Source: Giardia intestinalis (taxonomy: Eukaryota). From it: 64,000 nucleotides of DNA. The stretch lies in the NCBI GenBank assembly GCA_000002435.2, contig CM018793.1. One strand, 5' to 3'. The position numbers and the translations under genes were made by a program. The number at the start of each line of letters is the position of its first letter. The stretch's first letter is position 1. The notes below the pieces were generated by a model, which saw only the letters and a program-made list of their open reading frames with translations, ran no database searches and had not been told where the DNA came from. Of the stretch, positions 1 to 64,000 are shown piece by piece.

Positions 1-8
1 CTCAGAAG

Positions 9-434
9 ATGGCCGCGCTATTTTACACACTTCCTCGGACGCTTGTCCCCGACTTTCCCTCCTGCGACTTAGCAACAAGTACTTCCATGCTTGTGAGATC
101 CTTGTTGGCAGGACTCACGGCTATCCCGCAGGGGCAAGAGTTCTTGGCCGGCGGCGTCTACGGCCAATCGCTGAAGCTCTCCACCCAGCTGCTCACAGCC
201 CCTGAGGGGGATGCTTCTGGGGGTAAGCTGGCCCCGTCCAGAGATCAAGTTTGGGCCAGCATTCTGCAGGCTGGATTTCTTGCGGCGCCGGAGGAGGATC
301 CATGTGCAGGCGCCGACACGTTCAGCCTGTTCGTCGAGGCGATGGACCAGATCGTCAGCGACTCCTTCGTCTACGCAGAGGCGATCCTGCAGGTGCGGCT
401 CGTCGGCGTCGCGCTCGAGCGGGCGGGCGAGTGA
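9..434 (+). CDS. GC-rich ORF of unknown function, possibly the 3' part of a gene starting upstream of the window
   Basis: 141-aa ORF beginning 8 nt from the window edge, with high GC3 like other Giardia coding regions. No recognisable motif. Ends at TGA 432-434, 8 nt before the tRNA-Val gene. Confidence 0.3.
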   Translation: MAALFYTLPRTLVPDFPSCDLATSTSMLVRSLLAGLTAIPQGQEFLAGGVYGQSLKLSTQLLTAPEGDASGGKLAPSRDQVWASILQAGFLAAPEEDPCAGADTFSLFVEAMDQIVSDSFVYAEAILQVRLVGVALERAGE

Positions 435-442
435 ACGGAAAG

Positions 443-516
443 TGATCCGACGGAGACTCGAACTCCGGACCTCTCGCACGTCAAGCGAACGTGCTAACCA
501 GCTACACTATCGGACC
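443..516 (-). tRNA. tRNA-Val(GAC): tRNA-Val, anticodon GAC
   Basis: Manual cloverleaf fold of the reverse complement GGTCCGA-TA-GTGT-AGCTGGTTA-GCAC-G-TTCGC-TTGACGT-GCGAG-AGGTC-CGGAG-TTCGAGT-CTCCG-TCGGATC-A. It has a 7-bp acceptor stem with one G.U pair, D and T stems, a TTCGAGT T-loop, U33 and a purine at 37, and is 74 nt long. CCA is not encoded, as expected in eukaryotes. The body resembles eukaryotic tRNA-Val, but the anticodon is GAC rather than AAC. Confidence 0.85.
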
Positions 517-579
517 GCGCCGCCGCGTGAAAACGCATAATGAATAAAATCGTTTTGTCTGAGCAGTAGGCTCTCGAAA

Positions 580-855
580 ATGGCGGCCCTGGACGAGATC
601 CGCGAGAAGCGCGCCCAGATCCTCAAGGAGCTCTGCATCCGCCGCGACTACACACATGCGCTCCTAGCCACGCCGGCAGCCGTGTGCCGTGCCCGTCGCG
701 CCGTCAAGGACGCCCAGGTCCTTGACTCCTGCACCATGGTCTTCCGTGACATCGACCGCGACGCCATTCAACGGGCCATCCAGCGCGAGCCCGTCCGCTC
801 CTCTTGGAGGAGCAACATGGCCAAGATCGACCCCATTGCGGCCGTCAAGAAATAG
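580..855 (+). CDS. small GC-rich hypothetical protein (91 aa)
   Basis: Complete ORF with an aaaATGg start context and very high GC3, typical of well-expressed Giardia genes. No recognisable domain. It ends 35 bp before the stop of the convergent HCMP gene. Confidence 0.4.
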   Translation: MAALDEIREKRAQILKELCIRRDYTHALLATPAAVCRARRAVKDAQVLDSCTMVFRDIDRDAIQRAIQREPVRSSWRSNMAKIDPIAAVKK

Positions 856-890
856 TGTAAATATTCAATCGTGTAATGATTTACAGAAAG

Positions 891-3800
891 CTAAAGCTGC
901 ACCATGGATGACTGTCTGGAGCCACTCAGCAGAGGCGCGGTAGAGTACATAGACGCAGTAAGACTAGAATTGTGAGTGAGTTGCGGCTTGGGGAGTCCAG
1001 GAGGTTTCCGCGGGGCGCGCTCCCTCAGTGGGCCGCCTCTCCTGGGCCGTATCACGAACCACCAGACGAGGAAGCCGGCCACCGCAACGAGGACGAGGAG
1101 GACGACGACCACGATCGCAGCCGTCGTGCCACCCGAGGATTTGTTAGATGGAGCAGGGACTCCGCAGACGAAGTCGCTTGTGAGAGAGAAGCCTTCATCG
1201 CATATGCAAGTGGGCTTTACGCCGTTCTCAGACACGCACCTGCCGTTGCCCCCGCAGATCGTCACGGTGCCGTCGGTGCCGCGCTGGACGCACTGGCTGC
1301 TGATACAGAGCTGGTCAAGAACACTTTCATACCCATACTTGCACTCGCATGTACTATCTGTGGAAAGTGGACAGTTGCCATTCCCCCCGCAGAGTGTCCC
1401 GCCGGAAACGCAGGCCGATGGGTAGCAAAGGGTCCCGTGGAGGGTCCAGCCCTGGCTGCAGCTGCAGGTAGCAGAGGATCCCTCGCCGGAGCACGTGCCG
1501 CCGCCGTTGCAGACTTTCCCGTCCTTGAGACACCTTGTGGGGATGCAGTCCCTTCCAACCAGGGTGTAATAGTTAGCACACAGACACATGTAATTGCCAT
1601 TGTTATTCTCGCAGGCGCCGAAGCCGCTGCAGAGCTTCTGGTCCGACGAAATACAATTGCTGTGCACGCAGCCATTCTGGCCAGGAAGATTTTGGAAACC
1701 AGAATTACAATCGCACTTCTTAGTATTTTCATTACACGTTCCACCACCGTCGCATACCTCTGCAGAGATGCTTGCATGCGCCCCGAAGCACTCCTTGACA
1801 AAGCACTGGCCGGTCTTCTTGTCTGTGCGATACTGATCACTGCACTGGCACATTCCCTGGCCAGCCACAAGGCTCGCGATGCATACTCCGCGCCCCTTAC
1901 ACACTGTTTTAGAGCCGTTCTCATCCGAGATGCACTGGCTATAAACACAGATGTTTGTCCCGACTAGGGTTGTCCCGGGGTTGCAAACACACGCCCCAGT
2001 GTCCTCGCCGTTATCATTACACGTACCCATGCCATAGCACGTTTTTTCTGTCTGATCGTATGGATCCGACCAAACGCATCTGGATTTTCGGCACTTCTTG
2101 CTAGCACTGTCAACGACGAAGCTCGAGTTGACGCAGACGCAGTCAAAGCTACTGCCACCAAACTGACAGCTTCCTATGTCAGTACTCCCATCGACACCAC
2201 ATCCATCTGTCGGACAGTTGTCAAGATAGCAGGCTCCGTCACTGTGTCTCTTATAATTTGTGGCACAGTTTTCACACTTTGCCCCAGTATACGCTGGAGG
2301 ACACTTGCAGGTTTTCGACTCAAGGGAACAAGTTCCTACGTTACCGCATATTTTATTAGTATCCGTTGAGGAATCAACACACGCATTTGGTATGCACAAG
2401 TACTCTCCAAAGATCCCATACTCAGAATCACACTTGCACGAGTAATGGCTCTTATCATTTGTTGCGCATTTCCCATGACCAGAGCACTCAACATTCTTAT
2501 CCGATCCTCCGGGTAAAGTTGCACTGCGACAAACCTCCTTCATGCACTTTCCATCCTCCATCTTGATGACATCATACCGTTCTCTTTTGCACTCACAATA
2601 CGACTTAGTCGGGTCAGTAGAATTAATGACACACGATCCAAAGTGACGACCGCCACACATCGTATCTACTTCAGCTCCTCCATCAAGCCTTGGAACTTTA
2701 AATATGCATTGCTTTGGTAGACAAAATCCATCAACCTCTGCATAATTATCAGGTTGCTGTGGTTGCTTGCACTTGCAAGTATAATCGAGGTGATTACCCT
2801 CTGATCCCACTTTTGTGCATTCTCCGACAGTCTCGCCACCGCAGATAGTTCTGGTAACTTTTCCTGTACTATCTGTAGTGTTAATTAAGCACATAGGACT
2901 CACACAGGTCTTTTCAAATGGCTCTGTTCCTCGATCGCATTCGCATCCATTGGGTCCGCATCTGCCCAAGCCTCCACAGATGACTGGTGTATCTGTCTCG
3001 GCTCCGCTAGAAATGCACCTATCCGAAATACATGTACTTCTCAACTCGCCGTTCACATCTCTAAGTGTGACCAATTTAGCATTATTATTGCACCTGCACT
3101 TCTTGTCCTTGAGTAGAGAATTTTCTTCAGCACATGTCCCCATTCCGCTACATACAATGGGCGGATCATCCGACAACCTTCTGTAGATGCACTTACTTGG
3201 AATGCATTGGGAATTGAGTTGGCCTCTTTCGTAGCCCTCGGAGCAGACGCAGCCGTAACGATTACCGCTCTTCACACATCCAGCCAGGACATCTCCTCCG
3301 CAATAGACATCGTTATATGATACGCAACTAGGATGGACGCAGATATTATTAATCAATTTAAGGGAAGATCTGCACTTGCATGAATAACTTCCGTTATCAG
3401 AATTCTTGTTGCACGTACCAAGGTATCCGTCATATACCTGACATTCAACGTACTTAACTTCGCTGTCATGAATCACCTTTCCAACGCACCCTGGATGAGT
3501 GCAGTAACCTCCAAAGGCCTCCAGGCCACTTTCGCACTCGCAGCCGTACCGGCCAGTTAGCTGGTTGTATGCGCAGACCCCCTTTCCGGAGCAGACAAGC
3601 ACGTTGATATCCGGATTCCTTATGTTATCTGATATGCCAACTGGCAGGCAGTCGTAGCTGTAGCACATGTCACCGATCTTGAGGAAGCCATTGCTGCAGA
3701 CGCAGGTTCCAGTACTGTCTATATATCCCGCACCAGGACCACCGCAGAGTCCCCTTGCTCGGTGGGTCTGTGGATTTGCGTTCTTACTCTTTGAAATGCA

Positions 3801-5924
3801 CGTCTTGTTGTACGTAACATAGTCCCCAGTGCAATTACACTGCCACGTTGTGTCCCGGCCAACAGTGCATTGATACATAAGGTTAGACTGAGGAATGCAG
3901 TAGTCTGGTGCATAGGGGCCAGCAAGTGTTTTGTCAAGCTTGCATGCATCAGTAACACACGCCTTCAAGTCGGGGTTCCACGTAGCATCTGGACCGCAGT
4001 CGCATTTATATCCTCCGCTTTTATCCTTCTTTTTGACACAGTCTCCCACACCGCCGCAGTAATTGTACCACATGTGACTATCGGGTTGGCCATCGTGACA
4101 GTCATTATGCATGCAGGTTTTATTGTGTTCTCCAAAGTGTACAAGGTGAAAGCCATTTGGACACTGAGTGCACGTTTCAGGTAGATCGGGTTTGTCGGAA
4201 GGTTTAGCGCACGTAGGCAAGTCATTAGCTGGCAGGTTTTCTGTTACATTCTCAAGGAATCCACAAAAGAACCTTCTCGTCTTGTCTATCTTACTGATAA
4301 ATACACATCCAGGCTTAGCGGAGAAGGTGCCGTTGTAGGCGGAGACATTCCCATCACTGGAGTCTTTAGGAACGCATGTGATGAACGGATTGCTAGGATC
4401 GCCGAAGGTAGTGTACTGACCATCTGGTCCGCAGACGCGTGAGTCAGCAGCACGTGCGGTGGGCGGTTGCGGCGTCGATATGATGCATTTTTTGGCGGTG
4501 CATACGCCATCTATCTCCTCTGCAGTGGTTGTATCACAAGTTTCGCACTTATTGCCTGTGTAGATAGGCGAACACTGGCAAGTCATCGTATCAGGAGCCT
4601 CAGCACTAACGACAATGCGTCCATGATCGCTGCAAACCGTGGCAGGGATATCCACCAGACTGCTCAAGATGCAGCGCCCTGGAGCGATGTAAGTATAGTC
4701 CTGATCACAAGTGCATTGTATATTTCGTAGATCGTCCGTCTTGCACGTGCCGTGTCCCGAGCAGACCTTCCCCAGCTCCTCGTCCATGCATGCAGGGGAC
4801 GTGCACTCTCCGCTGACGGCAATGAGCATGTCCGGGCAGCGGCAGTGGTACTCGCCATCGGACTTGACGCATGTTCCTCCGTTCTTGCATGATTCCTGGT
4901 TGTTTGAGGTGAGGCACCCCACTGGAACGCACTTGTCGCCTACCTGAGCGGATTTCCCAGGAGTGCAAGTATCACAGAGGTCGCCCGTGGCAAGCCCTCG
5001 GCAATCGCACTTATAGCCAGCCCCGTTGCGCACACAGGCGCCCACTCCACCACAGATCTCAGTAGCAGCGCTGTCTGTGCACGCGGAGTATGTGCAAAAC
5101 TTATCGACCTGGACTGCGTCTGGGTCGCAGGCGCACTTGGGGGCACCGTCGCCTTCTTCTATACATTTTCCAAAGCCCCCACAGACGACCGGGGACCCGT
5201 CGATTGTGGCCACGCACTCTGTCCTGACGCACTTGTGCCCAACGCGTGTGTAGCCAGCATTGCACTTGCAGCGGTAGTGATATGATTCGCGATCGAGGCC
5301 CACGTCGAGGGTGCACGTTCCCTGGCCTGAGCACACGACCCCATCCGAGTCCTGGCAGGCCCGCGCATTGCACGTAGGGAGGGCGTCAGACGAAGAGCTT
5401 TCCACAGCGATCGCGTTGGCGTCGTCGCACGACTGGCAGAGGCCCCCGCGATAGATCGGGTAGCAGTCGCACGCGTAGTCGTCAGCACTCAGCCCGGCCA
5501 GCCCGGGGTCCTTCAGGAGGCAGCGGCCGCGGCCGTTGCAGGGGGCCTTCGTTGCCTCCTGGTCTGAGTAATCGCCGGTGTTGAAGCAGCTCTTCGGCAG
5601 GCACTCGCCCTCGTAGGACACGAAGCCATCGGGGCAGGGGTCGCACGAGTACGCCCCCGCGTAATAGGTGCACTTGCTCGACCCTGTGCACTCCGTCCCG
5701 TTCACGAGGCAAGCGTAGTTGACGGCCCTGTCTGCGGGTGTCTGCCCACTGGTAGTTACCCTGCGGAACCCTGCACGGGGAGCATCGCACGCAGCCCCCG
5801 CCCAGCCCCGCCTGCACTGGCAGAAGTATGCTCCGTCCCCGTAGGCGCAGTCTCCGTTAACACATGCAGGTCCTGTCCCGCATGCACTGGCGAAGAATAC
5901 AGTAGCATACAGGAGAATCAGCAT
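891..5924 (-). CDS. high-cysteine membrane protein (HCMP), EGF-like/VSP-like cysteine-rich type I membrane protein
   Basis: 1677-aa ORF with an N-terminal signal-like segment (MLILLYATVFFASA). It contains hundreds of Cys in CXXC/CXC spacing and repeated GxCxC/C..G..C EGF-like modules. A single C-terminal TM segment (AAIVVVVLLVLVAVAGFLVWWFVI) is followed by a basic cytoplasmic tail. It lacks the CRGKA terminus, so it is HCMP rather than VSP. An AT-rich initiator (taaaatcactgtATG) lies upstream. Confidence 0.85.
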   Translation of the reverse strand: MLILLYATVFFASACGTGPACVNGDCAYGDGAYFCQCRRGWAGAACDAPRAGFRRVTTSGQTPADRAVNYACLVNGTECTGSSKCTYYAGAYSCDPCPDGFVSYEGECLPKSCFNTGDYSDQEATKAPCNGRGRCLLKDPGLAGLSADDYACDCYPIYRGGLCQSCDDANAIAVESSSSDALPTCNARACQDSDGVVCSGQGTCTLDVGLDRESYHYRCKCNAGYTRVGHKCVRTECVATIDGSPVVCGGFGKCIEEGDGAPKCACDPDAVQVDKFCTYSACTDSAATEICGGVGACVRNGAGYKCDCRGLATGDLCDTCTPGKSAQVGDKCVPVGCLTSNNQESCKNGGTCVKSDGEYHCRCPDMLIAVSGECTSPACMDEELGKVCSGHGTCKTDDLRNIQCTCDQDYTYIAPGRCILSSLVDIPATVCSDHGRIVVSAEAPDTMTCQCSPIYTGNKCETCDTTTAEEIDGVCTAKKCIISTPQPPTARAADSRVCGPDGQYTTFGDPSNPFITCVPKDSSDGNVSAYNGTFSAKPGCVFISKIDKTRRFFCGFLENVTENLPANDLPTCAKPSDKPDLPETCTQCPNGFHLVHFGEHNKTCMHNDCHDGQPDSHMWYNYCGGVGDCVKKKDKSGGYKCDCGPDATWNPDLKACVTDACKLDKTLAGPYAPDYCIPQSNLMYQCTVGRDTTWQCNCTGDYVTYNKTCISKSKNANPQTHRARGLCGGPGAGYIDSTGTCVCSNGFLKIGDMCYSYDCLPVGISDNIRNPDINVLVCSGKGVCAYNQLTGRYGCECESGLEAFGGYCTHPGCVGKVIHDSEVKYVECQVYDGYLGTCNKNSDNGSYSCKCRSSLKLINNICVHPSCVSYNDVYCGGDVLAGCVKSGNRYGCVCSEGYERGQLNSQCIPSKCIYRRLSDDPPIVCSGMGTCAEENSLLKDKKCRCNNNAKLVTLRDVNGELRSTCISDRCISSGAETDTPVICGGLGRCGPNGCECDRGTEPFEKTCVSPMCLINTTDSTGKVTRTICGGETVGECTKVGSEGNHLDYTCKCKQPQQPDNYAEVDGFCLPKQCIFKVPRLDGGAEVDTMCGGRHFGSCVINSTDPTKSYCECKRERYDVIKMEDGKCMKEVCRSATLPGGSDKNVECSGHGKCATNDKSHYSCKCDSEYGIFGEYLCIPNACVDSSTDTNKICGNVGTCSLESKTCKCPPAYTGAKCENCATNYKRHSDGACYLDNCPTDGCGVDGSTDIGSCQFGGSSFDCVCVNSSFVVDSASKKCRKSRCVWSDPYDQTEKTCYGMGTCNDNGEDTGACVCNPGTTLVGTNICVYSQCISDENGSKTVCKGRGVCIASLVAGQGMCQCSDQYRTDKKTGQCFVKECFGAHASISAEVCDGGGTCNENTKKCDCNSGFQNLPGQNGCVHSNCISSDQKLCSGFGACENNNGNYMCLCANYYTLVGRDCIPTRCLKDGKVCNGGGTCSGEGSSATCSCSQGWTLHGTLCYPSACVSGGTLCGGNGNCPLSTDSTCECKYGYESVLDQLCISSQCVQRGTDGTVTICGGNGRCVSENGVKPTCICDEGFSLTSDFVCGVPAPSNKSSGGTTAAIVVVVLLVLVAVAGFLVWWFVIRPRRGGPLRERAPRKPPGLPKPQLTHNSSLTASMYSTAPLLSGSRQSSMVQL

Positions 5925-6800
5925 ACAGTGATTTTAAAGATGGCCCTGGCTTACCATGTGTTAGTATGTTACAAACATAAGAAGGGTAATCCATAGGTTG
6001 GTCATTTGCGAATAAGAGTAGATTGCCTCTGAACTGTCCTCAGATGCTGCGTATAGCAGGATTAAATCGATACGTCACAAGGTTGAGCCTATTTTGGATT
6101 TTTCTTGAAACATTTGCTCTTTTCCATGGGGTGTTAGATCCATTTGACATGCATAACAGCGCGGGATTGCATGTGCAATACAGCGAGCTGCAAGTTCAGC
6201 AAGCTGATATTCTTTGGGCTGGAGAGCTCGAGTAAAGGTGGTAGTAGAGCCAAAACCCATCAGGCACCCATTAAACTGAGGAGCTGAACATACGATAGGT
6301 GGAGCACCGGTGCCCAGTCCCATGCATCTCAACTTAAGCGCGTTAGACAGAGCGATAGTGGAGACCAGCCTTCTCCGGTGCTTTCGTAAAACTACTATGC
6401 AGTGGTCTCCTGCTGAATCTACTACCGGTCATTTGAACGCTTTGTGCAAACTCTAGATCGACAGCGACGATCTATCGTTAGCCTTGACGTTCATAGATGA
6501 CGCATGACCACGAGATGTTAATGCACTTAGATTCCACGTGCTATCCTAGTAATGGAGACATGTGCCACTATCATCTACGATCGACCTCCACGCCGCCTTG
6601 TTTCTTGCTGCAGGCAAAGGACTTGGGTGTGATTTACTTGTCTGTAGTATCTACCACTGCGCGATGCTCCTCAGGCGGGGAGGCAGGCATGGCTCACCGT
6701 CCATGGTGATGTCATAGCAGCTTGCGCACGAGCATCAGCATTCCTTTGTCAGTGGTAAACGGCCACGAAAACGCAGACCCCGTGGGAGCTTCGGGGCTGT

Positions 6801-7265
6801 TCACAAAGGCTTTCCGCTCTCGATATGGTTGAGGATGCTGCGGCAGGTTCGCTCGACCATGGAGTAAACCAACTCAAAGCGGCCGCAGTAGTATGGGTCG
6901 GGGACATCTCCCCTTCCCTCCGGGTCATAGTCCCGGAACATCCGAACCTTGGACTGGTCGCGCCTCCCCACTTCCCGCATTATGTCTTGAAAGTTGCTTT
7001 TGTCCATGGCGAGGATGAGGTCAAAGTCGTCATAGTCCGACTTGCGCCAGTGCCTAGACTTCTTTGAAAAGGAGATGCCGAGATTGTCAGCTATGGCTTT
7101 CTGTGTGCCGTATTCCGTGGAGGTGTCTTCAGGATGCCCGAACATGCCACAGGAGTCCACCTGTACCTGGCTAGACAGGCCCGCCTTCCTCACTAGATGC
7201 TGCATGACCCCATGCGCCATGGGGGAGCGGCATATGTTCCCGAGGCACACAAAAAGGATCTTCAT
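6801..7265 (-). CDS. low-molecular-weight protein tyrosine phosphatase (LMW-PTP, ACP1 family)
   Basis: 154 aa with an N-terminal CLGNICRSP P-loop (CX5R signature of LMW-PTPs) and a C-terminal DPYY motif. Its length is typical of the family. It is divergent from RPL29 across a ~110-bp promoter region. Confidence 0.85.
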   Translation of the reverse strand: MKILFVCLGNICRSPMAHGVMQHLVRKAGLSSQVQVDSCGMFGHPEDTSTEYGTQKAIADNLGISFSKKSRHWRKSDYDDFDLILAMDKSNFQDIMREVGRRDQSKVRMFRDYDPEGRGDVPDPYYCGRFELVYSMVERTCRSILNHIESGKPL

Positions 7266-7377
7266 GGTCTGCTTGGGGGGAAAGGGAAAATATCACACAA
7301 AGATGTGAATTTATCACACTTCAACAATGTAAATCAAATTGCATTTGGTGCTTAAAACCTTCGAGCCCCCGAGACAG

Positions 7378-7566
7378 ATGGCGAAGCTGAAGAACCACAC
7401 CTCCAAGAACCAGAACCGCAAGGACCACCGCAACGGCATCAAGAAGCCCAAGAAGTCGGCGTACACGTCACACAAAGGCATGTGTCCCAAGTACCTCAGA
7501 AACCTGAGGAGGTCTCGCGCCAATGACCCCCGCCAGTCTCTCCGTCCGAACCTCAACAAGGAGTAA
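7378..7566 (+). CDS. RPL29: 60S ribosomal protein L29e
   Basis: [26 protein letters not shown]... closely matches eukaryotic RPL29 ([24 protein letters not shown]...). The track ORF (7339..7566) begins 13 codons upstream at a non-ATG (TTG) start, so the true ATG is at about 7378. The product is 62 aa. The coordinate may be off by ±1. Confidence 0.85.
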
Positions 7567-7819
7567 ATAAGGGTGTAACTTGCTTCTTCATCAGTGCTTC
7601 TGGTCTCCAGTACAGGAGTGATCAGTGCAGGCCCTAGCTAGAGCCGGGGAGAAAGATCTAGGCTTCTGACGGGCTTCTCACCGGCCTCTTGAGAATCCAG
7701 AGGGCAGCGAAAAGCGCGCTGAATGCCGTGTGCTGAGGCTAAACTGAGAAGTGCGAGTGTTAGATGGCTTGTGAAATTTCCAGGTAGCGAAAAAATAAAA
7801 CTCTGTCCAGCAGCCTGCA

Positions 7820-9778
7820 ATGTCCAAGGACACGGTCTTTCCTATTGCCGTTTTGATAGACGACCTGAAGAATGAAGACGCAAATGCCAGGCTCAGTGCA
7901 GTCAAACGCATAGATCAGATAGCTGTTGCCTTGGGCCCGAAGCGTACGAGGGATGAGTTCATTCCGTTTCTCTGTGAATGCGTTGACGACGATGACGAGA
8001 TTCTTATCGAGCTGGCGCAGAAGCTGGGGAAGTTTGTGGACCCAGTGGGAGGGCCCAACTACGCTCCAACCCTTCTGAACCCTCTTCGTCTTCTGGCGTG
8101 TGCTGACTCAAAACTCGTCCGGGATGAGGCCATAGCCTCTGCAGTGCGGGTTGGAAGCAAGCTCACCGACAAAGACTTCGCAACATCATTCGTCCCCATG
8201 GTCGAGGCCCTTATCAAGGGCGAATGGTATAATCACAGAACTTCCGGAGTGGGGCTTGCTCACCTGGTGTTCAAGCGCTGCACAACGTCAACTATTCGCA
8301 ATGACCTCCTTGAGGCCATCCAGCGCTTGGCCCAGGACACGTTACCTATGGTCAGGCGAACCGTGGCCGAGTGCCTCTCTCAGATCGTCGAAGATGCAAC
8401 GGGGCAGGAGATAGCATCCTCCATTAAGACAGTTCATCAGCTTCTGGGAGATGACTCGCAAGATTCAGTGCGAGCGGTGAATATTGCTACTACTCCCTAT
8501 GTGATGGTGGCCCTCAATAAGCTGCTAATTAGCGGAAAAGATGTCTCGGAGAATGTCATTCAATCAATAAGGGACGAGCTCTATCGTAAGTTCCTTTCTG
8601 TCTTCTGCGTAGATGAGTCGTGGCGTGTTCGTCACGCGTGTGCAGATATCTTTATCAACGTCCTAGAAGGATATCTAGGCTATACGACCGTCTTCGAAAA
8701 GCCTGCTGCCGCGAGAGCATCGACGACTGATGTGCCAGACTGCAACGAAGCCATAGATCTCATTTCTGACAATAAGCCCAACACTCTCGACACTCTGAAA
8801 GAAGCCAGTTTGAAGATCCTTAACAGTAAGCCGTCTGCGCCTGCAGGAAGCAACTACGACGCCGCAAACGTCGTGAGGGCCTTTGCAAAGCTTCTCTCCG
8901 ACGAAGAGCCAGAGGTCCGCTGCATCGCAATTCAGAGGGTTGTGCGCGTTGCCAGCCGCATCAGCCCGGCAAATATCCTTGCCTATCTCTTACCGGTTCT
9001 TACGGACCGCGCGTCCAACGATAACAGCATCTTTGTACGCTCTGCTTTGGCGAGAAACGTCGTCGGTCTCGCGCAATTTATTGGAAAGGATGACTCCATC
9101 AAGACAATTAAACCGATCATAGCAAAGCTTCTCGAGGATCGAGATCCCGACGTGCGTGTAACCACACTTCTTAGCCTGCCGCACATCATCGAGGTCACGG
9201 GCGTCCAGCCGTTCACTACCAACATCCTTCCCACGGTTGTCTTGTTAGCAGATGACAGCGACTGGCGCATTAGAAAGTCCGTGGTACAGGCCATCCCGGG
9301 GATAGCAAAAGACCTCGGTGTGGCCTTCTTCGATGAGAAACTCTCTGGTCTCTGCATGAATTGGCTTTCAGACACCGTTAACTACATCAGAAGGGCTGCG
9401 GTGCGCAATCTCGTTCAACTTTCGACTATCTTTGGGCAGGAATGGACGCTAAGAGTGCTCGTCCCCAAGATAGCAACTCTGAAGCAAAATTCAAACTATC
9501 TGCAGCGAATCAATGCACTCTTCTTCATCCAAGAGCTTGCGGCCGCTAGCAAGTCGAACATAGTGGCACAGCACCTAGTGCCCATTGCACTTCGCATGGC
9601 TACAGACCCCATCCCTAACGTCAGATTTATGGCAGCCGAAACACTGGGCAAGTGTGCCCCTTATGTGCCTGCGCAGTGTCGTGAGAGCCAGATGAAACCT
9701 TGCCTGATGAACCTGACGAGTGACGTCGACGTCGACGTCAAGGCCTTTGCAAAGGATGCTCTGAAGAGTTTACAGTAG
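7820..9778 (+). CDS. protein phosphatase 2A 65-kDa scaffold (A/PR65) subunit, HEAT-repeat protein
   Basis: 652 aa. The N-terminus (FPIAVLIDDLKNEDANARLSAVKRIDQIAVALGPKRTRDEFIPFL) and a later segment (WRIRKSVVQAIPGIAKDLGVAFFDEKLSGLCMNWLSDTVNYIRRAA...) align along their length with PR65/PP2A-A. The C-terminus ends DVDVKAFAKDALKSLQ, as in PR65 (DVDVKYFAQEAL). Confidence 0.9.
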   Translation: MSKDTVFPIAVLIDDLKNEDANARLSAVKRIDQIAVALGPKRTRDEFIPFLCECVDDDDEILIELAQKLGKFVDPVGGPNYAPTLLNPLRLLACADSKLVRDEAIASAVRVGSKLTDKDFATSFVPMVEALIKGEWYNHRTSGVGLAHLVFKRCTTSTIRNDLLEAIQRLAQDTLPMVRRTVAECLSQIVEDATGQEIASSIKTVHQLLGDDSQDSVRAVNIATTPYVMVALNKLLISGKDVSENVIQSIRDELYRKFLSVFCVDESWRVRHACADIFINVLEGYLGYTTVFEKPAAARASTTDVPDCNEAIDLISDNKPNTLDTLKEASLKILNSKPSAPAGSNYDAANVVRAFAKLLSDEEPEVRCIAIQRVVRVASRISPANILAYLLPVLTDRASNDNSIFVRSALARNVVGLAQFIGKDDSIKTIKPIIAKLLEDRDPDVRVTTLLSLPHIIEVTGVQPFTTNILPTVVLLADDSDWRIRKSVVQAIPGIAKDLGVAFFDEKLSGLCMNWLSDTVNYIRRAAVRNLVQLSTIFGQEWTLRVLVPKIATLKQNSNYLQRINALFFIQELAAASKSNIVAQHLVPIALRMATDPIPNVRFMAAETLGKCAPYVPAQCRESQMKPCLMNLTSDVDVDVKAFAKDALKSLQ

Positions 9779-9915
9779 GAGCTGGATGCCCGTTGTCTGC
9801 AGCAGCCCTTACTTGCCTTGAGTATCTTATTGCTGCAGTCACCAGTTGCGGATAGTACACAAAGCGTAGTAAACCTTACCTCTTAGTGTTAGCGTTCGAC
9901 TATGCTTTGGCAGTG

Positions 9916-10524
9916 TTACTTGCAAAGGATCTTCCTCATAGCTTCAATGACGGTAGACGGAAGCTCGTTCATAGTGGAGACCTCGGCTACTTGTAAAGAG
10001 GCAGGGATGGCAACGTCCTCTGGGTCTATGTTCTGATTTGTGGAAATGAGGCTGGAGACATGGCTAAGAACTTCATGTCCGGCAATACCCATGGCGAGTA
10101 TTAGAAGCAGCTTCAGAGTAGACTGGTGGGTCTCCATCAAGGTCACAATGTTAGCGCTGTCACAACCTTTGGTTGCTATGTAGACAATAATTGCTGGAGG
10201 CGAAGCAAGCGCCTCTGAAGAGCAGCACCGCTGATCGGATGGGATATCGCAAAGACGCAGCAGTCTGCCTGGAAGAGAATCGATACACCCAGTATAAATA
10301 GCTCCGTCGACCGTCTTGACAGTATCAAAGGAGGCTGGTGACTCTGTCGGAGAAATGAGGGAATAGTAGAGTTTCGTTTTCCCGGAGTGGGCGTCCCCGC
10401 AGAGGTATACTGTGGTGATCTTGGATCCTGGCCCGGATATGCGTGAAATCCTCCACAAGATTATAGACAACAAGACCGTCAAGCCAATGGCGAGAACAGA
10501 GGCAATGGCCAGATGTTTGCTCAT
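9916..10524 (-). CDS. membrane-anchored small GTPase, probably signal-recognition-particle receptor beta subunit (SR-beta)-like
   Basis: 202 aa with an N-terminal TM helix (residues ~5-25) followed directly by a G1 P-loop (LCGDAHSGKT). Downstream are a DxxG-like DSLPG motif and a TKGCD sequence resembling NKxD. This TM plus Arf-like GTPase topology is characteristic of SR-beta, but the assignment is tentative. Confidence 0.5.
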   Translation of the reverse strand: MSKHLAIASVLAIGLTVLLSIILWRISRISGPGSKITTVYLCGDAHSGKTKLYYSLISPTESPASFDTVKTVDGAIYTGCIDSLPGRLLRLCDIPSDQRCCSSEALASPPAIIVYIATKGCDSANIVTLMETHQSTLKLLLILAMGIAGHEVLSHVSSLISTNQNIDPEDVAIPASLQVAEVSTMNELPSTVIEAMRKILCK

Positions 10525-11265
10525 GGGCGTCTGGTCGACCTATGCTGTCGCTTGCCTTTTTTTGCGCTAAAGTGTTCTGGATGGACATCAATAGGTTTCA
10601 ATACAGTGGCTGCGATTGAGCTAGCCGAAAGGTCACTAAAAGGGAGACGTGAGAAAGTGCTGAAGGTAATCGGTAGCCTGCCATAAAGCCGCCAAAGAAA
10701 AAAAATCCAGAGATGGCGTATGTTTCATTGCTCGTTCCACCCGACGTCTAACACGCAGAAAGACAGAGAAGCACGCTCCCGTTGCACGCATCTCCCCCAA
10801 GAGCGTCTTTCGCGCGTCCTTTATCTTTATCGGCATAGTGCTTTCATTGCACTTTGCAACGGCACTTGTAACGAAAAAGTAAATCGAGGCTGCTAAAACA
10901 CAGGGCTGCACAGCATCCTTGCACCTGCGTAGCCGATAGGTACGGGTGACCGTTTATCCCGGGCTCGTGTGGGCCCGGGTAGGCACGGTCAAAGAGTTTC
11001 CTTCATTCAATTTTTAGATCCATCTGGCGCACGTTACGAGGCCTGGCTCCCGGTCCGGCCCTACCTTGCGTGCGCATATCTCCGGGATCTGCGCCGCGTC
11101 TGCTCGCGGCGATTTCGGTTATGCCGGCCCGAACACTCCTTCATTCAACAGGCCCGGAAGAGCGACTTCACCCGAACAGCGGCTGACCAGATACAAAGCA
11201 GGATGGGGTATTTACACCATAATCTACACAGACGATCCATTAGTGAGCAAACTCCTGGGGCGAGC

Positions 11266-12369
11266 CTATGGAGAGATGGTTCGGAGGCCGGAGGGGCTGA
11301 CACCCCCTACTCTTCCTGGGGTAGAAACTGTCTGTGAAGCACCGAGATTCATCCTCCCAGTGCGGCTGCCAAGGTTCGTTCTTGACGCTGCGCCGGGAGA
11401 AGCCTTCGAGACACGCATCCTCTCAACGGTGGATGTGGACGTCGGAATTCTTGCTCGAGACGTGGACCCTGCGCGGCTCGGGGTCATGGTTGCAGAGCTT
11501 GGGATAACGCCTTGACAAAGGGTACAAGCTCTGCTACCGCTGCGACTAGTTGATCTGGACGAGGAGCGTGGGCCGGATTTAATGTATGACGTGAGAGGAC
11601 TCTTTGCCGTTTTAATGGTCTGCTTAAGCTGACTCGTGTGGTTCTTTGTGTCGTCAAGTGTCATCCTCTGCTTTGGATTCAGCGCGGTGAATATTTTGTT
11701 AGCCTCGTGGCGCTTCAACGCCTCGAAGTGTTTCTGTAGGGCCTCCAGATCTGCTGCCCACCTGGTCATAATGTCGACTTTTCCGGCCTCGATGCGCTGC
11801 TCTAACGAGTTCTTTCGAATCTCAAAGCGCTTGTGAATTGGCTCGCTTCCTTGCTGCTCTAGGAAATCTTGGAGCTTCTCATGTGCCTGGATCTCCTCGG
11901 CCTCCATGGCATCTGCCTCCCGCTTCAGAATAATGGCCTCCTCAAAGTGCCCCGTGCGACCGGCGGAGATCTGCTTTTCGCGGAGGTTCAGAAGTGCAGC
12001 AGAAAACTTGACTGGAGCGCGCTGGAACGCAGTCTCCCCGTTCTTCAGCTCATAGTTGTACTCTATTTCAAGCTCGTCACGTTTCGCGCGCGCTTTGTTC
12101 TCGAAAGCGAGGAGGCGCTCCTCCCACGTTCTATTAAATCTCTCTAGCTCGAGTTCGTACTGCTGTTCAATGCGACGGCACTCGTCATTGTACTGGGACT
12201 TCTGCATGTTTACCATATCTTCCTGCTGGCTCCTGGCTAGTTCGCCGATCTGGTCCCGCATTTTGGCCGCCAGCACGTAGTCCTGTGCATCAACGGCCTC
12301 CTGCATGCGCTGCTTGAGTGTTGCAATGGTGCTTGCGATGTTAGACGCCTCCAGACCAAAATCAGCCAT
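11266..12369 (-). CDS. coiled-coil protein with an N-terminal UVR-like motif and a Ser/Thr/Arg-rich low-complexity tail
   Basis: 367 aa. The N-terminal IATLKQRMQEAVDAQDYVLAAKMRDQIGEL fits the UVR-domain consensus (L..L...M..A...L.FE.AA.LRD.I..L). Residues ~50-230 are heptad-rich and E/K/R-rich. The last ~120 aa (SRSTSRSGSR...) is low-complexity and overlaps + strand ORFs, so the true stop could lie earlier. Confidence 0.5.
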   Translation of the reverse strand: MADFGLEASNIASTIATLKQRMQEAVDAQDYVLAAKMRDQIGELARSQQEDMVNMQKSQYNDECRRIEQQYELELERFNRTWEERLLAFENKARAKRDELEIEYNYELKNGETAFQRAPVKFSAALLNLREKQISAGRTGHFEEAIILKREADAMEAEEIQAHEKLQDFLEQQGSEPIHKRFEIRKNSLEQRIEAGKVDIMTRWAADLEALQKHFEALKRHEANKIFTALNPKQRMTLDDTKNHTSQLKQTIKTAKSPLTSYIKSGPRSSSRSTSRSGSRACTLCQGVIPSSATMTPSRAGSTSRARIPTSTSTVERMRVSKASPGAASRTNLGSRTGRMNLGASQTVSTPGRVGGVSPSGLRTISP

Positions 12370-12717
12370 TTAAAATTCTAGGGTTAATTTTTTCAAATTT
12401 TTCCATTGCACTTTGGCCATAATATGCATTTTTATTTTGATTTTCAATTGTATTTTAGATGTACGCCTCTTAGATCGGAGGGATGGTATGCAGGGTTGTT
12501 TAGAAACCAGCTCGGCAAACTCAGAAAGAAATAGAGAAAAAGATCGGAGAACTTATAACCAGGGGCTGCCTCGGCGTTGACTCTATTACAAACAGATCGT
12601 GCTCGGCACCGCACATTCTACCCTCTTCTTTATCTAAACACTCTAGCCCTAAACGATGTTGTAGAGTAGTATTATAAGGTATAGTATTAACTTATCTGCG
12701 TTTAATAAATTTAGGTT

Positions 12718-15700
12718 ATGATTTCGTGTCCCTCTGACATTATTCTCATGGAGCCGAGGGGACTGGCCGCCTACTTTCAAAACATGGGGGCTCTATGTGG
12801 ACTTGCAGACAGTATTATCTACTCTGAGGTGTCTGGGGCCATGTTTGCCGCGATGACTCCTGAGGCCTTTCTAACGGCACTTAACAGGCCTCTGGACCCC
12901 TGTGTGCTTAAGGAGTTGCGGCTGATCCAGAGCCTTATTCAGCAGAAGATAAAGGATAGCGTGCCTTCGTTTTTGGACAGCGTTTGCAAAGGTGTTATCC
13001 TGGGATGCTCTCCCACCCTCAATACTGAATGCAATGGTGATTCATCTGGTGAAAACATAGCTGACCTCCGGAGAGACTGTCCCTCATTTGGGGACGCGCC
13101 CAGATCTAGTCGATTCTATGAGATAGCAGTGCTTGGTTGCTGGAACAGTTCTATTTTGTGTGTTCCAGTCGACACCGTTGGATGCTACTTAGATGAATGT
13201 AATTACCCTAATCACCCGTCTCCTTCTATGCTCCCTCGCGGGTCTCTAGTCGACATTGTACTGAAGAGTGGATGTTCTGCCAGGTCTTCGATTGATACCG
13301 ATAATATAAAATTAGTTATTCCTTGCTCTAACACGTGGGAGGCGTCTCTAATGGGGCTTCTTTCCATGGTACATGACTATCTGAATACTGCACGGAAAGC
13401 CACCCACCCACCCTTTCATATTGGGATGTATTCGGCTCTTCCGTTCGCCTCGTCAGTCAGTCAATCTAGTAACCATGATGGTAATGTACTCACTACAATA
13501 ACTCTGGCGGATGTTCTAGAGTCCCCGGAGGCTATGTCCCAGGAACACACGTCCTACATGGAGCAAACTGCGTTTAGGTCTATCGACGAAGATATAGCGT
13601 GCAACAGCAGCTCACACGATGGCCTGTGTAACCCTAACGCTGATCAATGTACGGATTCTCTCAAACCCGTATCTGCCCCAAGCCCGATTGAATATGAGCC
13701 TTTGTCTCCACCTTCAGAGCAGCTGTTTCCAAGTTACCTGTTCTCTAATACTTCAGGTGCCTATAAGGAATTATTTGGCAGGCTTTCAGCCAGCGCGTCT
13801 GGTGAGATCCCATGCTACACTGACATTTGTGCTACTGGGATACCTCCATCCGGTTTCTATGCCCCTCTTCCCCAGTCTTCTGGGGTGTCTATTGGTATGC
13901 ATAAAAGCCTTTCTGACATGCCTCTACCATTCATGAACGCTCCCAATATTCTTCTACCTAATACAATCGCTAACGCCCACGTGAACAATAGGCTGCTTAG
14001 TAGTACGATGCAGTGCTTTAATGGATTTATTTACAAGTATAACCCTATGCTGGTCTTGCCCCTGTCCACTCGTTTCCGCGGAAGGATAGAGTTCATCCAG
14101 GACGGATACGGTTGTATAGTGTGTCCCCCTTTCAGCAAGCAAAGTCAAACAGCCCAGAGCATACCCACCTTCATGAATCCCGAGTTTGTCATGAGCGCAG
14201 AGAAGGCCGGGTGCGCCAGTATGCGAAAAGTGTTCCAATCGCTCGTGAACATTCCCCAGGATGTCCATAGCATGATGAACTATTCTCCACCAAATATCTC
14301 CTCGCTAAGCTCCTTCAATATCGCTGACGGGCTGTCGCTGTGCTGCTTCTTCGCAGCCCCCTGGGTCCAGACATCCCCTAACACCCCTGACTGTTCACTG
14401 ATAAGAGGGGACATTGTTGAGTTCAATCTTATACACGGGTATGGATATCTAGACGAGTATGCCGTCTATGGGAGTGCGAATCAGCCATTCTATCCGCTTG
14501 TCTCCAATGCAGCCCTAGAAGCTATGGCTAAACACGGTGGTCGTTTGGCCAAAGGGAAAGGAGAAAAGCAGCGCACAGAGAAGAAGAAAGGAGACGAGGC
14601 CCAGATGAAGCACAGTCTCTCAGCTCCTGCCGTCTCCACGAACCCCCTTATGAAGTTTAATCGAGCTGATCTCACCGACTACTATTTCCTGCATCAGTCA
14701 ACGAGTAATACCGCTGAGTATATCACGCTTCTGGCAGACAAGATTACCGTGGTCAAAAACACCCGTGTAACCAAATCACAGTGGCACAGCCTTCTCGTTG
14801 ATGGCCACATATATCAAGGAATTGTCTACACTTTCAATGAAGCAGAAAATTACGGATTCATTAAGTCCTACGGTAATCGTATGCAGGCAGGAACGCTGAG
14901 TCAAGGCATAGAGGTTTATTTTCGTCCCTCTCCTTCTAGTACCTGGAAACCGGAAAGAGGGTGCTTTGTTTCGTTCAAGGCGAAGTGGGTGGATTCTAAG
15001 GCCCAAGCAAGAGAGGTCAAGCCCATCTATAGCCGCACAAGCAGCTTCTTCTTTGGGCAGTGCCTGGGGGTCTTTCCTCCTTTTGCTATAATCAGAGCAG
15101 TGGCGCATATTGAGCACAAGATGAGCACGGAGAAATACGGCTTTTCCGGCCGCACGGTAGACTTTCTGCAGTGCCGTGGTCTCTTGACGGCAGGGGCCGA
15201 TCCAGAGCCATATGTCTATGATGGTCAAGACCCTTCGTTCTCTTGCAGAAAGATAGACCCGTATTGGGCCAGCGATGTTTACTTCGTCCGTACAAAGACT
15301 CTTGCTCAGGCGCTCAAGATATCCCTCGGGGTGGGCTCCTATGTCGGGTTCAACATCGACCCTGACATTAGCACGCATCTGCGAGCAGTCAATCTGTCAG
15401 TAATTGACCCTAGTATTTTCACTGATATCCTCAGCTATATTCAAAGGTACTCATCTAATGCCATTATACCTTCCCTCCGACATTCTGTATTAACGCAGCA
15501 GTCTATAGAGAAACTACCGTGGTCCCTTAACTTCCACATGCCAACCAGGGCAGAGCCCACTCCGTTACGCGCCTTTACATTCCACCTTGAGCTTGGCTCG
15601 CTGCAGGCAGTGTTCCAGGAAGGGACACTCCAGGATACGGGCTTTCTTCACAATTGTCAAATCAGGCTATCGTCTAAGTACGACACTCAGCTTTTAACGA

Positions 15701-16221
15701 TTCCATTGAATAGCGTCTTGAGACCGCTAGAGGTTGCTATTCCTTCCTCGCAATATGTATTTGTATGCTCAGAGATAGACTCTACCAACGTGCTGCCTAA
15801 TCAGCTCTATGAGCTGGGATATTCTAATACACTGTTACCGAGCACGTCCCCTCAGACCCATACAATAAGTCTAGCCCTACTTGTGAACTCCTCCACGACT
15901 TGCTATGCAATGCAAGTGTCCTACATAACTGATGAGTACGTCATCCTTAATAGCTTGACGATCAAATACGATACCTGTACAGCAGCGGAGTACGTGGAGC
16001 CCAGCCTCTTCTATATAGGAGTACCCAGATCAACATACCCACTGGGGTACATGTTCTTCGGGATGACGGTATATCTAACGGTATTGTCCACTAAACCGGA
16101 GCAGCTAGCCAACGGTCTAGTGCTTGGAAAGCTGTTTGCAAACAGAGATTATATATTAGTAGTATTTATTCTGTCTTCCGTTGACATAGAAATTACAGCA
16201 CCTACTCAAGCGCAGAGTTGA
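12718..16221 (+). CDS. large hypothetical protein (1167 aa), no recognisable domain
   Basis: Long uninterrupted ORF with Giardia-like composition, divergent from the 11266..12369 gene across a 350-bp AT-rich promoter region. No motif recognised by eye. Confidence 0.5.
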   Translation: MISCPSDIILMEPRGLAAYFQNMGALCGLADSIIYSEVSGAMFAAMTPEAFLTALNRPLDPCVLKELRLIQSLIQQKIKDSVPSFLDSVCKGVILGCSPTLNTECNGDSSGENIADLRRDCPSFGDAPRSSRFYEIAVLGCWNSSILCVPVDTVGCYLDECNYPNHPSPSMLPRGSLVDIVLKSGCSARSSIDTDNIKLVIPCSNTWEASLMGLLSMVHDYLNTARKATHPPFHIGMYSALPFASSVSQSSNHDGNVLTTITLADVLESPEAMSQEHTSYMEQTAFRSIDEDIACNSSSHDGLCNPNADQCTDSLKPVSAPSPIEYEPLSPPSEQLFPSYLFSNTSGAYKELFGRLSASASGEIPCYTDICATGIPPSGFYAPLPQSSGVSIGMHKSLSDMPLPFMNAPNILLPNTIANAHVNNRLLSSTMQCFNGFIYKYNPMLVLPLSTRFRGRIEFIQDGYGCIVCPPFSKQSQTAQSIPTFMNPEFVMSAEKAGCASMRKVFQSLVNIPQDVHSMMNYSPPNISSLSSFNIADGLSLCCFFAAPWVQTSPNTPDCSLIRGDIVEFNLIHGYGYLDEYAVYGSANQPFYPLVSNAALEAMAKHGGRLAKGKGEKQRTEKKKGDEAQMKHSLSAPAVSTNPLMKFNRADLTDYYFLHQSTSNTAEYITLLADKITVVKNTRVTKSQWHSLLVDGHIYQGIVYTFNEAENYGFIKSYGNRMQAGTLSQGIEVYFRPSPSSTWKPERGCFVSFKAKWVDSKAQAREVKPIYSRTSSFFFGQCLGVFPPFAIIRAVAHIEHKMSTEKYGFSGRTVDFLQCRGLLTAGADPEPYVYDGQDPSFSCRKIDPYWASDVYFVRTKTLAQALKISLGVGSYVGFNIDPDISTHLRAVNLSVIDPSIFTDILSYIQRYSSNAIIPSLRHSVLTQQSIEKLPWSLNFHMPTRAEPTPLRAFTFHLELGSLQAVFQEGTLQDTGFLHNCQIRLSSKYDTQLLTIPLNSVLRPLEVAIPSSQYVFVCSEIDSTNVLPNQLYELGYSNTLLPSTSPQTHTISLALLVNSSTTCYAMQVSYITDEYVILNSLTIKYDTCTAAEYVEPSLFYIGVPRSTYPLGYMFFGMTVYLTVLSTKPEQLANGLVLGKLFANRDYILVVFILSSVDIEITAPTQAQS

Positions 16222-16347
16222 CGCAAAGCGCAGGTGCCATCGGTTAATGATTAGTGTCTAGTGAATTGATTCTTCAACCCCTACCCTTTCCACTATCGAG
16301 TCGAAATATCATGCTTAGAACCTGGCTATGATAGTGGCTGGCATCAG

Positions 16348-16959
16348 CTAACAGTAGCACCGTGAAGAAGGAGGAGCTATCTCGAGGTCCTCAAGGGAAA
16401 GGACAGACTTCGGCATGCTGCTGGCCATCTTGCGAGCAATGATTGTGCTCATTTCAGCTATTACTTGATTGGTGCCAATTCCAGTGAGGCCACAAATGAA
16501 GAATATCGGAGAGTCATAGAGCGCAGCGAACGCCCGGGCCTCCTCATGAGTTACAGCAATCTTGTGATTCAGCTCTGCTAAGTCACACTTTGTCGCCACG
16601 AAAATAATAGAGAGATCCGGTTCCAGCCCAAGAACCTTCTGCACATACTGCGAGGCCGCCACAAAGCTTGGCCTGGAGACGAAATCGAAGACTACCAGAC
16701 ATATACATGCGCTCTTGTGCGCTAGAGACGAGACACCTCCCATATATTCGCCCTTCATTGTGTCCCACAATCGGATGCTCACGGTTTCGCTTCCGACACG
16801 CAGGCGCATACTGTGGATGTCTACGGTCTCGGTTGTATCTCTGGGTGGTCTGTTGTATGCAAGAGAATGAACAAGGGTGGTCTTCCCGCAGCCCGCCGAC
16901 CCCACCACACTGACTTTGTACCGCATGGCTGTTAGGATTTTTTGTGTCTCAAGCGCCAA
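16348..16959 (-). CDS. Ras-superfamily small GTPase (Rab-like, atypical G3)
   Basis: 203 aa with a G1 motif VVGSAGCGKTT, a WDTMKGE motif in place of WDTAGQE, a G4-like ATKCD, and a C-terminal ...RCYC di-cysteine prenylation-type motif as in Rab proteins. Confidence 0.65.
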   Translation of the reverse strand: MALETQKILTAMRYKVSVVGSAGCGKTTLVHSLAYNRPPRDTTETVDIHSMRLRVGSETVSIRLWDTMKGEYMGGVSSLAHKSACICLVVFDFVSRPSFVAASQYVQKVLGLEPDLSIIFVATKCDLAELNHKIAVTHEEARAFAALYDSPIFFICGLTGIGTNQVIAEMSTIIARKMASSMPKSVLSLEDLEIAPPSSRCYC

Positions 16960-16982
16960 AGGGATTTACTAGCCGGGTTCGC

Positions 16983-17831
16983 CTAGACAATATTAGCACG
17001 GCAGCGGTCTTTTTCTGCAGCGGTGATCGTTTTCAGAAACTGTTCAAGGCTTTCTTGAGCATTGTTTGTGTGCCTCTTCTTTTCAATCTCCTCGCCGATC
17101 GCCTTAAGTTTAGAGCCAGCTTTGCCGAGCTCCTCGCCAGTGACCTTGCTGGCCGTGATAAGGCCCTGAAGGACTTCCCAGTCAAGGGTTTCCATTTGAT
17201 TGCGTAGGCCAACGAAGCGCTTGTTGACGTCAGCAAGTTGCTCAGTGATTTCTTCGCTCTTCTTCTCGAGTCTTGCTTTCTCCTTAAGAGTGCTACTGGA
17301 TGGCTCCGATCCGTCAAGCTTATGAGAAAGAGTCGTCATTGCCGTGTTGGTTTTGTGCTTGTCGCTGTCCAGCTTTGCCCGCTCCTTGAAGGACTTATCC
17401 ATCGTTGCCTTGAGAGTCGCAAGTTCTTTAGTATTCTCTTTGTATGCGTCTTCTAGCTTTGAAATAGACTGGGCCTCAAACTGTTCTGAAAGCTTCTCTA
17501 AAGTTTGGCAAACGGAGCTGCAGCTGTCTGCTATAAAGTTCTCGCTGAACGGTAGGGTCTTTGGATGGGGTGCAACAGACGCGTCCACTAGCTTCTGGAA
17601 GTCCTTGGTATAGTGGTCAAGGGCGGCCTTAAACTCCTTCTGGAGATCGATGAGCCACTTACAGTTGGCTAGGCTATCGGCAATATGCGTTAGCCCCTCT
17701 CCTTCCTTATTCTCAAGGGCAGTCTCATATCCAAATGTCTGCTTGCTTGGCATTTTATTAATCAATTGTGGGTATGGCCAGTGCAGTACAGTACCGTTCA
17801 ATCCTCTCTTGACAAAGGAGTTTCCCGGCAA
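16983..17831 (-). CDS. coiled-coil hypothetical protein (282 aa)
   Basis: K/E/L-rich heptad-like sequence throughout (KLEDAYKENTKELATLKATMDKSFKERAKLD...). No catalytic motif. Divergent from MBF1 across a ~270-bp AT-rich region. The start could be an internal Met. Confidence 0.45.
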   Translation of the reverse strand: MPGNSFVKRGLNGTVLHWPYPQLINKMPSKQTFGYETALENKEGEGLTHIADSLANCKWLIDLQKEFKAALDHYTKDFQKLVDASVAPHPKTLPFSENFIADSCSSVCQTLEKLSEQFEAQSISKLEDAYKENTKELATLKATMDKSFKERAKLDSDKHKTNTAMTTLSHKLDGSEPSSSTLKEKARLEKKSEEITEQLADVNKRFVGLRNQMETLDWEVLQGLITASKVTGEELGKAGSKLKAIGEEIEKKRHTNNAQESLEQFLKTITAAEKDRCRANIV

Positions 17832-18102
17832 AACACAATCTACCGGTTCGTTAGAGTTTATGCCTTGACGCTCTAATGCTTGATCTGATTACAGTAAATA
17901 TTTGTGACGTACACTTTATAAGATATATGAAATCAATGGAGTTAAAGAAGTGAACTAAGAGGACTAGCCAGCATTCGGATTCTGAAGGGTCTCACAATAC
18001 CAAAACTTGGCGGCTTGTTCCAGAATTATGTCCAATTGTAATTAAAATTACGACAAATGCGATAAAATATTGAAGACCTTTGTTTTCAAGACCTGGTGAC
18101 AA

Positions 18103-18426
18103 ATGTCCGAGTATCGTGACTACGTAGTCCGCTACAAGAAGCCAACTACAAACAATGCAAACAAGAAGCCGGCAGGAACTTACGACAAAGATCCCGGAGA
18201 CAATGCATTCGGCCCCAAAGCTATCGAGTTTGAAGTGCGTCGCAACCTGGAGCGTGCACGTGCCGCGAAGGGCATGAACAGAAAGCAGCTAGCTGATGCA
18301 GCGTATATCAAGGAATCGCAGCTCGCAGCTTGGGAATCCGGCTCTGCTCCCATTCCTGATGCTGTCATTCCTAAGTTGGAGAAGGTCCTCGGTACAAAGC
18401 TAGTCCCAGAGAAGGATAAGAAGTAA
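18103..18426 (+). CDS. MBF1: multiprotein bridging factor 1 (MBF1/EDF1) transcriptional co-activator
   Basis: 107 aa. The C-terminal HTH region RARAAKGMNRKQLADAAYIKESQLAAWESGSAPIPDAVIPKLEKVLGTKL matches the MBF1 helix-turn-helix (ARQAKG.TQKDLA..I.EK..VI..YE.G.A.P...VL.K.ER.LGVKL). It also has the basic N-terminal MBF1-type segment. Confidence 0.85.
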   Translation: MSEYRDYVVRYKKPTTNNANKKPAGTYDKDPGDNAFGPKAIEFEVRRNLERARAAKGMNRKQLADAAYIKESQLAAWESGSAPIPDAVIPKLEKVLGTKLVPEKDKK

Positions 18427-18642
18427 GGGCTTGTGCATTGCTACTACTGAGTCTACTTGAGGGTGGATGCATCTACACTCTGACTTCGGCTTTGATCTTT
18501 CAGACACCTCAAAGGCTGTAACTGTGTAAACAGATGCGCTTTCTTGCAGAGATAACCCCTTACAAAGTCTGCCTATGAATGCCTTGTCCTTGCTCACATG
18601 TAACAGAACGGCTTAGTCAAGAGGCCATTGAATAATTAAACC

Positions 18643-21600
18643 ATGAGAGGCTTCACGTTCAGCGTCGGCGGGGGCTGCCGGAATGCTCCTGTCGACTTTG
18701 GACCGTGTAGAGCAGGGACTTCCACGGTGATAGAGGTTCTCTTTAGCTCCACGCTCTCTGTAAGCGTTAACGTTAGCATCTCAAATTTGCCACGGCACAT
18801 TGATGCTGTTCCCAAGCAATTTATTCTCAATCCCTCGAGCAAGATGAATGTGAAGTTCACATGGGTCTCAAAGGATACTAAATTTCAAATCCTCAACGAA
18901 ACTCTGAATGTTGAAAGCCAGAAGTCAGTGCAGCACCTTGTGCTCTTGGGCTTAGCAACTGAGAAGGAACTGAACATCTTTTTTTCGGCATCCAATGAGA
19001 AGCTCTACTTTCGTATTTTGGGTCGGCCCGAGACTTTCTTTGTCCAATCTCCTATTTTTGAGGACACAGCGGGCAGCGAGGCCTTTATATCACGAACTGC
19101 TTTGGCTCAAAAAGGGACAGACCCATTTGTGCTACTCAGCGATAGGGCCATATATGATAAAGTACTACACCACGGCTCCAACATTCTCAACAACTTCACT
19201 AACTCACTCCTACACACCTCATACTTGGCTGGGTATGAAGTTTTTCAGGCAACCTTCTTGAGGGACACCCTCCCCAACATTCTTATGACTGCACACAGAA
19301 GATACAGCCAAGCGATACCGGCAATACGGCGTAAGATTACCTTTAGAGGAGACATTTCTGCCCCTCTCGATCAGCAATGTAGATCCATGCTATCGCTAGC
19401 TTTGGAGTCCATCGACGGGGCGATTTTCCGGTTAGTTTGCGATTGTTTGTATAGGCCCCAGCCCAATCTTTTCGCCCTCTTTGATTTGCCACAAGTGCGT
19501 ATTGCAGACATCCTGCTCAAGTTGCAGCAATCAGAGATAGTGAAGCAGCTCTTCTGTAGGGGGTCAGCTGGGCTACAGAACAGAGCCCTCAGCATAGAAG
19601 ATCAACGGGTGAATAAGACTCGGAACTGTAACCTCTTTATCGTAGTTCTCTGCTTTATCGATCTATCTCTCATAGTGTATAAAGCATCAGGAATACTCCG
19701 GCCCCTGCAGCACCACGTGGAAACTGTTGCAGCGACAGGAAAGCGTAGTAGTATAACGCAAGCAAGAACGTTGACAGAATTTCTCAACTCGTACTATACT
19801 ATAATTGGCTCAACTGGGGGACTTAGCACAATTTTAAATGACCTAGGATTTAGTTGGTTCAATCAGTCGATAGAACAGCCTCACCCTATTTCCTCCATAA
19901 GCTCACCACTTAAGAATGAAAACATTGCTAACTTCAGGACTCTTCTCCCCCATCTGCTTCTCTATATGTCGAGGAAACGCGAGTACTGCCCAGGCGCATT
20001 AAAGATACCTGCAGAGACGTATGAAGAAATAATAGAAAATATGCGGATACTTATATCCTTCTGCTGGCCACACAAGCTTGTCCTCGAGGCATCGAAGGGA
20101 CTCAACAAAAATTTGGCATCTCTCCCATCTTTGACGAAGACAATGCTGAATAAAATAATATTAACCATCATCAAGGAGAACCAAATGGCTGGACTTTTAT
20201 GTTCAGAAAAGGTCTTCTTGGCCTGCCTCAATAGTACAGTGGAAACCTCTATGATTAGCATCTCCTGTCAGCAGATATTTAAAAGATTGAAGTACGTTTT
20301 CAACCCGTCTAATAGCCCTATTGTTCGAACGGTTGATCGTATGTACGACGAGTTCAGGCGTAAGCAGGAAGCATTGACTCGTTCCTCTGTTATGCTAAGC
20401 AATGCCAGCGTGCTGGATATCATCATATCCGGGTCACAGGCACACCCCTCCTTCACCGGAAAGAAGCATCGTACGCTTCTGGCCACCCTGGAGCGTCACC
20501 TCAGTTCCCACAGATATTCAGAATTTCTATTGCTTGCTTTGCAAATGGTCGCGTTAGTCCATGGATATGATCTAAACGGTGTAATATTTGACCCGCGGGA
20601 TTGTGTCAACAACGGCCTTCTTTTGATAATGATAGCTCGTGTTATTCTTCCCACAGGAAGACGGATATTTCCAGGCAAGACGCTCTGGAAGTTTAACTTT
20701 GCAGGCACGTTGCAATCATCCATGGTATTATCCACGTACAGCGAACCAGAGTGTTACAACAATGATGATGTTAGTGAGCCTGAAGATGGGTTTAGTTGTT
20801 CTCTCCGTAAGAGTAGCACGACGGATCCTTCTGGCTGGGATGATACCAGGAGTTCTAAATTTGAGCGCTTCAGCTCCACGCGGATTGCCACTTTGTCTGA
20901 GAAAGAACCAACCCTTTCGCAAATCATCATGCAACAGCAAGAGCGCGATGGATATGTGAAGCCAGAGCATAATGTTCTCAGGCTCGCCGACTTCTATAGC
21001 TGCCACTTGGCGTTTATCTCTGCACTCGAGCGCTACGAAGAGCTACTACAAAAGTGGGACTATAGTCTCTCCCTTGAGGTTTTTGCTAACAGACACTCTA
21101 TCCTTCGCGTTTTGCCCAGCTTCGTTTATTCTGATAACATCCGTGAACGGACGCGATATAGTTTTTCACTATTTAGATTGATTGATGCCTACACACGTAG
21201 TATGGGAAGCACACTTCCTAATACTAGCATGTTGTCATACTACGTATCAATTCTGTTTGTTACTGCACTTGTTTCCAATGATTATTGTCTGACAGGAGAC
21301 ATTAAATTAGAGCTTCTGCACATTTCACCTGAAGAACGCGACTATCAGAACCTTCTAAACAAATATGCAAAGAAGACAGAACAATACAGAATACGGACCC
21401 GTGTAGACCGCCGAATAGCAGCCATTCAAGCGTCATGCAGAGGCTTTCTTGCCAGACAGTACTACCGACGTGTTCGGTACAGCGCACTTGTCATCCAACA
21501 CATGTGGCGTACAAAGCTTTATCACTTCGAAAAAGGCTACCTTCTTACGGCACAGGCTCGCCGAAATCTCTACTTACGAGCTCTTCTCACACATGAGTCA

Positions 21601-24600
21601 CGCCCCCAGGATGATATATTTAATACTGAGCCTGGAAAAAGAGTCCTGAAGGCTGTTTTGTCCATTCAACGCTATGTCAAACAGAGAGCTCTTAGAAGAG
21701 TGATGCCTACAATTCAGATATATCTTGCAACAAAGCGACGTACCCTTGCAAGTCACACAACTATGCAGGCAGTTCGCGTCTTGCAGTACCACATGCTAGC
21801 ATACAGTCTGCTATCCTTTCTTAGGCTTTTGGCGGATGCTGAGCGCATCTTTAAACTTTCATGGAGTGACGTAAAGCTGTTTTTGCCCACTGCTTTGCGT
21901 GGCTCACTCTCGTTGGCAGAGTCTTGTGATCTATTGGAGCTACAAATCACAGGTACTGCCACCTCTCCGAATACAAACAGATTTACTAACCTAGGATTTT
22001 CCACGCAATATTTGCACATAGGACCATACCTATCTATTTCACGCAGCAAAGCACAGCTCGAGGAGTACATAGCACGTATTTCTAGTGTGGGGACAGTGTT
22101 TCGCGCTAGTTACGCTGGGTATATAGTTAGAAGGACTCTGGCACTGATGCTCAGCAGGGCATCTTCTTATCCGCATCAGAGCATAAATCACAAACAGAGC
22201 ATCTTTTATGGCGCGCGCTGGATGCAGTATCATCCTGCAGACGTTCTACATGTATTACTCAGTCGCCAGTATTCTGTGGAGAACAGAGAGTATGTTCTTA
22301 GCGCATACATAGCTGAATACCATGGTCTTCTATCGAGTGTGTTGCTCATTCAAGCATTTTTCAGGGGCACAAAGGAGCGACTTCGTGCCAGGGTTCTTCA
22401 GGCGATTGTTAGGCAGATGATAGGCACTTCCAATCTACAAGACATTACTGACTCTTTTTATATATTTGTCCTTCGTGAGGCAACAAGGAGTGTCGGTTTG
22501 TTAGAAGCTGAAGCACTAAAAAAGCTAGGTAAGCGTTTAACTGTGGATCAGTACATTCAGATGATAACTTTATTCATGGATACGCTCTTACTGCGAGTGT
22601 CTAGGATACAAGCAGCGTTTAGAGGATGCAAGTTACGGACTACGCTTTATCGAATTCGGTGTGCTTGTTGCAACGACTTTATACTCATGCGCTTTGCCAT
22701 TTCCAACGACTTCAACTACTATGCGCTAGTTGATGCAGAGATGATAATTTTACGGTGCATGAGAAGACATCGCCAACGAGTCCTGGTTGCCAGGGCCATT
22801 CAAGCGGCTCCTTCTGCAGTAAAGCTGTTCATAGACGAAGCATCTCTTCGAGGCATCCAGACAATCGCTGATTTCAACGCTTATCAAGATAGGATACTTC
22901 GCGCAGCAACCCTTTTGCAATCTATGGTGCGCATGCTCATAACCATAAGGAACATTAATTGTGTCATGACGGTAAGCCCAATACTGCTCAGATATCCAAT
23001 AATTTGTGATGGTCTGTTGCTACCAACCGTTATCTTTCGCGAGGTTATGCTCAAGCATGTTATTGACAATACTGTGCGTCTACAGAGCTGCGCACGAGGA
23101 TATAGAGTTCGACTACGCCAACAACTGCTTCATTTACTTCTCGAGAAGATGCTTGGTATCACATGCTCAACCTCTTTTCATCATGATACTGCGTCGCGGA
23201 TCAAGCAGATTGTAATCCGTCGACTAGATCTAGTTACGTGCAGCCCTAAGGATATTCTTGAGCATACCGATGGTGTTTCCAGGTCTGTGGTTATTCTCCA
23301 GGCTCACATCCGGGGATGGGTTGTGCGTAGAAACTATAGGGATGGTGTACTAGTTTCTGTGAGAATAATTCAAAGGGCAATAAAGACTTATCTACACAAC
23401 TTATTTACTAAGCTGGTGAAAAAGCATGATACACTTTTGAATGACCTTCCACTTCTTATTTCTGTTGGTATAGTTAGCCAAGATATTGACGTAGGACTTC
23501 GTCGAGATATACCCTATCTTTCCGCTGGTAGCCTTGCTATGCTACAAGATACGTGTGACAGACTCTTATGCGCATTAGCTAGTTTTCGTGGAGTGGTTGT
23601 CAGGCTAAGGCTACGAAGGCTCAGGGATATATCTACGACACAGTGTATATTTAGAATGCTATGGCACCAAGCTTCTGTGCACGATCAGCTTCCACCGTCC
23701 GTTACCTCTACACTCAAGATTTACGGTTTACTAAATAGCAAATCCATCATTCTTCAGACATACATGCGTCGCCGCTTAGTGCACTTGAGACTAGGCTTAA
23801 TACAGCACCTAACCAATAAGCTGGTGAATTTAGAGATGCAGTCACAGTCTTCTGTGGCGCGTTTCGTGAAGCAAACCGTTCTCTATGTTGCGTTGCAGGC
23901 GGGTCTTACTGATGCAGCCATTTTCGATGCACTCGATGCGACTACTGAAAGCATAACTCTCATCCAGCAAACTATCAGACGGAGAGTGCTTATACGGAAT
24001 ATAGGTCTATTGAAAATTATGCACCTAACATTCAGCAATCTGTCGCCTCTACCTTTTCACATGATAATTCAGTTTTTTAGAAACGTAGCAGCTGACCGTC
24101 TGCTGTGGACGATTCGCAGTAGAAAACGCTCCACTGCAATATTGTATATTATAGACAAGAGTTTGGAGCGTGTACAAGCCCGTGCTCTCAGTTATCTCGC
24201 TCTTCAGATGCAGCACACCTACAATCGTCTGGAATTGGATCCTATTCTTTACGATTTGTTGTGTGACCCCAACGTGCAAAGCAGTAGTGCGTTACAGAGG
24301 GCTTATGAAGAGTTAGATAGATCAACACGCATGATACAAGCCTGGCTTCGGGGGTGCAGGGCTCGCCGGCTAGTGTCCACTTGCCGGGCGACATTGCTTG
24401 CTCACTGCAGCCATGTTGATTCACGGTTACAGAGGATCCTACTCCACCATTTGCACAGGTGTGAAAATCAGCTAGAAAGCGTAGAGTCTGTTGTATTGAC
24501 TTTGGTGAGTGCAGCGACTTGCATTCAGCGATACTATCGTGGCTGGTGTGTACGTTGGACTCTTAAACGCATTGCTCCATCACTAGCCTATTTAATGCTT

Positions 24601-27600
24601 AATAGAGGTTTTCTAAGGACTACAGACGCTTGTGCTAACTTCTATAATAGTATCCTCAAGGCAGTACAGATAATACAGCTACACGCGCGATTATTTCTGT
24701 GTGCGCAATCCTCGGTCCAACTGGCTCAAATCAACATGCTGCTGCAGAATGATGGCAGTGTTGATCTTCTGGACTATCTGTCCTCCAAAGACACCACTCG
24801 AAAGATCTCAAGCGAAGAATTATGGAGAAAGGCTCATGGTCTAAAAGAGTCCTTTACCTATCTGCAAGCATTCATTAGATGCTTTTTGGTACGAAAGTCG
24901 GTCCTTGCTTTCCGTTCCTTGTGTATTTACTTCGGGCTCAATAAGGTATGCCCTAGTCTGCTACTTGAGCTAGCTAGGAACGCGAGTGGCATGCTTTTCA
25001 GTGATACACGTGTCTTGTGTTACCCGTCTCGAGTTGAACCATCGCTTAAGTGGATCAGAATTGCTAGTGACATAATCCTACAGCGACTCGTACTTCACCA
25101 AAGAGGTGCCACCATTAGATTACTTAGAAGCTTCCCCCTTCCGGCCTGCTGTTACGTCCATAGGTATATTGATGGTACTAATCCGAGACTTATTCTCAGG
25201 CCGGATAAATGTGCAGACATTGCAGCCCAACTAATGCACTCTGCAACAGTAATTCAATCAATGTATAGAGGTTACGTCACGCGAAAAACGATAAAACATG
25301 TAGTAATGTCCTGCAAAGGAGACACTATTCTAGCACAAACGCTACTTGATAATATTTTCGTGGCGGCGTCAAAACTCTCTTCTAATGCCTCTTTAAAAGC
25401 ACGCTCCATGATATTGTTTTCAGCTAGTGTGGATGTTGCCGAGCAGGTGCTAAGTTCAGCGGCTCTTGTAATTCAGCGCACGTTCAGACTTAGAATGAGG
25501 AACAAGAGACTTAGTATAGCACGGTTTTACGGAGAAAAGTACTTCTCTGTGGAAGATCTGAAGGGAAGAGACGCGTTCAGACACCGAGAGCTTGCTCTTC
25601 TACGTGGAGCCACTACTATCCAATACCATTATAGAAAATACTCCTTCTTGGCCCATCTGGCCCAGTATACTAAGGGAGATACACGGCTGATGTCCATTTT
25701 CTTATGGAACTTGCAGCAAAAGCAGTCATTAGACGGATTTACTGGCAACTTGGCTTATAAGCAGTGTCTCTTAAATATGCAGCTAGTAGGTGCCCTTCTC
25801 AGTTCTGCCGCAGTAACCATTCAAAAAAGGTGTAGAGGATACATGGTGCACAAGATTTATCTGACTCTCCAGCAATGCCAGAATATAGGAATTTATCCTT
25901 GGATGATACTGAATCTCTTGTCTACTGATGCTAGCAATAAGCTGATATACTCATGCATCACCGATAGCATCCATGTTGTGTCCACTCGTGTAGCTTGCAT
26001 TCAGGCCTACGCACGAGGCTATATTCAACGAGCCTCTTCAGTCACAGTTGCTGCTGGATACAATCTATTTTTAACACAGCAGGAAAAATTATCTGGGCCA
26101 GCTGTTATCATGCGTGTGTGTCGCGCTATAGATGCCGCCGAAAAGCTTCTTTCTGCACATGCAAAGTCATACCTCATACGCACTAGACTCGATTGCCTTC
26201 GCAGATACTCTGCAGTTCCCCCGCCCGATCAGATTGATAGCATTCTAACAACGCGGATCAAATTTCAAAATTATTTACTGATTGTCGTGGCGACACTTAC
26301 AATCCAGTGCCACAGTCGTGGCTTTCTCGCTGTATGTTCTCTACGTCAGGCCGTTCCTCGGGGAATGCAGCTTTATCTTCCGCAAGCCCTAATGACCATC
26401 CCGTCTAAGTGTGCTCTCTTAACCGATATTATTATTAACTTAATTGTGCATATCCAAACTAGTACACGAAGATATCTTGCTTCCAAGTCTATGGGCTATA
26501 TACTGAAACACTTAGATAAGAAGACCTTCAACCTATTCTTCACAGCATCAGATCTACGACTTCCCAGTGCTGTTCTCGATAAGATTCAACTCATCTTGAG
26601 CAGCGCGTCGCTAATTGCCATCAGGGGGAGGGCATTTATCACCAGGAAAACATACCTCTATGTACAGATGTCCGGTTTATTAAAATTTCTTCCCGCTACC
26701 TTCGCCTACTCTCATTACAGTCGTGCCATCGAGTACATAAAAGATCTGTTTCATTGTATTCTTCTTATTCAGGCAGGAGCACGTGGATTCTTTGTGAGGC
26801 ACAAGATAAAGACTATAAAGGAGGTAGTGTTAGAATATGGAGCTACACTTGATTCGCTTCTCCTTCAGCTTATCTGGGAGCGAACAGTTCCTAACCACTT
26901 CAATAGTGTGACGACATATTCTGATAGTTATTATGAAAGATTCGATGTAGGTAGTGCTAGTAATAATGCACTCTCAGTGTTCGACGCAGCAGCGCTTATA
27001 GCCCATTCGGCCATATTAATACAGAAGTACTTTAGAGGTTATGCAGCATACACAACTGCATCTTTGTGTAAGAAGTTCGGTATACACTTTACATGGAATG
27101 TTGACAAAGGATTTGGAGGAGGGGTCGTGGTTATACAATCTGCCATTAGAGGGTGGAATATACGAGTCATGCTCGCGAGCATGGACGTCTGGGAGCGGAG
27201 CCTTTTTCTATCTAAAGGAGCGCATTTACATCTTCACTGCCCCAGCCAGTTAGCTGTCTTTCGAGCCGAAATTAATGAGGCAGCGTTGACATTGGGAAGG
27301 ATATGCAGAGGATTTATTATTAGATCAGAGTCAAGAGCGTTTAAGCATGCCCTGGGGAAGATAAGGCACAAGCCTACACGACGGGCTTTTAAGAGTACGC
27401 TTGAACCTCTTAGCATTCATCTGAACATAAAGGCTGCTATGCAGGAAGCAACAAGATTTTCTGCAGCATTGCATATACAGGCACATTATCGAGGAAATAA
27501 AGACCGCGCAAGCATTCCCCAAAGACTTTGGAGGAAGATACAGCACATACGTGAGCGGCTTGCCGACAGCTTAGCCCATGGAGACAAAACAAAAACAGTG

Positions 27601-28218
27601 GCAAAGCAAATACTAATACACAAAGCAATTCTTTTCAAAGCAGAGCATCCTCACAACAATCCGCGATCAGTAACGAAACTTAATTACTTTTGCAACCTAT
27701 ACTCCCCATCGGCGGGGTACATATTCAGTAGAGATTTCTGCGATATTATCATTGACGTAATAGGATCCACAATTACAACACCTGTGTTGCAGCAATACAA
27801 TGTATTCAGAGATGGATGCTGCCTTATCACAAAAATGCTCACGTATAATCCACCTACATGCAAGTTTGATACATTGAACCTAGCAAATTTCCAGGAGCTT
27901 GTCAAAGTCTCCTCGCCTAAAGTACAACATGCATCCGCAAAAGTGCCGAGTCCTTATGCTCTAACACCAACCTCAATTAAACCCTCATTGATGCGGCTTC
28001 CTGATACTCTCATCAATGCAATAGACTTTAACCGAGAAGATGGAGATATATGCGCAGACGCAGAAGAGCTGCTATGTACAATTATGCGATGTGCTGAGCA
28101 GAGTGGTTATGATAAATCTTACTTCATTTCAGAGTGCGAAAAGCTGGAGGAGTTGCATGAAGCAGGTCTTTTGAAAAGCTCACTGGGGATTTGCTCATCA
28201 AAAATATGCGATGCATGA
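18643..28218 (+). CDS. giant IQ-motif protein (3191 aa) with an ASH-like N-terminal domain, ASPM (abnormal spindle)-like
   Basis: Uninterrupted 9.6-kb ORF. The N-terminus (FTFSVGGGCRNAPVDFGPCRAGTSTVIEVLF...NVKFTW) fits the ASH/MSP-fold pattern. More than 15 IQ-type calmodulin-binding motifs (IQxxxRGxxxR) are spread over ~2000 aa, for example IQASCRGFLARQYYRR, LIQAFFRGTKERLRAR, RIQAAFRGCKLRTT, ILQAHIRGWVVRRNYR, CIQRYYRGWCVRWTLKR, VIQSMYRGYVTRKTIK, TIQKRCRGYMVHKIY, CIQAYARGYIQRA, LIQAGARGFFVRHKIK, LIQKYFRGYAAYT, VIQSAIRGWNIRV and HIQAHYRGNKDRA. An AT-rich initiator (gaataattaaaccATG) lies upstream. Confidence 0.6.
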   Translation: MRGFTFSVGGGCRNAPVDFGPCRAGTSTVIEVLFSSTLSVSVNVSISNLPRHIDAVPKQFILNPSSKMNVKFTWVSKDTKFQILNETLNVESQKSVQHLVLLGLATEKELNIFFSASNEKLYFRILGRPETFFVQSPIFEDTAGSEAFISRTALAQKGTDPFVLLSDRAIYDKVLHHGSNILNNFTNSLLHTSYLAGYEVFQATFLRDTLPNILMTAHRRYSQAIPAIRRKITFRGDISAPLDQQCRSMLSLALESIDGAIFRLVCDCLYRPQPNLFALFDLPQVRIADILLKLQQSEIVKQLFCRGSAGLQNRALSIEDQRVNKTRNCNLFIVVLCFIDLSLIVYKASGILRPLQHHVETVAATGKRSSITQARTLTEFLNSYYTIIGSTGGLSTILNDLGFSWFNQSIEQPHPISSISSPLKNENIANFRTLLPHLLLYMSRKREYCPGALKIPAETYEEIIENMRILISFCWPHKLVLEASKGLNKNLASLPSLTKTMLNKIILTIIKENQMAGLLCSEKVFLACLNSTVETSMISISCQQIFKRLKYVFNPSNSPIVRTVDRMYDEFRRKQEALTRSSVMLSNASVLDIIISGSQAHPSFTGKKHRTLLATLERHLSSHRYSEFLLLALQMVALVHGYDLNGVIFDPRDCVNNGLLLIMIARVILPTGRRIFPGKTLWKFNFAGTLQSSMVLSTYSEPECYNNDDVSEPEDGFSCSLRKSSTTDPSGWDDTRSSKFERFSSTRIATLSEKEPTLSQIIMQQQERDGYVKPEHNVLRLADFYSCHLAFISALERYEELLQKWDYSLSLEVFANRHSILRVLPSFVYSDNIRERTRYSFSLFRLIDAYTRSMGSTLPNTSMLSYYVSILFVTALVSNDYCLTGDIKLELLHISPEERDYQNLLNKYAKKTEQYRIRTRVDRRIAAIQASCRGFLARQYYRRVRYSALVIQHMWRTKLYHFEKGYLLTAQARRNLYLRALLTHESRPQDDIFNTEPGKRVLKAVLSIQRYVKQRALRRVMPTIQIYLATKRRTLASHTTMQAVRVLQYHMLAYSLLSFLRLLADAERIFKLSWSDVKLFLPTALRGSLSLAESCDLLELQITGTATSPNTNRFTNLGFSTQYLHIGPYLSISRSKAQLEEYIARISSVGTVFRASYAGYIVRRTLALMLSRASSYPHQSINHKQSIFYGARWMQYHPADVLHVLLSRQYSVENREYVLSAYIAEYHGLLSSVLLIQAFFRGTKERLRARVLQAIVRQMIGTSNLQDITDSFYIFVLREATRSVGLLEAEALKKLGKRLTVDQYIQMITLFMDTLLLRVSRIQAAFRGCKLRTTLYRIRCACCNDFILMRFAISNDFNYYALVDAEMIILRCMRRHRQRVLVARAIQAAPSAVKLFIDEASLRGIQTIADFNAYQDRILRAATLLQSMVRMLITIRNINCVMTVSPILLRYPIICDGLLLPTVIFREVMLKHVIDNTVRLQSCARGYRVRLRQQLLHLLLEKMLGITCSTSFHHDTASRIKQIVIRRLDLVTCSPKDILEHTDGVSRSVVILQAHIRGWVVRRNYRDGVLVSVRIIQRAIKTYLHNLFTKLVKKHDTLLNDLPLLISVGIVSQDIDVGLRRDIPYLSAGSLAMLQDTCDRLLCALASFRGVVVRLRLRRLRDISTTQCIFRMLWHQASVHDQLPPSVTSTLKIYGLLNSKSIILQTYMRRRLVHLRLGLIQHLTNKLVNLEMQSQSSVARFVKQTVLYVALQAGLTDAAIFDALDATTESITLIQQTIRRRVLIRNIGLLKIMHLTFSNLSPLPFHMIIQFFRNVAADRLLWTIRSRKRSTAILYIIDKSLERVQARALSYLALQMQHTYNRLELDPILYDLLCDPNVQSSSALQRAYEELDRSTRMIQAWLRGCRARRLVSTCRATLLAHCSHVDSRLQRILLHHLHRCENQLESVESVVLTLVSAATCIQRYYRGWCVRWTLKRIAPSLAYLMLNRGFLRTTDACANFYNSILKAVQIIQLHARLFLCAQSSVQLAQINMLLQNDGSVDLLDYLSSKDTTRKISSEELWRKAHGLKESFTYLQAFIRCFLVRKSVLAFRSLCIYFGLNKVCPSLLLELARNASGMLFSDTRVLCYPSRVEPSLKWIRIASDIILQRLVLHQRGATIRLLRSFPLPACCYVHRYIDGTNPRLILRPDKCADIAAQLMHSATVIQSMYRGYVTRKTIKHVVMSCKGDTILAQTLLDNIFVAASKLSSNASLKARSMILFSASVDVAEQVLSSAALVIQRTFRLRMRNKRLSIARFYGEKYFSVEDLKGRDAFRHRELALLRGATTIQYHYRKYSFLAHLAQYTKGDTRLMSIFLWNLQQKQSLDGFTGNLAYKQCLLNMQLVGALLSSAAVTIQKRCRGYMVHKIYLTLQQCQNIGIYPWMILNLLSTDASNKLIYSCITDSIHVVSTRVACIQAYARGYIQRASSVTVAAGYNLFLTQQEKLSGPAVIMRVCRAIDAAEKLLSAHAKSYLIRTRLDCLRRYSAVPPPDQIDSILTTRIKFQNYLLIVVATLTIQCHSRGFLAVCSLRQAVPRGMQLYLPQALMTIPSKCALLTDIIINLIVHIQTSTRRYLASKSMGYILKHLDKKTFNLFFTASDLRLPSAVLDKIQLILSSASLIAIRGRAFITRKTYLYVQMSGLLKFLPATFAYSHYSRAIEYIKDLFHCILLIQAGARGFFVRHKIKTIKEVVLEYGATLDSLLLQLIWERTVPNHFNSVTTYSDSYYERFDVGSASNNALSVFDAAALIAHSAILIQKYFRGYAAYTTASLCKKFGIHFTWNVDKGFGGGVVVIQSAIRGWNIRVMLASMDVWERSLFLSKGAHLHLHCPSQLAVFRAEINEAALTLGRICRGFIIRSESRAFKHALGKIRHKPTRRAFKSTLEPLSIHLNIKAAMQEATRFSAALHIQAHYRGNKDRASIPQRLWRKIQHIRERLADSLAHGDKTKTVAKQILIHKAILFKAEHPHNNPRSVTKLNYFCNLYSPSAGYIFSRDFCDIIIDVIGSTITTPVLQQYNVFRDGCCLITKMLTYNPPTCKFDTLNLANFQELVKVSSPKVQHASAKVPSPYALTPTSIKPSLMRLPDTLINAIDFNREDGDICADAEELLCTIMRCAEQSGYDKSYFISECEKLEELHEAGLLKSSLGICSSKICDA

Positions 28219-28311
28219 TAGTATGTAGAACTTTCCTTTAGCTGCTACCAGTAGAAGCGAATATTCCTTGTATACTGGTACTTTATGAACTAGTTAAGAA
28301 GCACAGCGATG

Positions 28312-31300
28312 TCAGTGTGGTATACATAGAATCTCTAAGATTTTATTCTCCACGCTTCTATCACCATGCGATGCTTTGTCAACAGCATATCTTAGTGCCT
28401 TGTTCCCCTTATTATCCTGTATTAGGATCTCTCTGGCGTAGAGAAGCTCTACACATTCAGGGTGCCCATGCATACAAGCGTACATAAGTGCTGTCCGTCC
28501 TGCATTGTCCTGCATACCCCCTTCTTGATCTAATAGTAAACTAACTATTTCGTTACATCCAGCAGCCGCAGCACACATCAGTGCAGTTCGTCCTTGCGCA
28601 TCTCTACACTTAGACTGGTATTTTGATAGGACTAATGCGGCATTCACATTGCAATGTTCTGCAGCGGACATAAGCTCTGTGAACGCGCACACACCTGCAT
28701 TAGCAGAAGTAGAGTTGGCCAGTGGTTTTTCTACTGTACGTAGAAGCGCTGCAACGGCTGTATTACCGCAAGCTTCTGCAATGTCCAGCGCACGCATCCC
28801 GTCTTTTCGAAACATGCAGGCTTCGTCTTTGAGAAGAAGCTCAACCACATTTATAGAGTTATGCTCCGCAGCAACCATCAAGGCTGTTGTGCCATCGTAT
28901 CTAGCCATTCCCGCGTAACGCATATGCTTATCCACCTTTTCAGAGTCGTTTTCTGCTGCTGCATGCATAAGTGGGGTAGTTCCGTCCGCTTCTATCTTCT
29001 CGTATAAATTGGACTGCAACATAGACGAGCCCGTTCGTGTTGTAGCTAGCATGGTTGTGGTCAAGATATCTGTGTAATGCATACTATCCTTGAAAGTTCC
29101 TTGGGCAGATGTAGTGGGAGCCCCTTGCTTTAGCACTTGCTGATCAAAGAAATTTCTGCCCACAGATTGCGTTGATGGAACTGGCTCCTGAGGTTCTGCT
29201 TCTGCTTTGAGCGCATCTAATGTGTGAACAGCTTCAGAGGGCACGCAAGAAGAGACAGGCTGGATACGCACACGTTCAGAGCTTGATGGTCTAGTAGTCG
29301 ATAGAGTAGATTGGTCTAGGGCAGAAGTAAGATCCTCAGTCAGGCAACCTGTCTGCTCAAGCTTCGAGAGCCGTATTTTGCTATTAAGAATTTCGTTCAT
29401 TAGTTGCTCGTTTTGCTTTCGACTCTCCAAAAGCTTTCCCCCTAAATCCTCACATCGTGAGAGAAGCACCCTGTACGCTGGATCCGCTAAATACCCACGC
29501 TCTTGAATATCTCTTAGAATACCAAGCTTTTCAGCATAGACGCTTTCGTTGTACCCACGCTTAATATTGTTCTGTTCCAGGCTAGCTGTCTTTTGCAAAA
29601 GGATGTCGTGCTTACATTGAAGGGAGGATAGCTCTGCCTTTACTAGCTGCAACTCAGCGCTTTTGTCTAGATCCATAGCTCTTTCTTCCAACTGGCGATG
29701 AAGGTCCCTAATTGTTGCATGAAGAGTGTCGATATTTTCAGTGTGCACTCGTTGTTCCAAAAGTTTAGATTCTATGTCGTGCAGACGATCTAGTTCTTTC
29801 TTCTGTTCTTCACGAATTTGTGAGCTAGCTTGCAAGACTTTGTGCAGACACGAAATCGTAAATAGGGCGTTAGAAATGCTTTCATTCCAATCCTTGTCTT
29901 CGTCCAGGTAGACAGAGTCAGACGTATCTTTATTTGCAGTCTCTATTTGAGTCTTGTAAATTGATAGCTCTCTAGATTTTGATAGTGCAAGAAGCTTTTG
30001 CTTTATGTTCTCGTAGTGCAGCTCCCGCTGGCTAGCGCGCTTTAGCTGTTCGTGCGAGGTCTTCAGTCGTTCCACGAGCTCCTTTACTTGACTTTCCAGA
30101 GCTTCTGTCGTTTTAGAGCTTCTATGTCGACGTCGTGTCGATGTCAGTGACGTCTGAGTGACATTTAGACTGTGCATAGTACTCTGATAAAGACTATGCT
30201 CATCTACGTGCGGTACACAGGGCTGGTGTGAATTAATCACTGAACCAGTTAAGGTAGATAGGTCACAATCAGTGATGTTATCTGGCAAACATTGTTGGTT
30301 GGGAATCGACATGTTTGATTGAGTTTGTAGCTGAACAAGTTGTTGCTTATAGTCTTCAACGGATTGCTTTAGCTGAGCTATAACCGTATCTTTTTCAGTA
30401 ATAATGGACTCGTAATCCGATAAAGCAGTGACAAGCCGCAAATTCTCTTGCTTAAAAAGCTCCAATGTATTATCTGTCTGGATGTCTGATTGAATGGAAC
30501 GCTCACAGACATCAATCAACATACTTGTTTGTGTCTCACAGTCAGCCTTTCCTCGCGAGTTCACAGAATAGTGTGGTGGATGTTTCCTCTTGATCTGTTG
30601 GGAACTCAGAGAAGCCTGATGCAAAATGTGTTGTCCTAAAGAATTCAAGGATGGCCTTGCTTGAGAATATGAAAAGGAGCTAGAATGCAAAGGCACCTCA
30701 CGGATTTTGGGGCTCTCTTTTCTATACGAAGCCGGCCTAACTGGGTGAGTACCTTTGGAACCAGAGCTTGCCAAACTCTCGGGGTCGAGGCGCCGTACAG
30801 AAATGGCTCCCAGTTCAGAATTAAAAGAGCTCACAGGTGTGCTTAAGCGGGGGTCGGTGAAACTGGGAACAGCTGACAGTAACTTATCTACTTCATTGGA
30901 CAAATCGTCCATACTGCTATAGTACCGCTGCGACGCATCATCGTATAGGCTCTGCAAGAAGGCTAACGTTTCCTTATTCTTGCAGCACTCCATGGCTTTG
31001 GCAACGGTTTTCCTATCTGGAGAAAGCAATCTACGCAAAACACTCACTGATTCTAGACTGCCAGCTATAGCGGCCTGATCCAGGACAGTATGACCAGTTC
31101 CATCACTGCAGTCATGAATATACTGGTGAAGAATTGGCAAGACCCCGGCTGATCCACTACGCGCTGCTACATGCAGTGCTGTAAGCCCATCTGGAGATAA
31201 AATATCATACTCTGCTGCCACAAGAAGTTCGCAGCACTTGACATGATTGTTGGATGCAGCAAGCAACAATGCTGTCTCTCCGCGCCTGTTAATATGCCGT

Positions 31301-31479
31301 GCTTCCGGTTCTAGCAGAATTTCAACCAAATCTGAATGACCATTCCTGGCTGCTTTAATAAGTGCAGTTGAGCCTTCACTATCAACAGACCCTGCGAACT
31401 TATGCAAATGAGAGATGACGCTATCCACATGTCCTCTCTCTGCTGCCTGAAACCATGCTGCGGAGGTGGTTATTGGCAT
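28312..31479 (-). CDS. ankyrin-repeat / coiled-coil protein of the Giardia 'Protein 21.1' family
   Basis: 1055 aa. It has ≥4 N-terminal and ≥6 C-terminal ankyrin repeats (G-TALI/M-AA--GH---VELLL pattern, for example GSTALIKAARNGHSDLVEILL and GRTALMYACMHGHPECVELL) flanking a central ~400-aa heptad/coiled-coil region. This architecture is typical of the large Giardia 21.1 family. Confidence 0.85.
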   Translation of the reverse strand: MPITTSAAWFQAAERGHVDSVISHLHKFAGSVDSEGSTALIKAARNGHSDLVEILLEPEARHINRRGETALLLAASNNHVKCCELLVAAEYDILSPDGLTALHVAARSGSAGVLPILHQYIHDCSDGTGHTVLDQAAIAGSLESVSVLRRLLSPDRKTVAKAMECCKNKETLAFLQSLYDDASQRYYSSMDDLSNEVDKLLSAVPSFTDPRLSTPVSSFNSELGAISVRRLDPESLASSGSKGTHPVRPASYRKESPKIREVPLHSSSFSYSQARPSLNSLGQHILHQASLSSQQIKRKHPPHYSVNSRGKADCETQTSMLIDVCERSIQSDIQTDNTLELFKQENLRLVTALSDYESIITEKDTVIAQLKQSVEDYKQQLVQLQTQSNMSIPNQQCLPDNITDCDLSTLTGSVINSHQPCVPHVDEHSLYQSTMHSLNVTQTSLTSTRRRHRSSKTTEALESQVKELVERLKTSHEQLKRASQRELHYENIKQKLLALSKSRELSIYKTQIETANKDTSDSVYLDEDKDWNESISNALFTISCLHKVLQASSQIREEQKKELDRLHDIESKLLEQRVHTENIDTLHATIRDLHRQLEERAMDLDKSAELQLVKAELSSLQCKHDILLQKTASLEQNNIKRGYNESVYAEKLGILRDIQERGYLADPAYRVLLSRCEDLGGKLLESRKQNEQLMNEILNSKIRLSKLEQTGCLTEDLTSALDQSTLSTTRPSSSERVRIQPVSSCVPSEAVHTLDALKAEAEPQEPVPSTQSVGRNFFDQQVLKQGAPTTSAQGTFKDSMHYTDILTTTMLATTRTGSSMLQSNLYEKIEADGTTPLMHAAAENDSEKVDKHMRYAGMARYDGTTALMVAAEHNSINVVELLLKDEACMFRKDGMRALDIAEACGNTAVAALLRTVEKPLANSTSANAGVCAFTELMSAAEHCNVNAALVLSKYQSKCRDAQGRTALMCAAAAGCNEIVSLLLDQEGGMQDNAGRTALMYACMHGHPECVELLYAREILIQDNKGNKALRYAVDKASHGDRSVENKILEILCIPH

Positions 31480-32362
31480 TTTTGATTTAGGGAAGGATCG
31501 GCAGGTTGAGTTTCAACGCTCTGCTTTTTGCCTCAGTGATTTTACCGTGCGATTAATCTACTCTGCACAGTTAGCTAGTGGTACATTAATGTAGGTTTAT
31601 CTGATTTCCTAGAAGATAGGATTCTATTGACCTCGAATAAACTGATAGCAAGGTTGACTCCTTCAGGTCATAATAGTCTACGTGTCATAAGGATGTGTCA
31701 GCTATGCACTCATAGATTGCTGAGCAATACATATGACACCAGACAGACATCTTTACACACCCTTTAGTCGGGTTGTCAGCTATTAACAAGATCAATCTCT
31801 AAGTAAATACGATTATGTACTTACTACCATTATACGCTACATTGCTACTAGGTGCACAATACGTTATCTATGAGTGGATTCAGTCCTTGACAATATTGAA
31901 ATTCAGATACAGTAGCAGTTGCCACACGCAGTCGTAGGATCGTGATTACCCTAGATACAACAATGTGCTTGTCAAATTACTGGCTCTTCTCACAGAAATG
32001 ACTTGTTGGATGTTGAGCTTGTTATCTGCGCGACAAAGTTAGGTTAGTGGAAATAACACTAGCGCAATTAATGATCCCAGCGATATCTAAGCGCATTAAT
32101 GAGTAGAAACAAGCCACTTTAGCCATTACCTAGGCTTAAACCCTTTATTCTAGGGCTCCCAGGCGAGACGTGCTGATACAGAGCTTACCTTAAAGTAAAC
32201 ATGGTTAGGTATTTTACAACGGCTTCAACAGATATGTAGAAAGCAATAGTTTAATTCTATTACTTTAATCTATTCGTACCATTTCAAACTCCGACCGTAG
32301 CCGATGAATATCTCACCAGCAAACAGACAGAGTCCAGAGCATGAGAGGAAGATTCACTAGGG

Positions 32363-33250
32363 TTACATGACGTGCCAGAGGACGCAGCAGGCCTCGGCGA
32401 GGTTCTTGGACATCGTGGCTCGGATGTCCTTGGCTAAGTTGCCGTAGTGGGCGTAGAGGACCTTGCACTGCTCCGCCTGATCGTAGAGCATCCCGGTGAT
32501 GCGGCAGCAGCGGTCGGTGTCGCCCTTCTTCTGGCAAGCCAGGCTCAGGAGGTAGGCGGCGCCTCGGGCGGGGCAGTGGAGCGTCGCGTTGCAGCAGCAG
32601 AGCGCGAGCTCGTCGTCGCCCTTGTAGGCCTCGATGAGGGCCTGCTCGATCGTCTTCTTGGCGATGCTCTCGAACGCCTCGGAGATCTGCTTCCACTCGC
32701 TGGGGACGGTCGTGCCGAGGAGGCGGATGACCGTGTCCGTGTCCGGGTGCTTGACGCCGATCAGCGCGGCCTTCAGGGCCTCTGCATCACCCTGGGCGTT
32801 GTTGCGGGCAGACCTGCAGAAGGCAAGCCAGGAGTTCACCATGCGGGCCCAGACGGTCTTGGAGCCGATCTCCTTCCTGAGCGTGGACTCGAAGTCGTCC
32901 CCGAAGAGCTGGTGGTACCTGTCCTTGACCCTTGCGTAGACCTCGGGGGTCGTCGTCAGGAGCGCGTCCGTGAGGCACCTCTCGTCGTTCCCGCCCTTGA
33001 AGGCCTTCTTGATCAGCTTGCAGCGGACGTCGATCTCGTCGTCGAGGACGATCATCATGAGGTCCTTGTAGTCCCCGTTCTTGAACAAGGCGTCGAGGTA
33101 CTCGGAGGCCGTCTTCCCGTTGGCCGCCCTGAACGCGGCGTAGATCTCGGCGCGCTGCCTGTCGTCGAAGTCGGCGACGCTCCTCGCAAGCCCGTCCATG
33201 TCCTTGGCGTCGATGAGCGCCTTGATCTCGGTAGCCTTTGCCGCAGCCAT
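32363..33250 (-). CDS. alpha-giardin (annexin-like cytoskeletal protein), paralogue undetermined
   Basis: The track ORF (32363..33604) is 413 aa, but annexin-like sequence starts at the internal Met MAAAKATEIKALIDAKDMDGLARSVADFDDRQRAEIYAAFRAANGK... (ATG at 33250, preceded by an AAAATTAAAA initiator). This gives ~296 aa, the alpha-giardin size. It has four annexin-repeat-like segments, with motifs such as KALIDAKD, IKKAFKGG and ALIEAYKGDDE comparable to alpha-1 giardin. High GC3. Confidence 0.8.
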   Translation of the reverse strand: MAAAKATEIKALIDAKDMDGLARSVADFDDRQRAEIYAAFRAANGKTASEYLDALFKNGDYKDLMMIVLDDEIDVRCKLIKKAFKGGNDERCLTDALLTTTPEVYARVKDRYHQLFGDDFESTLRKEIGSKTVWARMVNSWLAFCRSARNNAQGDAEALKAALIGVKHPDTDTVIRLLGTTVPSEWKQISEAFESIAKKTIEQALIEAYKGDDELALCCCNATLHCPARGAAYLLSLACQKKGDTDRCCRITGMLYDQAEQCKVLYAHYGNLAKDIRATMSKNLAEACCVLWHVM

Positions 33251-35829
33251 TTTTAATTTTGCCGAGCTGTTTCTCGCCGCATGCGGACGGCAGAGGTCGG
33301 GCCAGTAGATGGAGCGCCCCTTATCGCACCGGGCTGTGGTGCGTGGACGGGGCGAGTATGTCAATCCTGCTCGGGTGCATGCTGCGACAGTCGAAGACGA
33401 GGGTCTATGTTTCCACACATAAGGGAAGCAACAATTGAGTGCTGCAGCGCGCCCGGCCGCCTGTGCCGTGGCACCCCTGAGAAGGTGCTGCCCGACGATC
33501 ATGGCCAGCCCGTAGGCTAGTCGACACATCGTGGAAGCAACAGAACGTGAGAAGCATGAAAGGCCGGTCCATGGCACGAACCAGGATGCAGATGCTCCGT
33601 GCATCGGGGGATGGCACGCTGGCCTCGCGGCGGCAGAGCCGTCATCTGATCACTCATTTACTCTCCGCTTCACCGGGGCGGGGTTGTCCCCTGCTACCTG
33701 ACCAGGTCCTCCATGCGAGCCACCGCCGCCCCGGACAAGCCACTCCCCCCATGCACCGGCCGAGATCCAGAATCCGAAATCAGAAGGTCAGATGTCGTCC
33801 AGCTCCGACGGGGAGGATTGTGCCTCCTCCTCCAGGGTGGTAACGAATGCAGATGAGCGTCCGAGGCTGGTGGTGGGATCAGCCTCTCACACGCTAAGCT
33901 GACGCTCACCAGGATCATTGCCCGCTGGTCGAGATGGACCCACACGTGACCCATGTAAATCCCTCGACAAGAAATAGGAGTTGGGGTGCTTGGCTGGCAG
34001 AGGTGGACTGATCCTGCCCGCACCGGAGAGTAGTGGCCTGGGCCACCTGCCGGGTGTCTGCCACAGCAGTTGGCAGTGCCTGACACCCTCGAGTAGACAG
34101 GTGTCGTCTGCCGAGCAAGCCGACTTCGGTGAGCCAGTCCTAATCGCTCTTGGTGCCTCAGACGACGCCTCTCAGAGAGGTGGCCCTGGACCGACGCCTC
34201 GACAGACCGAAGCATCACCCCAAGTGTGTTGTGCAGTGCAGATGGAGCCCACACGTCACTGAGCCAGACACACTGCACAGAATGAGCGTCGACACGGTCT
34301 CGTGCTGGGTGACGGAGCACCTGCAAGAGCGCCCTGCGATCCATGAGCAGAGGGCCATACTTCTCCCCGACACAACACATGGGAGTACTCCATCGACATC
34401 CACGAATGCGTACCACAACCTCAAGATGGAGGCGTACGTGGAGCGCACCCTCCGATCATACTCGAGACTGATGGTATAATCCACGAGGAGACGAAGAGGC
34501 ACCCGAGGAACGGGGTAGACACCCGGGGTCGTGGCGTGCGATCTTCGTCATGGAGCACCAGGGCCCGGGCCACGTGGAGACCAGATCGCCGCGACAAACG
34601 CAAGGCCCTGAATAACGGGTGCCCACCAGTGCCAGACGATAGTTGACCCCGATGGGCCAGAGGAAGGGGGAACCCTAGAGGTAACGTGAGGAGCAGCGGC
34701 TTCCGGGGGACGGGGCACAGAGTCTTCTCCTGTCGGGATCGAGGGCATCTGATCTTCGGACTCTGGATTTTGATCTCAGCTGGTACACGAGCGAGAGATA
34801 CCCGCTTGCCCAGGACGGCAGTGGCTCGCACGGGAAATCACTCAGGTAGCGGGTGAGCCGTCATCTGAGCTCCCGGTCGACAGACTGCCTGGCCAGTACT
34901 GATATTATATGCCGCCCCATACATTATGCATTGAGAGAGTGGTACTGCACGAGGACGCAGTGGGGCGTCTTCTTCCTTGCTCTGGAGCCAACACCTGTTC
35001 ACTGTGAGGGCGCGGATGCTCAGAGCTTCCAGGGTCGTCTACATGTGCTGGTGAGACCGGGCGGGTAGCCTTCTGGCATTAGAGGCCTGCACAGGCCAAC
35101 AGGTCCCCTCCTTTGGTTCATGAGCCATGCACCGACGCTTTTCGAGAGGCGACCCGCTCCAAGCCAGGGAACTGCGGCGGAGCGTCCTTGTAGCCTGTTT
35201 GCTGAGGCGCTTCTTATCCCCATGATCACAGAGCTAGAGAAGGCAAGCCATACTCCCCGCTCGAAGCTCTGGGGGTAGAACACCAGTCACCAGACATGGC
35301 CACGGCCACAGCTGTTCTGGCGCCTATTCTATGGGCGCCGCCACACATGTCCTCGCTCTGTGCGCAGTAGCGGCCCAGTACACAAGGGCCTAAAGTAGGA
35401 ATGCCCCAGAGACTGCCGAGATAGCTCTTGGGGTCCTGTCTTCGGGTCCATCTCTGTCTTGATACTAGTGATGCTAGGGACAGAGCCGAGGAGGAAGCGC
35501 TTTACTGGGCTTGCTTCATCTTCTGATTTTTTCGGGTCTTGAGGAGTTGATCAAGCAGCAATAGACCGCGCCAACGAGCGAGCATCGCAGCGTCTGGCAG
35601 TAAGCAGCTCCAGCCCCTGACGCGTCTACTATCGGGTGGCCCGCCGCTCTCAAGTATTTGCAGCAACGACAGCAATAGGCAATCGCCGGCCTCTTTCGCG
35701 CGCACACCCTAGAGTGGCTTCTCAGAGGCACCCTCTGCGGCGTCCTTGCGCAGCAGTGGGCAGGGTCTCGGCAAGCTCTGCCTGCTAGGACGGTCGGGGC
35801 GTCTTCTCGGAGACTGATGGCCAGCTACC

Positions 35830-38139
35830 GTGGACACGCAGGAAGTCGTCTGTAGTGGTCTAAGCATCGGTATCGAACTCCACGTTAGAAGTCACCGCTT
35901 AGCGGGCCGGAACCGTGAGAGAGGGCCCCGCAAATGCATGTTGTTCCGCCCCACAACCCGCCATCGGTTGGCAGCCTTAATGTTCGGCAGATTTTTGCTC
36001 GCGGGCGCCATTCTTCAGCTGGCACGGGCTGCGTGTGAAGAGGACAAAACCTCAACTGATGGAAAGTGTAAAACATGCGGGGTCACCATCGGCCAAGACA
36101 CTTGGTGCTCAGTTTGCATAGGAGAAAACTATGCGCCCATCAACGGAACATGCGCCGATATAACAACTGACTCTGTGGGCTCTGTCTTTTGCACCCAAAA
36201 GGCCGGCGGCGTTTGTACACAGTGTGCTGGGAACTCCTTTATGTTTGCAGGCGGCTGCTATTCCTCTTCGGAGGGTCTTCCCGGTTATAACTTGTGCTTA
36301 CGATCTGCTGGCAATGGCGTATGCGCAGAGGCTGCCCCAGGGTACTTCATTCCAGGCGAGACGGCTGCCACCAAGCCGTCGGTTATATCATGCAGCGACA
36401 AAACTGGACTGCTTATTACAGCACATACTTATAAGGGAGTGGAATTTTGTGAAGAGTGCAGCGGCTCGGAGCTGACCAGTGGCCAAGATGGAACCGCTAA
36501 GTGCACCAAGTGTGGAGCCAGCAAGTATCTCAAGGATAATGCGTGCGTGGACAACGCCGAGGCGTGCGGGAAGGGATACTTTGGTAAGCCAGATGCAGCA
36601 GCGGGTAATAAGTGCATTGCTTGTACAGATCAGTCCGACGGTGGCACGGCTGGGTGCGCCGAGTGCATGTATGACTCTAACACAAGGAAGGCCATTTGCA
36701 CAAAATGCACCACCGATTACCTCAGAAAGAAAGCAGATGGCACCACAGAGTGTGTGGCGGCGAATGAGTGCGACGATACTCAGAAAGGCTTTTATAAGGT
36801 GGTCGACTCCACAAATGGAAATAAGTGTGTATCGTGTGCCGACGGAGCCGGGCTCGCTGTCGGGACCGATGGGGCTTGGAAGGGTGTCGACGGATGTGCC
36901 AAGTGTATCAAGCCGGCAGATATAAACACACCCACAAAGTGCGACGAGTGCAAGCCGGGATATGAGATAAGTACAGACAAAACAAAATGCACAAGCACTG
37001 CACCACCGGACTGTCCAATCGAGAATTGCAAAGTGTGCTCCGAGGATAAGAGAGCCTGCGAGGAGTGCAATAGCAACAATTATCTTACCCCAACAAGAAT
37101 GTGCATAGATGACTGTAAAAAGATTGGAAACTACTATTATACCAGCAATGCTAACAATAAGCTGATCTGCAAGGAATGTGCTGTGGCTAATTGCAAGGAA
37201 TGCGAGAACACTGGGACTTGTAAGACGTGTGACGATGGATTTTACAAGAGTAGCGAAGAATGCAAGGCATGCGACTCCAACTGCAAAACATGTAATGGAG
37301 GAACTAGTGCCGATTGTACCAAGTGTCTTAGCGGAGCGGTACTCAAATATGGGAATGATGGCACTAAAGGCACATGCGGAGCTGGATGCGCAACGGGCAC
37401 AGGAGCAGGAGCATGCAAGACGTGCGGCCTAATTATTGACGGGACGAGCTATTGCTCAGAGTGTGCTGTCGAGACAGAATACCCCCAGGGTGGCGTCTGT
37501 AGCTCAACAACTGTCCGTGCTGCAGCCACTTGTAAGGCTGGAAGCGTTGCCAAGGGTATGTGTAATTCATGCACCAACGGATTCCTTCGTATGAATGGAG
37601 GCTGTTATGAGACAACCAAGTTCCCTGGAAAGAGCGTCTGTGAGGAAGCAGCATCGGCTGGGGATACCTGCCAAAAAGAGGCCCCAGGCTATCATCTTAA
37701 TAACAATGACCTTGTGACTTGCTCGCCTGGATGTAAGACGTGCACTAGTAACACTGTGTGTACTGCATGCATGGAGGGATATGTGAAAACTAGCGATTCG
37801 TGCGCAAAGTGTGCCGCTGGTTGTGCTACATGTACAGGGTCCACCACAGCTTGCGACACTTGCAGCACTGGGTACTACAAATCTGGGACTACCTGTGTGT
37901 CTTGCACGGAAAGCAACAGTGATAAGACTATCACCGGCGTCGCCAACTGCGCTAGCTGCGCTCCTCCACTCAACAATAAAGGGTCTGTCCTCTGCTACCT
38001 CATAAAGGATAGCGGTAGCACCAACAAAAGTGGTCTCAGCGCGGGCGCCATCGCGGGCATCTCCGTCGCAGTCATCATTGTTGTCGGCGGTCTTGTTGGG
38101 TTCCTCTGCTGGTGGTTTATGTGCAGAGGAAAAGCGTAG
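35830..38139 (+). CDS. vsp: variant-specific surface protein (VSP), copy 1
   Basis: Ends ...GFLCWWFMCRGKA*, the invariant Giardia VSP TM plus CRGKA tail. It has multiple CXXC motifs, GGCY motifs (FAGGCYSS, NGGCYETT) and a signal-like MFGRFLLAGAILQLARAA. The probable true start is the internal ATG at 35980 (or 35938), because the track ORF carries a non-signal N-terminal extension. The canonical polyadenylation signal AGTAAAT lies 13 nt after the stop. Confidence 0.9.
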   Translation: MDTQEVVCSGLSIGIELHVRSHRLAGRNRERGPRKCMLFRPTTRHRLAALMFGRFLLAGAILQLARAACEEDKTSTDGKCKTCGVTIGQDTWCSVCIGENYAPINGTCADITTDSVGSVFCTQKAGGVCTQCAGNSFMFAGGCYSSSEGLPGYNLCLRSAGNGVCAEAAPGYFIPGETAATKPSVISCSDKTGLLITAHTYKGVEFCEECSGSELTSGQDGTAKCTKCGASKYLKDNACVDNAEACGKGYFGKPDAAAGNKCIACTDQSDGGTAGCAECMYDSNTRKAICTKCTTDYLRKKADGTTECVAANECDDTQKGFYKVVDSTNGNKCVSCADGAGLAVGTDGAWKGVDGCAKCIKPADINTPTKCDECKPGYEISTDKTKCTSTAPPDCPIENCKVCSEDKRACEECNSNNYLTPTRMCIDDCKKIGNYYYTSNANNKLICKECAVANCKECENTGTCKTCDDGFYKSSEECKACDSNCKTCNGGTSADCTKCLSGAVLKYGNDGTKGTCGAGCATGTGAGACKTCGLIIDGTSYCSECAVETEYPQGGVCSSTTVRAAATCKAGSVAKGMCNSCTNGFLRMNGGCYETTKFPGKSVCEEAASAGDTCQKEAPGYHLNNNDLVTCSPGCKTCTSNTVCTACMEGYVKTSDSCAKCAAGCATCTGSTTACDTCSTGYYKSGTTCVSCTESNSDKTITGVANCASCAPPLNNKGSVLCYLIKDSGSTNKSGLSAGAIAGISVAVIIVVGGLVGFLCWWFMCRGKA

Positions 38140-38151
38140 ATGTACTTAGGT

Positions 38152-38158
38152 AGTAAAT
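38152..38158 (+). promoter_or_regulatory. Giardia polyadenylation signal AGTAAAT (AGTPuAAPy) downstream of VSP copy 1
   Basis: AGTAAAT begins 13 nt after the TAG stop at 38137-38139. The mirror copy lies at 40810-40816 on the minus strand, downstream of VSP copy 2. Confidence 0.7.
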
Positions 38159-38687
38159 ACGTCACTGTATAAGCCTATCACTCCTGTTTCCAGGGCCTCG
38201 CCTGTAGGTGCATTCAAGGATCTCACGGGCAATTCTTATTCAATTTCTGGCCGTCCGGAGATGAGGGTTGGTTTTGGATAACATAACGAGAGAGTCCTCT
38301 CCAGTGATATATCCAGAGCCTAGCGCCTTCCCTGGTCGCTCTGTGGGTGTGTGCTCAGACCGAATGCGTACTTCGGTCCTTTCGGGGTTCAGGCCTTCTT
38401 ACGGACTCTCTGGTCCACCAGTGGCGCCTCTTCTTGGTCTTCCTTCGTGGCGGGTGAAGCTCCGGTCGCTGTCTTTTTTAGATGCCCCGTCCGCCAGGGG
38501 CTGCCATCGGGCTCTCCGCTGGCTGGGCCCTCGGTGTCCGGGCAGCTGTGGCTCGAGTCAGTGCTCCCACGGTCGCGGTCACGTAGGTCTCAGTGGGCCG
38601 GCTGGTGGGTGAGGCAGGGGTATGGGGCGGTGAGGCTGGTGGGGACTGGTGGGGGCTGAGGTGGGGGGTGTCTGTATGTGCCTCTGG

Positions 38688-40280
38688 TCCCTCGATAGAC
38701 TGGGGTGATCATAGCTGTGGTGACTGGGGGCTGTCCATCTGTGACTCACCCCTCTGTGTGCTCGTGGTCTGTGAGTGCCTCCACCCAGACAACCCTCAGG
38801 AGCCGTGCACACCAGACAGAGAGGATGACCAAGGGGAGTCAAGTATCCCTGCCATGAGGGTGCACAGCAGCCAGCCTGGGCTGCATGGCCTGCTCAAGCG
38901 ATGTAGTGACAGACGACTCCCTCTGACAGCGACCCTGGTGACTGCACTGGTCTGCTCTCGAGGCTGAGTGGCAGTGTGCACAGACGGACCTGAGTCCAGG
39001 AGGGCCATCCACACACGGACAGACTGTGTGGACCCAGAGAGGACTGGAGTCTGCTCGGGACACGCTGACTGTAGACCTCATGCGAGAGCCCCAGACAGCC
39101 ACCCGAGAGGCAGTGACAGACACGGGCACCAGAGATCCCTAGCCAGACACATTGCTATGCTCATCCACAGGGGCATCAGAGGGCCAGGTGGAGTCACCCT
39201 CACAGTCAGGGCCTGGTAGGAAGCCAGAGGACTCACGCAGCACAGCAGAGCAGGCCCAAGGGAGGCACACTCCAGGCAGGTGAGCAGTGGCAGAGCCCTG
39301 ACAGCTGCCAGCCCCCATGACACCCAGGCAGGCACGACTCACCGAAGACTCTGCTGGCCTCGACTGCCTCTATCAATGACCCGAGGGGGCAGCAGCCAGA
39401 GGAGTGAGGAGGCCTTCGGATGACACAAGAGGCCCGGCTGTCCAGCAGACGATGGAGCACAGGTGGCCTCTGAGCACCACAAAGGCACAGGAGCCGACCA
39501 TCAGAGTGATGCCCGATCACAGAGACGACCACGAGCACCCTCCACCGCACTCTGAGGGGCTGTCGATCATTCCACTGCCTCTCATAGCAGACCTCCTTGA
39601 GGGCAGTGCAGTGAGTGACTCAGCTCATGCAGGAGGGTGCACGCCTCCCTCAGTATAGGGTGCCCCGACTCTCCCCGAGAAGTCATCAGAGCCACGAGGA
39701 GGGGTCAAGGTCCTGGTGGACCACATCGGGAACTCCTCGAGGGCACAGCAGGTGAGGTATGGGTAACCATCAGCGTGCTCCTCTCTGCATGATAGAGCAT
39801 CCTGAGACCAAGGAGGATCACCTCTGCCTACGGACGACACACAGCGCTCCACAACGAGGACCCACCAGGAGCAGCACAGCTGACCACGGAGACAGTGCAG
39901 TCACTGGTGCCCCACCATGCCAGTCTTCTGAGCCATCACACTAGAGGCACGAGAGAACCCCATCCCATCCACAGGGTCATCCACACCCCTGCTGGTCCCA
40001 GGTGAACTACCCTCGTCGAGGCACCGGACAGGGCATGCCAGGGGGCTCAGCAGACACGCACAGAGCAACAGGAGAGGCTGCGATGGCCTGCCTCAGTCCT
40101 CACGTACCGGCCAGGCAGAGAGGCAGTACTGCCCGAGGCATGCAGGGGCCAGGGAGGCACTCAGTCAGGGGGACACGACACGATCGTCGGTGCCTGTGTC
40201 TTGGAGTGCAACGAAGGCTGGGGATCAGACACAACCACCTTAGCAAACAGAGCGGGGATCACCCCAATGACCCACCGAAC
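38688..40280. other. unique non-palindromic spacer between the inverted-repeat arms, non-coding, strongly T-depleted on the + strand
   Basis: No ORF longer than ~160 aa and no recognisable protein. Reverse-complement comparison across the symmetry centre (39484) shows no self-complementarity. Many 60-nt lines contain only 3-7 T (about 5-12%). Confidence 0.7.
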
Positions 40281-43200
40281 CCAGGGGCACATACAGACAC
40301 CCCCCACCTCAGCCCCCACCAGTCCCCACCAGCCTCACCGCCCCATACCCCTGCCTCACCCACCAGCCGGCCCACTGAGACCTACGTGACCGCGACCGTG
40401 GGAGCACTGACTCGAGCCACAGCTGCCCGGACACCGAGGGCCCAGCCAGCGGAGAGCCCGATGGCAGCCCCTGGCGGACGGGGCATCTAAAAAAGACAGC
40501 GACCGGAGCTTCACCCGCCACGAAGGAAGACCAAGAAGAGGCGCCACTGGTGGACCAGAGAGTCCGTAAGAAGGCCTGAACCCCGAAAGGACCGAAGTAC
40601 GCATTCGGTCTGAGCACACACCCACAGAGCGACCAGGGAAGGCGCTAGGCTCTGGATATATCACTGGAGAGGACTCTCTCGTTATGTTATCCAAAACCAA
40701 CCCTCATCTCCGGACGGCCAGAAATTGAATAAGAATTGCCCGTGAGATCCTTGAATGCACCTACAGGCGAGGCCCTGGAAACAGGAGTGATAGGCTTATA
40801 CAGTGACGTATTTACTACCTAAGTACATCTACGCTTTTCCTCTGCACATAAACCACCAGCAGAGGAACCCAACAAGACCGCCGACAACAATGATGACTGC
40901 GACGGAGATGCCCGCGATGGCGCCCGCGCTGAGACCACTTTTGTTGGTGCTACCGCTATCCTTTATGAGGTAGCAGAGGACAGACCCTTTATTGTTGAGT
41001 GGAGGAGCGCAGCTAGCGCAGTTGGCGACGCCGGTGATAGTCTTATCACTGTTGCTTTCCGTGCAAGACACACAGGTAGTCCCAGATTTGTAGTACCCAG
41101 TGCTGCAAGTGTCGCAAGCTGTGGTGGACCCTGTACATGTAGCACAACCAGCGGCACACTTTGCGCACGAATCGCTAGTTTTCACATATCCCTCCATGCA
41201 TGCAGTACACACAGTGTTACTAGTGCACGTCTTACATCCAGGCGAGCAAGTCACAAGGTCATTGTTATTAAGATGATAGCCTGGGGCCTCTTTTTGGCAG
41301 GTATCCCCAGCCGATGCTGCTTCCTCACAGACGCTCTTTCCAGGGAACTTGGTTGTCTCATAACAGCCTCCATTCATACGAAGGAATCCGTTGGTGCATG
41401 AATTACACATACCCTTGGCAACGCTTCCAGCCTTACAAGTGGCTGCAGCACGGACAGTTGTTGAGCTACAGACGCCACCCTGGGGGTATTCTGTCTCGAC
41501 AGCACACTCTGAGCAATAGCTCGTCCCGTCAATAATTAGGCCGCACGTCTTGCATGCTCCTGCTCCTGTGCCCGTTGCGCATCCAGCTCCGCATGTGCCT
41601 TTAGTGCCATCATTCCCATATTTGAGTACCGCTCCGCTAAGACACTTGGTACAATCGGCACTAGTTCCTCCATTACATGTTTTGCAGTTGGAGTCGCATG
41701 CCTTGCATTCTTCGCTACTCTTGTAAAATCCATCGTCACACGTCTTACAAGTCCCAGTGTTCTCGCATTCCTTGCAATTAGCCACAGCACATTCCTTGCA
41801 GATCAGCTTATTGTTAGCATTGCTGGTATAATAGTAGTTTCCAATCTTTTTACAGTCATCTATGCACATTCTTGTTGGGGTAAGATAATTGTTGCTATTG
41901 CACTCCTCGCAGGCTCTCTTATCCTCGGAGCACACTTTGCAATTCTCGATTGGACAGTCCGGTGGTGCAGTGCTTGTGCATTTTGTTTTGTCTGTACTTA
42001 TCTCATATCCCGGCTTGCACTCGTCGCACTTTGTGGGTGTGTTTATATCTGCCGGCTTGATACACTTGGCACATCCGTCGACACCCTTCCAAGCCCCATC
42101 GGTCCCGACAGCGAGCCCGGCTCCGTCGGCACACGATACACACTTATTTCCATTTGTGGAGTCGACCACCTTATAAAAGCCTTTCTGAGTATCGTCGCAC
42201 TCATTCGCCGCCACACACTCTGTGGTGCCATCTGCTTTCTTTCTGAGGTAATCGGTGGTGCATTTTGTGCAAATGGCCTTCCTTGTGTTAGAGTCATACA
42301 TGCACTCGGCGCACCCAGCCGTGCCACCGTCGGACTGATCTGTACAAGCAATGCACTTATTACCCGCTGCTGCATCTGGCTTACCAAAGTATCCCTTCCC
42401 GCACGCCTCGGCGTTGTCCACGCACGCATTATCCTTGAGATACTTGCTGGCTCCACACTTGGTGCACTTAGCGGTTCCATCTTGGCCACTGGTCAGCTCC
42501 GAGCCGCTGCACTCTTCACAAAATTCCACTCCCTTATAAGTATGTGCTGTAATAAGCAGTCCAGTTTTGTCGCTGCATGATATAACCGACGGCTTGGTGG
42601 CAGCCGTCTCGCCTGGAATGAAGTACCCTGGGGCAGCCTCTGCGCATACGCCATTGCCAGCAGATCGTAAGCACAAGTTATAACCGGGAAGACCCTCCGA
42701 AGAGGAATAGCAGCCGCCTGCAAACATAAAGGAGTTCCCAGCACACTGTGTACAAACGCCGCCGGCCTTTTGGGTGCAAAAGACAGAGCCCACAGAGTCA
42801 GTTGTTATATCGGCGCATGTTCCGTTGATGGGCGCATAGTTTTCTCCTATGCAAACTGAGCACCAAGTGTCTTGGCCGATGGTGACCCCGCATGTTTTAC
42901 ACTTTCCATCAGTTGAGGTTTTGTCCTCTTCACACGCAGCCCGTGCCAGCTGAAGAATGGCGCCCGCGAGCAAAAATCTGCCGAACATTAAGGCTGCCAA
43001 CCGATGGCGGGTTGTGGGGCGGAACAACATGCATTTGCGGGGCCCTCTCTCACGGTTCCGGCCCGCTAAGCGGTGACTTCTAACGTGGAGTTCGATACCG
43101 ATGCTTAGACCACTACAGACGACTTCCTGCGTGTCCACGGTAGCTGGCCATCAGTCTCCGAGAAGACGCCCCGACCGTCCTAGCAGGCAGAGCTTGCCGA

Positions 43201-45530
43201 GACCCTGCCCACTGCTGCGCAAGGACGCCGCAGAGGGTGCCTCTGAGAAGCCACTCTAGGGTGTGCGCGCGAAAGAGGCCGGCGATTGCCTATTGCTGTC
43301 GTTGCTGCAAATACTTGAGAGCGGCGGGCCACCCGATAGTAGACGCGTCAGGGGCTGGAGCTGCTTACTGCCAGACGCTGCGATGCTCGCTCGTTGGCGC
43401 GGTCTATTGCTGCTTGATCAACTCCTCAAGACCCGAAAAAATCAGAAGATGAAGCAAGCCCAGTAAAGCGCTTCCTCCTCGGCTCTGTCCCTAGCATCAC
43501 TAGTATCAAGACAGAGATGGACCCGAAGACAGGACCCCAAGAGCTATCTCGGCAGTCTCTGGGGCATTCCTACTTTAGGCCCTTGTGTACTGGGCCGCTA
43601 CTGCGCACAGAGCGAGGACATGTGTGGCGGCGCCCATAGAATAGGCGCCAGAACAGCTGTGGCCGTGGCCATGTCTGGTGACTGGTGTTCTACCCCCAGA
43701 GCTTCGAGCGGGGAGTATGGCTTGCCTTCTCTAGCTCTGTGATCATGGGGATAAGAAGCGCCTCAGCAAACAGGCTACAAGGACGCTCCGCCGCAGTTCC
43801 CTGGCTTGGAGCGGGTCGCCTCTCGAAAAGCGTCGGTGCATGGCTCATGAACCAAAGGAGGGGACCTGTTGGCCTGTGCAGGCCTCTAATGCCAGAAGGC
43901 TACCCGCCCGGTCTCACCAGCACATGTAGACGACCCTGGAAGCTCTGAGCATCCGCGCCCTCACAGTGAACAGGTGTTGGCTCCAGAGCAAGGAAGAAGA
44001 CGCCCCACTGCGTCCTCGTGCAGTACCACTCTCTCAATGCATAATGTATGGGGCGGCATATAATATCAGTACTGGCCAGGCAGTCTGTCGACCGGGAGCT
44101 CAGATGACGGCTCACCCGCTACCTGAGTGATTTCCCGTGCGAGCCACTGCCGTCCTGGGCAAGCGGGTATCTCTCGCTCGTGTACCAGCTGAGATCAAAA
44201 TCCAGAGTCCGAAGATCAGATGCCCTCGATCCCGACAGGAGAAGACTCTGTGCCCCGTCCCCCGGAAGCCGCTGCTCCTCACGTTACCTCTAGGGTTCCC
44301 CCTTCCTCTGGCCCATCGGGGTCAACTATCGTCTGGCACTGGTGGGCACCCGTTATTCAGGGCCTTGCGTTTGTCGCGGCGATCTGGTCTCCACGTGGCC
44401 CGGGCCCTGGTGCTCCATGACGAAGATCGCACGCCACGACCCCGGGTGTCTACCCCGTTCCTCGGGTGCCTCTTCGTCTCCTCGTGGATTATACCATCAG
44501 TCTCGAGTATGATCGGAGGGTGCGCTCCACGTACGCCTCCATCTTGAGGTTGTGGTACGCATTCGTGGATGTCGATGGAGTACTCCCATGTGTTGTGTCG
44601 GGGAGAAGTATGGCCCTCTGCTCATGGATCGCAGGGCGCTCTTGCAGGTGCTCCGTCACCCAGCACGAGACCGTGTCGACGCTCATTCTGTGCAGTGTGT
44701 CTGGCTCAGTGACGTGTGGGCTCCATCTGCACTGCACAACACACTTGGGGTGATGCTTCGGTCTGTCGAGGCGTCGGTCCAGGGCCACCTCTCTGAGAGG
44801 CGTCGTCTGAGGCACCAAGAGCGATTAGGACTGGCTCACCGAAGTCGGCTTGCTCGGCAGACGACACCTGTCTACTCGAGGGTGTCAGGCACTGCCAACT
44901 GCTGTGGCAGACACCCGGCAGGTGGCCCAGGCCACTACTCTCCGGTGCGGGCAGGATCAGTCCACCTCTGCCAGCCAAGCACCCCAACTCCTATTTCTTG
45001 TCGAGGGATTTACATGGGTCACGTGTGGGTCCATCTCGACCAGCGGGCAATGATCCTGGTGAGCGTCAGCTTAGCGTGTGAGAGGCTGATCCCACCACCA
45101 GCCTCGGACGCTCATCTGCATTCGTTACCACCCTGGAGGAGGAGGCACAATCCTCCCCGTCGGAGCTGGACGACATCTGACCTTCTGATTTCGGATTCTG
45201 GATCTCGGCCGGTGCATGGGGGGAGTGGCTTGTCCGGGGCGGCGGTGGCTCGCATGGAGGACCTGGTCAGGTAGCAGGGGACAACCCCGCCCCGGTGAAG
45301 CGGAGAGTAAATGAGTGATCAGATGACGGCTCTGCCGCCGCGAGGCCAGCGTGCCATCCCCCGATGCACGGAGCATCTGCATCCTGGTTCGTGCCATGGA
45401 CCGGCCTTTCATGCTTCTCACGTTCTGTTGCTTCCACGATGTGTCGACTAGCCTACGGGCTGGCCATGATCGTCGGGCAGCACCTTCTCAGGGGTGCCAC
45501 GGCACAGGCGGCCGGGCGCGCTGCAGCACT
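40281..45530. repeat. right arm of the large inverted repeat (mirror of 33438-38687)
   Basis: See the left-arm entry. The outer boundary was verified at 45530, where ...gctgcagcact|atagag diverges from the left flank. Confidence 0.9.
40829..43138 (-). CDS. vsp: variant-specific surface protein (VSP), copy 2, identical to copy 1
   Basis: The 769-aa translation is identical to 35830..38139. It is convergent (tail-to-tail) with copy 1 and has the same CRGKA terminus and polyadenylation signal (40810-40816, minus strand). Probable true start at 42988 (or 43030). Confidence 0.9.
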   Translation of the reverse strand: MDTQEVVCSGLSIGIELHVRSHRLAGRNRERGPRKCMLFRPTTRHRLAALMFGRFLLAGAILQLARAACEEDKTSTDGKCKTCGVTIGQDTWCSVCIGENYAPINGTCADITTDSVGSVFCTQKAGGVCTQCAGNSFMFAGGCYSSSEGLPGYNLCLRSAGNGVCAEAAPGYFIPGETAATKPSVISCSDKTGLLITAHTYKGVEFCEECSGSELTSGQDGTAKCTKCGASKYLKDNACVDNAEACGKGYFGKPDAAAGNKCIACTDQSDGGTAGCAECMYDSNTRKAICTKCTTDYLRKKADGTTECVAANECDDTQKGFYKVVDSTNGNKCVSCADGAGLAVGTDGAWKGVDGCAKCIKPADINTPTKCDECKPGYEISTDKTKCTSTAPPDCPIENCKVCSEDKRACEECNSNNYLTPTRMCIDDCKKIGNYYYTSNANNKLICKECAVANCKECENTGTCKTCDDGFYKSSEECKACDSNCKTCNGGTSADCTKCLSGAVLKYGNDGTKGTCGAGCATGTGAGACKTCGLIIDGTSYCSECAVETEYPQGGVCSSTTVRAAATCKAGSVAKGMCNSCTNGFLRMNGGCYETTKFPGKSVCEEAASAGDTCQKEAPGYHLNNNDLVTCSPGCKTCTSNTVCTACMEGYVKTSDSCAKCAAGCATCTGSTTACDTCSTGYYKSGTTCVSCTESNSDKTITGVANCASCAPPLNNKGSVLCYLIKDSGSTNKSGLSAGAIAGISVAVIIVVGGLVGFLCWWFMCRGKA

Positions 45531-45596
45531 ATAGAGCAGGATGGTTTTACTGGAAATTTCGATGCGCTCCAGGCAACGGACCCCCTGAAGATCGCA

Positions 45597-45890
45597 CATG
45601 TGGCCGACAGAAAGTACAAGATGCTCCTCTGGAACCTCTCCCTGTTCTTTTCGGTTGTCCTGGAGCGCCGGCGGTTCAGCACCATCGGTTTCAACTCGCC
45701 TTATGACTGGTCCGACCCAGACCTGCACATATCCAAGACGCAGCTGCTTACTAAGTTCCAGGAGATTGCAATCTGCGATCAAGCCAGCTTCCACAAATTT
45801 CTAAGTGATTATCGGATTACAATTTTAATAGGGCAGAGCACATCTACCTATCACGGGAGAATACCAGAATCGTTAAAGATACCCGCCTAA
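45597..45890 (+). CDS. possible small ORF at the right inverted-repeat boundary, unknown function
   Basis: The track ORF 45351..45890 starts inside the repeat and crosses the boundary at 45530. Its first 60 aa are identical to the left-flank ORF 33405..33617. An internal Met (MLLWNLSLFFSVV...) just outside the repeat could be the real start of a ~97-aa protein. Weak evidence. Confidence 0.2.
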   Translation, partial: HVADRKYKMLLWNLSLFFSVVLERRRFSTIGFNSPYDWSDPDLHISKTQLLTKFQEIAICDQASFHKFLSDYRITILIGQSTSTYHGRIPESLKIPA

Positions 45891-46029
45891 AAAATAAGTC
45901 TTTCGCACTTTCCATAATATAAAGCTATTTGGCATGATATTAATTTCATGGATTAGTAATAGAGCTAGCTACCTCAGTAGGGAGAATTAGATCAGTGCCA
46001 TTAAATCACCTTTAAGCAGCTGGTCTAAT

Positions 46030-49000
46030 TCAAATATGTTTACTAATAGATAGCTTTGCATCTAACTGCCTTCTGCACATTTTTTGTTGCTTGCGCCCGA
46101 GACGCACATAATCATCCTTGAGAAGGGCGTCATATGGACGGATATAGTAGCGCGTTATATGATAATAGCTTCCTAGGATCATAGCTTTTAATTTCCCGGG
46201 TGTGGGTTGAGACCCTGAAACAGAATCGTAAAAGTTGTATCGTATCCATGAAACTCCAAGCAATGCAAAGGCCTGGGAATTAATTCTATAGAACTGACGC
46301 AGCCGGCGCATGAGTTCTGTTACATACCATAGCACCACTGCATTTCTGGCGCGATCTAACTTCAAAAAGTTGTTTAGGTCTTCTTCGGTATTGATTTCGC
46401 TGAGCATGCCATCAGCATGGATAGGCTCTGTCAAATTGTACTGCAGCGCGTTCAATACCATTTTATGCATATCTTGGATTATATCTATAAAACATTTGAA
46501 TACACATTCTCTCACTCGTGGCTTTGAAACATGGGCCTCTATATCTTTCATGAATACTGGTGTGCTGATGAACTTTGTGTAGATTTCATAATTCTTTGTA
46601 TCTATTAAACACTTCATGTTAAACCAATATGTAAGCCCTTCGGTGCTGTCACTCGGGGACTTCAACGCTGATATCTCGTCCAGAAAAGATTTTAATCGCT
46701 TTCCCGCCGTATCGCGCATCTCCTGAGAAAACCTAAGGACGTCAACGATTTCACTGGGAAAATCGATTGTTGTTTCAAATGTGTTCTGTTGTAGTGTACC
46801 GTTTGAGATCATCTCTGCTTTATTTTTGACTGCCATTGTATAGAAGATCTTATCACGCGTGGTCTGTGAAGGCTTCTGGTCACTACCCCACTTCTCTTCC
46901 GCAAGCTTGTTCTCACATATCAGCAAGCAGTGGGTGTGTGGGGCTGTTGGCCAATACTCTTCACTGCAGCGGTCAAGCTCAAACATGTAACTGCTGAGCT
47001 TGTCTTGTGACAGCGAGAAGATATTCTTAGTAACCACTCCACGAACCTTGGCGCCGCAATCAGTATAAATAGTAGAAATATGAGTGATTGCGCTATTGAA
47101 GAAACTAACATTGAGAGCATCTCTGGGCGGAAGCTTCGAGATTGTGACCGTCCGGTGCCTATATAATGGCTTCTGCTGTGTATTGGAAATTGCGAGAATG
47201 CCGTAGTGCATAGTGTCTAGTGAAAAACCTGGATATGAATACATATCAATATAAATCGTACGTATAGCAATACGCGACTCTCTAACTAGAGAAAGGTTCA
47301 TCTCTATTTGCTTTTCTTCGGTGCTTGCAGGATCCCCAGATATCTTTTTGATACGCTCTCGATTAGCCTTGATGCTGTCTTTTTCAGAAATAACAAACAT
47401 TGGAACATTATCTTTATACATTTTCTTGAGGTTATTAGCTAAAGCAAGATTCATATTCCCTCTAGTATAATCGCTAACAATAGACATATCCGCAATGATA
47501 CTTGAGCAATGCAAAATCTCATCTCCGCTCTTACTCATAAAGAACTTATCGTCTAAATTTTCCGCCTGCTCGTAAGGATAAATACTGACATCTACGATTC
47601 GGTCTTGATAGTCGCGAGTAACTCCGTAAATCAGTGTGGATCTGCTAGTAAGTTGCTCGAAGAGACGGGTGATCCCAAAGAGGCACTTTCGGGGATCCCA
47701 GTACTCCTTCATCTGATCGTACACAGTGTAGTCATTCATGTCGATGCTATCCACATAGTATATCTCTTTTCCTTTAGCTGATACTCCATCCTCTGAGCCA
47801 GCAACACGTGCCCTAGTGCCCTTCAGCATTTTGTCCCGTACCGATAAAGACCCATCCAATTGGGGAAGATCGTTAGCCTGGCTGCTTATTTCGTTGTCCT
47901 TTTCCATTTTACCACGTTGCCGAGACCTACCCGCCATTCCGGCTTTTGACTTCAGTGTTTTAGCCTGAGCAGAGGAATCTAGAACAAGGCACTTGTCTCT
48001 CATGGTCAATCCACCCCTAGGGTTACTAACACGAAGGCTGAACAGTGTAGAGCGGTTTTTAATGACACGGATGATTCGGGAGATGTTGCACATTGCCATG
48101 TGCTCGTCGTCCGTCCATCGCTGCCAACACGATTTAACGAGTCCTTTTATGCCCTCGTCAGAAAGAGCTGCACGCGCCTGTTTTACTGGATAGAAAATAT
48201 GAAAGGGGTATACTGCATCGGTGAAGCCTTCCTGACACAAGGGATCGTAGCTATTGGTTTGGACTCCATGATCCACGTCGTTTCCTAGACAAGAGAAGAT
48301 TTCCCGCGGCTTCATGGTGATGGAACTATAATTGGCATAGTTATTAAAGGATGAAATCATCCTTTCGTCAGGAAAGGCCTGAGAATTAATTGTTCCAGAA
48401 ATAGAGTCAGGAAAAACATGTTCCGTGATCGCATTGGCATATCCAGAGATTATCTTTTCAACGCGGTCTTCTCCAGCATCCTTTAATACTTTCTTAGAAA
48501 GAAACGGACAACCTCTGTATGTCATAAAGTCTGATCCTAAGTTATGAGTTGGCAACACGGTTTTCCCCGACAAGAACAGGCTTGCTCTCTTAAGCTTATA
48601 GCGTGCGGCCGCCAGCTTCTCTTGATTTTTGTTATCCATTGCTCGCAGAGCGTGCACATGGATGATGTTATGCTGGTCAGTTGTCAGTATGTCCCGTATA
48701 CCTGTGTCATCAATGATCTCAATGATCTTTTGCATGTATCCTGACCACAACATGTTGCTCTTATCAGACCTATCTAGGTTTGATTTGGCTATCAGGCTTT
48801 GGGAATCTTTTGAGCATTCTGCATCCCTCATTGATAAAACAACGTTGACAGGATGCAAGTGTTCTTTGAATGCTCGCCTGATATGTGTCGGTAAATACTC
48901 TACGTGACTGCTAGACGACCCAGACACCCGTACATCCTGATACCGATGTTCTTCAAGGATCTTACTAGGAAATCCTGTATTAACAACATTAAATTTGTCA

Positions 49001-52000
49001 AGCGGAAGACGCCGCAGTATGTGTACGGGTGTATTGATACAGAATTCTATTTCACTGGCGCAAAGCCCAAACTGCTCGATATGGACGCGTAAGTCATCTG
49101 GGGCGGAGGCACGCTGGCGTGTTTTGGGCAGGAGGGCGGCGTTGCAATTAGTGCAATGAATGTCTGGCCGTTTGTCGAGCTCAAAGACCTTATTCATGCT
49201 CTGAAATATCTCCTGTTCCATGTCATCCTCCTTTTCTGCCTCGAGGCCTCCTTGCTTTGACTTGCTGCGCTTTTGATTTTTATCACGGTTGATAAATGGC
49301 CTTGTAAAGAGCCCTATCTTGGGGAAGGCGCTTGCATGTAGCTTCTTGTATGGATAAAGTATCTGACTATTGACGGGCTGATCGGTTATGACGGAGTAAA
49401 TGCCCTCCAAGAGCGGTCTAGATTGATCCTCTCGCAGAGAGAATGGAAAGATGTGAAGTCTGTTCTTGAAGGGGAGGTCGTGCTTCGGAGAGTTTTCTGC
49501 CTTCTCGCCAAACTTGCTGAGAAGCGAGGTAAAACAGCCAAATCTCAGACTCGTGGCACCAAAACTTTGGTAGGAATTCTCATCAACATATGAGTATGTC
49601 TGGAATTCGTTGTTCTCCCGTATCTTGTGCATGTAAGAAACTCGGAAGTTTGTTAGGAGACAGAGCGCCATTTGAGACCATCCCAAGAATCTATCTATCA
49701 AGAAAAGCTTTGCATCGGATTTTTCTGCGGTCATTTTTGCCGCCTGCATCAAATAATAATCTGCCCGAGATTTGGTTAGAAACCTGTCCACAAACGCCCC
49801 TGATGAAAGGAAATTTTCCAACAGTAAGATGTAGAAAATGTGTGTCTCAGAAACTAGACCTGTGCAAAACTCATCATTCTTGTCCGATTTGTCTCCCTTT
49901 GCAGAGTCTGCCATGTCCTTGAAAAATGATTCTGCGGCAAAGATGCCAAGTAGGTCTTTATAGCGTGTTAGTATGGCGGCCTGAAGCGACGACTTTTCCT
50001 GAGTACCCGTCTTTTGTAAATCGCCCTCTATGTTGAACCGTGTAATGAAGTATCCTATTCTATGCTTTATTATACGCTTTACATTTTCTGGACCAAGGAC
50101 AAAATATACGTTATCACCTATTGACATTTTTTCAGCAAGGCTCTGCTTATTTGTATCTGTAGCTGTTGTAGCTGAGGACGGCTTTTGTCCAGTGGTCAGT
50201 AAAGACTGATCGTCATCAAAAGGGGTCCTCGGGACTGTTGTGTATGATTGTGAGGGATCAGATGCATTAGAAATAGTGTCCTGTGATTGGGCCTTAGACC
50301 TTGGTGCTTGTTTGCGAGCAGGTTCAGCACTATGATTGCCAGGGTCGTTAGTTGTGTTCAGTGTGCCATCAACTTGTTCCTTTTTAGTGTTATCCTTCAT
50401 TTTCTGCAGATCCTTGGCACCAGACTTGCTGTGCTGAACGGTGAACGTCGGGGCAGGGAAGAACTGGCCAGCAAGACAAACAGTTGGTAGTTCACGAAGA
50501 ACCCAGTTTGTAGACCGAAGCTGAAGGGTTGATGCTCCTGCTGGTGCAGAGGACACTGCGTATTGTATGGTAGACTTCTGGGTTACAATGTGCGTCCTGT
50601 CCTTTACAAGAAGAAAGCGGCACCTCTGACCATAGAAGCAACACTGAGCATATCCATGAGGTCCAATAAGATGTGGCGCCACAGTAAGCGTTGTCTTCGA
50701 AATAGTTGTTTTTGTCACGGGATGGATAAAAGGCATATTCTGATCAGTACTATCCATTTCGAGAAGTTGGTTCTGTGAAATAGGTGGAAATAAGTAGAAA
50801 TTAGCTTTGCGCTGTGCTTCTTCAAAGGCAGTAGACGAATGTGGAGAGGTGTCTGTCATGTGCAGATTCTGCGACTCTGGAGCAGCTACAGAGGGGCTAA
50901 TCTGCCGTACTGCATCGGCCCCGTCTGAGTCTTCTGGGAAACCGCAGACTTGATCGGAAGTTGTGTCCATGGAGGTAAAGCAGTAACTCCCTGTATAGGC
51001 TGATGGGTCTCCAGTATAATAGGTATTTATTATAGACTGAATAGTATGCATCTTCCCAAAACTCTTCATGTTCTCTGGGGTGGAGTAGAAAATCCCAAGT
51101 CTGTAAGCCATCCCGGGTAGGCAAACTGAAAGAGGAAAGGGCTCTATGTGTTCGATAACAAAAACCCGCCCCGAATGCGCATATAGATTAGAATTAGAAA
51201 TGATACCATAATCCTGATCCATCCTTGACTTGGAGACCACATTGCCTGATGCTTCCTCTGGATTAACGTATAAGGAAGATAAAATCTGCTTACGATACGA
51301 ATAGATTGGTTGCTGGTCGAGTGGATCGCTTAGCACACCGTTGCGTAGCCCATTAGTAACTGAGAATATAGCCAGAGAATTATCAAATTTCGGCTTGTGA
51401 AACGTGTACATACATCCACCAATAGTGGATAGTGTCAGCGAGCCCAGAAATGGATTTGACAGTGAGCCGAAAACATAGTCAAAGAGCTTTTGCGCATAGA
51501 ACTTATTGACAGATGCCTCAACGCGGTAGAACTCGTCCAGGCTTTTCGTAGACATGATTTTATGGGTAGTAGATACCAATCCATGGGCCTCGTGGTTTTC
51601 ATGCAGAATCCATTTATGATAAGGAGAAAAGGGCCCTGTACTCGCTCCATTATTCTTGAAATAAAGTGTTCGTGCAGACTCTAGTAGAAACAGGTTAACG
51701 TTACCGGTGGCTAAAAGGTTGCTGCAGACGTTGACGAGAAGTGATACATGTGCGGGGAGGACCTTTGCGCCATTAAAGTGGTCAACTACGCTCCGGAGAA
51801 TGTGAATAGGGAACTTTCCATCCAAAAGGCACCTATGCAGAGCACCGGCACCCTGCTCTTTGAGAAGTTGCAAAACAATCTCGAGGAACTCAGGTCCCGA
51901 CGGCACAGTGGTAGTGTAAAAGGATTGAAATACTTGTTGCGGAATGCTTCTTATAAATCCGTCGCCTATGTTGTGTTGTTGTAAAGAAGAACTAACAAGG

Positions 52001-52263
52001 GATGATATATAGCCCAGCTCAGCACCATTGGGAGGATCAAGAGTGCGATCACCTTTAGCTTTGTAGCGGAGGCCAAGGTGCAATCGGTACTGAATCTCGG
52101 ACAGATCGATTTCATAAGAGTGACTTATGTCTTTTTCTGCATATGCATAGAGAGGTACGTCGGCAAGGTCACCCTTATCTGCAGCCCTTGGCCTCCTGTT
52201 ATCATATGAGATGGTGAAGCCGCTCAATAGGTCGAAGGGGATGCTCGCCGTGTTCGCCTCCAT
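46030..52263 (-). CDS. very large hypothetical protein (2077 aa), no recognisable domain
   Basis: 6.2-kb uninterrupted ORF with Giardia-like codon composition, divergent from 52683..53363 across a 420-bp AT-rich region. No catalytic or repeat motif identified by eye. Confidence 0.55.
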   Translation of the reverse strand: MEANTASIPFDLLSGFTISYDNRRPRAADKGDLADVPLYAYAEKDISHSYEIDLSEIQYRLHLGLRYKAKGDRTLDPPNGAELGYISSLVSSSLQQHNIGDGFIRSIPQQVFQSFYTTTVPSGPEFLEIVLQLLKEQGAGALHRCLLDGKFPIHILRSVVDHFNGAKVLPAHVSLLVNVCSNLLATGNVNLFLLESARTLYFKNNGASTGPFSPYHKWILHENHEAHGLVSTTHKIMSTKSLDEFYRVEASVNKFYAQKLFDYVFGSLSNPFLGSLTLSTIGGCMYTFHKPKFDNSLAIFSVTNGLRNGVLSDPLDQQPIYSYRKQILSSLYVNPEEASGNVVSKSRMDQDYGIISNSNLYAHSGRVFVIEHIEPFPLSVCLPGMAYRLGIFYSTPENMKSFGKMHTIQSIINTYYTGDPSAYTGSYCFTSMDTTSDQVCGFPEDSDGADAVRQISPSVAAPESQNLHMTDTSPHSSTAFEEAQRKANFYLFPPISQNQLLEMDSTDQNMPFIHPVTKTTISKTTLTVAPHLIGPHGYAQCCFYGQRCRFLLVKDRTHIVTQKSTIQYAVSSAPAGASTLQLRSTNWVLRELPTVCLAGQFFPAPTFTVQHSKSGAKDLQKMKDNTKKEQVDGTLNTTNDPGNHSAEPARKQAPRSKAQSQDTISNASDPSQSYTTVPRTPFDDDQSLLTTGQKPSSATTATDTNKQSLAEKMSIGDNVYFVLGPENVKRIIKHRIGYFITRFNIEGDLQKTGTQEKSSLQAAILTRYKDLLGIFAAESFFKDMADSAKGDKSDKNDEFCTGLVSETHIFYILLLENFLSSGAFVDRFLTKSRADYYLMQAAKMTAEKSDAKLFLIDRFLGWSQMALCLLTNFRVSYMHKIRENNEFQTYSYVDENSYQSFGATSLRFGCFTSLLSKFGEKAENSPKHDLPFKNRLHIFPFSLREDQSRPLLEGIYSVITDQPVNSQILYPYKKLHASAFPKIGLFTRPFINRDKNQKRSKSKQGGLEAEKEDDMEQEIFQSMNKVFELDKRPDIHCTNCNAALLPKTRQRASAPDDLRVHIEQFGLCASEIEFCINTPVHILRRLPLDKFNVVNTGFPSKILEEHRYQDVRVSGSSSSHVEYLPTHIRRAFKEHLHPVNVVLSMRDAECSKDSQSLIAKSNLDRSDKSNMLWSGYMQKIIEIIDDTGIRDILTTDQHNIIHVHALRAMDNKNQEKLAAARYKLKRASLFLSGKTVLPTHNLGSDFMTYRGCPFLSKKVLKDAGEDRVEKIISGYANAITEHVFPDSISGTINSQAFPDERMISSFNNYANYSSITMKPREIFSCLGNDVDHGVQTNSYDPLCQEGFTDAVYPFHIFYPVKQARAALSDEGIKGLVKSCWQRWTDDEHMAMCNISRIIRVIKNRSTLFSLRVSNPRGGLTMRDKCLVLDSSAQAKTLKSKAGMAGRSRQRGKMEKDNEISSQANDLPQLDGSLSVRDKMLKGTRARVAGSEDGVSAKGKEIYYVDSIDMNDYTVYDQMKEYWDPRKCLFGITRLFEQLTSRSTLIYGVTRDYQDRIVDVSIYPYEQAENLDDKFFMSKSGDEILHCSSIIADMSIVSDYTRGNMNLALANNLKKMYKDNVPMFVISEKDSIKANRERIKKISGDPASTEEKQIEMNLSLVRESRIAIRTIYIDMYSYPGFSLDTMHYGILAISNTQQKPLYRHRTVTISKLPPRDALNVSFFNSAITHISTIYTDCGAKVRGVVTKNIFSLSQDKLSSYMFELDRCSEEYWPTAPHTHCLLICENKLAEEKWGSDQKPSQTTRDKIFYTMAVKNKAEMISNGTLQQNTFETTIDFPSEIVDVLRFSQEMRDTAGKRLKSFLDEISALKSPSDSTEGLTYWFNMKCLIDTKNYEIYTKFISTPVFMKDIEAHVSKPRVRECVFKCFIDIIQDMHKMVLNALQYNLTEPIHADGMLSEINTEEDLNNFLKLDRARNAVVLWYVTELMRRLRQFYRINSQAFALLGVSWIRYNFYDSVSGSQPTPGKLKAMILGSYYHITRYYIRPYDALLKDDYVRLGRKQQKMCRRQLDAKLSISKHI

Positions 52264-52682
52264 TGTTGGTGTCCTTTTGTCTTAATATTTATTGACTCTG
52301 TTATCTCAAGAGGCAGATGACAGAGGGCAGCTTCAACATGACAACGGGCCAGCTGTGGGTGTCCGTTCATTAGTGGACACATATTGTATGTGCTGATATT
52401 TATGTAGTCTGTGATCTTTGCATGTGACCTGAGAGAAATTAGGTAAGTCTTAACTGTTTAAGGAGCAGAATTTTAGCATGCAACTGTAATAAGACGATCT
52501 TCTGTAAGGAGCAGCGCCCCTCACTACTAAGTTAGCAGAGCAAACCGGTATGGTCGTCTTCAGAGCATCAAGACTACTAACGTTGTTGCAATTTACATAT
52601 GGTACCTGAAGAAAAACTATCTGCTCCTATTGTAGTGTTGGTGGCTTGGTAAACCTCGTGGAGATAGCCTCCACCATAAAAA

Positions 52683-53363
52683 ATGTCTCAACGACAAGAT
52701 TCCGAGGAGCTTGCATCCCAGGTTCAGAAGAGACTGATGGCGTTACAAGTACGTTTCGAGGAGGACGTCTTTGTAAGCATACCTGCGAAGATAAGTCGTA
52801 TTCAGACTCTCTTGGAGACAAGCCCCTATCTGCAGCCCGCATACATTACCGAGTTCTCTGCCAACGTTGCTACGCTCCTGAAGAGTGCGTACCCTACAGC
52901 AGAAAACCCGGCTGGTGACACAAAGGGCCTGGTCAAGGAGCTCTCTATTTGTCCGGTCACCATCATTGAAACCCAAACTCTTTTGACGAGCGAAATGAAC
53001 GCTGTCCAGCGACTCATTGCGCGCATTATGTTTAACCTCGTCTATCTTGGGACGCGAGACGAGTTTCGCTTGGAGAGCGAGAGTATCATCGACCAGGCCA
53101 CAACGCAGTGTGGCAACCTGCACTCTAGTATTACCGCCCTGCTTCAGCGGGCGACGCACTATCAGATCACAAGGGGAGCATTTGTGGCGAAGCTCAAGAA
53201 AACGGGGCTCTTTGATTTCGCAAAGTCCATTACCGAGATCGACACGAGCCTCCTGTCGCAGTATGCGGCGGACTTGCGTACGATCCAGAGCGGCATGCAC
53301 CTGGCGGCGTATGCGCTTGTGCGGCTGTTCCGGGACCAACGCGTCCGAGTTGGGAGTGAATGA
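52683..53363 (+). CDS. hypothetical protein (226 aa)
   Basis: The + strand ORF has a more protein-like composition than the overlapping antisense ORF 52743..53339, which is Arg-rich and low-complexity. No confident homology. A resemblance to proteasome-activator-type helical proteins was considered and is not supported. Confidence 0.45.
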   Translation: MSQRQDSEELASQVQKRLMALQVRFEEDVFVSIPAKISRIQTLLETSPYLQPAYITEFSANVATLLKSAYPTAENPAGDTKGLVKELSICPVTIIETQTLLTSEMNAVQRLIARIMFNLVYLGTRDEFRLESESIIDQATTQCGNLHSSITALLQRATHYQITRGAFVAKLKKTGLFDFAKSITEIDTSLLSQYAADLRTIQSGMHLAAYALVRLFRDQRVRVGSE

Positions 53364-53415
53364 GCCAGCGCCAATGAGAATCTATAACCAGTGCTTCCTA
53401 AGTGGCGCGCCGCGC

Positions 53416-53488
53416 GTCTGTGTAGCTCAGTCGGCAGAGCGATAGTCTCATAAGCTATAGGTCGTGAGTTCAAGCCTCACCACAGGCA
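53416..53488 (+). tRNA. tRNA-Met(CAU): elongator tRNA-Met (anticodon CAU)
   Basis: Manual fold: GTCTGTG-TA-GCTC-AGTCGGCA-GAGC-G-ATAGT-CTCATAA-GCTAT-AGGTC-GTGAG-TTCAAGC-CTCAC-CACAGGC-A, 73 nt. The anticodon/T-arm region (GTCTCATAA...AGGTCGTGAGTTC.A.CCTCAC) is very close to eukaryotic elongator tRNA-Met. The anticodon stem lacks the three G-C pairs of initiator tRNA. CCA is not encoded. Confidence 0.85.
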
Positions 53489-53495
53489 CTTTGTC

Positions 53496-54614
53496 ATGCT
53501 CCGCGCCGCCGCTGCCGCCTTTGGGCTCGCCCATCGGCCCGTCGCCGTCGTCGGTCGCGACGCCGAGCTCTCCGTCCTGGCTGACGTTCTCTCTCTGGGC
53601 TTCGCCGATGGCACCGCCCACGGCCTTTTCCTCTCGGGAAACCCCGGGACGGGCAAGACCCTCTGTCTGCGCCACGTCTGCAGGCTCTCCCCGTCCCTCC
53701 AGGGTGCCCTGCAAATCTGGATTAACGCAGCCTTGCTGGCTCGTCCGGAACAGGTCTACCAGGAGCTCCACTGTAGAATCTTCTCCCAGTCTCGCCGAAT
53801 GGCTCCCCTGCGCGCCAAGAAAGCCCTCGAGGCCCACTTCCAACGGCAACCGCAGACAAAGCGAAACACTCTCATCGTTATCGACGAGGTTGACCATCTT
53901 CAGTCTAAAAATGACCAGATCTTTTACTTTCTGTACAACACGCTACTTACGGCACCGCACCCACTGCTCTTTGTGTCAATAGCCAATTCCCTGTACTTTC
54001 CCTACACTGACAGGATAGCCTCACGCCTTTCCGGGATCACCAAGTTGGAGTTCCCCGCGTACAGCCCTGAAACCTTCACCTCCATTATTAAGGCGCGTAT
54101 ACAGGAGCTCTCGGCTGAGTATACAGAGGTGAATCAACTTTTCCAAAACGACGCCGTTCTGAAGCTCTTGGTCGGAAGAGTTTTGCACCGCGGAGGAGAT
54201 ATACGAACAGCCTTGCAATTCACCTTTAGAACGATTGCTCGTACTGTGGCAGAGGGGCTAACCACTATCCCTTTACGAATAGTTGATCAAATAACCTGCG
54301 CTGACCTCAGTGAGAGCGCTTTGTGCGCCACTGAATTAACAAAACTAGAACATGCTATACTAAAAACCACTGCCCGAGACAACACTACCATCGGAAGCAT
54401 CATAGAGCTAGGACATGGTGGCCTTGGAATTCAACAGCCCTTGTGTACTAACGAACCTCCAAGTCTTAACTTGATAGAAAGGGCAATTTCACGCCTCTGC
54501 ACATCGGGCCTCATCTTGCGGGAGCCCTCTGCAGATGGCTATAATCACCTCACGGAGTCGGATGAACTGTACAAAAGTACGGACAAGCTTTACATTAACG
54601 TTGTGCTAGACTAA
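53496..54614 (+). CDS. Cdc6/Orc1-like AAA+ ATPase (origin-recognition / replication-licensing family)
   Basis: 372 aa with a Walker A motif (LFLSGNPGTGKT), a Walker B motif (LIVIDEVDHL), a sensor-2-like GGDIRTALQF (GDxRxAL is typical of the Cdc6/Orc clade) and a C-terminal winged-helix-like region. The ATG lies 7 nt after the tRNA-Met 3' end. Confidence 0.75.
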   Translation: MLRAAAAAFGLAHRPVAVVGRDAELSVLADVLSLGFADGTAHGLFLSGNPGTGKTLCLRHVCRLSPSLQGALQIWINAALLARPEQVYQELHCRIFSQSRRMAPLRAKKALEAHFQRQPQTKRNTLIVIDEVDHLQSKNDQIFYFLYNTLLTAPHPLLFVSIANSLYFPYTDRIASRLSGITKLEFPAYSPETFTSIIKARIQELSAEYTEVNQLFQNDAVLKLLVGRVLHRGGDIRTALQFTFRTIARTVAEGLTTIPLRIVDQITCADLSESALCATELTKLEHAILKTTARDNTTIGSIIELGHGGLGIQQPLCTNEPPSLNLIERAISRLCTSGLILREPSADGYNHLTESDELYKSTDKLYINVVLD

Positions 54615-54620
54615 CTAATC

Positions 54621-56045
54621 TTACTTCTTGTAATCACTGTGCCAAATAAATGCAGAATGCTTACTTACAGCAGGGTTGGATTTGGATCTGTAGATAAGCG
54701 AAGAGGATGCACGAGAGGCGGGTGGAAGAGGCCGAATAGCGGGTACTTGAGACAGAGCTGTAACAGGGCCAAGAACTAGGAGTCTCTGGCTTGCAGCTTC
54801 TTGTTTGAGTTGATCAGTGCTGATAGTCTTGTCGAGACTATGTAGCAGATAACCGCCTATCTGTGCCGCTTCTCCTGACTTGGCTTTTCCAGCAAGCTCG
54901 TTCCTCAACTGTCGCGTAAATATGTTTATCACTTGTTTGTGTCGCTGTCTATTATGCGTCAGAGCTTCATCTTCAGCTCTGTCCTTGTCTAGAACCGAAG
55001 ACCCTCTGACGACTAGGGGATCAGGGTCCCTCCGCTGCTGCTCTAACGCATACTGGGTACTACTGTCTATAACTTCCTTACTGACTTGCAACTGAGAATG
55101 GGATAACATTTGATCCCGCACGTCGTTAGGATTGTAGGATAGTATATCAAGATCTACAAGCTGATCGGGTGTACGAAGCTGTTGAGAGCATACATGCGTT
55201 GGGCTGACTAGTTGTGCAGCCTTTAGCTCTTGTGCGTCAGCTACAATGTCAGAGATGGATACAGCTGTATCTCCTATCCTTATAGAGGCCGCAGGGCTTT
55301 GGTGTATGGACAACTTTGGGAGGTCGTGGAAAACAGCAGAAGAGCACCTGCCCTCCGATTCGTTGCTATGAAGAGCAGATTGTGGATTATCGAGTGCACT
55401 TAAGCGCAGTTGACTGGTTGAGGCGTTGCTCTGATCATTTATTTGAGAGACGATATGGTTCGAGTCGCCGAGAGATACACTCCGATGCTCAAAGTCTGGC
55501 TCCGTTGGCGTAGAGTGAAAATGAAGCAAGAAAGATCCTGTCTCTGGCTTTGGTGGAGCAGTAGCCTGAGCCGCCAACACAACAATAGGGTCTTTTGACA
55601 AAACTAAGGGGTCCACTATTTGTATTCGACTGGAGGCCGGTCCGCTGACTGACAATCTATGGTGCGTGCCTGCATAGTGGGAAGCTCTGGCTTTTAGAAC
55701 ATAGTCATATTGATCTCTATCGCGTAATAAAGTGGACAGTCTGCTACGCTGTTGTATCGCTTGCAGATCCTCACTAAGGCACATGTCTCTTTGAAATGAA
55801 AACTCGGTATCAATGCGGACCTTGGCCATCTTCTCCAGGTAGGAATCTGCCTCCTCTGCAGAGATAATAAATGGAGATGTCTCTAGCTTGCTACGCCTCT
55901 TCTTAGTGGGCTTAATGATGGGAGGCAGGACACCTCCCGTTACGTTGTAGGTGTGCACCTCAAAGCCAACTGACGTTCCTGGCAAATTGTACTGTGTCTG
56001 CCGGACGGGCTGGTGGAGGGAAGGCTTATTGATTCTATTTGCCAT
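54621..56045 (-). CDS. hypothetical protein (474 aa)
   Basis: Complete ORF, convergent with the Cdc6/Orc1-like gene (6-bp gap). Ser/Gln/Leu-rich, with no recognisable domain. Confidence 0.45.
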   Translation of the reverse strand: MANRINKPSLHQPVRQTQYNLPGTSVGFEVHTYNVTGGVLPPIIKPTKKRRSKLETSPFIISAEEADSYLEKMAKVRIDTEFSFQRDMCLSEDLQAIQQRSRLSTLLRDRDQYDYVLKARASHYAGTHHRLSVSGPASSRIQIVDPLVLSKDPIVVLAAQATAPPKPETGSFLLHFHSTPTEPDFEHRSVSLGDSNHIVSQINDQSNASTSQLRLSALDNPQSALHSNESEGRCSSAVFHDLPKLSIHQSPAASIRIGDTAVSISDIVADAQELKAAQLVSPTHVCSQQLRTPDQLVDLDILSYNPNDVRDQMLSHSQLQVSKEVIDSSTQYALEQQRRDPDPLVVRGSSVLDKDRAEDEALTHNRQRHKQVINIFTRQLRNELAGKAKSGEAAQIGGYLLHSLDKTISTDQLKQEAASQRLLVLGPVTALSQVPAIRPLPPASRASSSLIYRSKSNPAVSKHSAFIWHSDYKK

Positions 56046-56105
56046 TACAACAAGGCTTCAAAATTTCATGATGTTTTGGCATGAGACTGTGCTTTTAAAC
56101 TCACA

Positions 56106-56711
56106 ATGTTATTTCAAAGCGAGCTGTTTTTTCGGCACGTGCTTCAGGTAGACAATCTTAAGGCGCGCTCTTGTTCTGAAAACTACCAGCTCTTCCACAA
56201 GCAGTACTCCATTGGAAAATTCCAAGAGTGGTACAAGAAGTGTTGCGGGCGGGACGGACGAGTCGGCCTTATGCGCTTCATGGCCTTATTGGCTGAATTT
56301 TGCGAGCTTTCTGAACACCAAGCAATACAGCTTTTCCACACCTTCGACCTTTATCAAAACGGTAGACTCGATGCAACGGATATCTATTTAATCTTCTCTC
56401 TGGTGATTGCTAATACGTGGAATTTACGGGTGCTCTTCCTTCATCAGCACCATACGAATATAATTCCTTATCTTCAACTGGACACGGGGGACGTTGTGAG
56501 TCTCTCAGAGCTCTTGAATTTGGTTAGCTGTGCAGGCGTGCAGCCCTCCATCGTTGCACGAGTTCTTCAGCATTTGTCCAAGGACTTTGCACTGGAGTCT
56601 GCCAGTATCTCTACCGCTATCAACTTTCTCTTTGCATGCTTCCTCGAGCAAGACAGGCTTGACAGCAAGGGTGAGGTAGGGTACGATTCTATTTACTCTA
56701 AGGTCGCGTAG
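56106..56711 (+). CDS. hypothetical protein (201 aa), weak EF-hand-like loop
   Basis: FDLYQNGRLDATD loosely resembles an EF-hand loop, but position 3 is not D/N. Otherwise unrecognised. Confidence 0.35.
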   Translation: MLFQSELFFRHVLQVDNLKARSCSENYQLFHKQYSIGKFQEWYKKCCGRDGRVGLMRFMALLAEFCELSEHQAIQLFHTFDLYQNGRLDATDIYLIFSLVIANTWNLRVLFLHQHHTNIIPYLQLDTGDVVSLSELLNLVSCAGVQPSIVARVLQHLSKDFALESASISTAINFLFACFLEQDRLDSKGEVGYDSIYSKVA

Positions 56712-56723
56712 TTCCTTTTAGTT

Positions 56724-58679
56724 CTATTTCGGGCAGACTCCTGTGTTGCCCTTGGGCGAAAAGATCTTTATGATAGTCATGACGAAAGAGGTGCTGTTTG
56801 TAATAATGAAGAGTGAAGTGATGGTCCACAAGATGATTTGCCTCTTTAGTGAAACTTTCGGAGGAGTAAATCCTTCCAAAAGCACCTCGTCTGATATCGT
56901 ATGGCTATGGTCGATTGCAACCTGTTCTGTCACAACACGTGTAGAGATGTTGTGAGTTGTCTCCTCTTCCTCTGTGTCTGGCTCAGTGACCTCTTGGACA
57001 CGGTTTCTGTCATGCTCGTATGTCTCAGGAATCGTCTGAAGACGAGATTGTTGTCTTGCGTGTTCAGATTCTAACGAGACGTTGTTTAAAGGGGGTGTCT
57101 CAATCTTGCTTAAATCACTGGCTTCTGGTATCGTCGAGGGAACTCCTTTGAATGGGATGTGAGAGTGTCGATAGGAAGAAAGCCTACGACCACTGCTGGA
57201 CGATGCCCTATCAGCCCTTCCACCGATGGATAGGCGGTCGCTGGTCATACTCATGCGCCTGACAATAGATTCACTCGCCTGACGGACCCGTTCGGTGGCT
57301 CCAGGCCCAAACACGCTAAGAAAGGCAGTTATAGAGTTAGTCCGGTCGCGTATTTTGGCTTCCATGGCGTTTGTTTGCTTCATCTCTGTGTCTGGATCTT
57401 TTCTATGCATGGCTGCGCGCGTAGCTTCCATGTATTCGCGTCTAGCCTTCAGGACGGGTATCTTCAACCCCACAAGAATTGGAAGACCCAGATACAAGAC
57501 AAATCCAAATAGTGACGTGATAATATCGAACACAAGGGTTATTGACGGGACAAAGATGGCCAGAATAGTGAGAAGTAACACAATGATGATTCCTGTGACA
57601 AAAAACAAAACTTTCCCACGCTTCGTTGTCCGATCTGCCTTGACGATATCAAGAAGAATGGCACGGCACGGGAAGAGACAGCAGACAAATGCAGTAAAGA
57701 TAACCAACACGTACAATATGCGCACGGAGAGAACCAGCTTGTCGTTATCACTGAAGTTATTCAGGATGTTATCTTGTCTATAGTTCTCTTGATTGGAACC
57801 ATAGAATGTGGCAGATGTCACATACGCTAACAACATGTATATTGTGATGAGGACAACAGTGGCATATATTGACGTCCGATGTATAATCTTCGTTTTTTCG
57901 CTAATAGATCCCTTCATCTCTGCATAGAGAGACGGGATTGTGGGTATAAGTGTATACAGAGAGAAATAAGATGGAAAGTCTATCAGTACAGACCAAACAT
58001 CGGGCTTATAGGGAATGGGCGGCTCCCGTCTTGTCCAGCCGCCACTGTCATGCGCAAGCTTTCCTTTGATCAACGCCTCAATGCATCGCCCAAGGATGAC
58101 ACTTATCGAAAAGACAACTAATATAAGGGAAAGACTAGAGATCAACGAAAGAATGCCGACGCTACTGACGAACGAAAGGAGCATGAATGCTCCGCCACCC
58201 ACAATAGCGCGTATTATTTTATCTACCTTGTTGGAAGCAGCCACACACTTGATGTACTCGTTGCAGAGGCCCTCATCATATGCCGCCGGCTGATTGCAGG
58301 CCGGAGTCTTTGAAAAGAAGTTATAGATACTGTGAATGTAGTCACTGGATATAACACAGTATGCTACGAGAAAACCGAATATCAAGAACATGGTCGCATA
58401 GCCTACTATTTCCGCTATGACCTTATTCCACGTGACTATGAGAAGACTACGAATAGTGCTGTATCTGGTGTAGGTGCATGCATCAATTATTTGCCGGTAT
58501 CCCCAGAAAGAAAATATAACCGCGAGGGTCATGTATACCGTTGAGAGTGGCCATCCAAGATTACTGAAGCGATTTCCCAAGGCCAGGAGGGATGCACCTA
58601 TGCAGCTACCGATCATCAACATGGTTGTCCCCGCATAGACTCTTTTTTCCTCATTGGGTGTGTAGGTCTGGGTGGTCAT
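56724..58679 (-). CDS. amino-acid transporter, AAAP / Aa_trans (SLC32/36/38-like) family
   Basis: 651 aa. The N-terminal two-thirds has ~10-11 hydrophobic helices, with a family-typical first helix TMLMIGSCIGASLLALGNRFSNLGW. The C-terminal ~200 aa forms a hydrophilic tail. Confidence 0.7.
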   Translation of the reverse strand: MTTQTYTPNEEKRVYAGTTMLMIGSCIGASLLALGNRFSNLGWPLSTVYMTLAVIFSFWGYRQIIDACTYTRYSTIRSLLIVTWNKVIAEIVGYATMFLIFGFLVAYCVISSDYIHSIYNFFSKTPACNQPAAYDEGLCNEYIKCVAASNKVDKIIRAIVGGGAFMLLSFVSSVGILSLISSLSLILVVFSISVILGRCIEALIKGKLAHDSGGWTRREPPIPYKPDVWSVLIDFPSYFSLYTLIPTIPSLYAEMKGSISEKTKIIHRTSIYATVVLITIYMLLAYVTSATFYGSNQENYRQDNILNNFSDNDKLVLSVRILYVLVIFTAFVCCLFPCRAILLDIVKADRTTKRGKVLFFVTGIIIVLLLTILAIFVPSITLVFDIITSLFGFVLYLGLPILVGLKIPVLKARREYMEATRAAMHRKDPDTEMKQTNAMEAKIRDRTNSITAFLSVFGPGATERVRQASESIVRRMSMTSDRLSIGGRADRASSSSGRRLSSYRHSHIPFKGVPSTIPEASDLSKIETPPLNNVSLESEHARQQSRLQTIPETYEHDRNRVQEVTEPDTEEEETTHNISTRVVTEQVAIDHSHTISDEVLLEGFTPPKVSLKRQIILWTITSLFIITNSTSFVMTIIKIFSPKGNTGVCPK

Positions 58680-58879
58680 TGCTTAATTTTTCTCATAATT
58701 TAAGTATCTGCTCTACGGCCATGCAAAGTCATCAAAATGATCACGCCTCAGTCAGCGTCTCCAGCAGCTGTGTGAGTGATTTGGTGCCGGCAGCCACTGA
58801 TTCCTCATCTGGTTCTTTGTCTCTCTCTTTAGTCAATATTATTCAAATTATTTATTGCAATTAATTTTGTATCTTAATT

Positions 58880-60985
58880 TCAATTTATATAGTAAAGCAT
58901 TTGGGGATTGTGGCCAGATATTTTAAAATACCCGTTCTCAACTCCCCATGCCACTAAGTGGTTTATCGCATCTGGCTCTAGACGTGATAGGGCGGCACTA
59001 TGGTTGTTGTCACCAATATACCTATAAATCTGTAACACATCTGTGAGCTGAATGGAGCCGATGCGCTTCATTGTATACACTAGCTCTGCCCTTGCAACTA
59101 GTTCTGTTTGGTTTCGGGACATAGTCCTGACCTTACTCATGTACTGAGATGTGTTTTTACTGCTGTCTAGTGTCTTGCTTTGTGAGCTCAGCTGCACCAT
59201 GTTACCACTTACGCAGAACGTCCGATGGAGCGTTTGCATCACGATCCGTAACTTCTTCTCTGCCTCGCTCCAGTCATAATTCCAGAGATGCTGTATGTGG
59301 CCTATTAACTGTGACAGCTCCAGATGATGCAGGTCCCAAACTAACAGTTCAAAGAGAGACAGCTCGCGCTCCGTGCCCTGAACCATCACAATAAACCTAC
59401 ATTCGTGAGTACATAGTGCGGGCATTCGGGACTTTCCTTTGGTCGTTTTCAGCTTTGATTGCTTAGAAGATGGAGTAGCCATGCTTCTAAAAAGCTCAGC
59501 TATTGGACGGGACAGCGGCAGCCCTAATATCCTATGAATTGGGATCTTTATTTCCTCAGGGATTTGCATACAGCATATGCTACTGTCCAGAATAGGATAA
59601 AGTTCAAGCCATCTTCCCTGTTCGTTGAGGTTACAGAACGCGTCCGATATGCACCCATGTAGGGCAACTAGAATGAGAGTCTCGAACTGGAAGATTGCCT
59701 TCACTATGCTTTTGTTTGAATCCCGAGATAGCGCAAACGAATCCAGAGCAGTCTTGGCTGAAAGGTTGAAGTAACAAGTTACTAGGGAAAGGCAAACAAT
59801 TGTTATTACTGGACTTATAAGTTGATCTTTTGACTTAGTAGATGCAGAAATCAAGTGTTCTATTAAGGTTTGAGCAGAGATTGCATTTGCAACGTCGTAA
59901 CAACTCTCAGTCAATGCAGACCGCAATCGTACAATCAGTTTTCTTATTACATATGAACTTGTTATGGAGCGAGGCACTGAGCCTTCTGTGTCTAGACCGA
60001 AAAGCTTTGCATATGCTTGCATTCCAGTGGATAAGAGTAGCTCACATAATATGATGTACTCGTCTGGATCGTTGAGGACAGGATATTCGCTAAGCATCCT
60101 GATAACTGTATCTAAGGAGGACGTGGAATAAGAAGTGCACAGAGGAATAGACGACACTTGTGTACTCCAGCCACATGTAAATCGCAAGTAAGCAAAGTAG
60201 CTAGCGCCTATATCCTCTAACGCCATCGCAAACTGTGGTAAAAGAGAGTCTTTCCGACTTCTGTTAACAAAGAGAAGAATAATATGTGATGGCCTACATA
60301 GCCAATGTAATGCGCTGGCAAAGAGCTTGAATCTAGCTAACCTCTTAGAAACAGTGTCTGCTCCCCATAGATGTACAGTTGGTTTGACAAATGAAAGTCT
60401 GGCAAAGATGGGCAGATGTAGTATTAAGTTGGCAACAACGAAACTTGCAGGTTTACGGCTATAGAGTACAGAGAGTAGGTCTTCCAGGGGAAAGTGCAGA
60501 GGATTAAGAAATAATGCCCCAGTTAGAATGTGCGTAGAAGCATGGTTCTCATACTTTGGTTGTCTTAGTATCATCAGGGAGTCTTTCACGATGGGGAAAA
60601 GGCGTGCCCAAGCGAGCTGCATGCTGGAAGCACCTAGGAGCTCTGTGAAGTACTGTGCCCGTAGTTCATTAAGCTTTTGGCAGCAGAGGTCAAAATGAGA
60701 GGAAGTATACAACTCCAGATTGGAAGGGTTTAAGAAAAGGTGTTTCAGGACGCATACAATAACGGAGTTAAGAATTGAGGAATGAACAAGAATATCTGTG
60801 TCGCTGGCACCTCTAAGGACGTCAATAGCATTTTCTACCAAACACCTAATGGCATGCATGGTTGCCTTATACTCTGTGGAGCCGGCAATTTCAAGAAGTC
60901 TGTTACTAATATTGTCCAGGACAAACTGAAAGGCTCTGGCAACGGTTGGCAGTGGCCGTAGAGACCAGTGCAGAGCAGGGTTCAT
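58880..60985 (-). CDS. hypothetical protein (701 aa)
   Basis: Complete ORF, divergent from IFT172 across an 82-bp region. Leu-rich and helical-looking, with no recognisable motif. Confidence 0.5.
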   Translation of the reverse strand: MNPALHWSLRPLPTVARAFQFVLDNISNRLLEIAGSTEYKATMHAIRCLVENAIDVLRGASDTDILVHSSILNSVIVCVLKHLFLNPSNLELYTSSHFDLCCQKLNELRAQYFTELLGASSMQLAWARLFPIVKDSLMILRQPKYENHASTHILTGALFLNPLHFPLEDLLSVLYSRKPASFVVANLILHLPIFARLSFVKPTVHLWGADTVSKRLARFKLFASALHWLCRPSHIILLFVNRSRKDSLLPQFAMALEDIGASYFAYLRFTCGWSTQVSSIPLCTSYSTSSLDTVIRMLSEYPVLNDPDEYIILCELLLSTGMQAYAKLFGLDTEGSVPRSITSSYVIRKLIVRLRSALTESCYDVANAISAQTLIEHLISASTKSKDQLISPVITIVCLSLVTCYFNLSAKTALDSFALSRDSNKSIVKAIFQFETLILVALHGCISDAFCNLNEQGRWLELYPILDSSICCMQIPEEIKIPIHRILGLPLSRPIAELFRSMATPSSKQSKLKTTKGKSRMPALCTHECRFIVMVQGTERELSLFELLVWDLHHLELSQLIGHIQHLWNYDWSEAEKKLRIVMQTLHRTFCVSGNMVQLSSQSKTLDSSKNTSQYMSKVRTMSRNQTELVARAELVYTMKRIGSIQLTDVLQIYRYIGDNNHSAALSRLEPDAINHLVAWGVENGYFKISGHNPQMLYYIN

Positions 60986-61067
60986 CTACTCAGCTAAACT
61001 CCGATTAAAAAATGATTTTGTCCTATTCCAGGAACCTCTACCCCCAATCAACCGGGGAAAAGATCGT

Positions 61068-64000
61068 CATGGGCATAGATTGGAGCCCCAACTCACAGAA
61101 ATTGGGGGTGCTGACGGCTGATCATTCGCTTTACCTGTTCAACGATCAGGGTGAGCGCCAGGATAAGATCGGACTCAGAAGCACAGAAGTAAAGTCCAGC
61201 AACAAAGACTTCATTCCTCTGTGTGGGACCTTTTCTCCTTGTTCTACGCTGTTCGTCGTTGGCCAGTCAGATAAAGTAGCCTATATCTTCCGATTAGGTC
61301 AGCTCTGGACAGACAAAAAGTCTATCGTAGCGCGCATACCTATGGACGATGCAGTCACAGCGGTTTCTTGGCCTCTTAGTGAAGCTACCTCAGAGTTATC
61401 TCCAATTATTTTCGGCACAGCATCTGGCAACTTATACCTTTATTCCTTTCAGTCCAAGTCAATTCAAGCATTTGTCTCATCTGCATGCTTCGCCTCGTTA
61501 GCGTCTTCCAAGACAACGACCGCTGACAACCAGGCTACACCTCTTTCGCCAATGTCCAGCCCCATCATCAAGATACTGCCCATTCCATCCATGCCTCAAT
61601 GCTTTGTGGCAGTTGCAGAATCAGGCCTAGCTGTCTATGTGGATATAAAGACCCAACAGCTCAGAGCTGCTGCACGACACTCGAAAGCCGTAACTACTGC
61701 CTGCATGATTGCCCAAAAGACGTCTCATGGGCGACACTACCTTGTACTAGCAGATGTAATGTGCAAGGTCACAGTCTATGCAGTGGAGACGTCTGCTGCG
61801 CTTTGTGTGTGTAATATCAAGACTCCACAGAACATTCCTTTCACTGCGTCAACAGCGAGCCCTTCGGGAGGAGGATGCATTGTTGCCAACGCTAGTGGAC
61901 TTCATTTTCTTACACTAGTCAACTCTCAGCCGGTCACGGTCTCGTATGAAGCTTCGTCTTCTGCAGTGACTGTCTACCAGGACTCCGGCAAAGGCTTCCT
62001 TCCTCAAATAACCAGTATTGCATGGCGCCCAGACGTCTCTGTTCTGACTGTGGGGACTTCTCTGGGTAGCGTGGACAACTTCACCCCAACTATTGGAAGC
62101 TACCGCTACTGTGGTGCAGAGGTTGTCAATAGTGCACCCAATCGTGCCACAATTAATATACCACGCTTTAATGGTTCAAAGCGCTTTGCTGCAGGATCCA
62201 TAGACCTTCATGCCTCTATGTCTTCTGAACTGAGGACAGTGAAAGCCTTCCCTAAGCACGACTTCACTTCTTTTGTTCAGAATCCATCCGGTTATAAGTC
62301 TACCAACATATATTTACTTGGCATTGGAGACTCTTCGATTGTTATTTATTCCTTAAACGACGACACTATTAACGAGTTTCGCTACAATGCCTCCCTCACA
62401 GACAAATTCTTCTTTGATGTAGGCGCTTGTAGAACAATGGTGATCTCCAATACATTAGGAGAATTTACAGTTTGCTACTTGACTACACAGTCCGATCCTG
62501 GGTGTACCTTTTATAAGGTGGATATCTATGCAACCATGCGGGGATGTGTGGCCCCGCATGCCTCTGTCATTAGCTGCTATCCTATTTATGAAGATGCAGC
62601 AGGAAGCTTGAACCGGATCAGTAAGATCCGCACTGTTTGTTTAGGTGAAGAGCGCACAGATGTATTAGTTACCGACCTAATGCCACCGGACATGTGCGAT
62701 GATTTTTCCGACCCAATTGTTGTCCTTTTCCGTACAAAGACCTCCAGAGCAGTGGATTGGCTATTCTTTGGTCCAAGTGGCAACGCAGTTCTGCTTCGAG
62801 ACATATCCGGAGGAGTCTCTATCCTTAATATCACAGATTATTCCATTACACAATTAAGCACAAGTGTTGGTAATGGGGTTGTTCAGTGGGCGGACCCCTT
62901 CGACGTTATCGTAGGCCAGGAGTCTCCAGACGCACCACTATATGTATGGTATAATCCCACAGATATAGAGGATGCGCCAGAGATTCTTCAACCCCCTGTT
63001 CCTGTGGACAATGAAAGCTGGTCTTTTAGTTACGTAAAGAGCAACCCTAACAACTTTAGCAAGATCACAGCCGGACATGTCAAGAATATCTCTGTGCAAG
63101 CTATCATGACAACTCCATCAGGTAGACAGACAAGTGTTTCTCTGGACACTAACCTTCTGCTGTTCAACCTACTCCTCGACAAGCATGATATTTTAGGGGC
63201 CTGCCAGCTCTTGTCTGCTTTGCAGGATAACAACGCACGCGTGACAAATCGTAATCTGTGGCAAAAGCTGTGCAGTGTGGCTCTAGATTCATTCAATTTT
63301 ATTGTCGCCAGTCGGTGCTATGCGGCACTGGGTGACCTGCCTCTCTCTATCACCGCAAGAGAAATTCATGAGCGAGTGCAGAACGCAAAGGACGGAGAGG
63401 CCGGAATGACGCACGATCGTATGAATCTCTATTGTCAGGCACAGATAGCACTGCTCAACTCCGACTTGGACAAGTATGATGGCTTGATGATGTCCTGTGG
63501 GCGGATTGATGAGGTCCTCACTCTTTATAAAGAGTTGAATCTATATAGTCGAGCAGAGAAAATATGTCCGGAATCTATGATAAACACCCTTAGGACTGAG
63601 GCAATTCAATGGCTCATCAACTCAGGCCAGATGACTACTGCAGGCATGCTGTTAGCCCAGCGTGGAGACGTGCGTGGGGCTCTAGATCTGTTGATTCAAG
63701 ATAGGTCCTATTTGAGTGCGTTTGAGCTTGCTAAGCGGGCGATGACATCATCTGCAGATCCATCTCTTGCTCCAATAATAGAACTTCTCATCGGCAAGCT
63801 AGAGGATTCACATCACTATAGTCAGGCAGCAGTCTTATGCACGCTTGGCTCCGGAAGGAATCACGAGCGTGCACTAGCTCTGTTTCGAAAGTCACATGCT
63901 TTTGATGAAGCACTCGAACTCGCACGCCAGCATTTGCCTCACGAATGTTTGCCAATAGAGAGAGAGTGGGCAGAGTGGCTCTTTCAAACGGGGCAATACG
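61068..64000 (+). CDS. IFT172: intraflagellar transport protein 172 (IFT172), 5' portion, continuing beyond the window
   Basis: Not in the ORF track because there is no stop before the window end. Manual translation from ATG 61068 is open to 64000 (~977 aa). The N-terminus (MGIDWSPNSQKLGVLTADHSLYLFNDQGERQDKI...FSPCSTLFVVGQSDKVAYIFRLGQLWTDKKSIVARIPMDDAVTAVSWP) aligns with the metazoan IFT172 WD40 N-terminus ([32 protein letters not shown]...[48 protein letters not shown]). A TPR region follows (CYAALGDLPLSITAREIHERV versus [22 protein letters not shown]). An in-frame stop lies 60 nt upstream of the ATG. Confidence 0.85.

Follow-up and report, generated by a model that had tools for sequence, protein, structure and literature searches.

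The Giardia cell assembles two spindles, eight axonemes, a median body and a ventral disc, and lacks many canonical centrosome proteins. A very long open reading frame (ORF) in a 64,000-nucleotide stretch of the Giardia intestinalis genome (the window) raises the question of whether this lineage possesses a counterpart of ASPM. A sequence-only reading of the window had proposed as much, describing an uncharacterised 3191-aa diplomonad protein with an ASH-like N-terminus and a long array of more than 15 IQ motifs, and taking it for an ASPM orthologue. In this analysis, we ask which parts of the protein resemble ASPM, which do not and how the resemblance might have arisen.

The gene and its orthologues

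The ORF runs without interruption from position 18643 to position 28218 of the window (18643..28218, + strand), comprising 3191 codons and a TGA stop, and is the sole ORF of at least 150 aa in this ~9.6 kb interval. Its translation is the same at every residue as XP_001704110.1 (KAE8304842.1; UniProt A8BZ05, P0006) of G. intestinalis, which bears out the diplomonad origin proposed for the protein. The gene, GL50803_113219 (GL50803_00113219) of G. intestinalis WB, is annotated only as encoding an “IQ calmodulin-binding motif-containing protein”. No paper describing either GL50803_113219 or a Giardia ASPM was found in the literature searched, in agreement with its description as uncharacterised, and nothing in the literature on Giardia calmodulin-binding proteins was found to bear on it.

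An in-frame TAA can be read 6 nt 5′ of the ATG, so that 18643 is the earliest possible start. Abutting the ATG on its 5′ side is an A/T-rich stretch read directly from the sequence (aataattaaacc; 18630..18642, + strand), which may be a Giardia-type initiator. In some assemblies, the start is placed 28 codons downstream, giving 3163-aa versions of the protein. Conservation nevertheless extends into the first 28 residues, where D18, F19, G20 and P21 are invariant, and these residues contribute to the ASH match described below.

Full-length orthologues of 3023–3453 aa are present in six lineages. Four further G. intestinalis-type lineages are represented by proteins of 86, 72 and 68% identity together with near-identical assemblage-A copies, whilst the more distant orthologues, also full length, come from G. 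muris (31–34% identity) and from a Logan assembly (P0021, 26% identity), in which the contig does not share the gene order of the 64-kb window. Searches further afield returned Giardia-type proteins only. Matches to the full-length query were confined to Giardia, those to a profile built from residues 1–925 were all Giardia-type among 1.84 billion representative proteins, and a word-indexed protein search with a C-terminal profile yielded one Giardia fragment and no homologue outside. Two JGI metagenome scans, one with full-length and one with C-terminal alignments, returned zero relatives. As far as sequence searches of this breadth can tell, the family does not extend beyond Giardia and its nearest relatives.

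The ASH domain and the IQ region

The N-terminus (residues ~8–98; 18664..18936, + strand) matches the ASH domain, an Ig-like beta sandwich. Pfam family PF15780, the annotation carried by the ASPM N-termini fetched for comparison, aligns with residues 8–98 of GL50803_113219 over profile positions 5–96 of 98 (15.8 bits, E 0.016). It is the best Pfam family in three lineages, scoring 15.8 bits in GL50803_113219, 19.7 in G. muris and 24.5 (E 3.1e-5) in P0021, all below the 27-bit cutoff. When the N-terminus is compared with real ASPM ASH domains using hhalign, a probability of 94.5% and an E-value of 7.5e-8 are obtained, and in a separate run the score of 45.9 stood ~16 SD above that of 200 column shuffles (11.5 ± 2.1, maximum 18.3). 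Because the orthologues and the profile–profile comparison agree, the match is significant despite the sub-cutoff Pfam scores, and the ASH-like N-terminus that had been read from the letters is, on the evidence of these profiles, a real ASH domain of ASPM type. A low-confidence AlphaFold2 (AF2) model places beta strands at residues 15–94. There is one such domain only: no other ASH-clan match was found along the 3191 residues of the protein, nor in P0021 and P0005. ASH domains are also present in Hydin, CFAP65/74, CEP192, OCRL and TRAPP subunits. Proteins carrying them concentrate at the centrosome, cilium and Golgi, and in Drosophila Asp the ASH domain falls within the part that binds microtubules (PMC4094338).

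The central region (residues 920–2960, ~2040 residues; 21400..27522, + strand) contains 29 IQ or IQ-remnant sites. Pfam recognises IQ (PF00612) in 15 stretches, with a total of 110.2 bits and an E-value of 5.1e-33 against a cutoff of 20.3 bits. Exact IQxxxRGxxx[RK] motifs number 12, where 0.015 ± 0.12 are expected from 2000 residue shuffles, and the looser [ILVM]Qxxx[RK] motif is found 29 times against 5.3 ± 2.2 in residue shuffles. The number of motifs originally claimed is therefore upheld, whereas the term “array” is not: the sites lie 23–159 residues apart and are scattered and sparse rather than tandem. Self-BLAST of the region revealed no larger repeat unit, and an HMM built from the IQ segments detected no decayed IQ units in the spacers.

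Selection acts on the IQ motifs. Twenty-four of the IQ cores are conserved in position even where overall identity is as low as 26%, the Q and the R/K at +4 being retained in at least five of six orthologues. The cores make up 17% of the region and hold 60 of its 137 invariant columns (hypergeometric p 3e-14), and identity within them is 41% and 29%, compared with 25% and 20% in the spacers. To judge from its motif, each site is a putative binding site for an EF-hand light chain.

The remaining regions and the search for CH domains

Between the ASH domain and the IQ region lie ~800 residues, mostly conserved and predicted to be helical, which form two stretches joined by a linker. The first, residues 140–700 (19060..20742, + strand), is predicted to be all-helical, and no other long stretch of the protein is as well conserved, identity reaching 46% with G. 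muris and 33% with P0021. It sits where ASPM has its pre-CH and calponin-homology (CH) region. The linker, residues 701–757 (20743..20913, + strand), is rich in Ser and Asp, poorly conserved (21–24% identity, with indels among the orthologues) and without secondary structure in both of the low-confidence AF2 models; it is probably disordered. The second helical stretch, residues 758–919 (20914..21399, + strand), directly precedes the first IQ site and is 36–38% identical to the distant orthologues.

Neither stretch could be linked to a known domain. Pfam gave no match to residues 361–930 in six orthologues or to residues 141–500 of GL50803_113219 alone, and PDB sequence-profile searches with the N-terminal and middle alignments gave none either. 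The AF2 models have a mean pLDDT of 32 (residues 1–925, five sequences) and 37 (residues 361–930, six sequences); Foldseek found nothing in the PDB at E ≤ 0.001 for either, an outcome that is meaningless given models of such low confidence.

CH domains were sought in particular. The CH profile check proposed in the sequence-only reading came out negative, there being no match to PF00307 or PF11971 at E-values up to 10 in six orthologues, and bit scores in HMMER were negative when the pre-CH/CH region of ASPM served as the model. With hhalign, run in local, greedy and global modes against column- and block-shuffled controls, the comparison with the ASPM CH1 region scored 17.5–18.1, level with the shuffles (18.0 ± 3), and that of residues 758–919 with CH2 scored 11.4–12.5, against 13.2 ± 2.3 in the shuffles. 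Residues 758–919 were accordingly rejected as a second CH domain, their hhalign scores equalling those of the shuffles and Pfam giving no match. A set of collinear motifs picked out by eye, pairing residues 165–470, 625–672 and 780–880 with the pre-CH, CH1 and CH2 regions of ASPM, was rejected on the negative HMMER scores and shuffle-level hhalign scores.

The protein ends in a predicted helical domain (residues 2962–3191; 27526..28215, + strand) that is 40% identical to its G. muris and 30% to its P0021 counterpart and has family-invariant motifs, including NPRS..KL, LY.P and PD.LI.AI. It has no match in Pfam and no sequence match in the PDB. Against the human ASPM C-terminus, it obtains an hhalign score of 16.8 (P 0.13) and 2 bits in HMMER, the comparator being a sequence validated only over its overlap with P0038 (52% identical, 149 residues). 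Motif matches between the Giardia and ASPM C-termini noted by eye were likewise set aside, since the comparison carried no signal.

Shared descent, convergence and known systems

Is the protein, then, ASPM? The proposal of an ASPM orthologue holds for the ASH domain and the IQ motifs. No CH domain is detectable, no similarity of the C-terminal domain to that of human ASPM was found, and neither query retrieved the other. A query with the human ASPM CH region (99–100% identical to the human entries fetched) recovered 79 ASPM fragments, none of them from Giardia, in a word-index search of limited sensitivity. ASPM proteins with both ASH and CH domains are not restricted to animals, one being that of the stramenopile Tetraparma (P0076), which makes an ancient origin of ASPM plausible. 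An ASH domain and IQ motifs alone do not establish an ASPM orthologue. The most likely reading, at about even chances, is that GL50803_113219 is a very divergent ASPM counterpart in the Giardia lineage, its CH domains lost or eroded past recognition.

Somewhat short of an even chance, yet to be taken seriously, is the alternative that the protein is an independent, lineage-specific scaffold combining ASH and IQ elements, not descended from ASPM and acting as a docking platform for calmodulin/centrin-like proteins on a flagellar or Giardia cytoskeletal structure, such as an axoneme/central-pair-like complex, the ventral disc, the median body or the funis. The restriction of the family to Giardia-type organisms, among 1.84 billion representatives and in two metagenome scans, speaks for such an origin, as do the lack of a detectable CH domain, the lack of similarity to the ASPM C-terminus and a sparse, non-tandem IQ layout unlike that of ASPM. 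The ASH region also has weak Pfam matches to the CFAP74 Ig family in five of five members scanned (E 0.003–0.03) and to the Hydin, CFAP65 and Cep192 Ig families, and a PDB sequence-profile search with the ASH alignment returned Hydin chains only, none significant. Against this, PF15780, to which the N-terminus of ASPM belongs, is the best match in three lineages, the comparison with the ASH profile of ASPM reaches E 7.5e-8, and in domain order and size the protein equals ASPM. Moreover, the known ASH proteins of the central pair bear many tandem Ig/ASH domains where the Giardia protein has one, and we know of no other described family with a single N-terminal ASH domain and many IQ motifs.

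Very improbable by comparison is a derivation from, or kinship with, another light-chain-binding family, the protein being either a motor-less myosin or an Sfi1-like centrin-binding filament protein. The only PDB matches to the whole protein are indeed myosin IQ necks, although none is significant (E 0.05–0.95), and many light-chain sites recurring regularly along a long protein recall Sfi1. At E-values up to 10, however, Pfam finds neither a myosin head, in keeping with the original remark that no motor domain is visible, nor a match to the Sfi1 family; the motifs are canonical IQxxxRGxxxR rather than Sfi1 repeats, and neither family has an ASH domain at its N-terminus. Myosin is altogether absent from Giardia (PMC2375034), so that the IQ sites cannot be those of a myosin neck. 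At the level of sequence, the relic explanation is effectively refuted. The findings named at the outset as grounds for giving up the ASPM proposal did not materialise: the IQ motifs exceed the threshold set by Pfam, no profile matches the N-terminus better than ASH does, and a myosin motor is absent. That the ORF is not a functional gene at all (a chance ORF, a pseudogene or a mis-assembly) can be dismissed for practical purposes, as the 9.6-kb frame stays open throughout, full-length orthologues as distant as 26% identity span six lineages, selection being centred on the IQ cores, and the first 28 residues are conserved and contribute to the ASH match; no support for it was found, the sole caveat being the alternative start calls behind the 3163-aa versions.

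How might such a protein work? It is probably a scaffold for calmodulin-type light chains on microtubule structures. The ASH-containing N-terminus would bring it to spindle poles, basal bodies, axonemes or the median body, and each IQ site would hold one EF-hand light chain, either calmodulin or a calmodulin/centrin-like protein. The molecule would then be a large multivalent scaffold, responsive to calcium and able to link microtubules or focus them, comparable to the Asp–calmodulin complex at Drosophila spindle poles. We advance only tentatively the broader view that GL50803_113219 is a previously unrecognised giant cytoskeletal scaffold of Giardia and its closest relatives, pairing an ASPM-type ASH head with ~24 spaced, conserved IQ sites and no CH domain, and that, whether as a remodelled ASPM or by convergence, it may, in a cell devoid of myosin, provide the main multivalent docking site for calmodulin/centrin-like proteins on unusual microtubule arrays such as spindle poles and basal bodies, the median body and axonemes.

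The protein is a concrete candidate for a part in focusing or anchoring microtubule minus ends in Giardia and in the control of its microtubules by calcium. Should it prove a true ASPM orthologue, the ASPM family reaches the metamonads and CH domains are dispensable or replaceable; if not, the ASH plus IQ design arose twice. On either reading, the current annotation is open to improvement.

Three known systems provide points of comparison. With myosin necks and the Sfi1–centrin system, the Giardia protein has in common the predicted docking of several EF-hand light chains on one polypeptide, and its IQ consensus is that of myosin necks; it differs in its long non-IQ spacers and in having neither motor nor Sfi1 repeats. 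The ciliary central apparatus, with Hydin, CFAP74, CFAP65 and the calmodulin-binding C1d complex, likewise contains ASH/Ig proteins of very large size that occur in flagellated cells and are linked to calmodulin. The weak Ig-family matches of the Giardia ASH-type domain recall Hydin, CFAP74 and CFAP65, but the latter are built from many ASH/Ig domains in tandem without a long IQ series, whereas the Giardia protein has one ASH domain and ~24 IQ sites.

The third system is ASPM itself. In fetched ASPM fragments (for example P0075), the IQ units abut, and those of human ASPM form a contiguous tandem array of abutting 23–27-residue units. Human ASPM has a four-part layout, 3477 aa and up to 81 IQ units (PMC10436222). 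In place of up to 81 abutting units, the Giardia protein has ~24–29 sites set 23–159 residues apart; no CH domain is detectable in it, its C-terminal domain has no detectable similarity to that of ASPM, and its family is limited to Giardia-type organisms and not reciprocally retrieved with ASPM. Both proteins nevertheless begin with a single N-terminal ASH domain, alike by significant profile–profile similarity, and continue into a very long IQ-bearing centre followed by a conserved non-IQ C-terminal domain, so that the order of ASH domain, helical region, IQ region and C-terminal domain is the same in the two, at lengths of 3191 aa in Giardia and 3477 aa in human (PMC10436222).

The gene, its relatives and its surroundings

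The window contains a single unbroken plus-strand ORF, from 18643 to 28218, encoding 3191 amino acids; it is overlapped by no second ORF of 150 amino acids or more. The translation is identical at every residue to a Giardia intestinalis database protein (P0006; XP_001704110.1, KAE8304842.1, UniProt A8BZ05) that is named both "uncharacterized protein GL50803_00113219" and "IQ calmodulin-binding motif-containing protein", so the organism and size given in the sequence-only reading were right. An in-frame TAA lies 6 nt 5' of the ATG, inside an A/T-rich stretch, making 18643 the earliest possible start. In many public assemblies, automatic gene calls begin 28 codons 3' (3163-aa versions such as P0001), a difference that covers 18643–18726. 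As residues 1–28 are retained in G. muris and in P0021, the most distant relative (D18, F19, G20 and P21 are invariant), and form part of the ASH match described below, the ATG at 18643 is the better start.

A full-length search returned Giardia proteins only: near-identical assemblage A copies, orthologues with 86% (P15), 72% (GS-type) and 68% identity, and G. muris proteins with 31–34%. A HMMER search of 1.84 billion representative proteins with a profile of residues 1–925 added one new protein, P0021, a full-length relative of 3453 amino acids and 26% identity from Logan assembly SRR31929897, and two scans of JGI metagenome contigs yielded no further relatives. The family is thus of an age sufficient for divergence to 26% identity, yet within the reach of these searches it is restricted to Giardia-type organisms. 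P0021 is encoded at 10001–20362 of a compact 30-kb contig (L001) with diplomonad-like gene spacing, where its neighbours (a DM10-domain protein, LMBR1, Nop53, ribosomal protein S23 and TPH) have no counterparts, and no gene order in common, in the window.

The window neighbours are typical of Giardia and include VSP, annexin E1, ankyrin-repeat and EGF-like cysteine-rich proteins. The ankyrin-repeat gene (28312–31479, minus strand, 1055 aa; Ank_2, 204 bits in 7 stretches) is convergent with the IQ gene, their stop codons lying 93 nt apart. Next comes a 413-aa protein of the alpha-giardin/annexin E1 type (32363–33604, minus strand) whose 'Annexin E1, fourth repeat' domain is specific to Giardia; according to a review, annexin E1 is associated with the flagella and median body (PMC3499766). 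A perfect (100%) inverted repeat, with arms of 5250 nt at 33438–38687 and 40281–45530 and a 1593-nt spacer, carries one 769-aa VSP gene per arm (35830–38139, plus strand; 40829–43138, minus strand; Pfam VSP E 4e-217), the two products being identical at 769 of 769 residues. The repeat could reflect recent duplication, gene conversion or assembly collapse. Its GC content is about 0.58–0.60, against 0.44–0.47 for the IQ gene. Since the left arm starts at 33438, inside the annexin ORF, a partial second copy of the annexin 5' part should lie near 45365–45530. The window also encodes the EGF-like cysteine-rich protein (891–5924, minus strand, 1677 aa), a HEAT-repeat protein similar to the A subunit of PP2A (7820–9778, plus strand, 652 aa), a 1167-aa ORF with no Pfam match (12718–16221, plus strand) and a 2077-aa ORF (46030–52263, minus strand) in which only a sub-threshold bromodomain is seen (19.8 bits; cutoff 21.7).

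An ASH head and dispersed IQ sites

The Pfam ASH profile (PF15780) matches residues 8–98 of the window protein over profile positions 5–96 of 98, at 15.8 bits (E 0.016). ASH likewise ranks first among Pfam families in G. muris (19.7 bits, E 9.7e-4) and in P0021 (24.5 bits, E 3.1e-5), although all three lineages fall short of the cutoff of 27, and the remaining weak matches all come from the Ig-like ASH group as well (CFAP74, Hydin/CFAP65 and Cep192 domains). A human ASPM pre-CH/CH1 query, which agreed with human database entries at 99–100% identity, brought in 79 ASPM fragments, from animals as well as the stramenopile Tetraparma, several with PF15780 at the N-terminus. A profile built from the retrieved ASH domains aligned with residues 13–80 of the Giardia-family N-terminus (probability 94.5%, E 7.5e-8, score 48.1); a separate comparison scored 45.9 against 11.5 ± 2.1 (maximum 18.3) for 200 column-shuffled controls. 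A low-confidence AlphaFold2 model places beta strands at residues 15–94, followed only by helices. Because the three lineages agree with each other and with the profile–profile result, the ASH domain that had been proposed from the sequence is genuine and of ASPM type.

The IQ profile (PF00612) hits 15 stretches at 110.2 bits (E 5.1e-33; cutoff 20.3), and the threshold is also exceeded in G. muris (92 bits) and P0021 (41.5 bits). Exact IQxxxRGxxx[RK] motifs number 12, against a mean of 0.015 and a maximum of 1 over 2000 residue shuffles, and loose motifs 29, against 5.3 ± 2.2. In an alignment of six family members, Q and R/K(+4) are retained by five or more sequences in 24 IQ cores. IQ cores make up 17% of residues 926–2950 and hold 60 of the 137 invariant columns there (hypergeometric p 3e-14); they are also more similar than the spacers to both G. 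muris (41% versus 25% identity) and P0021 (29% versus 20%). Selection thus targets the IQ docking sites themselves. The earlier claim of more than 15 IQ motifs thus stands as to number, but the tandem array does not: spacing is 23–159 residues (median about 65), only two pairs lie at the myosin/ASPM distance of 23–24 residues, and the spacers prove to be neither mutual repeats nor decayed IQ units.

Helical regions and the search for CH domains

Human ASPM is described in four parts (PMC10436222): a domain at the N-terminus that binds microtubules, a pair of CH domains, 81 IQ repeats and a C-terminus conserved between species. A CH-domain profile search, suggested in the sequence-only reading, came back empty: no orthologue gave a Pfam match to CH or CAMSAP_CH at E up to 10, and an HMM of the ASPM region gave negative bit scores against all six N-termini. 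Collinear motif matches picked by eye between Giardia helical regions and ASPM pre-CH/CH1/CH2 were not upheld by HMM, hhalign or Pfam. The by-eye alignment of Giardia 231–471 with ASPM 112–330 was the one that hhalign itself recovered, yet it scored 18.1 there, against 18.0 ± 3.0 for column shuffles and 17.9 ± 2.8 for block shuffles; greedy and global modes likewise gave shuffle-level results, and dedicated CH2 alignments reached 11.4 and 12.5 (shuffles 13.2 ± 2.3). With Pfam, HMM and hhalign all negative, CH domains, a defining feature of ASPM, are either absent or past recognition.

For the conserved C-terminal domain (residues 2962–3191), no homologue turned up in Pfam, in the PDB or outside the family, nor any similarity to the human ASPM C-terminus, a comparator validated only across its overlap with database entry P0038. 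Motif matches seen by eye between the two C-termini also failed on testing. AlphaFold2 models from only 5–6 sequences had mean pLDDT of 32 and 37, and Foldseek found nothing below E 0.3 with either.

A candidate scaffold and its relationship to ASPM

The window protein is thus a conserved giant: an ASPM-type ASH head, about 800 conserved, helical residues broken by a variable linker (residues 701–757), about 24 IQ sites under selection over 2000 residues and a conserved helical tail. ASH proteins gather at the centrosome, cilium and Golgi, and in Drosophila Asp the ASH domain lies within the microtubule-binding region (PMC4094338). The ASH-containing N-terminus would take the protein to microtubule structures, and each IQ site would dock one light chain of the EF-hand type, either calmodulin or something calmodulin/centrin-like. 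By analogy with the Asp–calmodulin complex of spindle poles, to which PMC10436222 refers, the protein would be a multivalent, possibly Ca2+-responsive scaffold. As Giardia has no myosin (PMC2375034), the IQ sites cannot be a myosin neck, and the protein is likely to be a major IQ carrier of the cell.

Our belief is evenly balanced on whether the protein is a very divergent, CH-less counterpart of ASPM; the ASH head speaks for this. That it is instead an independent, lineage-specific ASH and IQ scaffold, perhaps of the flagella or of some structure peculiar to Giardia, is quite possible, if short of probable. A myosin-derived or Sfi1-like origin is very improbable. That so conserved an ORF is no functional gene hardly merits consideration.

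Neither the gene number nor a Giardia ASPM is mentioned in the searchable literature, in keeping with the earlier view that the protein is uncharacterised, and database naming stops at the IQ motif. It offers a concrete, testable candidate, at the level of its domains, for a part in microtubule minus-end or basal-body organisation and in calcium signalling in Giardia. As to the proposed ASPM orthology, ASH, IQ and overall layout agree with it, but the searches for CH domains and for reciprocal retrieval came out negative, and the C-terminal comparison brought no match to its partly validated comparator; we have therefore not filed the protein as an ASPM member. It differs from ASPM in having no detectable CH domains, in the lack of reciprocal retrieval and in its sparse IQ sites, and resembles it in layout and presumed working.

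Follow-up and report, generated by a model that had tools for sequence, protein, structure and literature searches.

A tail-to-tail pair of identical VSP genes in Giardia intestinalis WB and the hairpin RNA that read-through could make from it

In Giardia intestinalis WB, a palindromic segmental duplication of 12.1 kb on chromosome 5 carries two convergent VSP genes; this analysis established its structure, the identity of the two genes, and their signals (Table 1). In the window, the whole stretch of 64,000 nucleotides that was analysed, the palindrome lies in a GC-rich island, with an alpha-giardin (annexin) gene on one side and a dynein-fragment/large-ORF flank on the other. Base-by-base comparison of the arms found 5,245 nt with 0 mismatches (position x corresponds to position 78968-x), the first mismatch falling at 38683, and the repeat search gave arms of 5,250 nt each (33438-38687 and 40281-45530) with 1,593 nt between them. 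For 5.2 kb at 100% identity chance is of no concern. The earlier note was right that two identical VSP copies stand here in inverted orientation, but the true arms are larger than the note implied.

Table 1. Features of the palindrome, with positions counted from the first letter of the window.
Feature	Position	Strand	Basis or remark
Left arm of palindrome	33438-38682	no strand	repeat search and base-by-base check, perfect
Right arm, reverse complement of left arm	40286-45530	no strand	repeat search and base-by-base check
Unique spacer	38683-40285	no strand	~1.6 kb, 61% GC; + strand A 24%, T 14.5%
Initiator/Kozak-like TAatgTT (PyAatgTT) at copy 1 start codon	35978-35984	+	sequence against published motif
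VSP copy 1 CDS (GL50803_14586 / d14586), 719 aa, ends CRGKA*	35980-38139	+	translation, Pfam, exact protein match
Extended VSP poly(A) signal, copy 1	38144-38160	+	perfect match to ACUUAGRUAGURAAYRY; also in preprint FIMO table
3' flank of copy 1 inside arm	38140-38682	+	arm check; 543 nt of perfect identity past stop
A/T-rich patch facing copy 1 (antisense)	38473-38480	-	mirror of 40488-40495
A/T-rich patch facing copy 2 (antisense)	40488-40495	+	candidate cryptic AT-rich initiator, weak, inference only
3' flank of copy 2 inside arm	40286-40828	-	mirror of 38140-38682
Extended VSP poly(A) signal, copy 2	40808-40824	-	mirror of 38144-38160
VSP copy 2 CDS, identical to copy 1	40829-42988	-	repeat search and base-by-base check
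Initiator/Kozak-like element, copy 2	42984-42990	-	mirror of 35978-35984

Each arm is a VSP transcription unit complete in itself, with initiator, signal peptide, CXXC-rich ectodomain, TM domain with CRGKA tail, and extended poly(A) signal. Pfam PF03302 is found in the 719-aa protein with E=3.6e-217 and a score of 721 bits, the cut-off being 31.4 bits, and the Cys-rich ectodomain has the many CXXC motifs of that family. The N-terminus MFGRFLLAGAILQLARA, read by eye, is a putative signal peptide, and at the C-terminus a TM domain is followed by the invariant CRGKA tail of VSPs (...GGLVGFLCWWFMCRGKA*). The sequence around the start codon agrees with the published initiator motif. Past the stop codon, the extended poly(A) signal ACTTAGGTAGTAAATAC starts after 4 nt, well inside the ~28 nt within which it belongs, and contains the hexamer AGTAAA (38152-38157 in copy 1); the AGTAAAT that had been noted before at 38152 (+) and 40816 (-) lies at exactly these positions. 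The extended signal is present in 136 of 136 VSPs, with measured VSP 3' UTRs of 16-38 nt, and from published hexamer-to-cleavage distances the cleavage site of copy 1 is expected ~13-15 nt past the signal.

The two genes are GL50803_14586 and GL50803_d14586, as exact protein matches demonstrate (XP_001704113.2 and XP_037902170.1, leading to GL50803_0014586 and d14586). Their arrangement is already known and catalogued. Table S4 of the Rodriguez-Walker et al. 2022 preprint (10.1101/2022.03.07.483299) gives the pair as '-> <-', 2,689 nt apart with no gene between, the same ORF-to-ORF distance as was found here. Identical VSP pairs of the tail-to-tail kind number 13 in this catalogue of the newer WB assembly, the present one included, alongside 7 identical pairs that are head-to-head. 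When the class was originally reported in 2010, it comprised 14 identical pairs in inverted orientation, of which 10 were tail-to-tail, with an identical 3' flank of 318-559 nt and 2,393-3,222 nt between the ORFs (Adam et al. 2010, PMC2996952). Five tail-to-tail identical VSP pairs are also reported in G. muris (PMC7641422). The locus is a textbook case of this arrangement: the identical convergent ORFs, the 543-548 nt of identical 3' flank and the lack of an annotated gene between them are those of the WB pairs, and after 543 nt of 3' flank the complementarity drops at once. It differs from the pairs tabulated in 2010 in that arm identity reaches 2.5 kb upstream of the start codon, longer than the tabulated flanks.

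Concerning the hairpin RNA, which is a hypothetical product of this arrangement, the geometry supports what had been proposed from the sequence: a + strand transcript that passed the poly(A) signal and crossed the spacer would be antisense to copy 2 and would fold upon itself. The idea is geometrically sound, as a conditional only. The stem would indeed be perfect, but its length would be 2,703-2,708 bp counted from the real ATG, and not ~2.3 kb, a figure that resulted from the use of a GTG-started ORF (35830). With a stem of 2,708 bp and a loop of 1,593 nt, the computed free energy was -5,965 kcal/mol. A reduced construct was folded as well, and in its MFE structure 299 of the 300 bases of the arm paired with their mirror partner. 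The locus therefore has one hallmark of hpRNA loci, a long inverted repeat whose RNA can pair within a single molecule.

Whether such a transcript would be made depends on termination, and here the sequence argues for termination at the extended signal of copy 1; given this signal and the short 3' UTRs of VSPs, the 3' end is expected to form efficiently. Bypass of a VSP poly(A) signal is possible, since alternative polyadenylation 1,274 nt downstream has been reported for VSP 40591. A polymerase that did escape the first signal would meet nothing in the sequence to halt it. On the 4.8-kb path no second AGURAA or AAUAAA occurs beyond the first signal; a designed read-through path was considered as the reason for this and rejected, since 34% of shuffles also give none (P(0)=0.34, not significant).

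Based on this evidence, the explanation that we favor, at a probability of about 0.75 for the whole, is that the locus is a catalogued tail-to-tail pair that yields mRNAs with short 3' UTRs, and hairpin RNA at most as a low-level by-product. The normal RNA of each copy would be an mRNA cut ~30 nt past the stop and, as each copy would yield its own, the pair probably acts as a double dose of a single antigen gene. Only those polymerases that ignored the poly(A) signal and travelled at least 2.7 kb would make hairpin or antisense RNA. While hairpin RNA is possible as a low-level by-product, we judge it to be neither the main source of VSP antisense RNA nor the purpose of the arrangement, and the available checks speak on balance against a major role.

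The GL50803_14586 protein has been found in the proteomes of WB-C6 and of a canine isolate, and the tail-to-tail pairs 11470 and 103992 were likewise detected as protein, which indicates that the tail-to-tail arrangement does not silence itself. Protein detection excludes constitutive silencing, but not a quantitative or switching role. Other duplicated VSP pairs are the dominant VSP in clones and in single cells. Against a major role of the hairpin, it is also reported that 80-88% of all VSPs have antisense equal to or above sense, or no transcript. Only 26 of the 136 VSPs belong to tail-to-tail pairs.

Loci of hpRNA, or inverted-repeat endo-siRNA loci, occur in Drosophila, mouse oocytes, plants and Trypanosoma brucei; Watanabe 2008 is said to provide an example. 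Marks of the class are Dicer-sized, Argonaute-bound small RNAs from both strands of the arms and silencing of the cognate gene. Like these loci, the VSP pair is a long, perfect inverted repeat whose spacer has the size of a loop, and a single transcript of the whole would give Dicer a substrate aimed at the parent family of genes. The difference is that the arms of hpRNA loci share one demonstrated transcription unit and their small RNAs have been observed, whereas the VSP pair is not known to give a spanning transcript or small RNAs and each of its arms is an intact, protein-coding, separately terminated gene whose protein is expressed.

How Giardia expresses one of ~136 VSPs, and where the abundant VSP antisense RNA originates, is debated, with RNAi/RdRP, miRNA, epigenetic control and transcriptional noise as competing answers. 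Should convergent identical pairs make hairpin RNA, double-stranded VSP RNA would have a simple source encoded in the genome itself. The proposal that read-through gives a long hairpin (2.7-kb stem, 1.6-kb loop) or antisense RNA, that Dicer cuts it into 25-26-nt siRNAs, and that this pair, like tail-to-tail pairs in general, is in this way a significant endogenous trigger of VSP silencing appears unlikely to us. The complementarity is perfect and the folding energy overwhelming, no AT-rich patch in the spacer and no second poly(A) hexamer (an absence that is not significant) stand in the way, and read-through is documented for VSP 40591; however, the signal to be passed is a perfect extended one and the measured VSP 3' UTRs are short. 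Where the 3' UTRs of Giardia tail-to-tail gene pairs have been mapped, the transcripts overlap in 81% of the pairs; the median intergenic distance of that genome, however, is 79 nt, against 2.7 kb here. The abundance of VSP antisense RNA would suit the proposal, but head-to-head pairs and single VSPs show antisense too, and isolate DH has the gene without a partner copy at the locus.

None of the 99 Argonaute-bound small RNAs tested, from a published list of 105, mapped to the arms or the spacer with up to 5 mismatches; this list had been pre-filtered for ~100-nt hairpin precursors, and siRNAs cut from a long hairpin would tend to be absent from it. The published VSP-derived small RNA msRNA-VSP gave no match on mapping. 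Endo-siRNA regions have reportedly been described by Liao et al. 2014. In an early small-RNA survey, VSP reads were ~12:1 sense over antisense, unlike the Dicer products of a perfect duplex, and the expression of the protein of the pair also speaks against the trigger.

On the other side, multi-mapping reads are usually discarded, and GL50803_14586 has a score of 0 in every sample under unique mapping (10.1101/2022.03.07.483299). Since standard pipelines discard the reads that map to both arms, existing analyses are largely blind to the RNAs of the pair, and the hairpin question has probably never been examined properly. The practical lesson of the 14586 pair is thus methodological, namely the handling of reads at identical pairs, and the idea of a hairpin source can be addressed with data that already exist. 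The earlier note had seen some chance that the mechanism was undescribed; the arrangement itself has long been known, while a limited search of open-access papers found none proposing the hairpin.

An alternative that we regard as improbable is that antisense RNA to this VSP exists but comes from known sources, either bidirectional or cryptic AT-rich promoters or the RdRP of the model attributed to Prucca et al., and that the inverted arrangement is irrelevant to silencing. A candidate promoter is the TAAAAAAG patch that lies ~340 nt downstream of each stop and faces the gene. Both of these patches are in the arm flanks and they are the only intergenic A/T runs of at least 6, the spacer having none; cryptic AT-rich initiators and bidirectional promoters have been shown experimentally in Giardia. 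An 8-nt A-rich patch is nevertheless a very weak predictor. Antisense is reported for most VSPs whatever their arrangement, unpaired ones included. The RNAi model of VSP antigenic variation, reportedly put forward by Prucca et al. in 2008, is said to take its double strand from the RdRP, and an RdRP/Dicer/Argonaute route is already in the literature. A miRNA model with snoRNA- and ORF-derived miRNAs was presented by Saraiya et al. 2014 (PMC3937270). Both models share with the hairpin idea the VSP mRNA as target, the Dicer and Argonaute machinery and a place for VSP antisense RNAs, but neither is known to invoke inverted gene pairs, and the regulatory role of antisense RNA in Giardia is disputed. 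Known sources of antisense also leave the kept identity and the uniform spacing of the pairs unexplained.

The other WB tail-to-tail pairs were compared through the published Table S4 (10.1101/2022.03.07.483299), in which their spacing is uniform (2,526-2,777 nt) and their intergenic sequences are related. This could hint at a constrained module rather than a neutral duplication. We give little credence to the strongest form of this view, in which tail-to-tail palindromes are a conserved functional module whose read-through hairpins seed Dicer/Argonaute silencing of the pair and possibly of other VSPs. If it were true, silencing could reach other VSPs via the conserved 3' end common to all VSP genes, and Giardia would have a DNA-encoded, RdRP-independent trigger for antigenic switching. 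The spacing of 2.5-2.8 kb, the related spacers, the 100% arm identity and the occurrence in both G. intestinalis and G. muris are features that fit a module.

That a single VSP gene was mis-assembled as an inverted pair is very unlikely: identical inverted pairs were troublesome in Sanger assembly and have been questioned as artefacts, and the partner copy is absent from the DH assembly, but the pair was catalogued from a chromosome-scale assembly (200x PacBio, Illumina and optical map) and re-confirmed by an independent group, the prototype inverted pair vsp1267 was proven by cloning before genomics (PMC2996952), the spacer and both outer flanks are unique with sharp boundaries to the arms, and in one unrelated short-read sample the collapsed contig of the VSP had ~2.9x the coverage of a single-copy Giardia contig.

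In isolate DH the right arm is syntenic at 93-98% identity, and its outer junction at 45530 runs on into the flank. The synteny breaks ~20 nt past the poly(A) signal, and no inverted repeat was found within +-10 kb of the DH locus. Compared with either WB arm, the syntenic VSP copy of DH shows 2-7% difference, and it stands at the locus without a partner. A recent inverted duplication, gene conversion between the arms, or both probably account for the perfect identity of the arms.

Ampliconic palindromes whose arms undergo gene conversion are known elsewhere, for example on the human Y chromosome. The VSP palindrome resembles them in its kb-scale arms of ~100% identity around a unique spacer, with members of a multigene family in the arms, and in that identity within the genome (100% between the WB arms) exceeds identity to the orthologue of a close relative (93-98% in DH). 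It differs in being of kb and not Mb size, and its identity could be due just as well to a very recent duplication.

Concerning the spacer, it contains no A/T run of 6 or more and no poly(A) hexamer. When the intergenic region was searched by tblastn with the VSP, no VSP-like coding remnant came up, and blastn of the spacer against itself, the arms and all other parts of the window showed no repeat. The spacer therefore cannot be recognised as a VSP pseudogene or as a repeat. Tandem repeats nearby are trivial (10-nt unit, 2.3-2.5 copies) and confined to the flanks. Over 33000-46000, the sole permissive Rfam match, to EBV sisRNA-1, was rejected as chance (23 bits against a gathering threshold of 58, E=0.079), and the spacer is without any Rfam family. 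When the spacer ORF 40002-40490 was used as a query against other assemblies, one weak metaclust match was obtained, without a contig. The junction of left arm and spacer, looked for by exact matching in metagenome contigs, gave 0 matches. The spacer RNA fold is more stable than mononucleotide shuffles, a control that does not preserve dinucleotides (z=-5.7). Most other tail-to-tail spacers are flagged as a 'VSP-like region', whereas the spacer of the 14586 pair is instead flagged as similar to the intergenic region of the non-identical VSP pair 50392/112647.

The inverted pair of VSP (surface antigen) genes analyzed here is most likely an ordinary one, namely two doses of one VSP gene within a palindromic duplication. 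The repeat search identified a single large inverted repeat in the window, pairing 33438-38687 with 40281-45530 (5,250 nt each, with 1,593 nt between). A base-by-base check revealed zero mismatches over 5,245 nt, between the left arm (33438-38682) and the right arm (40286-45530), followed by one mismatch at 38683 and the loss of complementarity directly after it; position x in the palindrome is mirrored by 78968-x. Both analyses confirmed the two inverted identical VSPs and the spacer between them described in the earlier note, although the identity extends well beyond the genes themselves, covering a further 2.5 kb on the upstream side and 543 nt on the downstream side of each. The palindrome, together with the annexin gene, coincides with a 14-kb GC-rich island at 32000-46000, in which the GC content is 55-61% per kb (about 50-53% in the VSP coding regions) against a background of 42-47%. 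Coverage of the collapsed 14586 VSP contig in an unrelated short-read sample was 43x, versus 15x for a single-copy contig, which fits the presence of more than one copy.

Features in and around the palindromic VSP pair (window coordinates)
Feature	Position	Strand	Remarks
VSP copy 1 CDS	35980-38139	+	719 aa
VSP copy 2 CDS	40829-42988	-	719 aa
AT-rich patches	38473-38480, 40488-40495		the only ones between the two VSP genes; both in arm flanks, oriented toward antisense of each VSP gene
Short ORF with dynein heavy-chain AAA_lid_11 domain	45351-45890 (7230-7715 at the syntenic DH locus, L002)	+	E=1.1e-11
EGF-like-repeat ORF, GC-rich ends	891-5924	-	1,677 aa; 30 kb from the VSP pair

Each arm carries one long ORF, the translation of which ends with GFLCWWFMCRGKA and the stop; translated from the start codon at 35980, the product belongs to the Giardia VSP family of Pfam (PF03302, E=3.6e-217), and the VSP initiator TAatgTT surrounds the start codon. 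The two copies converge, 2,689 nt apart. The AGTAAAT motif was found at 38152 (+) and 40816 (-), exactly where it had been placed before, and ACTTAGGTAGTAAATAC at 38144-38160, 4 nt past the stop codon, is a perfect match to the extended VSP poly(A) signal ACUUAGRUAGURAAYRY, which is present in 136 of 136 VSPs and almost absent elsewhere (Rodriguez-Walker et al. preprint, bioRxiv 10.1101/2022.03.07.483299). As VSP 3' UTRs have been measured at 16-38 nt and Giardia cleavage occurs 13-15 nt past the hexamer, this perfect signal argues that each copy is a complete gene, terminated separately.

The encoded protein matches XP_001704113.2 / XP_037902170.1 (KAE8304846 / KAE8304847) exactly; these entries are named 'VSP with INR' and come from a 4.02-Mb chromosome of Giardia intestinalis WB C6. 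They are the chromosome 5 genes GL50803_0014586 and GL50803_00d14586 in the supplementary tables to the Rodriguez-Walker et al. preprint (bioRxiv 10.1101/2022.03.07.483299); 14586 also goes by the name VSP-186. The S4 table of the same preprint lists 14586/d14586 as '-> <-' with 2,689 nt of intergenic DNA and no annotated gene between, and describes this intergenic region as 'very similar' to that of VSPs 50392 / 112647. Identical inverted VSP pairs were reported by Adam et al. 2010 (PMC2996952), who counted 14, 10 of them tail-to-tail, with identical 3' flanks of 318-559 nt followed by 'abrupt divergence' and with ORFs 2,393-3,222 nt apart. The newer WB assembly contains 13 tail-to-tail and seven head-to-head pairs, and five tail-to-tail VSP pairs occur in G. 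muris. The spacing of the WB tail-to-tail identical pairs is 2,526-2,777 nt, with one exception at 72 kb, and their intergenic regions form a few mutually similar families (S4 table, bioRxiv 10.1101/2022.03.07.483299). This uniform spacing, remarked in that source without explanation, could reflect common descent of the whole palindromic cassette. The 14586 locus shows all the features that define the VSP family and the class of tail-to-tail identical VSP pairs; the feature is real, well defined and catalogued before.

The comparison with a second isolate, DH (assemblage A2, GCA_000498715.1, a 454-based assembly), bears on the origin of the palindrome. DH is syntenic with the right arm and its flank, which comprise a 2,077-aa ORF, a dynein AAA-lid fragment and arm sequence up to the VSP, and its identity to WB over this stretch (93-98%) is unbroken across the WB arm boundary at 45530. 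No inverted repeat was found within +-10 kb of the DH locus, although a palindrome could in principle have collapsed in the 454-based assembly. The comparison places the right copy at the ancestral position. The WB arms, 100% identical, are closer to each other than either is to the DH orthologue, which points to a recent inverted duplication or arm-to-arm conversion. The WB-DH synteny ends about 20 nt past the VSP poly(A) hexamer (window 40811 / 38157; position 12324 at the syntenic DH locus), and the conserved 3' end of VSP genes seems to serve as a recombination boundary. In VSP-744, a DH paralogue located elsewhere, the 3' flank is of the WB type (90.6% identity), and its contig ends after 185 nt that match the left end of the spacer at 85%. 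The left inner junction is therefore probably a trace of an earlier state in which flank and spacer adjoined. Homology to VSP-744 is also lost at the point of the WB-DH synteny break.

Among the neighbors, the AAA_lid_11 ORF lies just outside the right arm, with a frame that extends into it. The ORF is conserved in DH, where it has a gene call, and resembles an orphan dynein relic at the edge of the palindrome. The 1,677-aa ORF is probably a cysteine-rich membrane protein (CRMP/HCMP-type).

A legitimate hypothesis is that read-through of the poly(A) signal gives a hairpin RNA from the 14586 pair. The earlier note had claimed that a transcript crossing the spacer would fold into a hairpin with its own 5' part, and the folding bears this out, near-tautological as the claim is: the modelled RNA (35980-42988) has an energy of -5,965 kcal/mol, with 2,708 bp in the stem and 1,593 nt in the loop, and when the spacer was folded without constraints together with 300 nt from each arm, 299 of 300 arm bases paired with their mirror partners. 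The hypothesis hinges wholly on such an RNA being made. Its proposed novelty also stands as far as open-access full text goes, in which no link of inverted VSP pairs to hairpin or read-through dsRNA was found and the idea is apparently unpublished; Adam 2010 (PMC2996952) mentions neither dsRNA nor hairpins.

The spacer is 61% GC and strand-asymmetric, with 24% A and 14.5% T on the + strand; this strong A-over-T asymmetry flips at the left inner junction. It contains no A/T run of at least 6, no VSP-like coding remnant (tblastn E>1), no meaningful tandem repeat and no Rfam family (one sub-threshold match being chance), and no similarity to the arms, the remaining window or itself was found. The predicted fold of the spacer RNA (38688-40280, +) has an energy of -654 kcal/mol, which is 5.7 SD lower than in mononucleotide shuffles, a control that is not dinucleotide-preserving. 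Past 38160, neither AGURAA nor AAUAAA occurs on the + strand up to 42988, and likewise on the - strand by symmetry; however, the missing second poly(A) hexamer means little, since dinucleotide-preserving shuffles of the read-through path averaged 1.12 hexamers, with none at all in 34% of trials. Sterile transcripts in Giardia start from AT-rich patches of the sort found in the arm flanks (Teodorovic 2007), and these 8-nt patches would be weak candidates for antisense start sites.

Alternative polyadenylation of VSP 40591, reported 1,274 nt downstream in single cells, indicates that a VSP poly(A) signal can be bypassed, although that of 14586 is a perfect consensus. Among Giardia genes arranged tail to tail whose 3' UTRs have been mapped, 81% of the pairs have overlapping transcripts, but the genome median intergenic distance is 79 nt, compared with 2.7 kb here. 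VSP antisense RNA is plentiful; sense exceeds antisense in only 12-20% of VSPs, the remainder being antisense-heavier or without transcripts. However, tail-to-tail pairs hold only 26 of the 136 VSPs, and head-to-head pairs cannot work by the hairpin route. Under unique mapping, the score of 14586 is zero for all samples, so RNAs from the pair were invisible to standard analyses; the hypothesis could be tested cheaply on existing public data if multi-mapping reads are kept.

Small RNAs and protein data weigh on the other side. None of the 99 Argonaute-associated small RNAs tested from Saraiya 2014 (a list of 105, pre-filtered for short hairpin precursors) mapped to the arms or spacer with up to 5 mismatches allowed; two mapped elsewhere in the window, indicating that the mapping test works. 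The VSP reads of an early small-RNA survey (1,633 sense versus 133 antisense) are unlike Dicer products of a perfect duplex. The GL50803_14586 protein was detected in WB-C6, about 40-fold above metronidazole-resistant lines, and also in a canine isolate. As protein was detected for the tail-to-tail pairs 103992 and 11470 too, and other duplicated VSP pairs supply the dominant VSP in clones and in single cells, the tail-to-tail arrangement does not silence itself. This indirect evidence disfavors a major role for a hairpin RNA.

The published Argonaute-bound 'miRNA' miR65 and miR66 have exact matches at 32977-33002 (-) and 10974-10997 (+), respectively; miR65 lies inside an annexin/alpha-giardin ORF (alpha-7.2 giardin, GL50803_114119, in the source annotation) and miR66 is intergenic. 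They are 22 kb apart here and 105 kb apart on the old scaffold CH991776, with inconsistent relative orientation, which points to either an error in the old assembly close to the VSP pair or a match to a paralogue. Liao 2014 reportedly traces Giardia endo-siRNAs to telomeric retrotransposons and to three further genomic regions rather than to VSP pairs. Of the 105 'miRNAs' in Table S1 of Saraiya 2014, about 40 lie on both strands of one such region, about 35 kb long and outside the window (CH991767:1.351-1.387 Mb), which encodes DNA-polymerase-like ORFs; this distribution would be more typical for a locus that generates siRNAs than for miRNA genes and fits that attribution.
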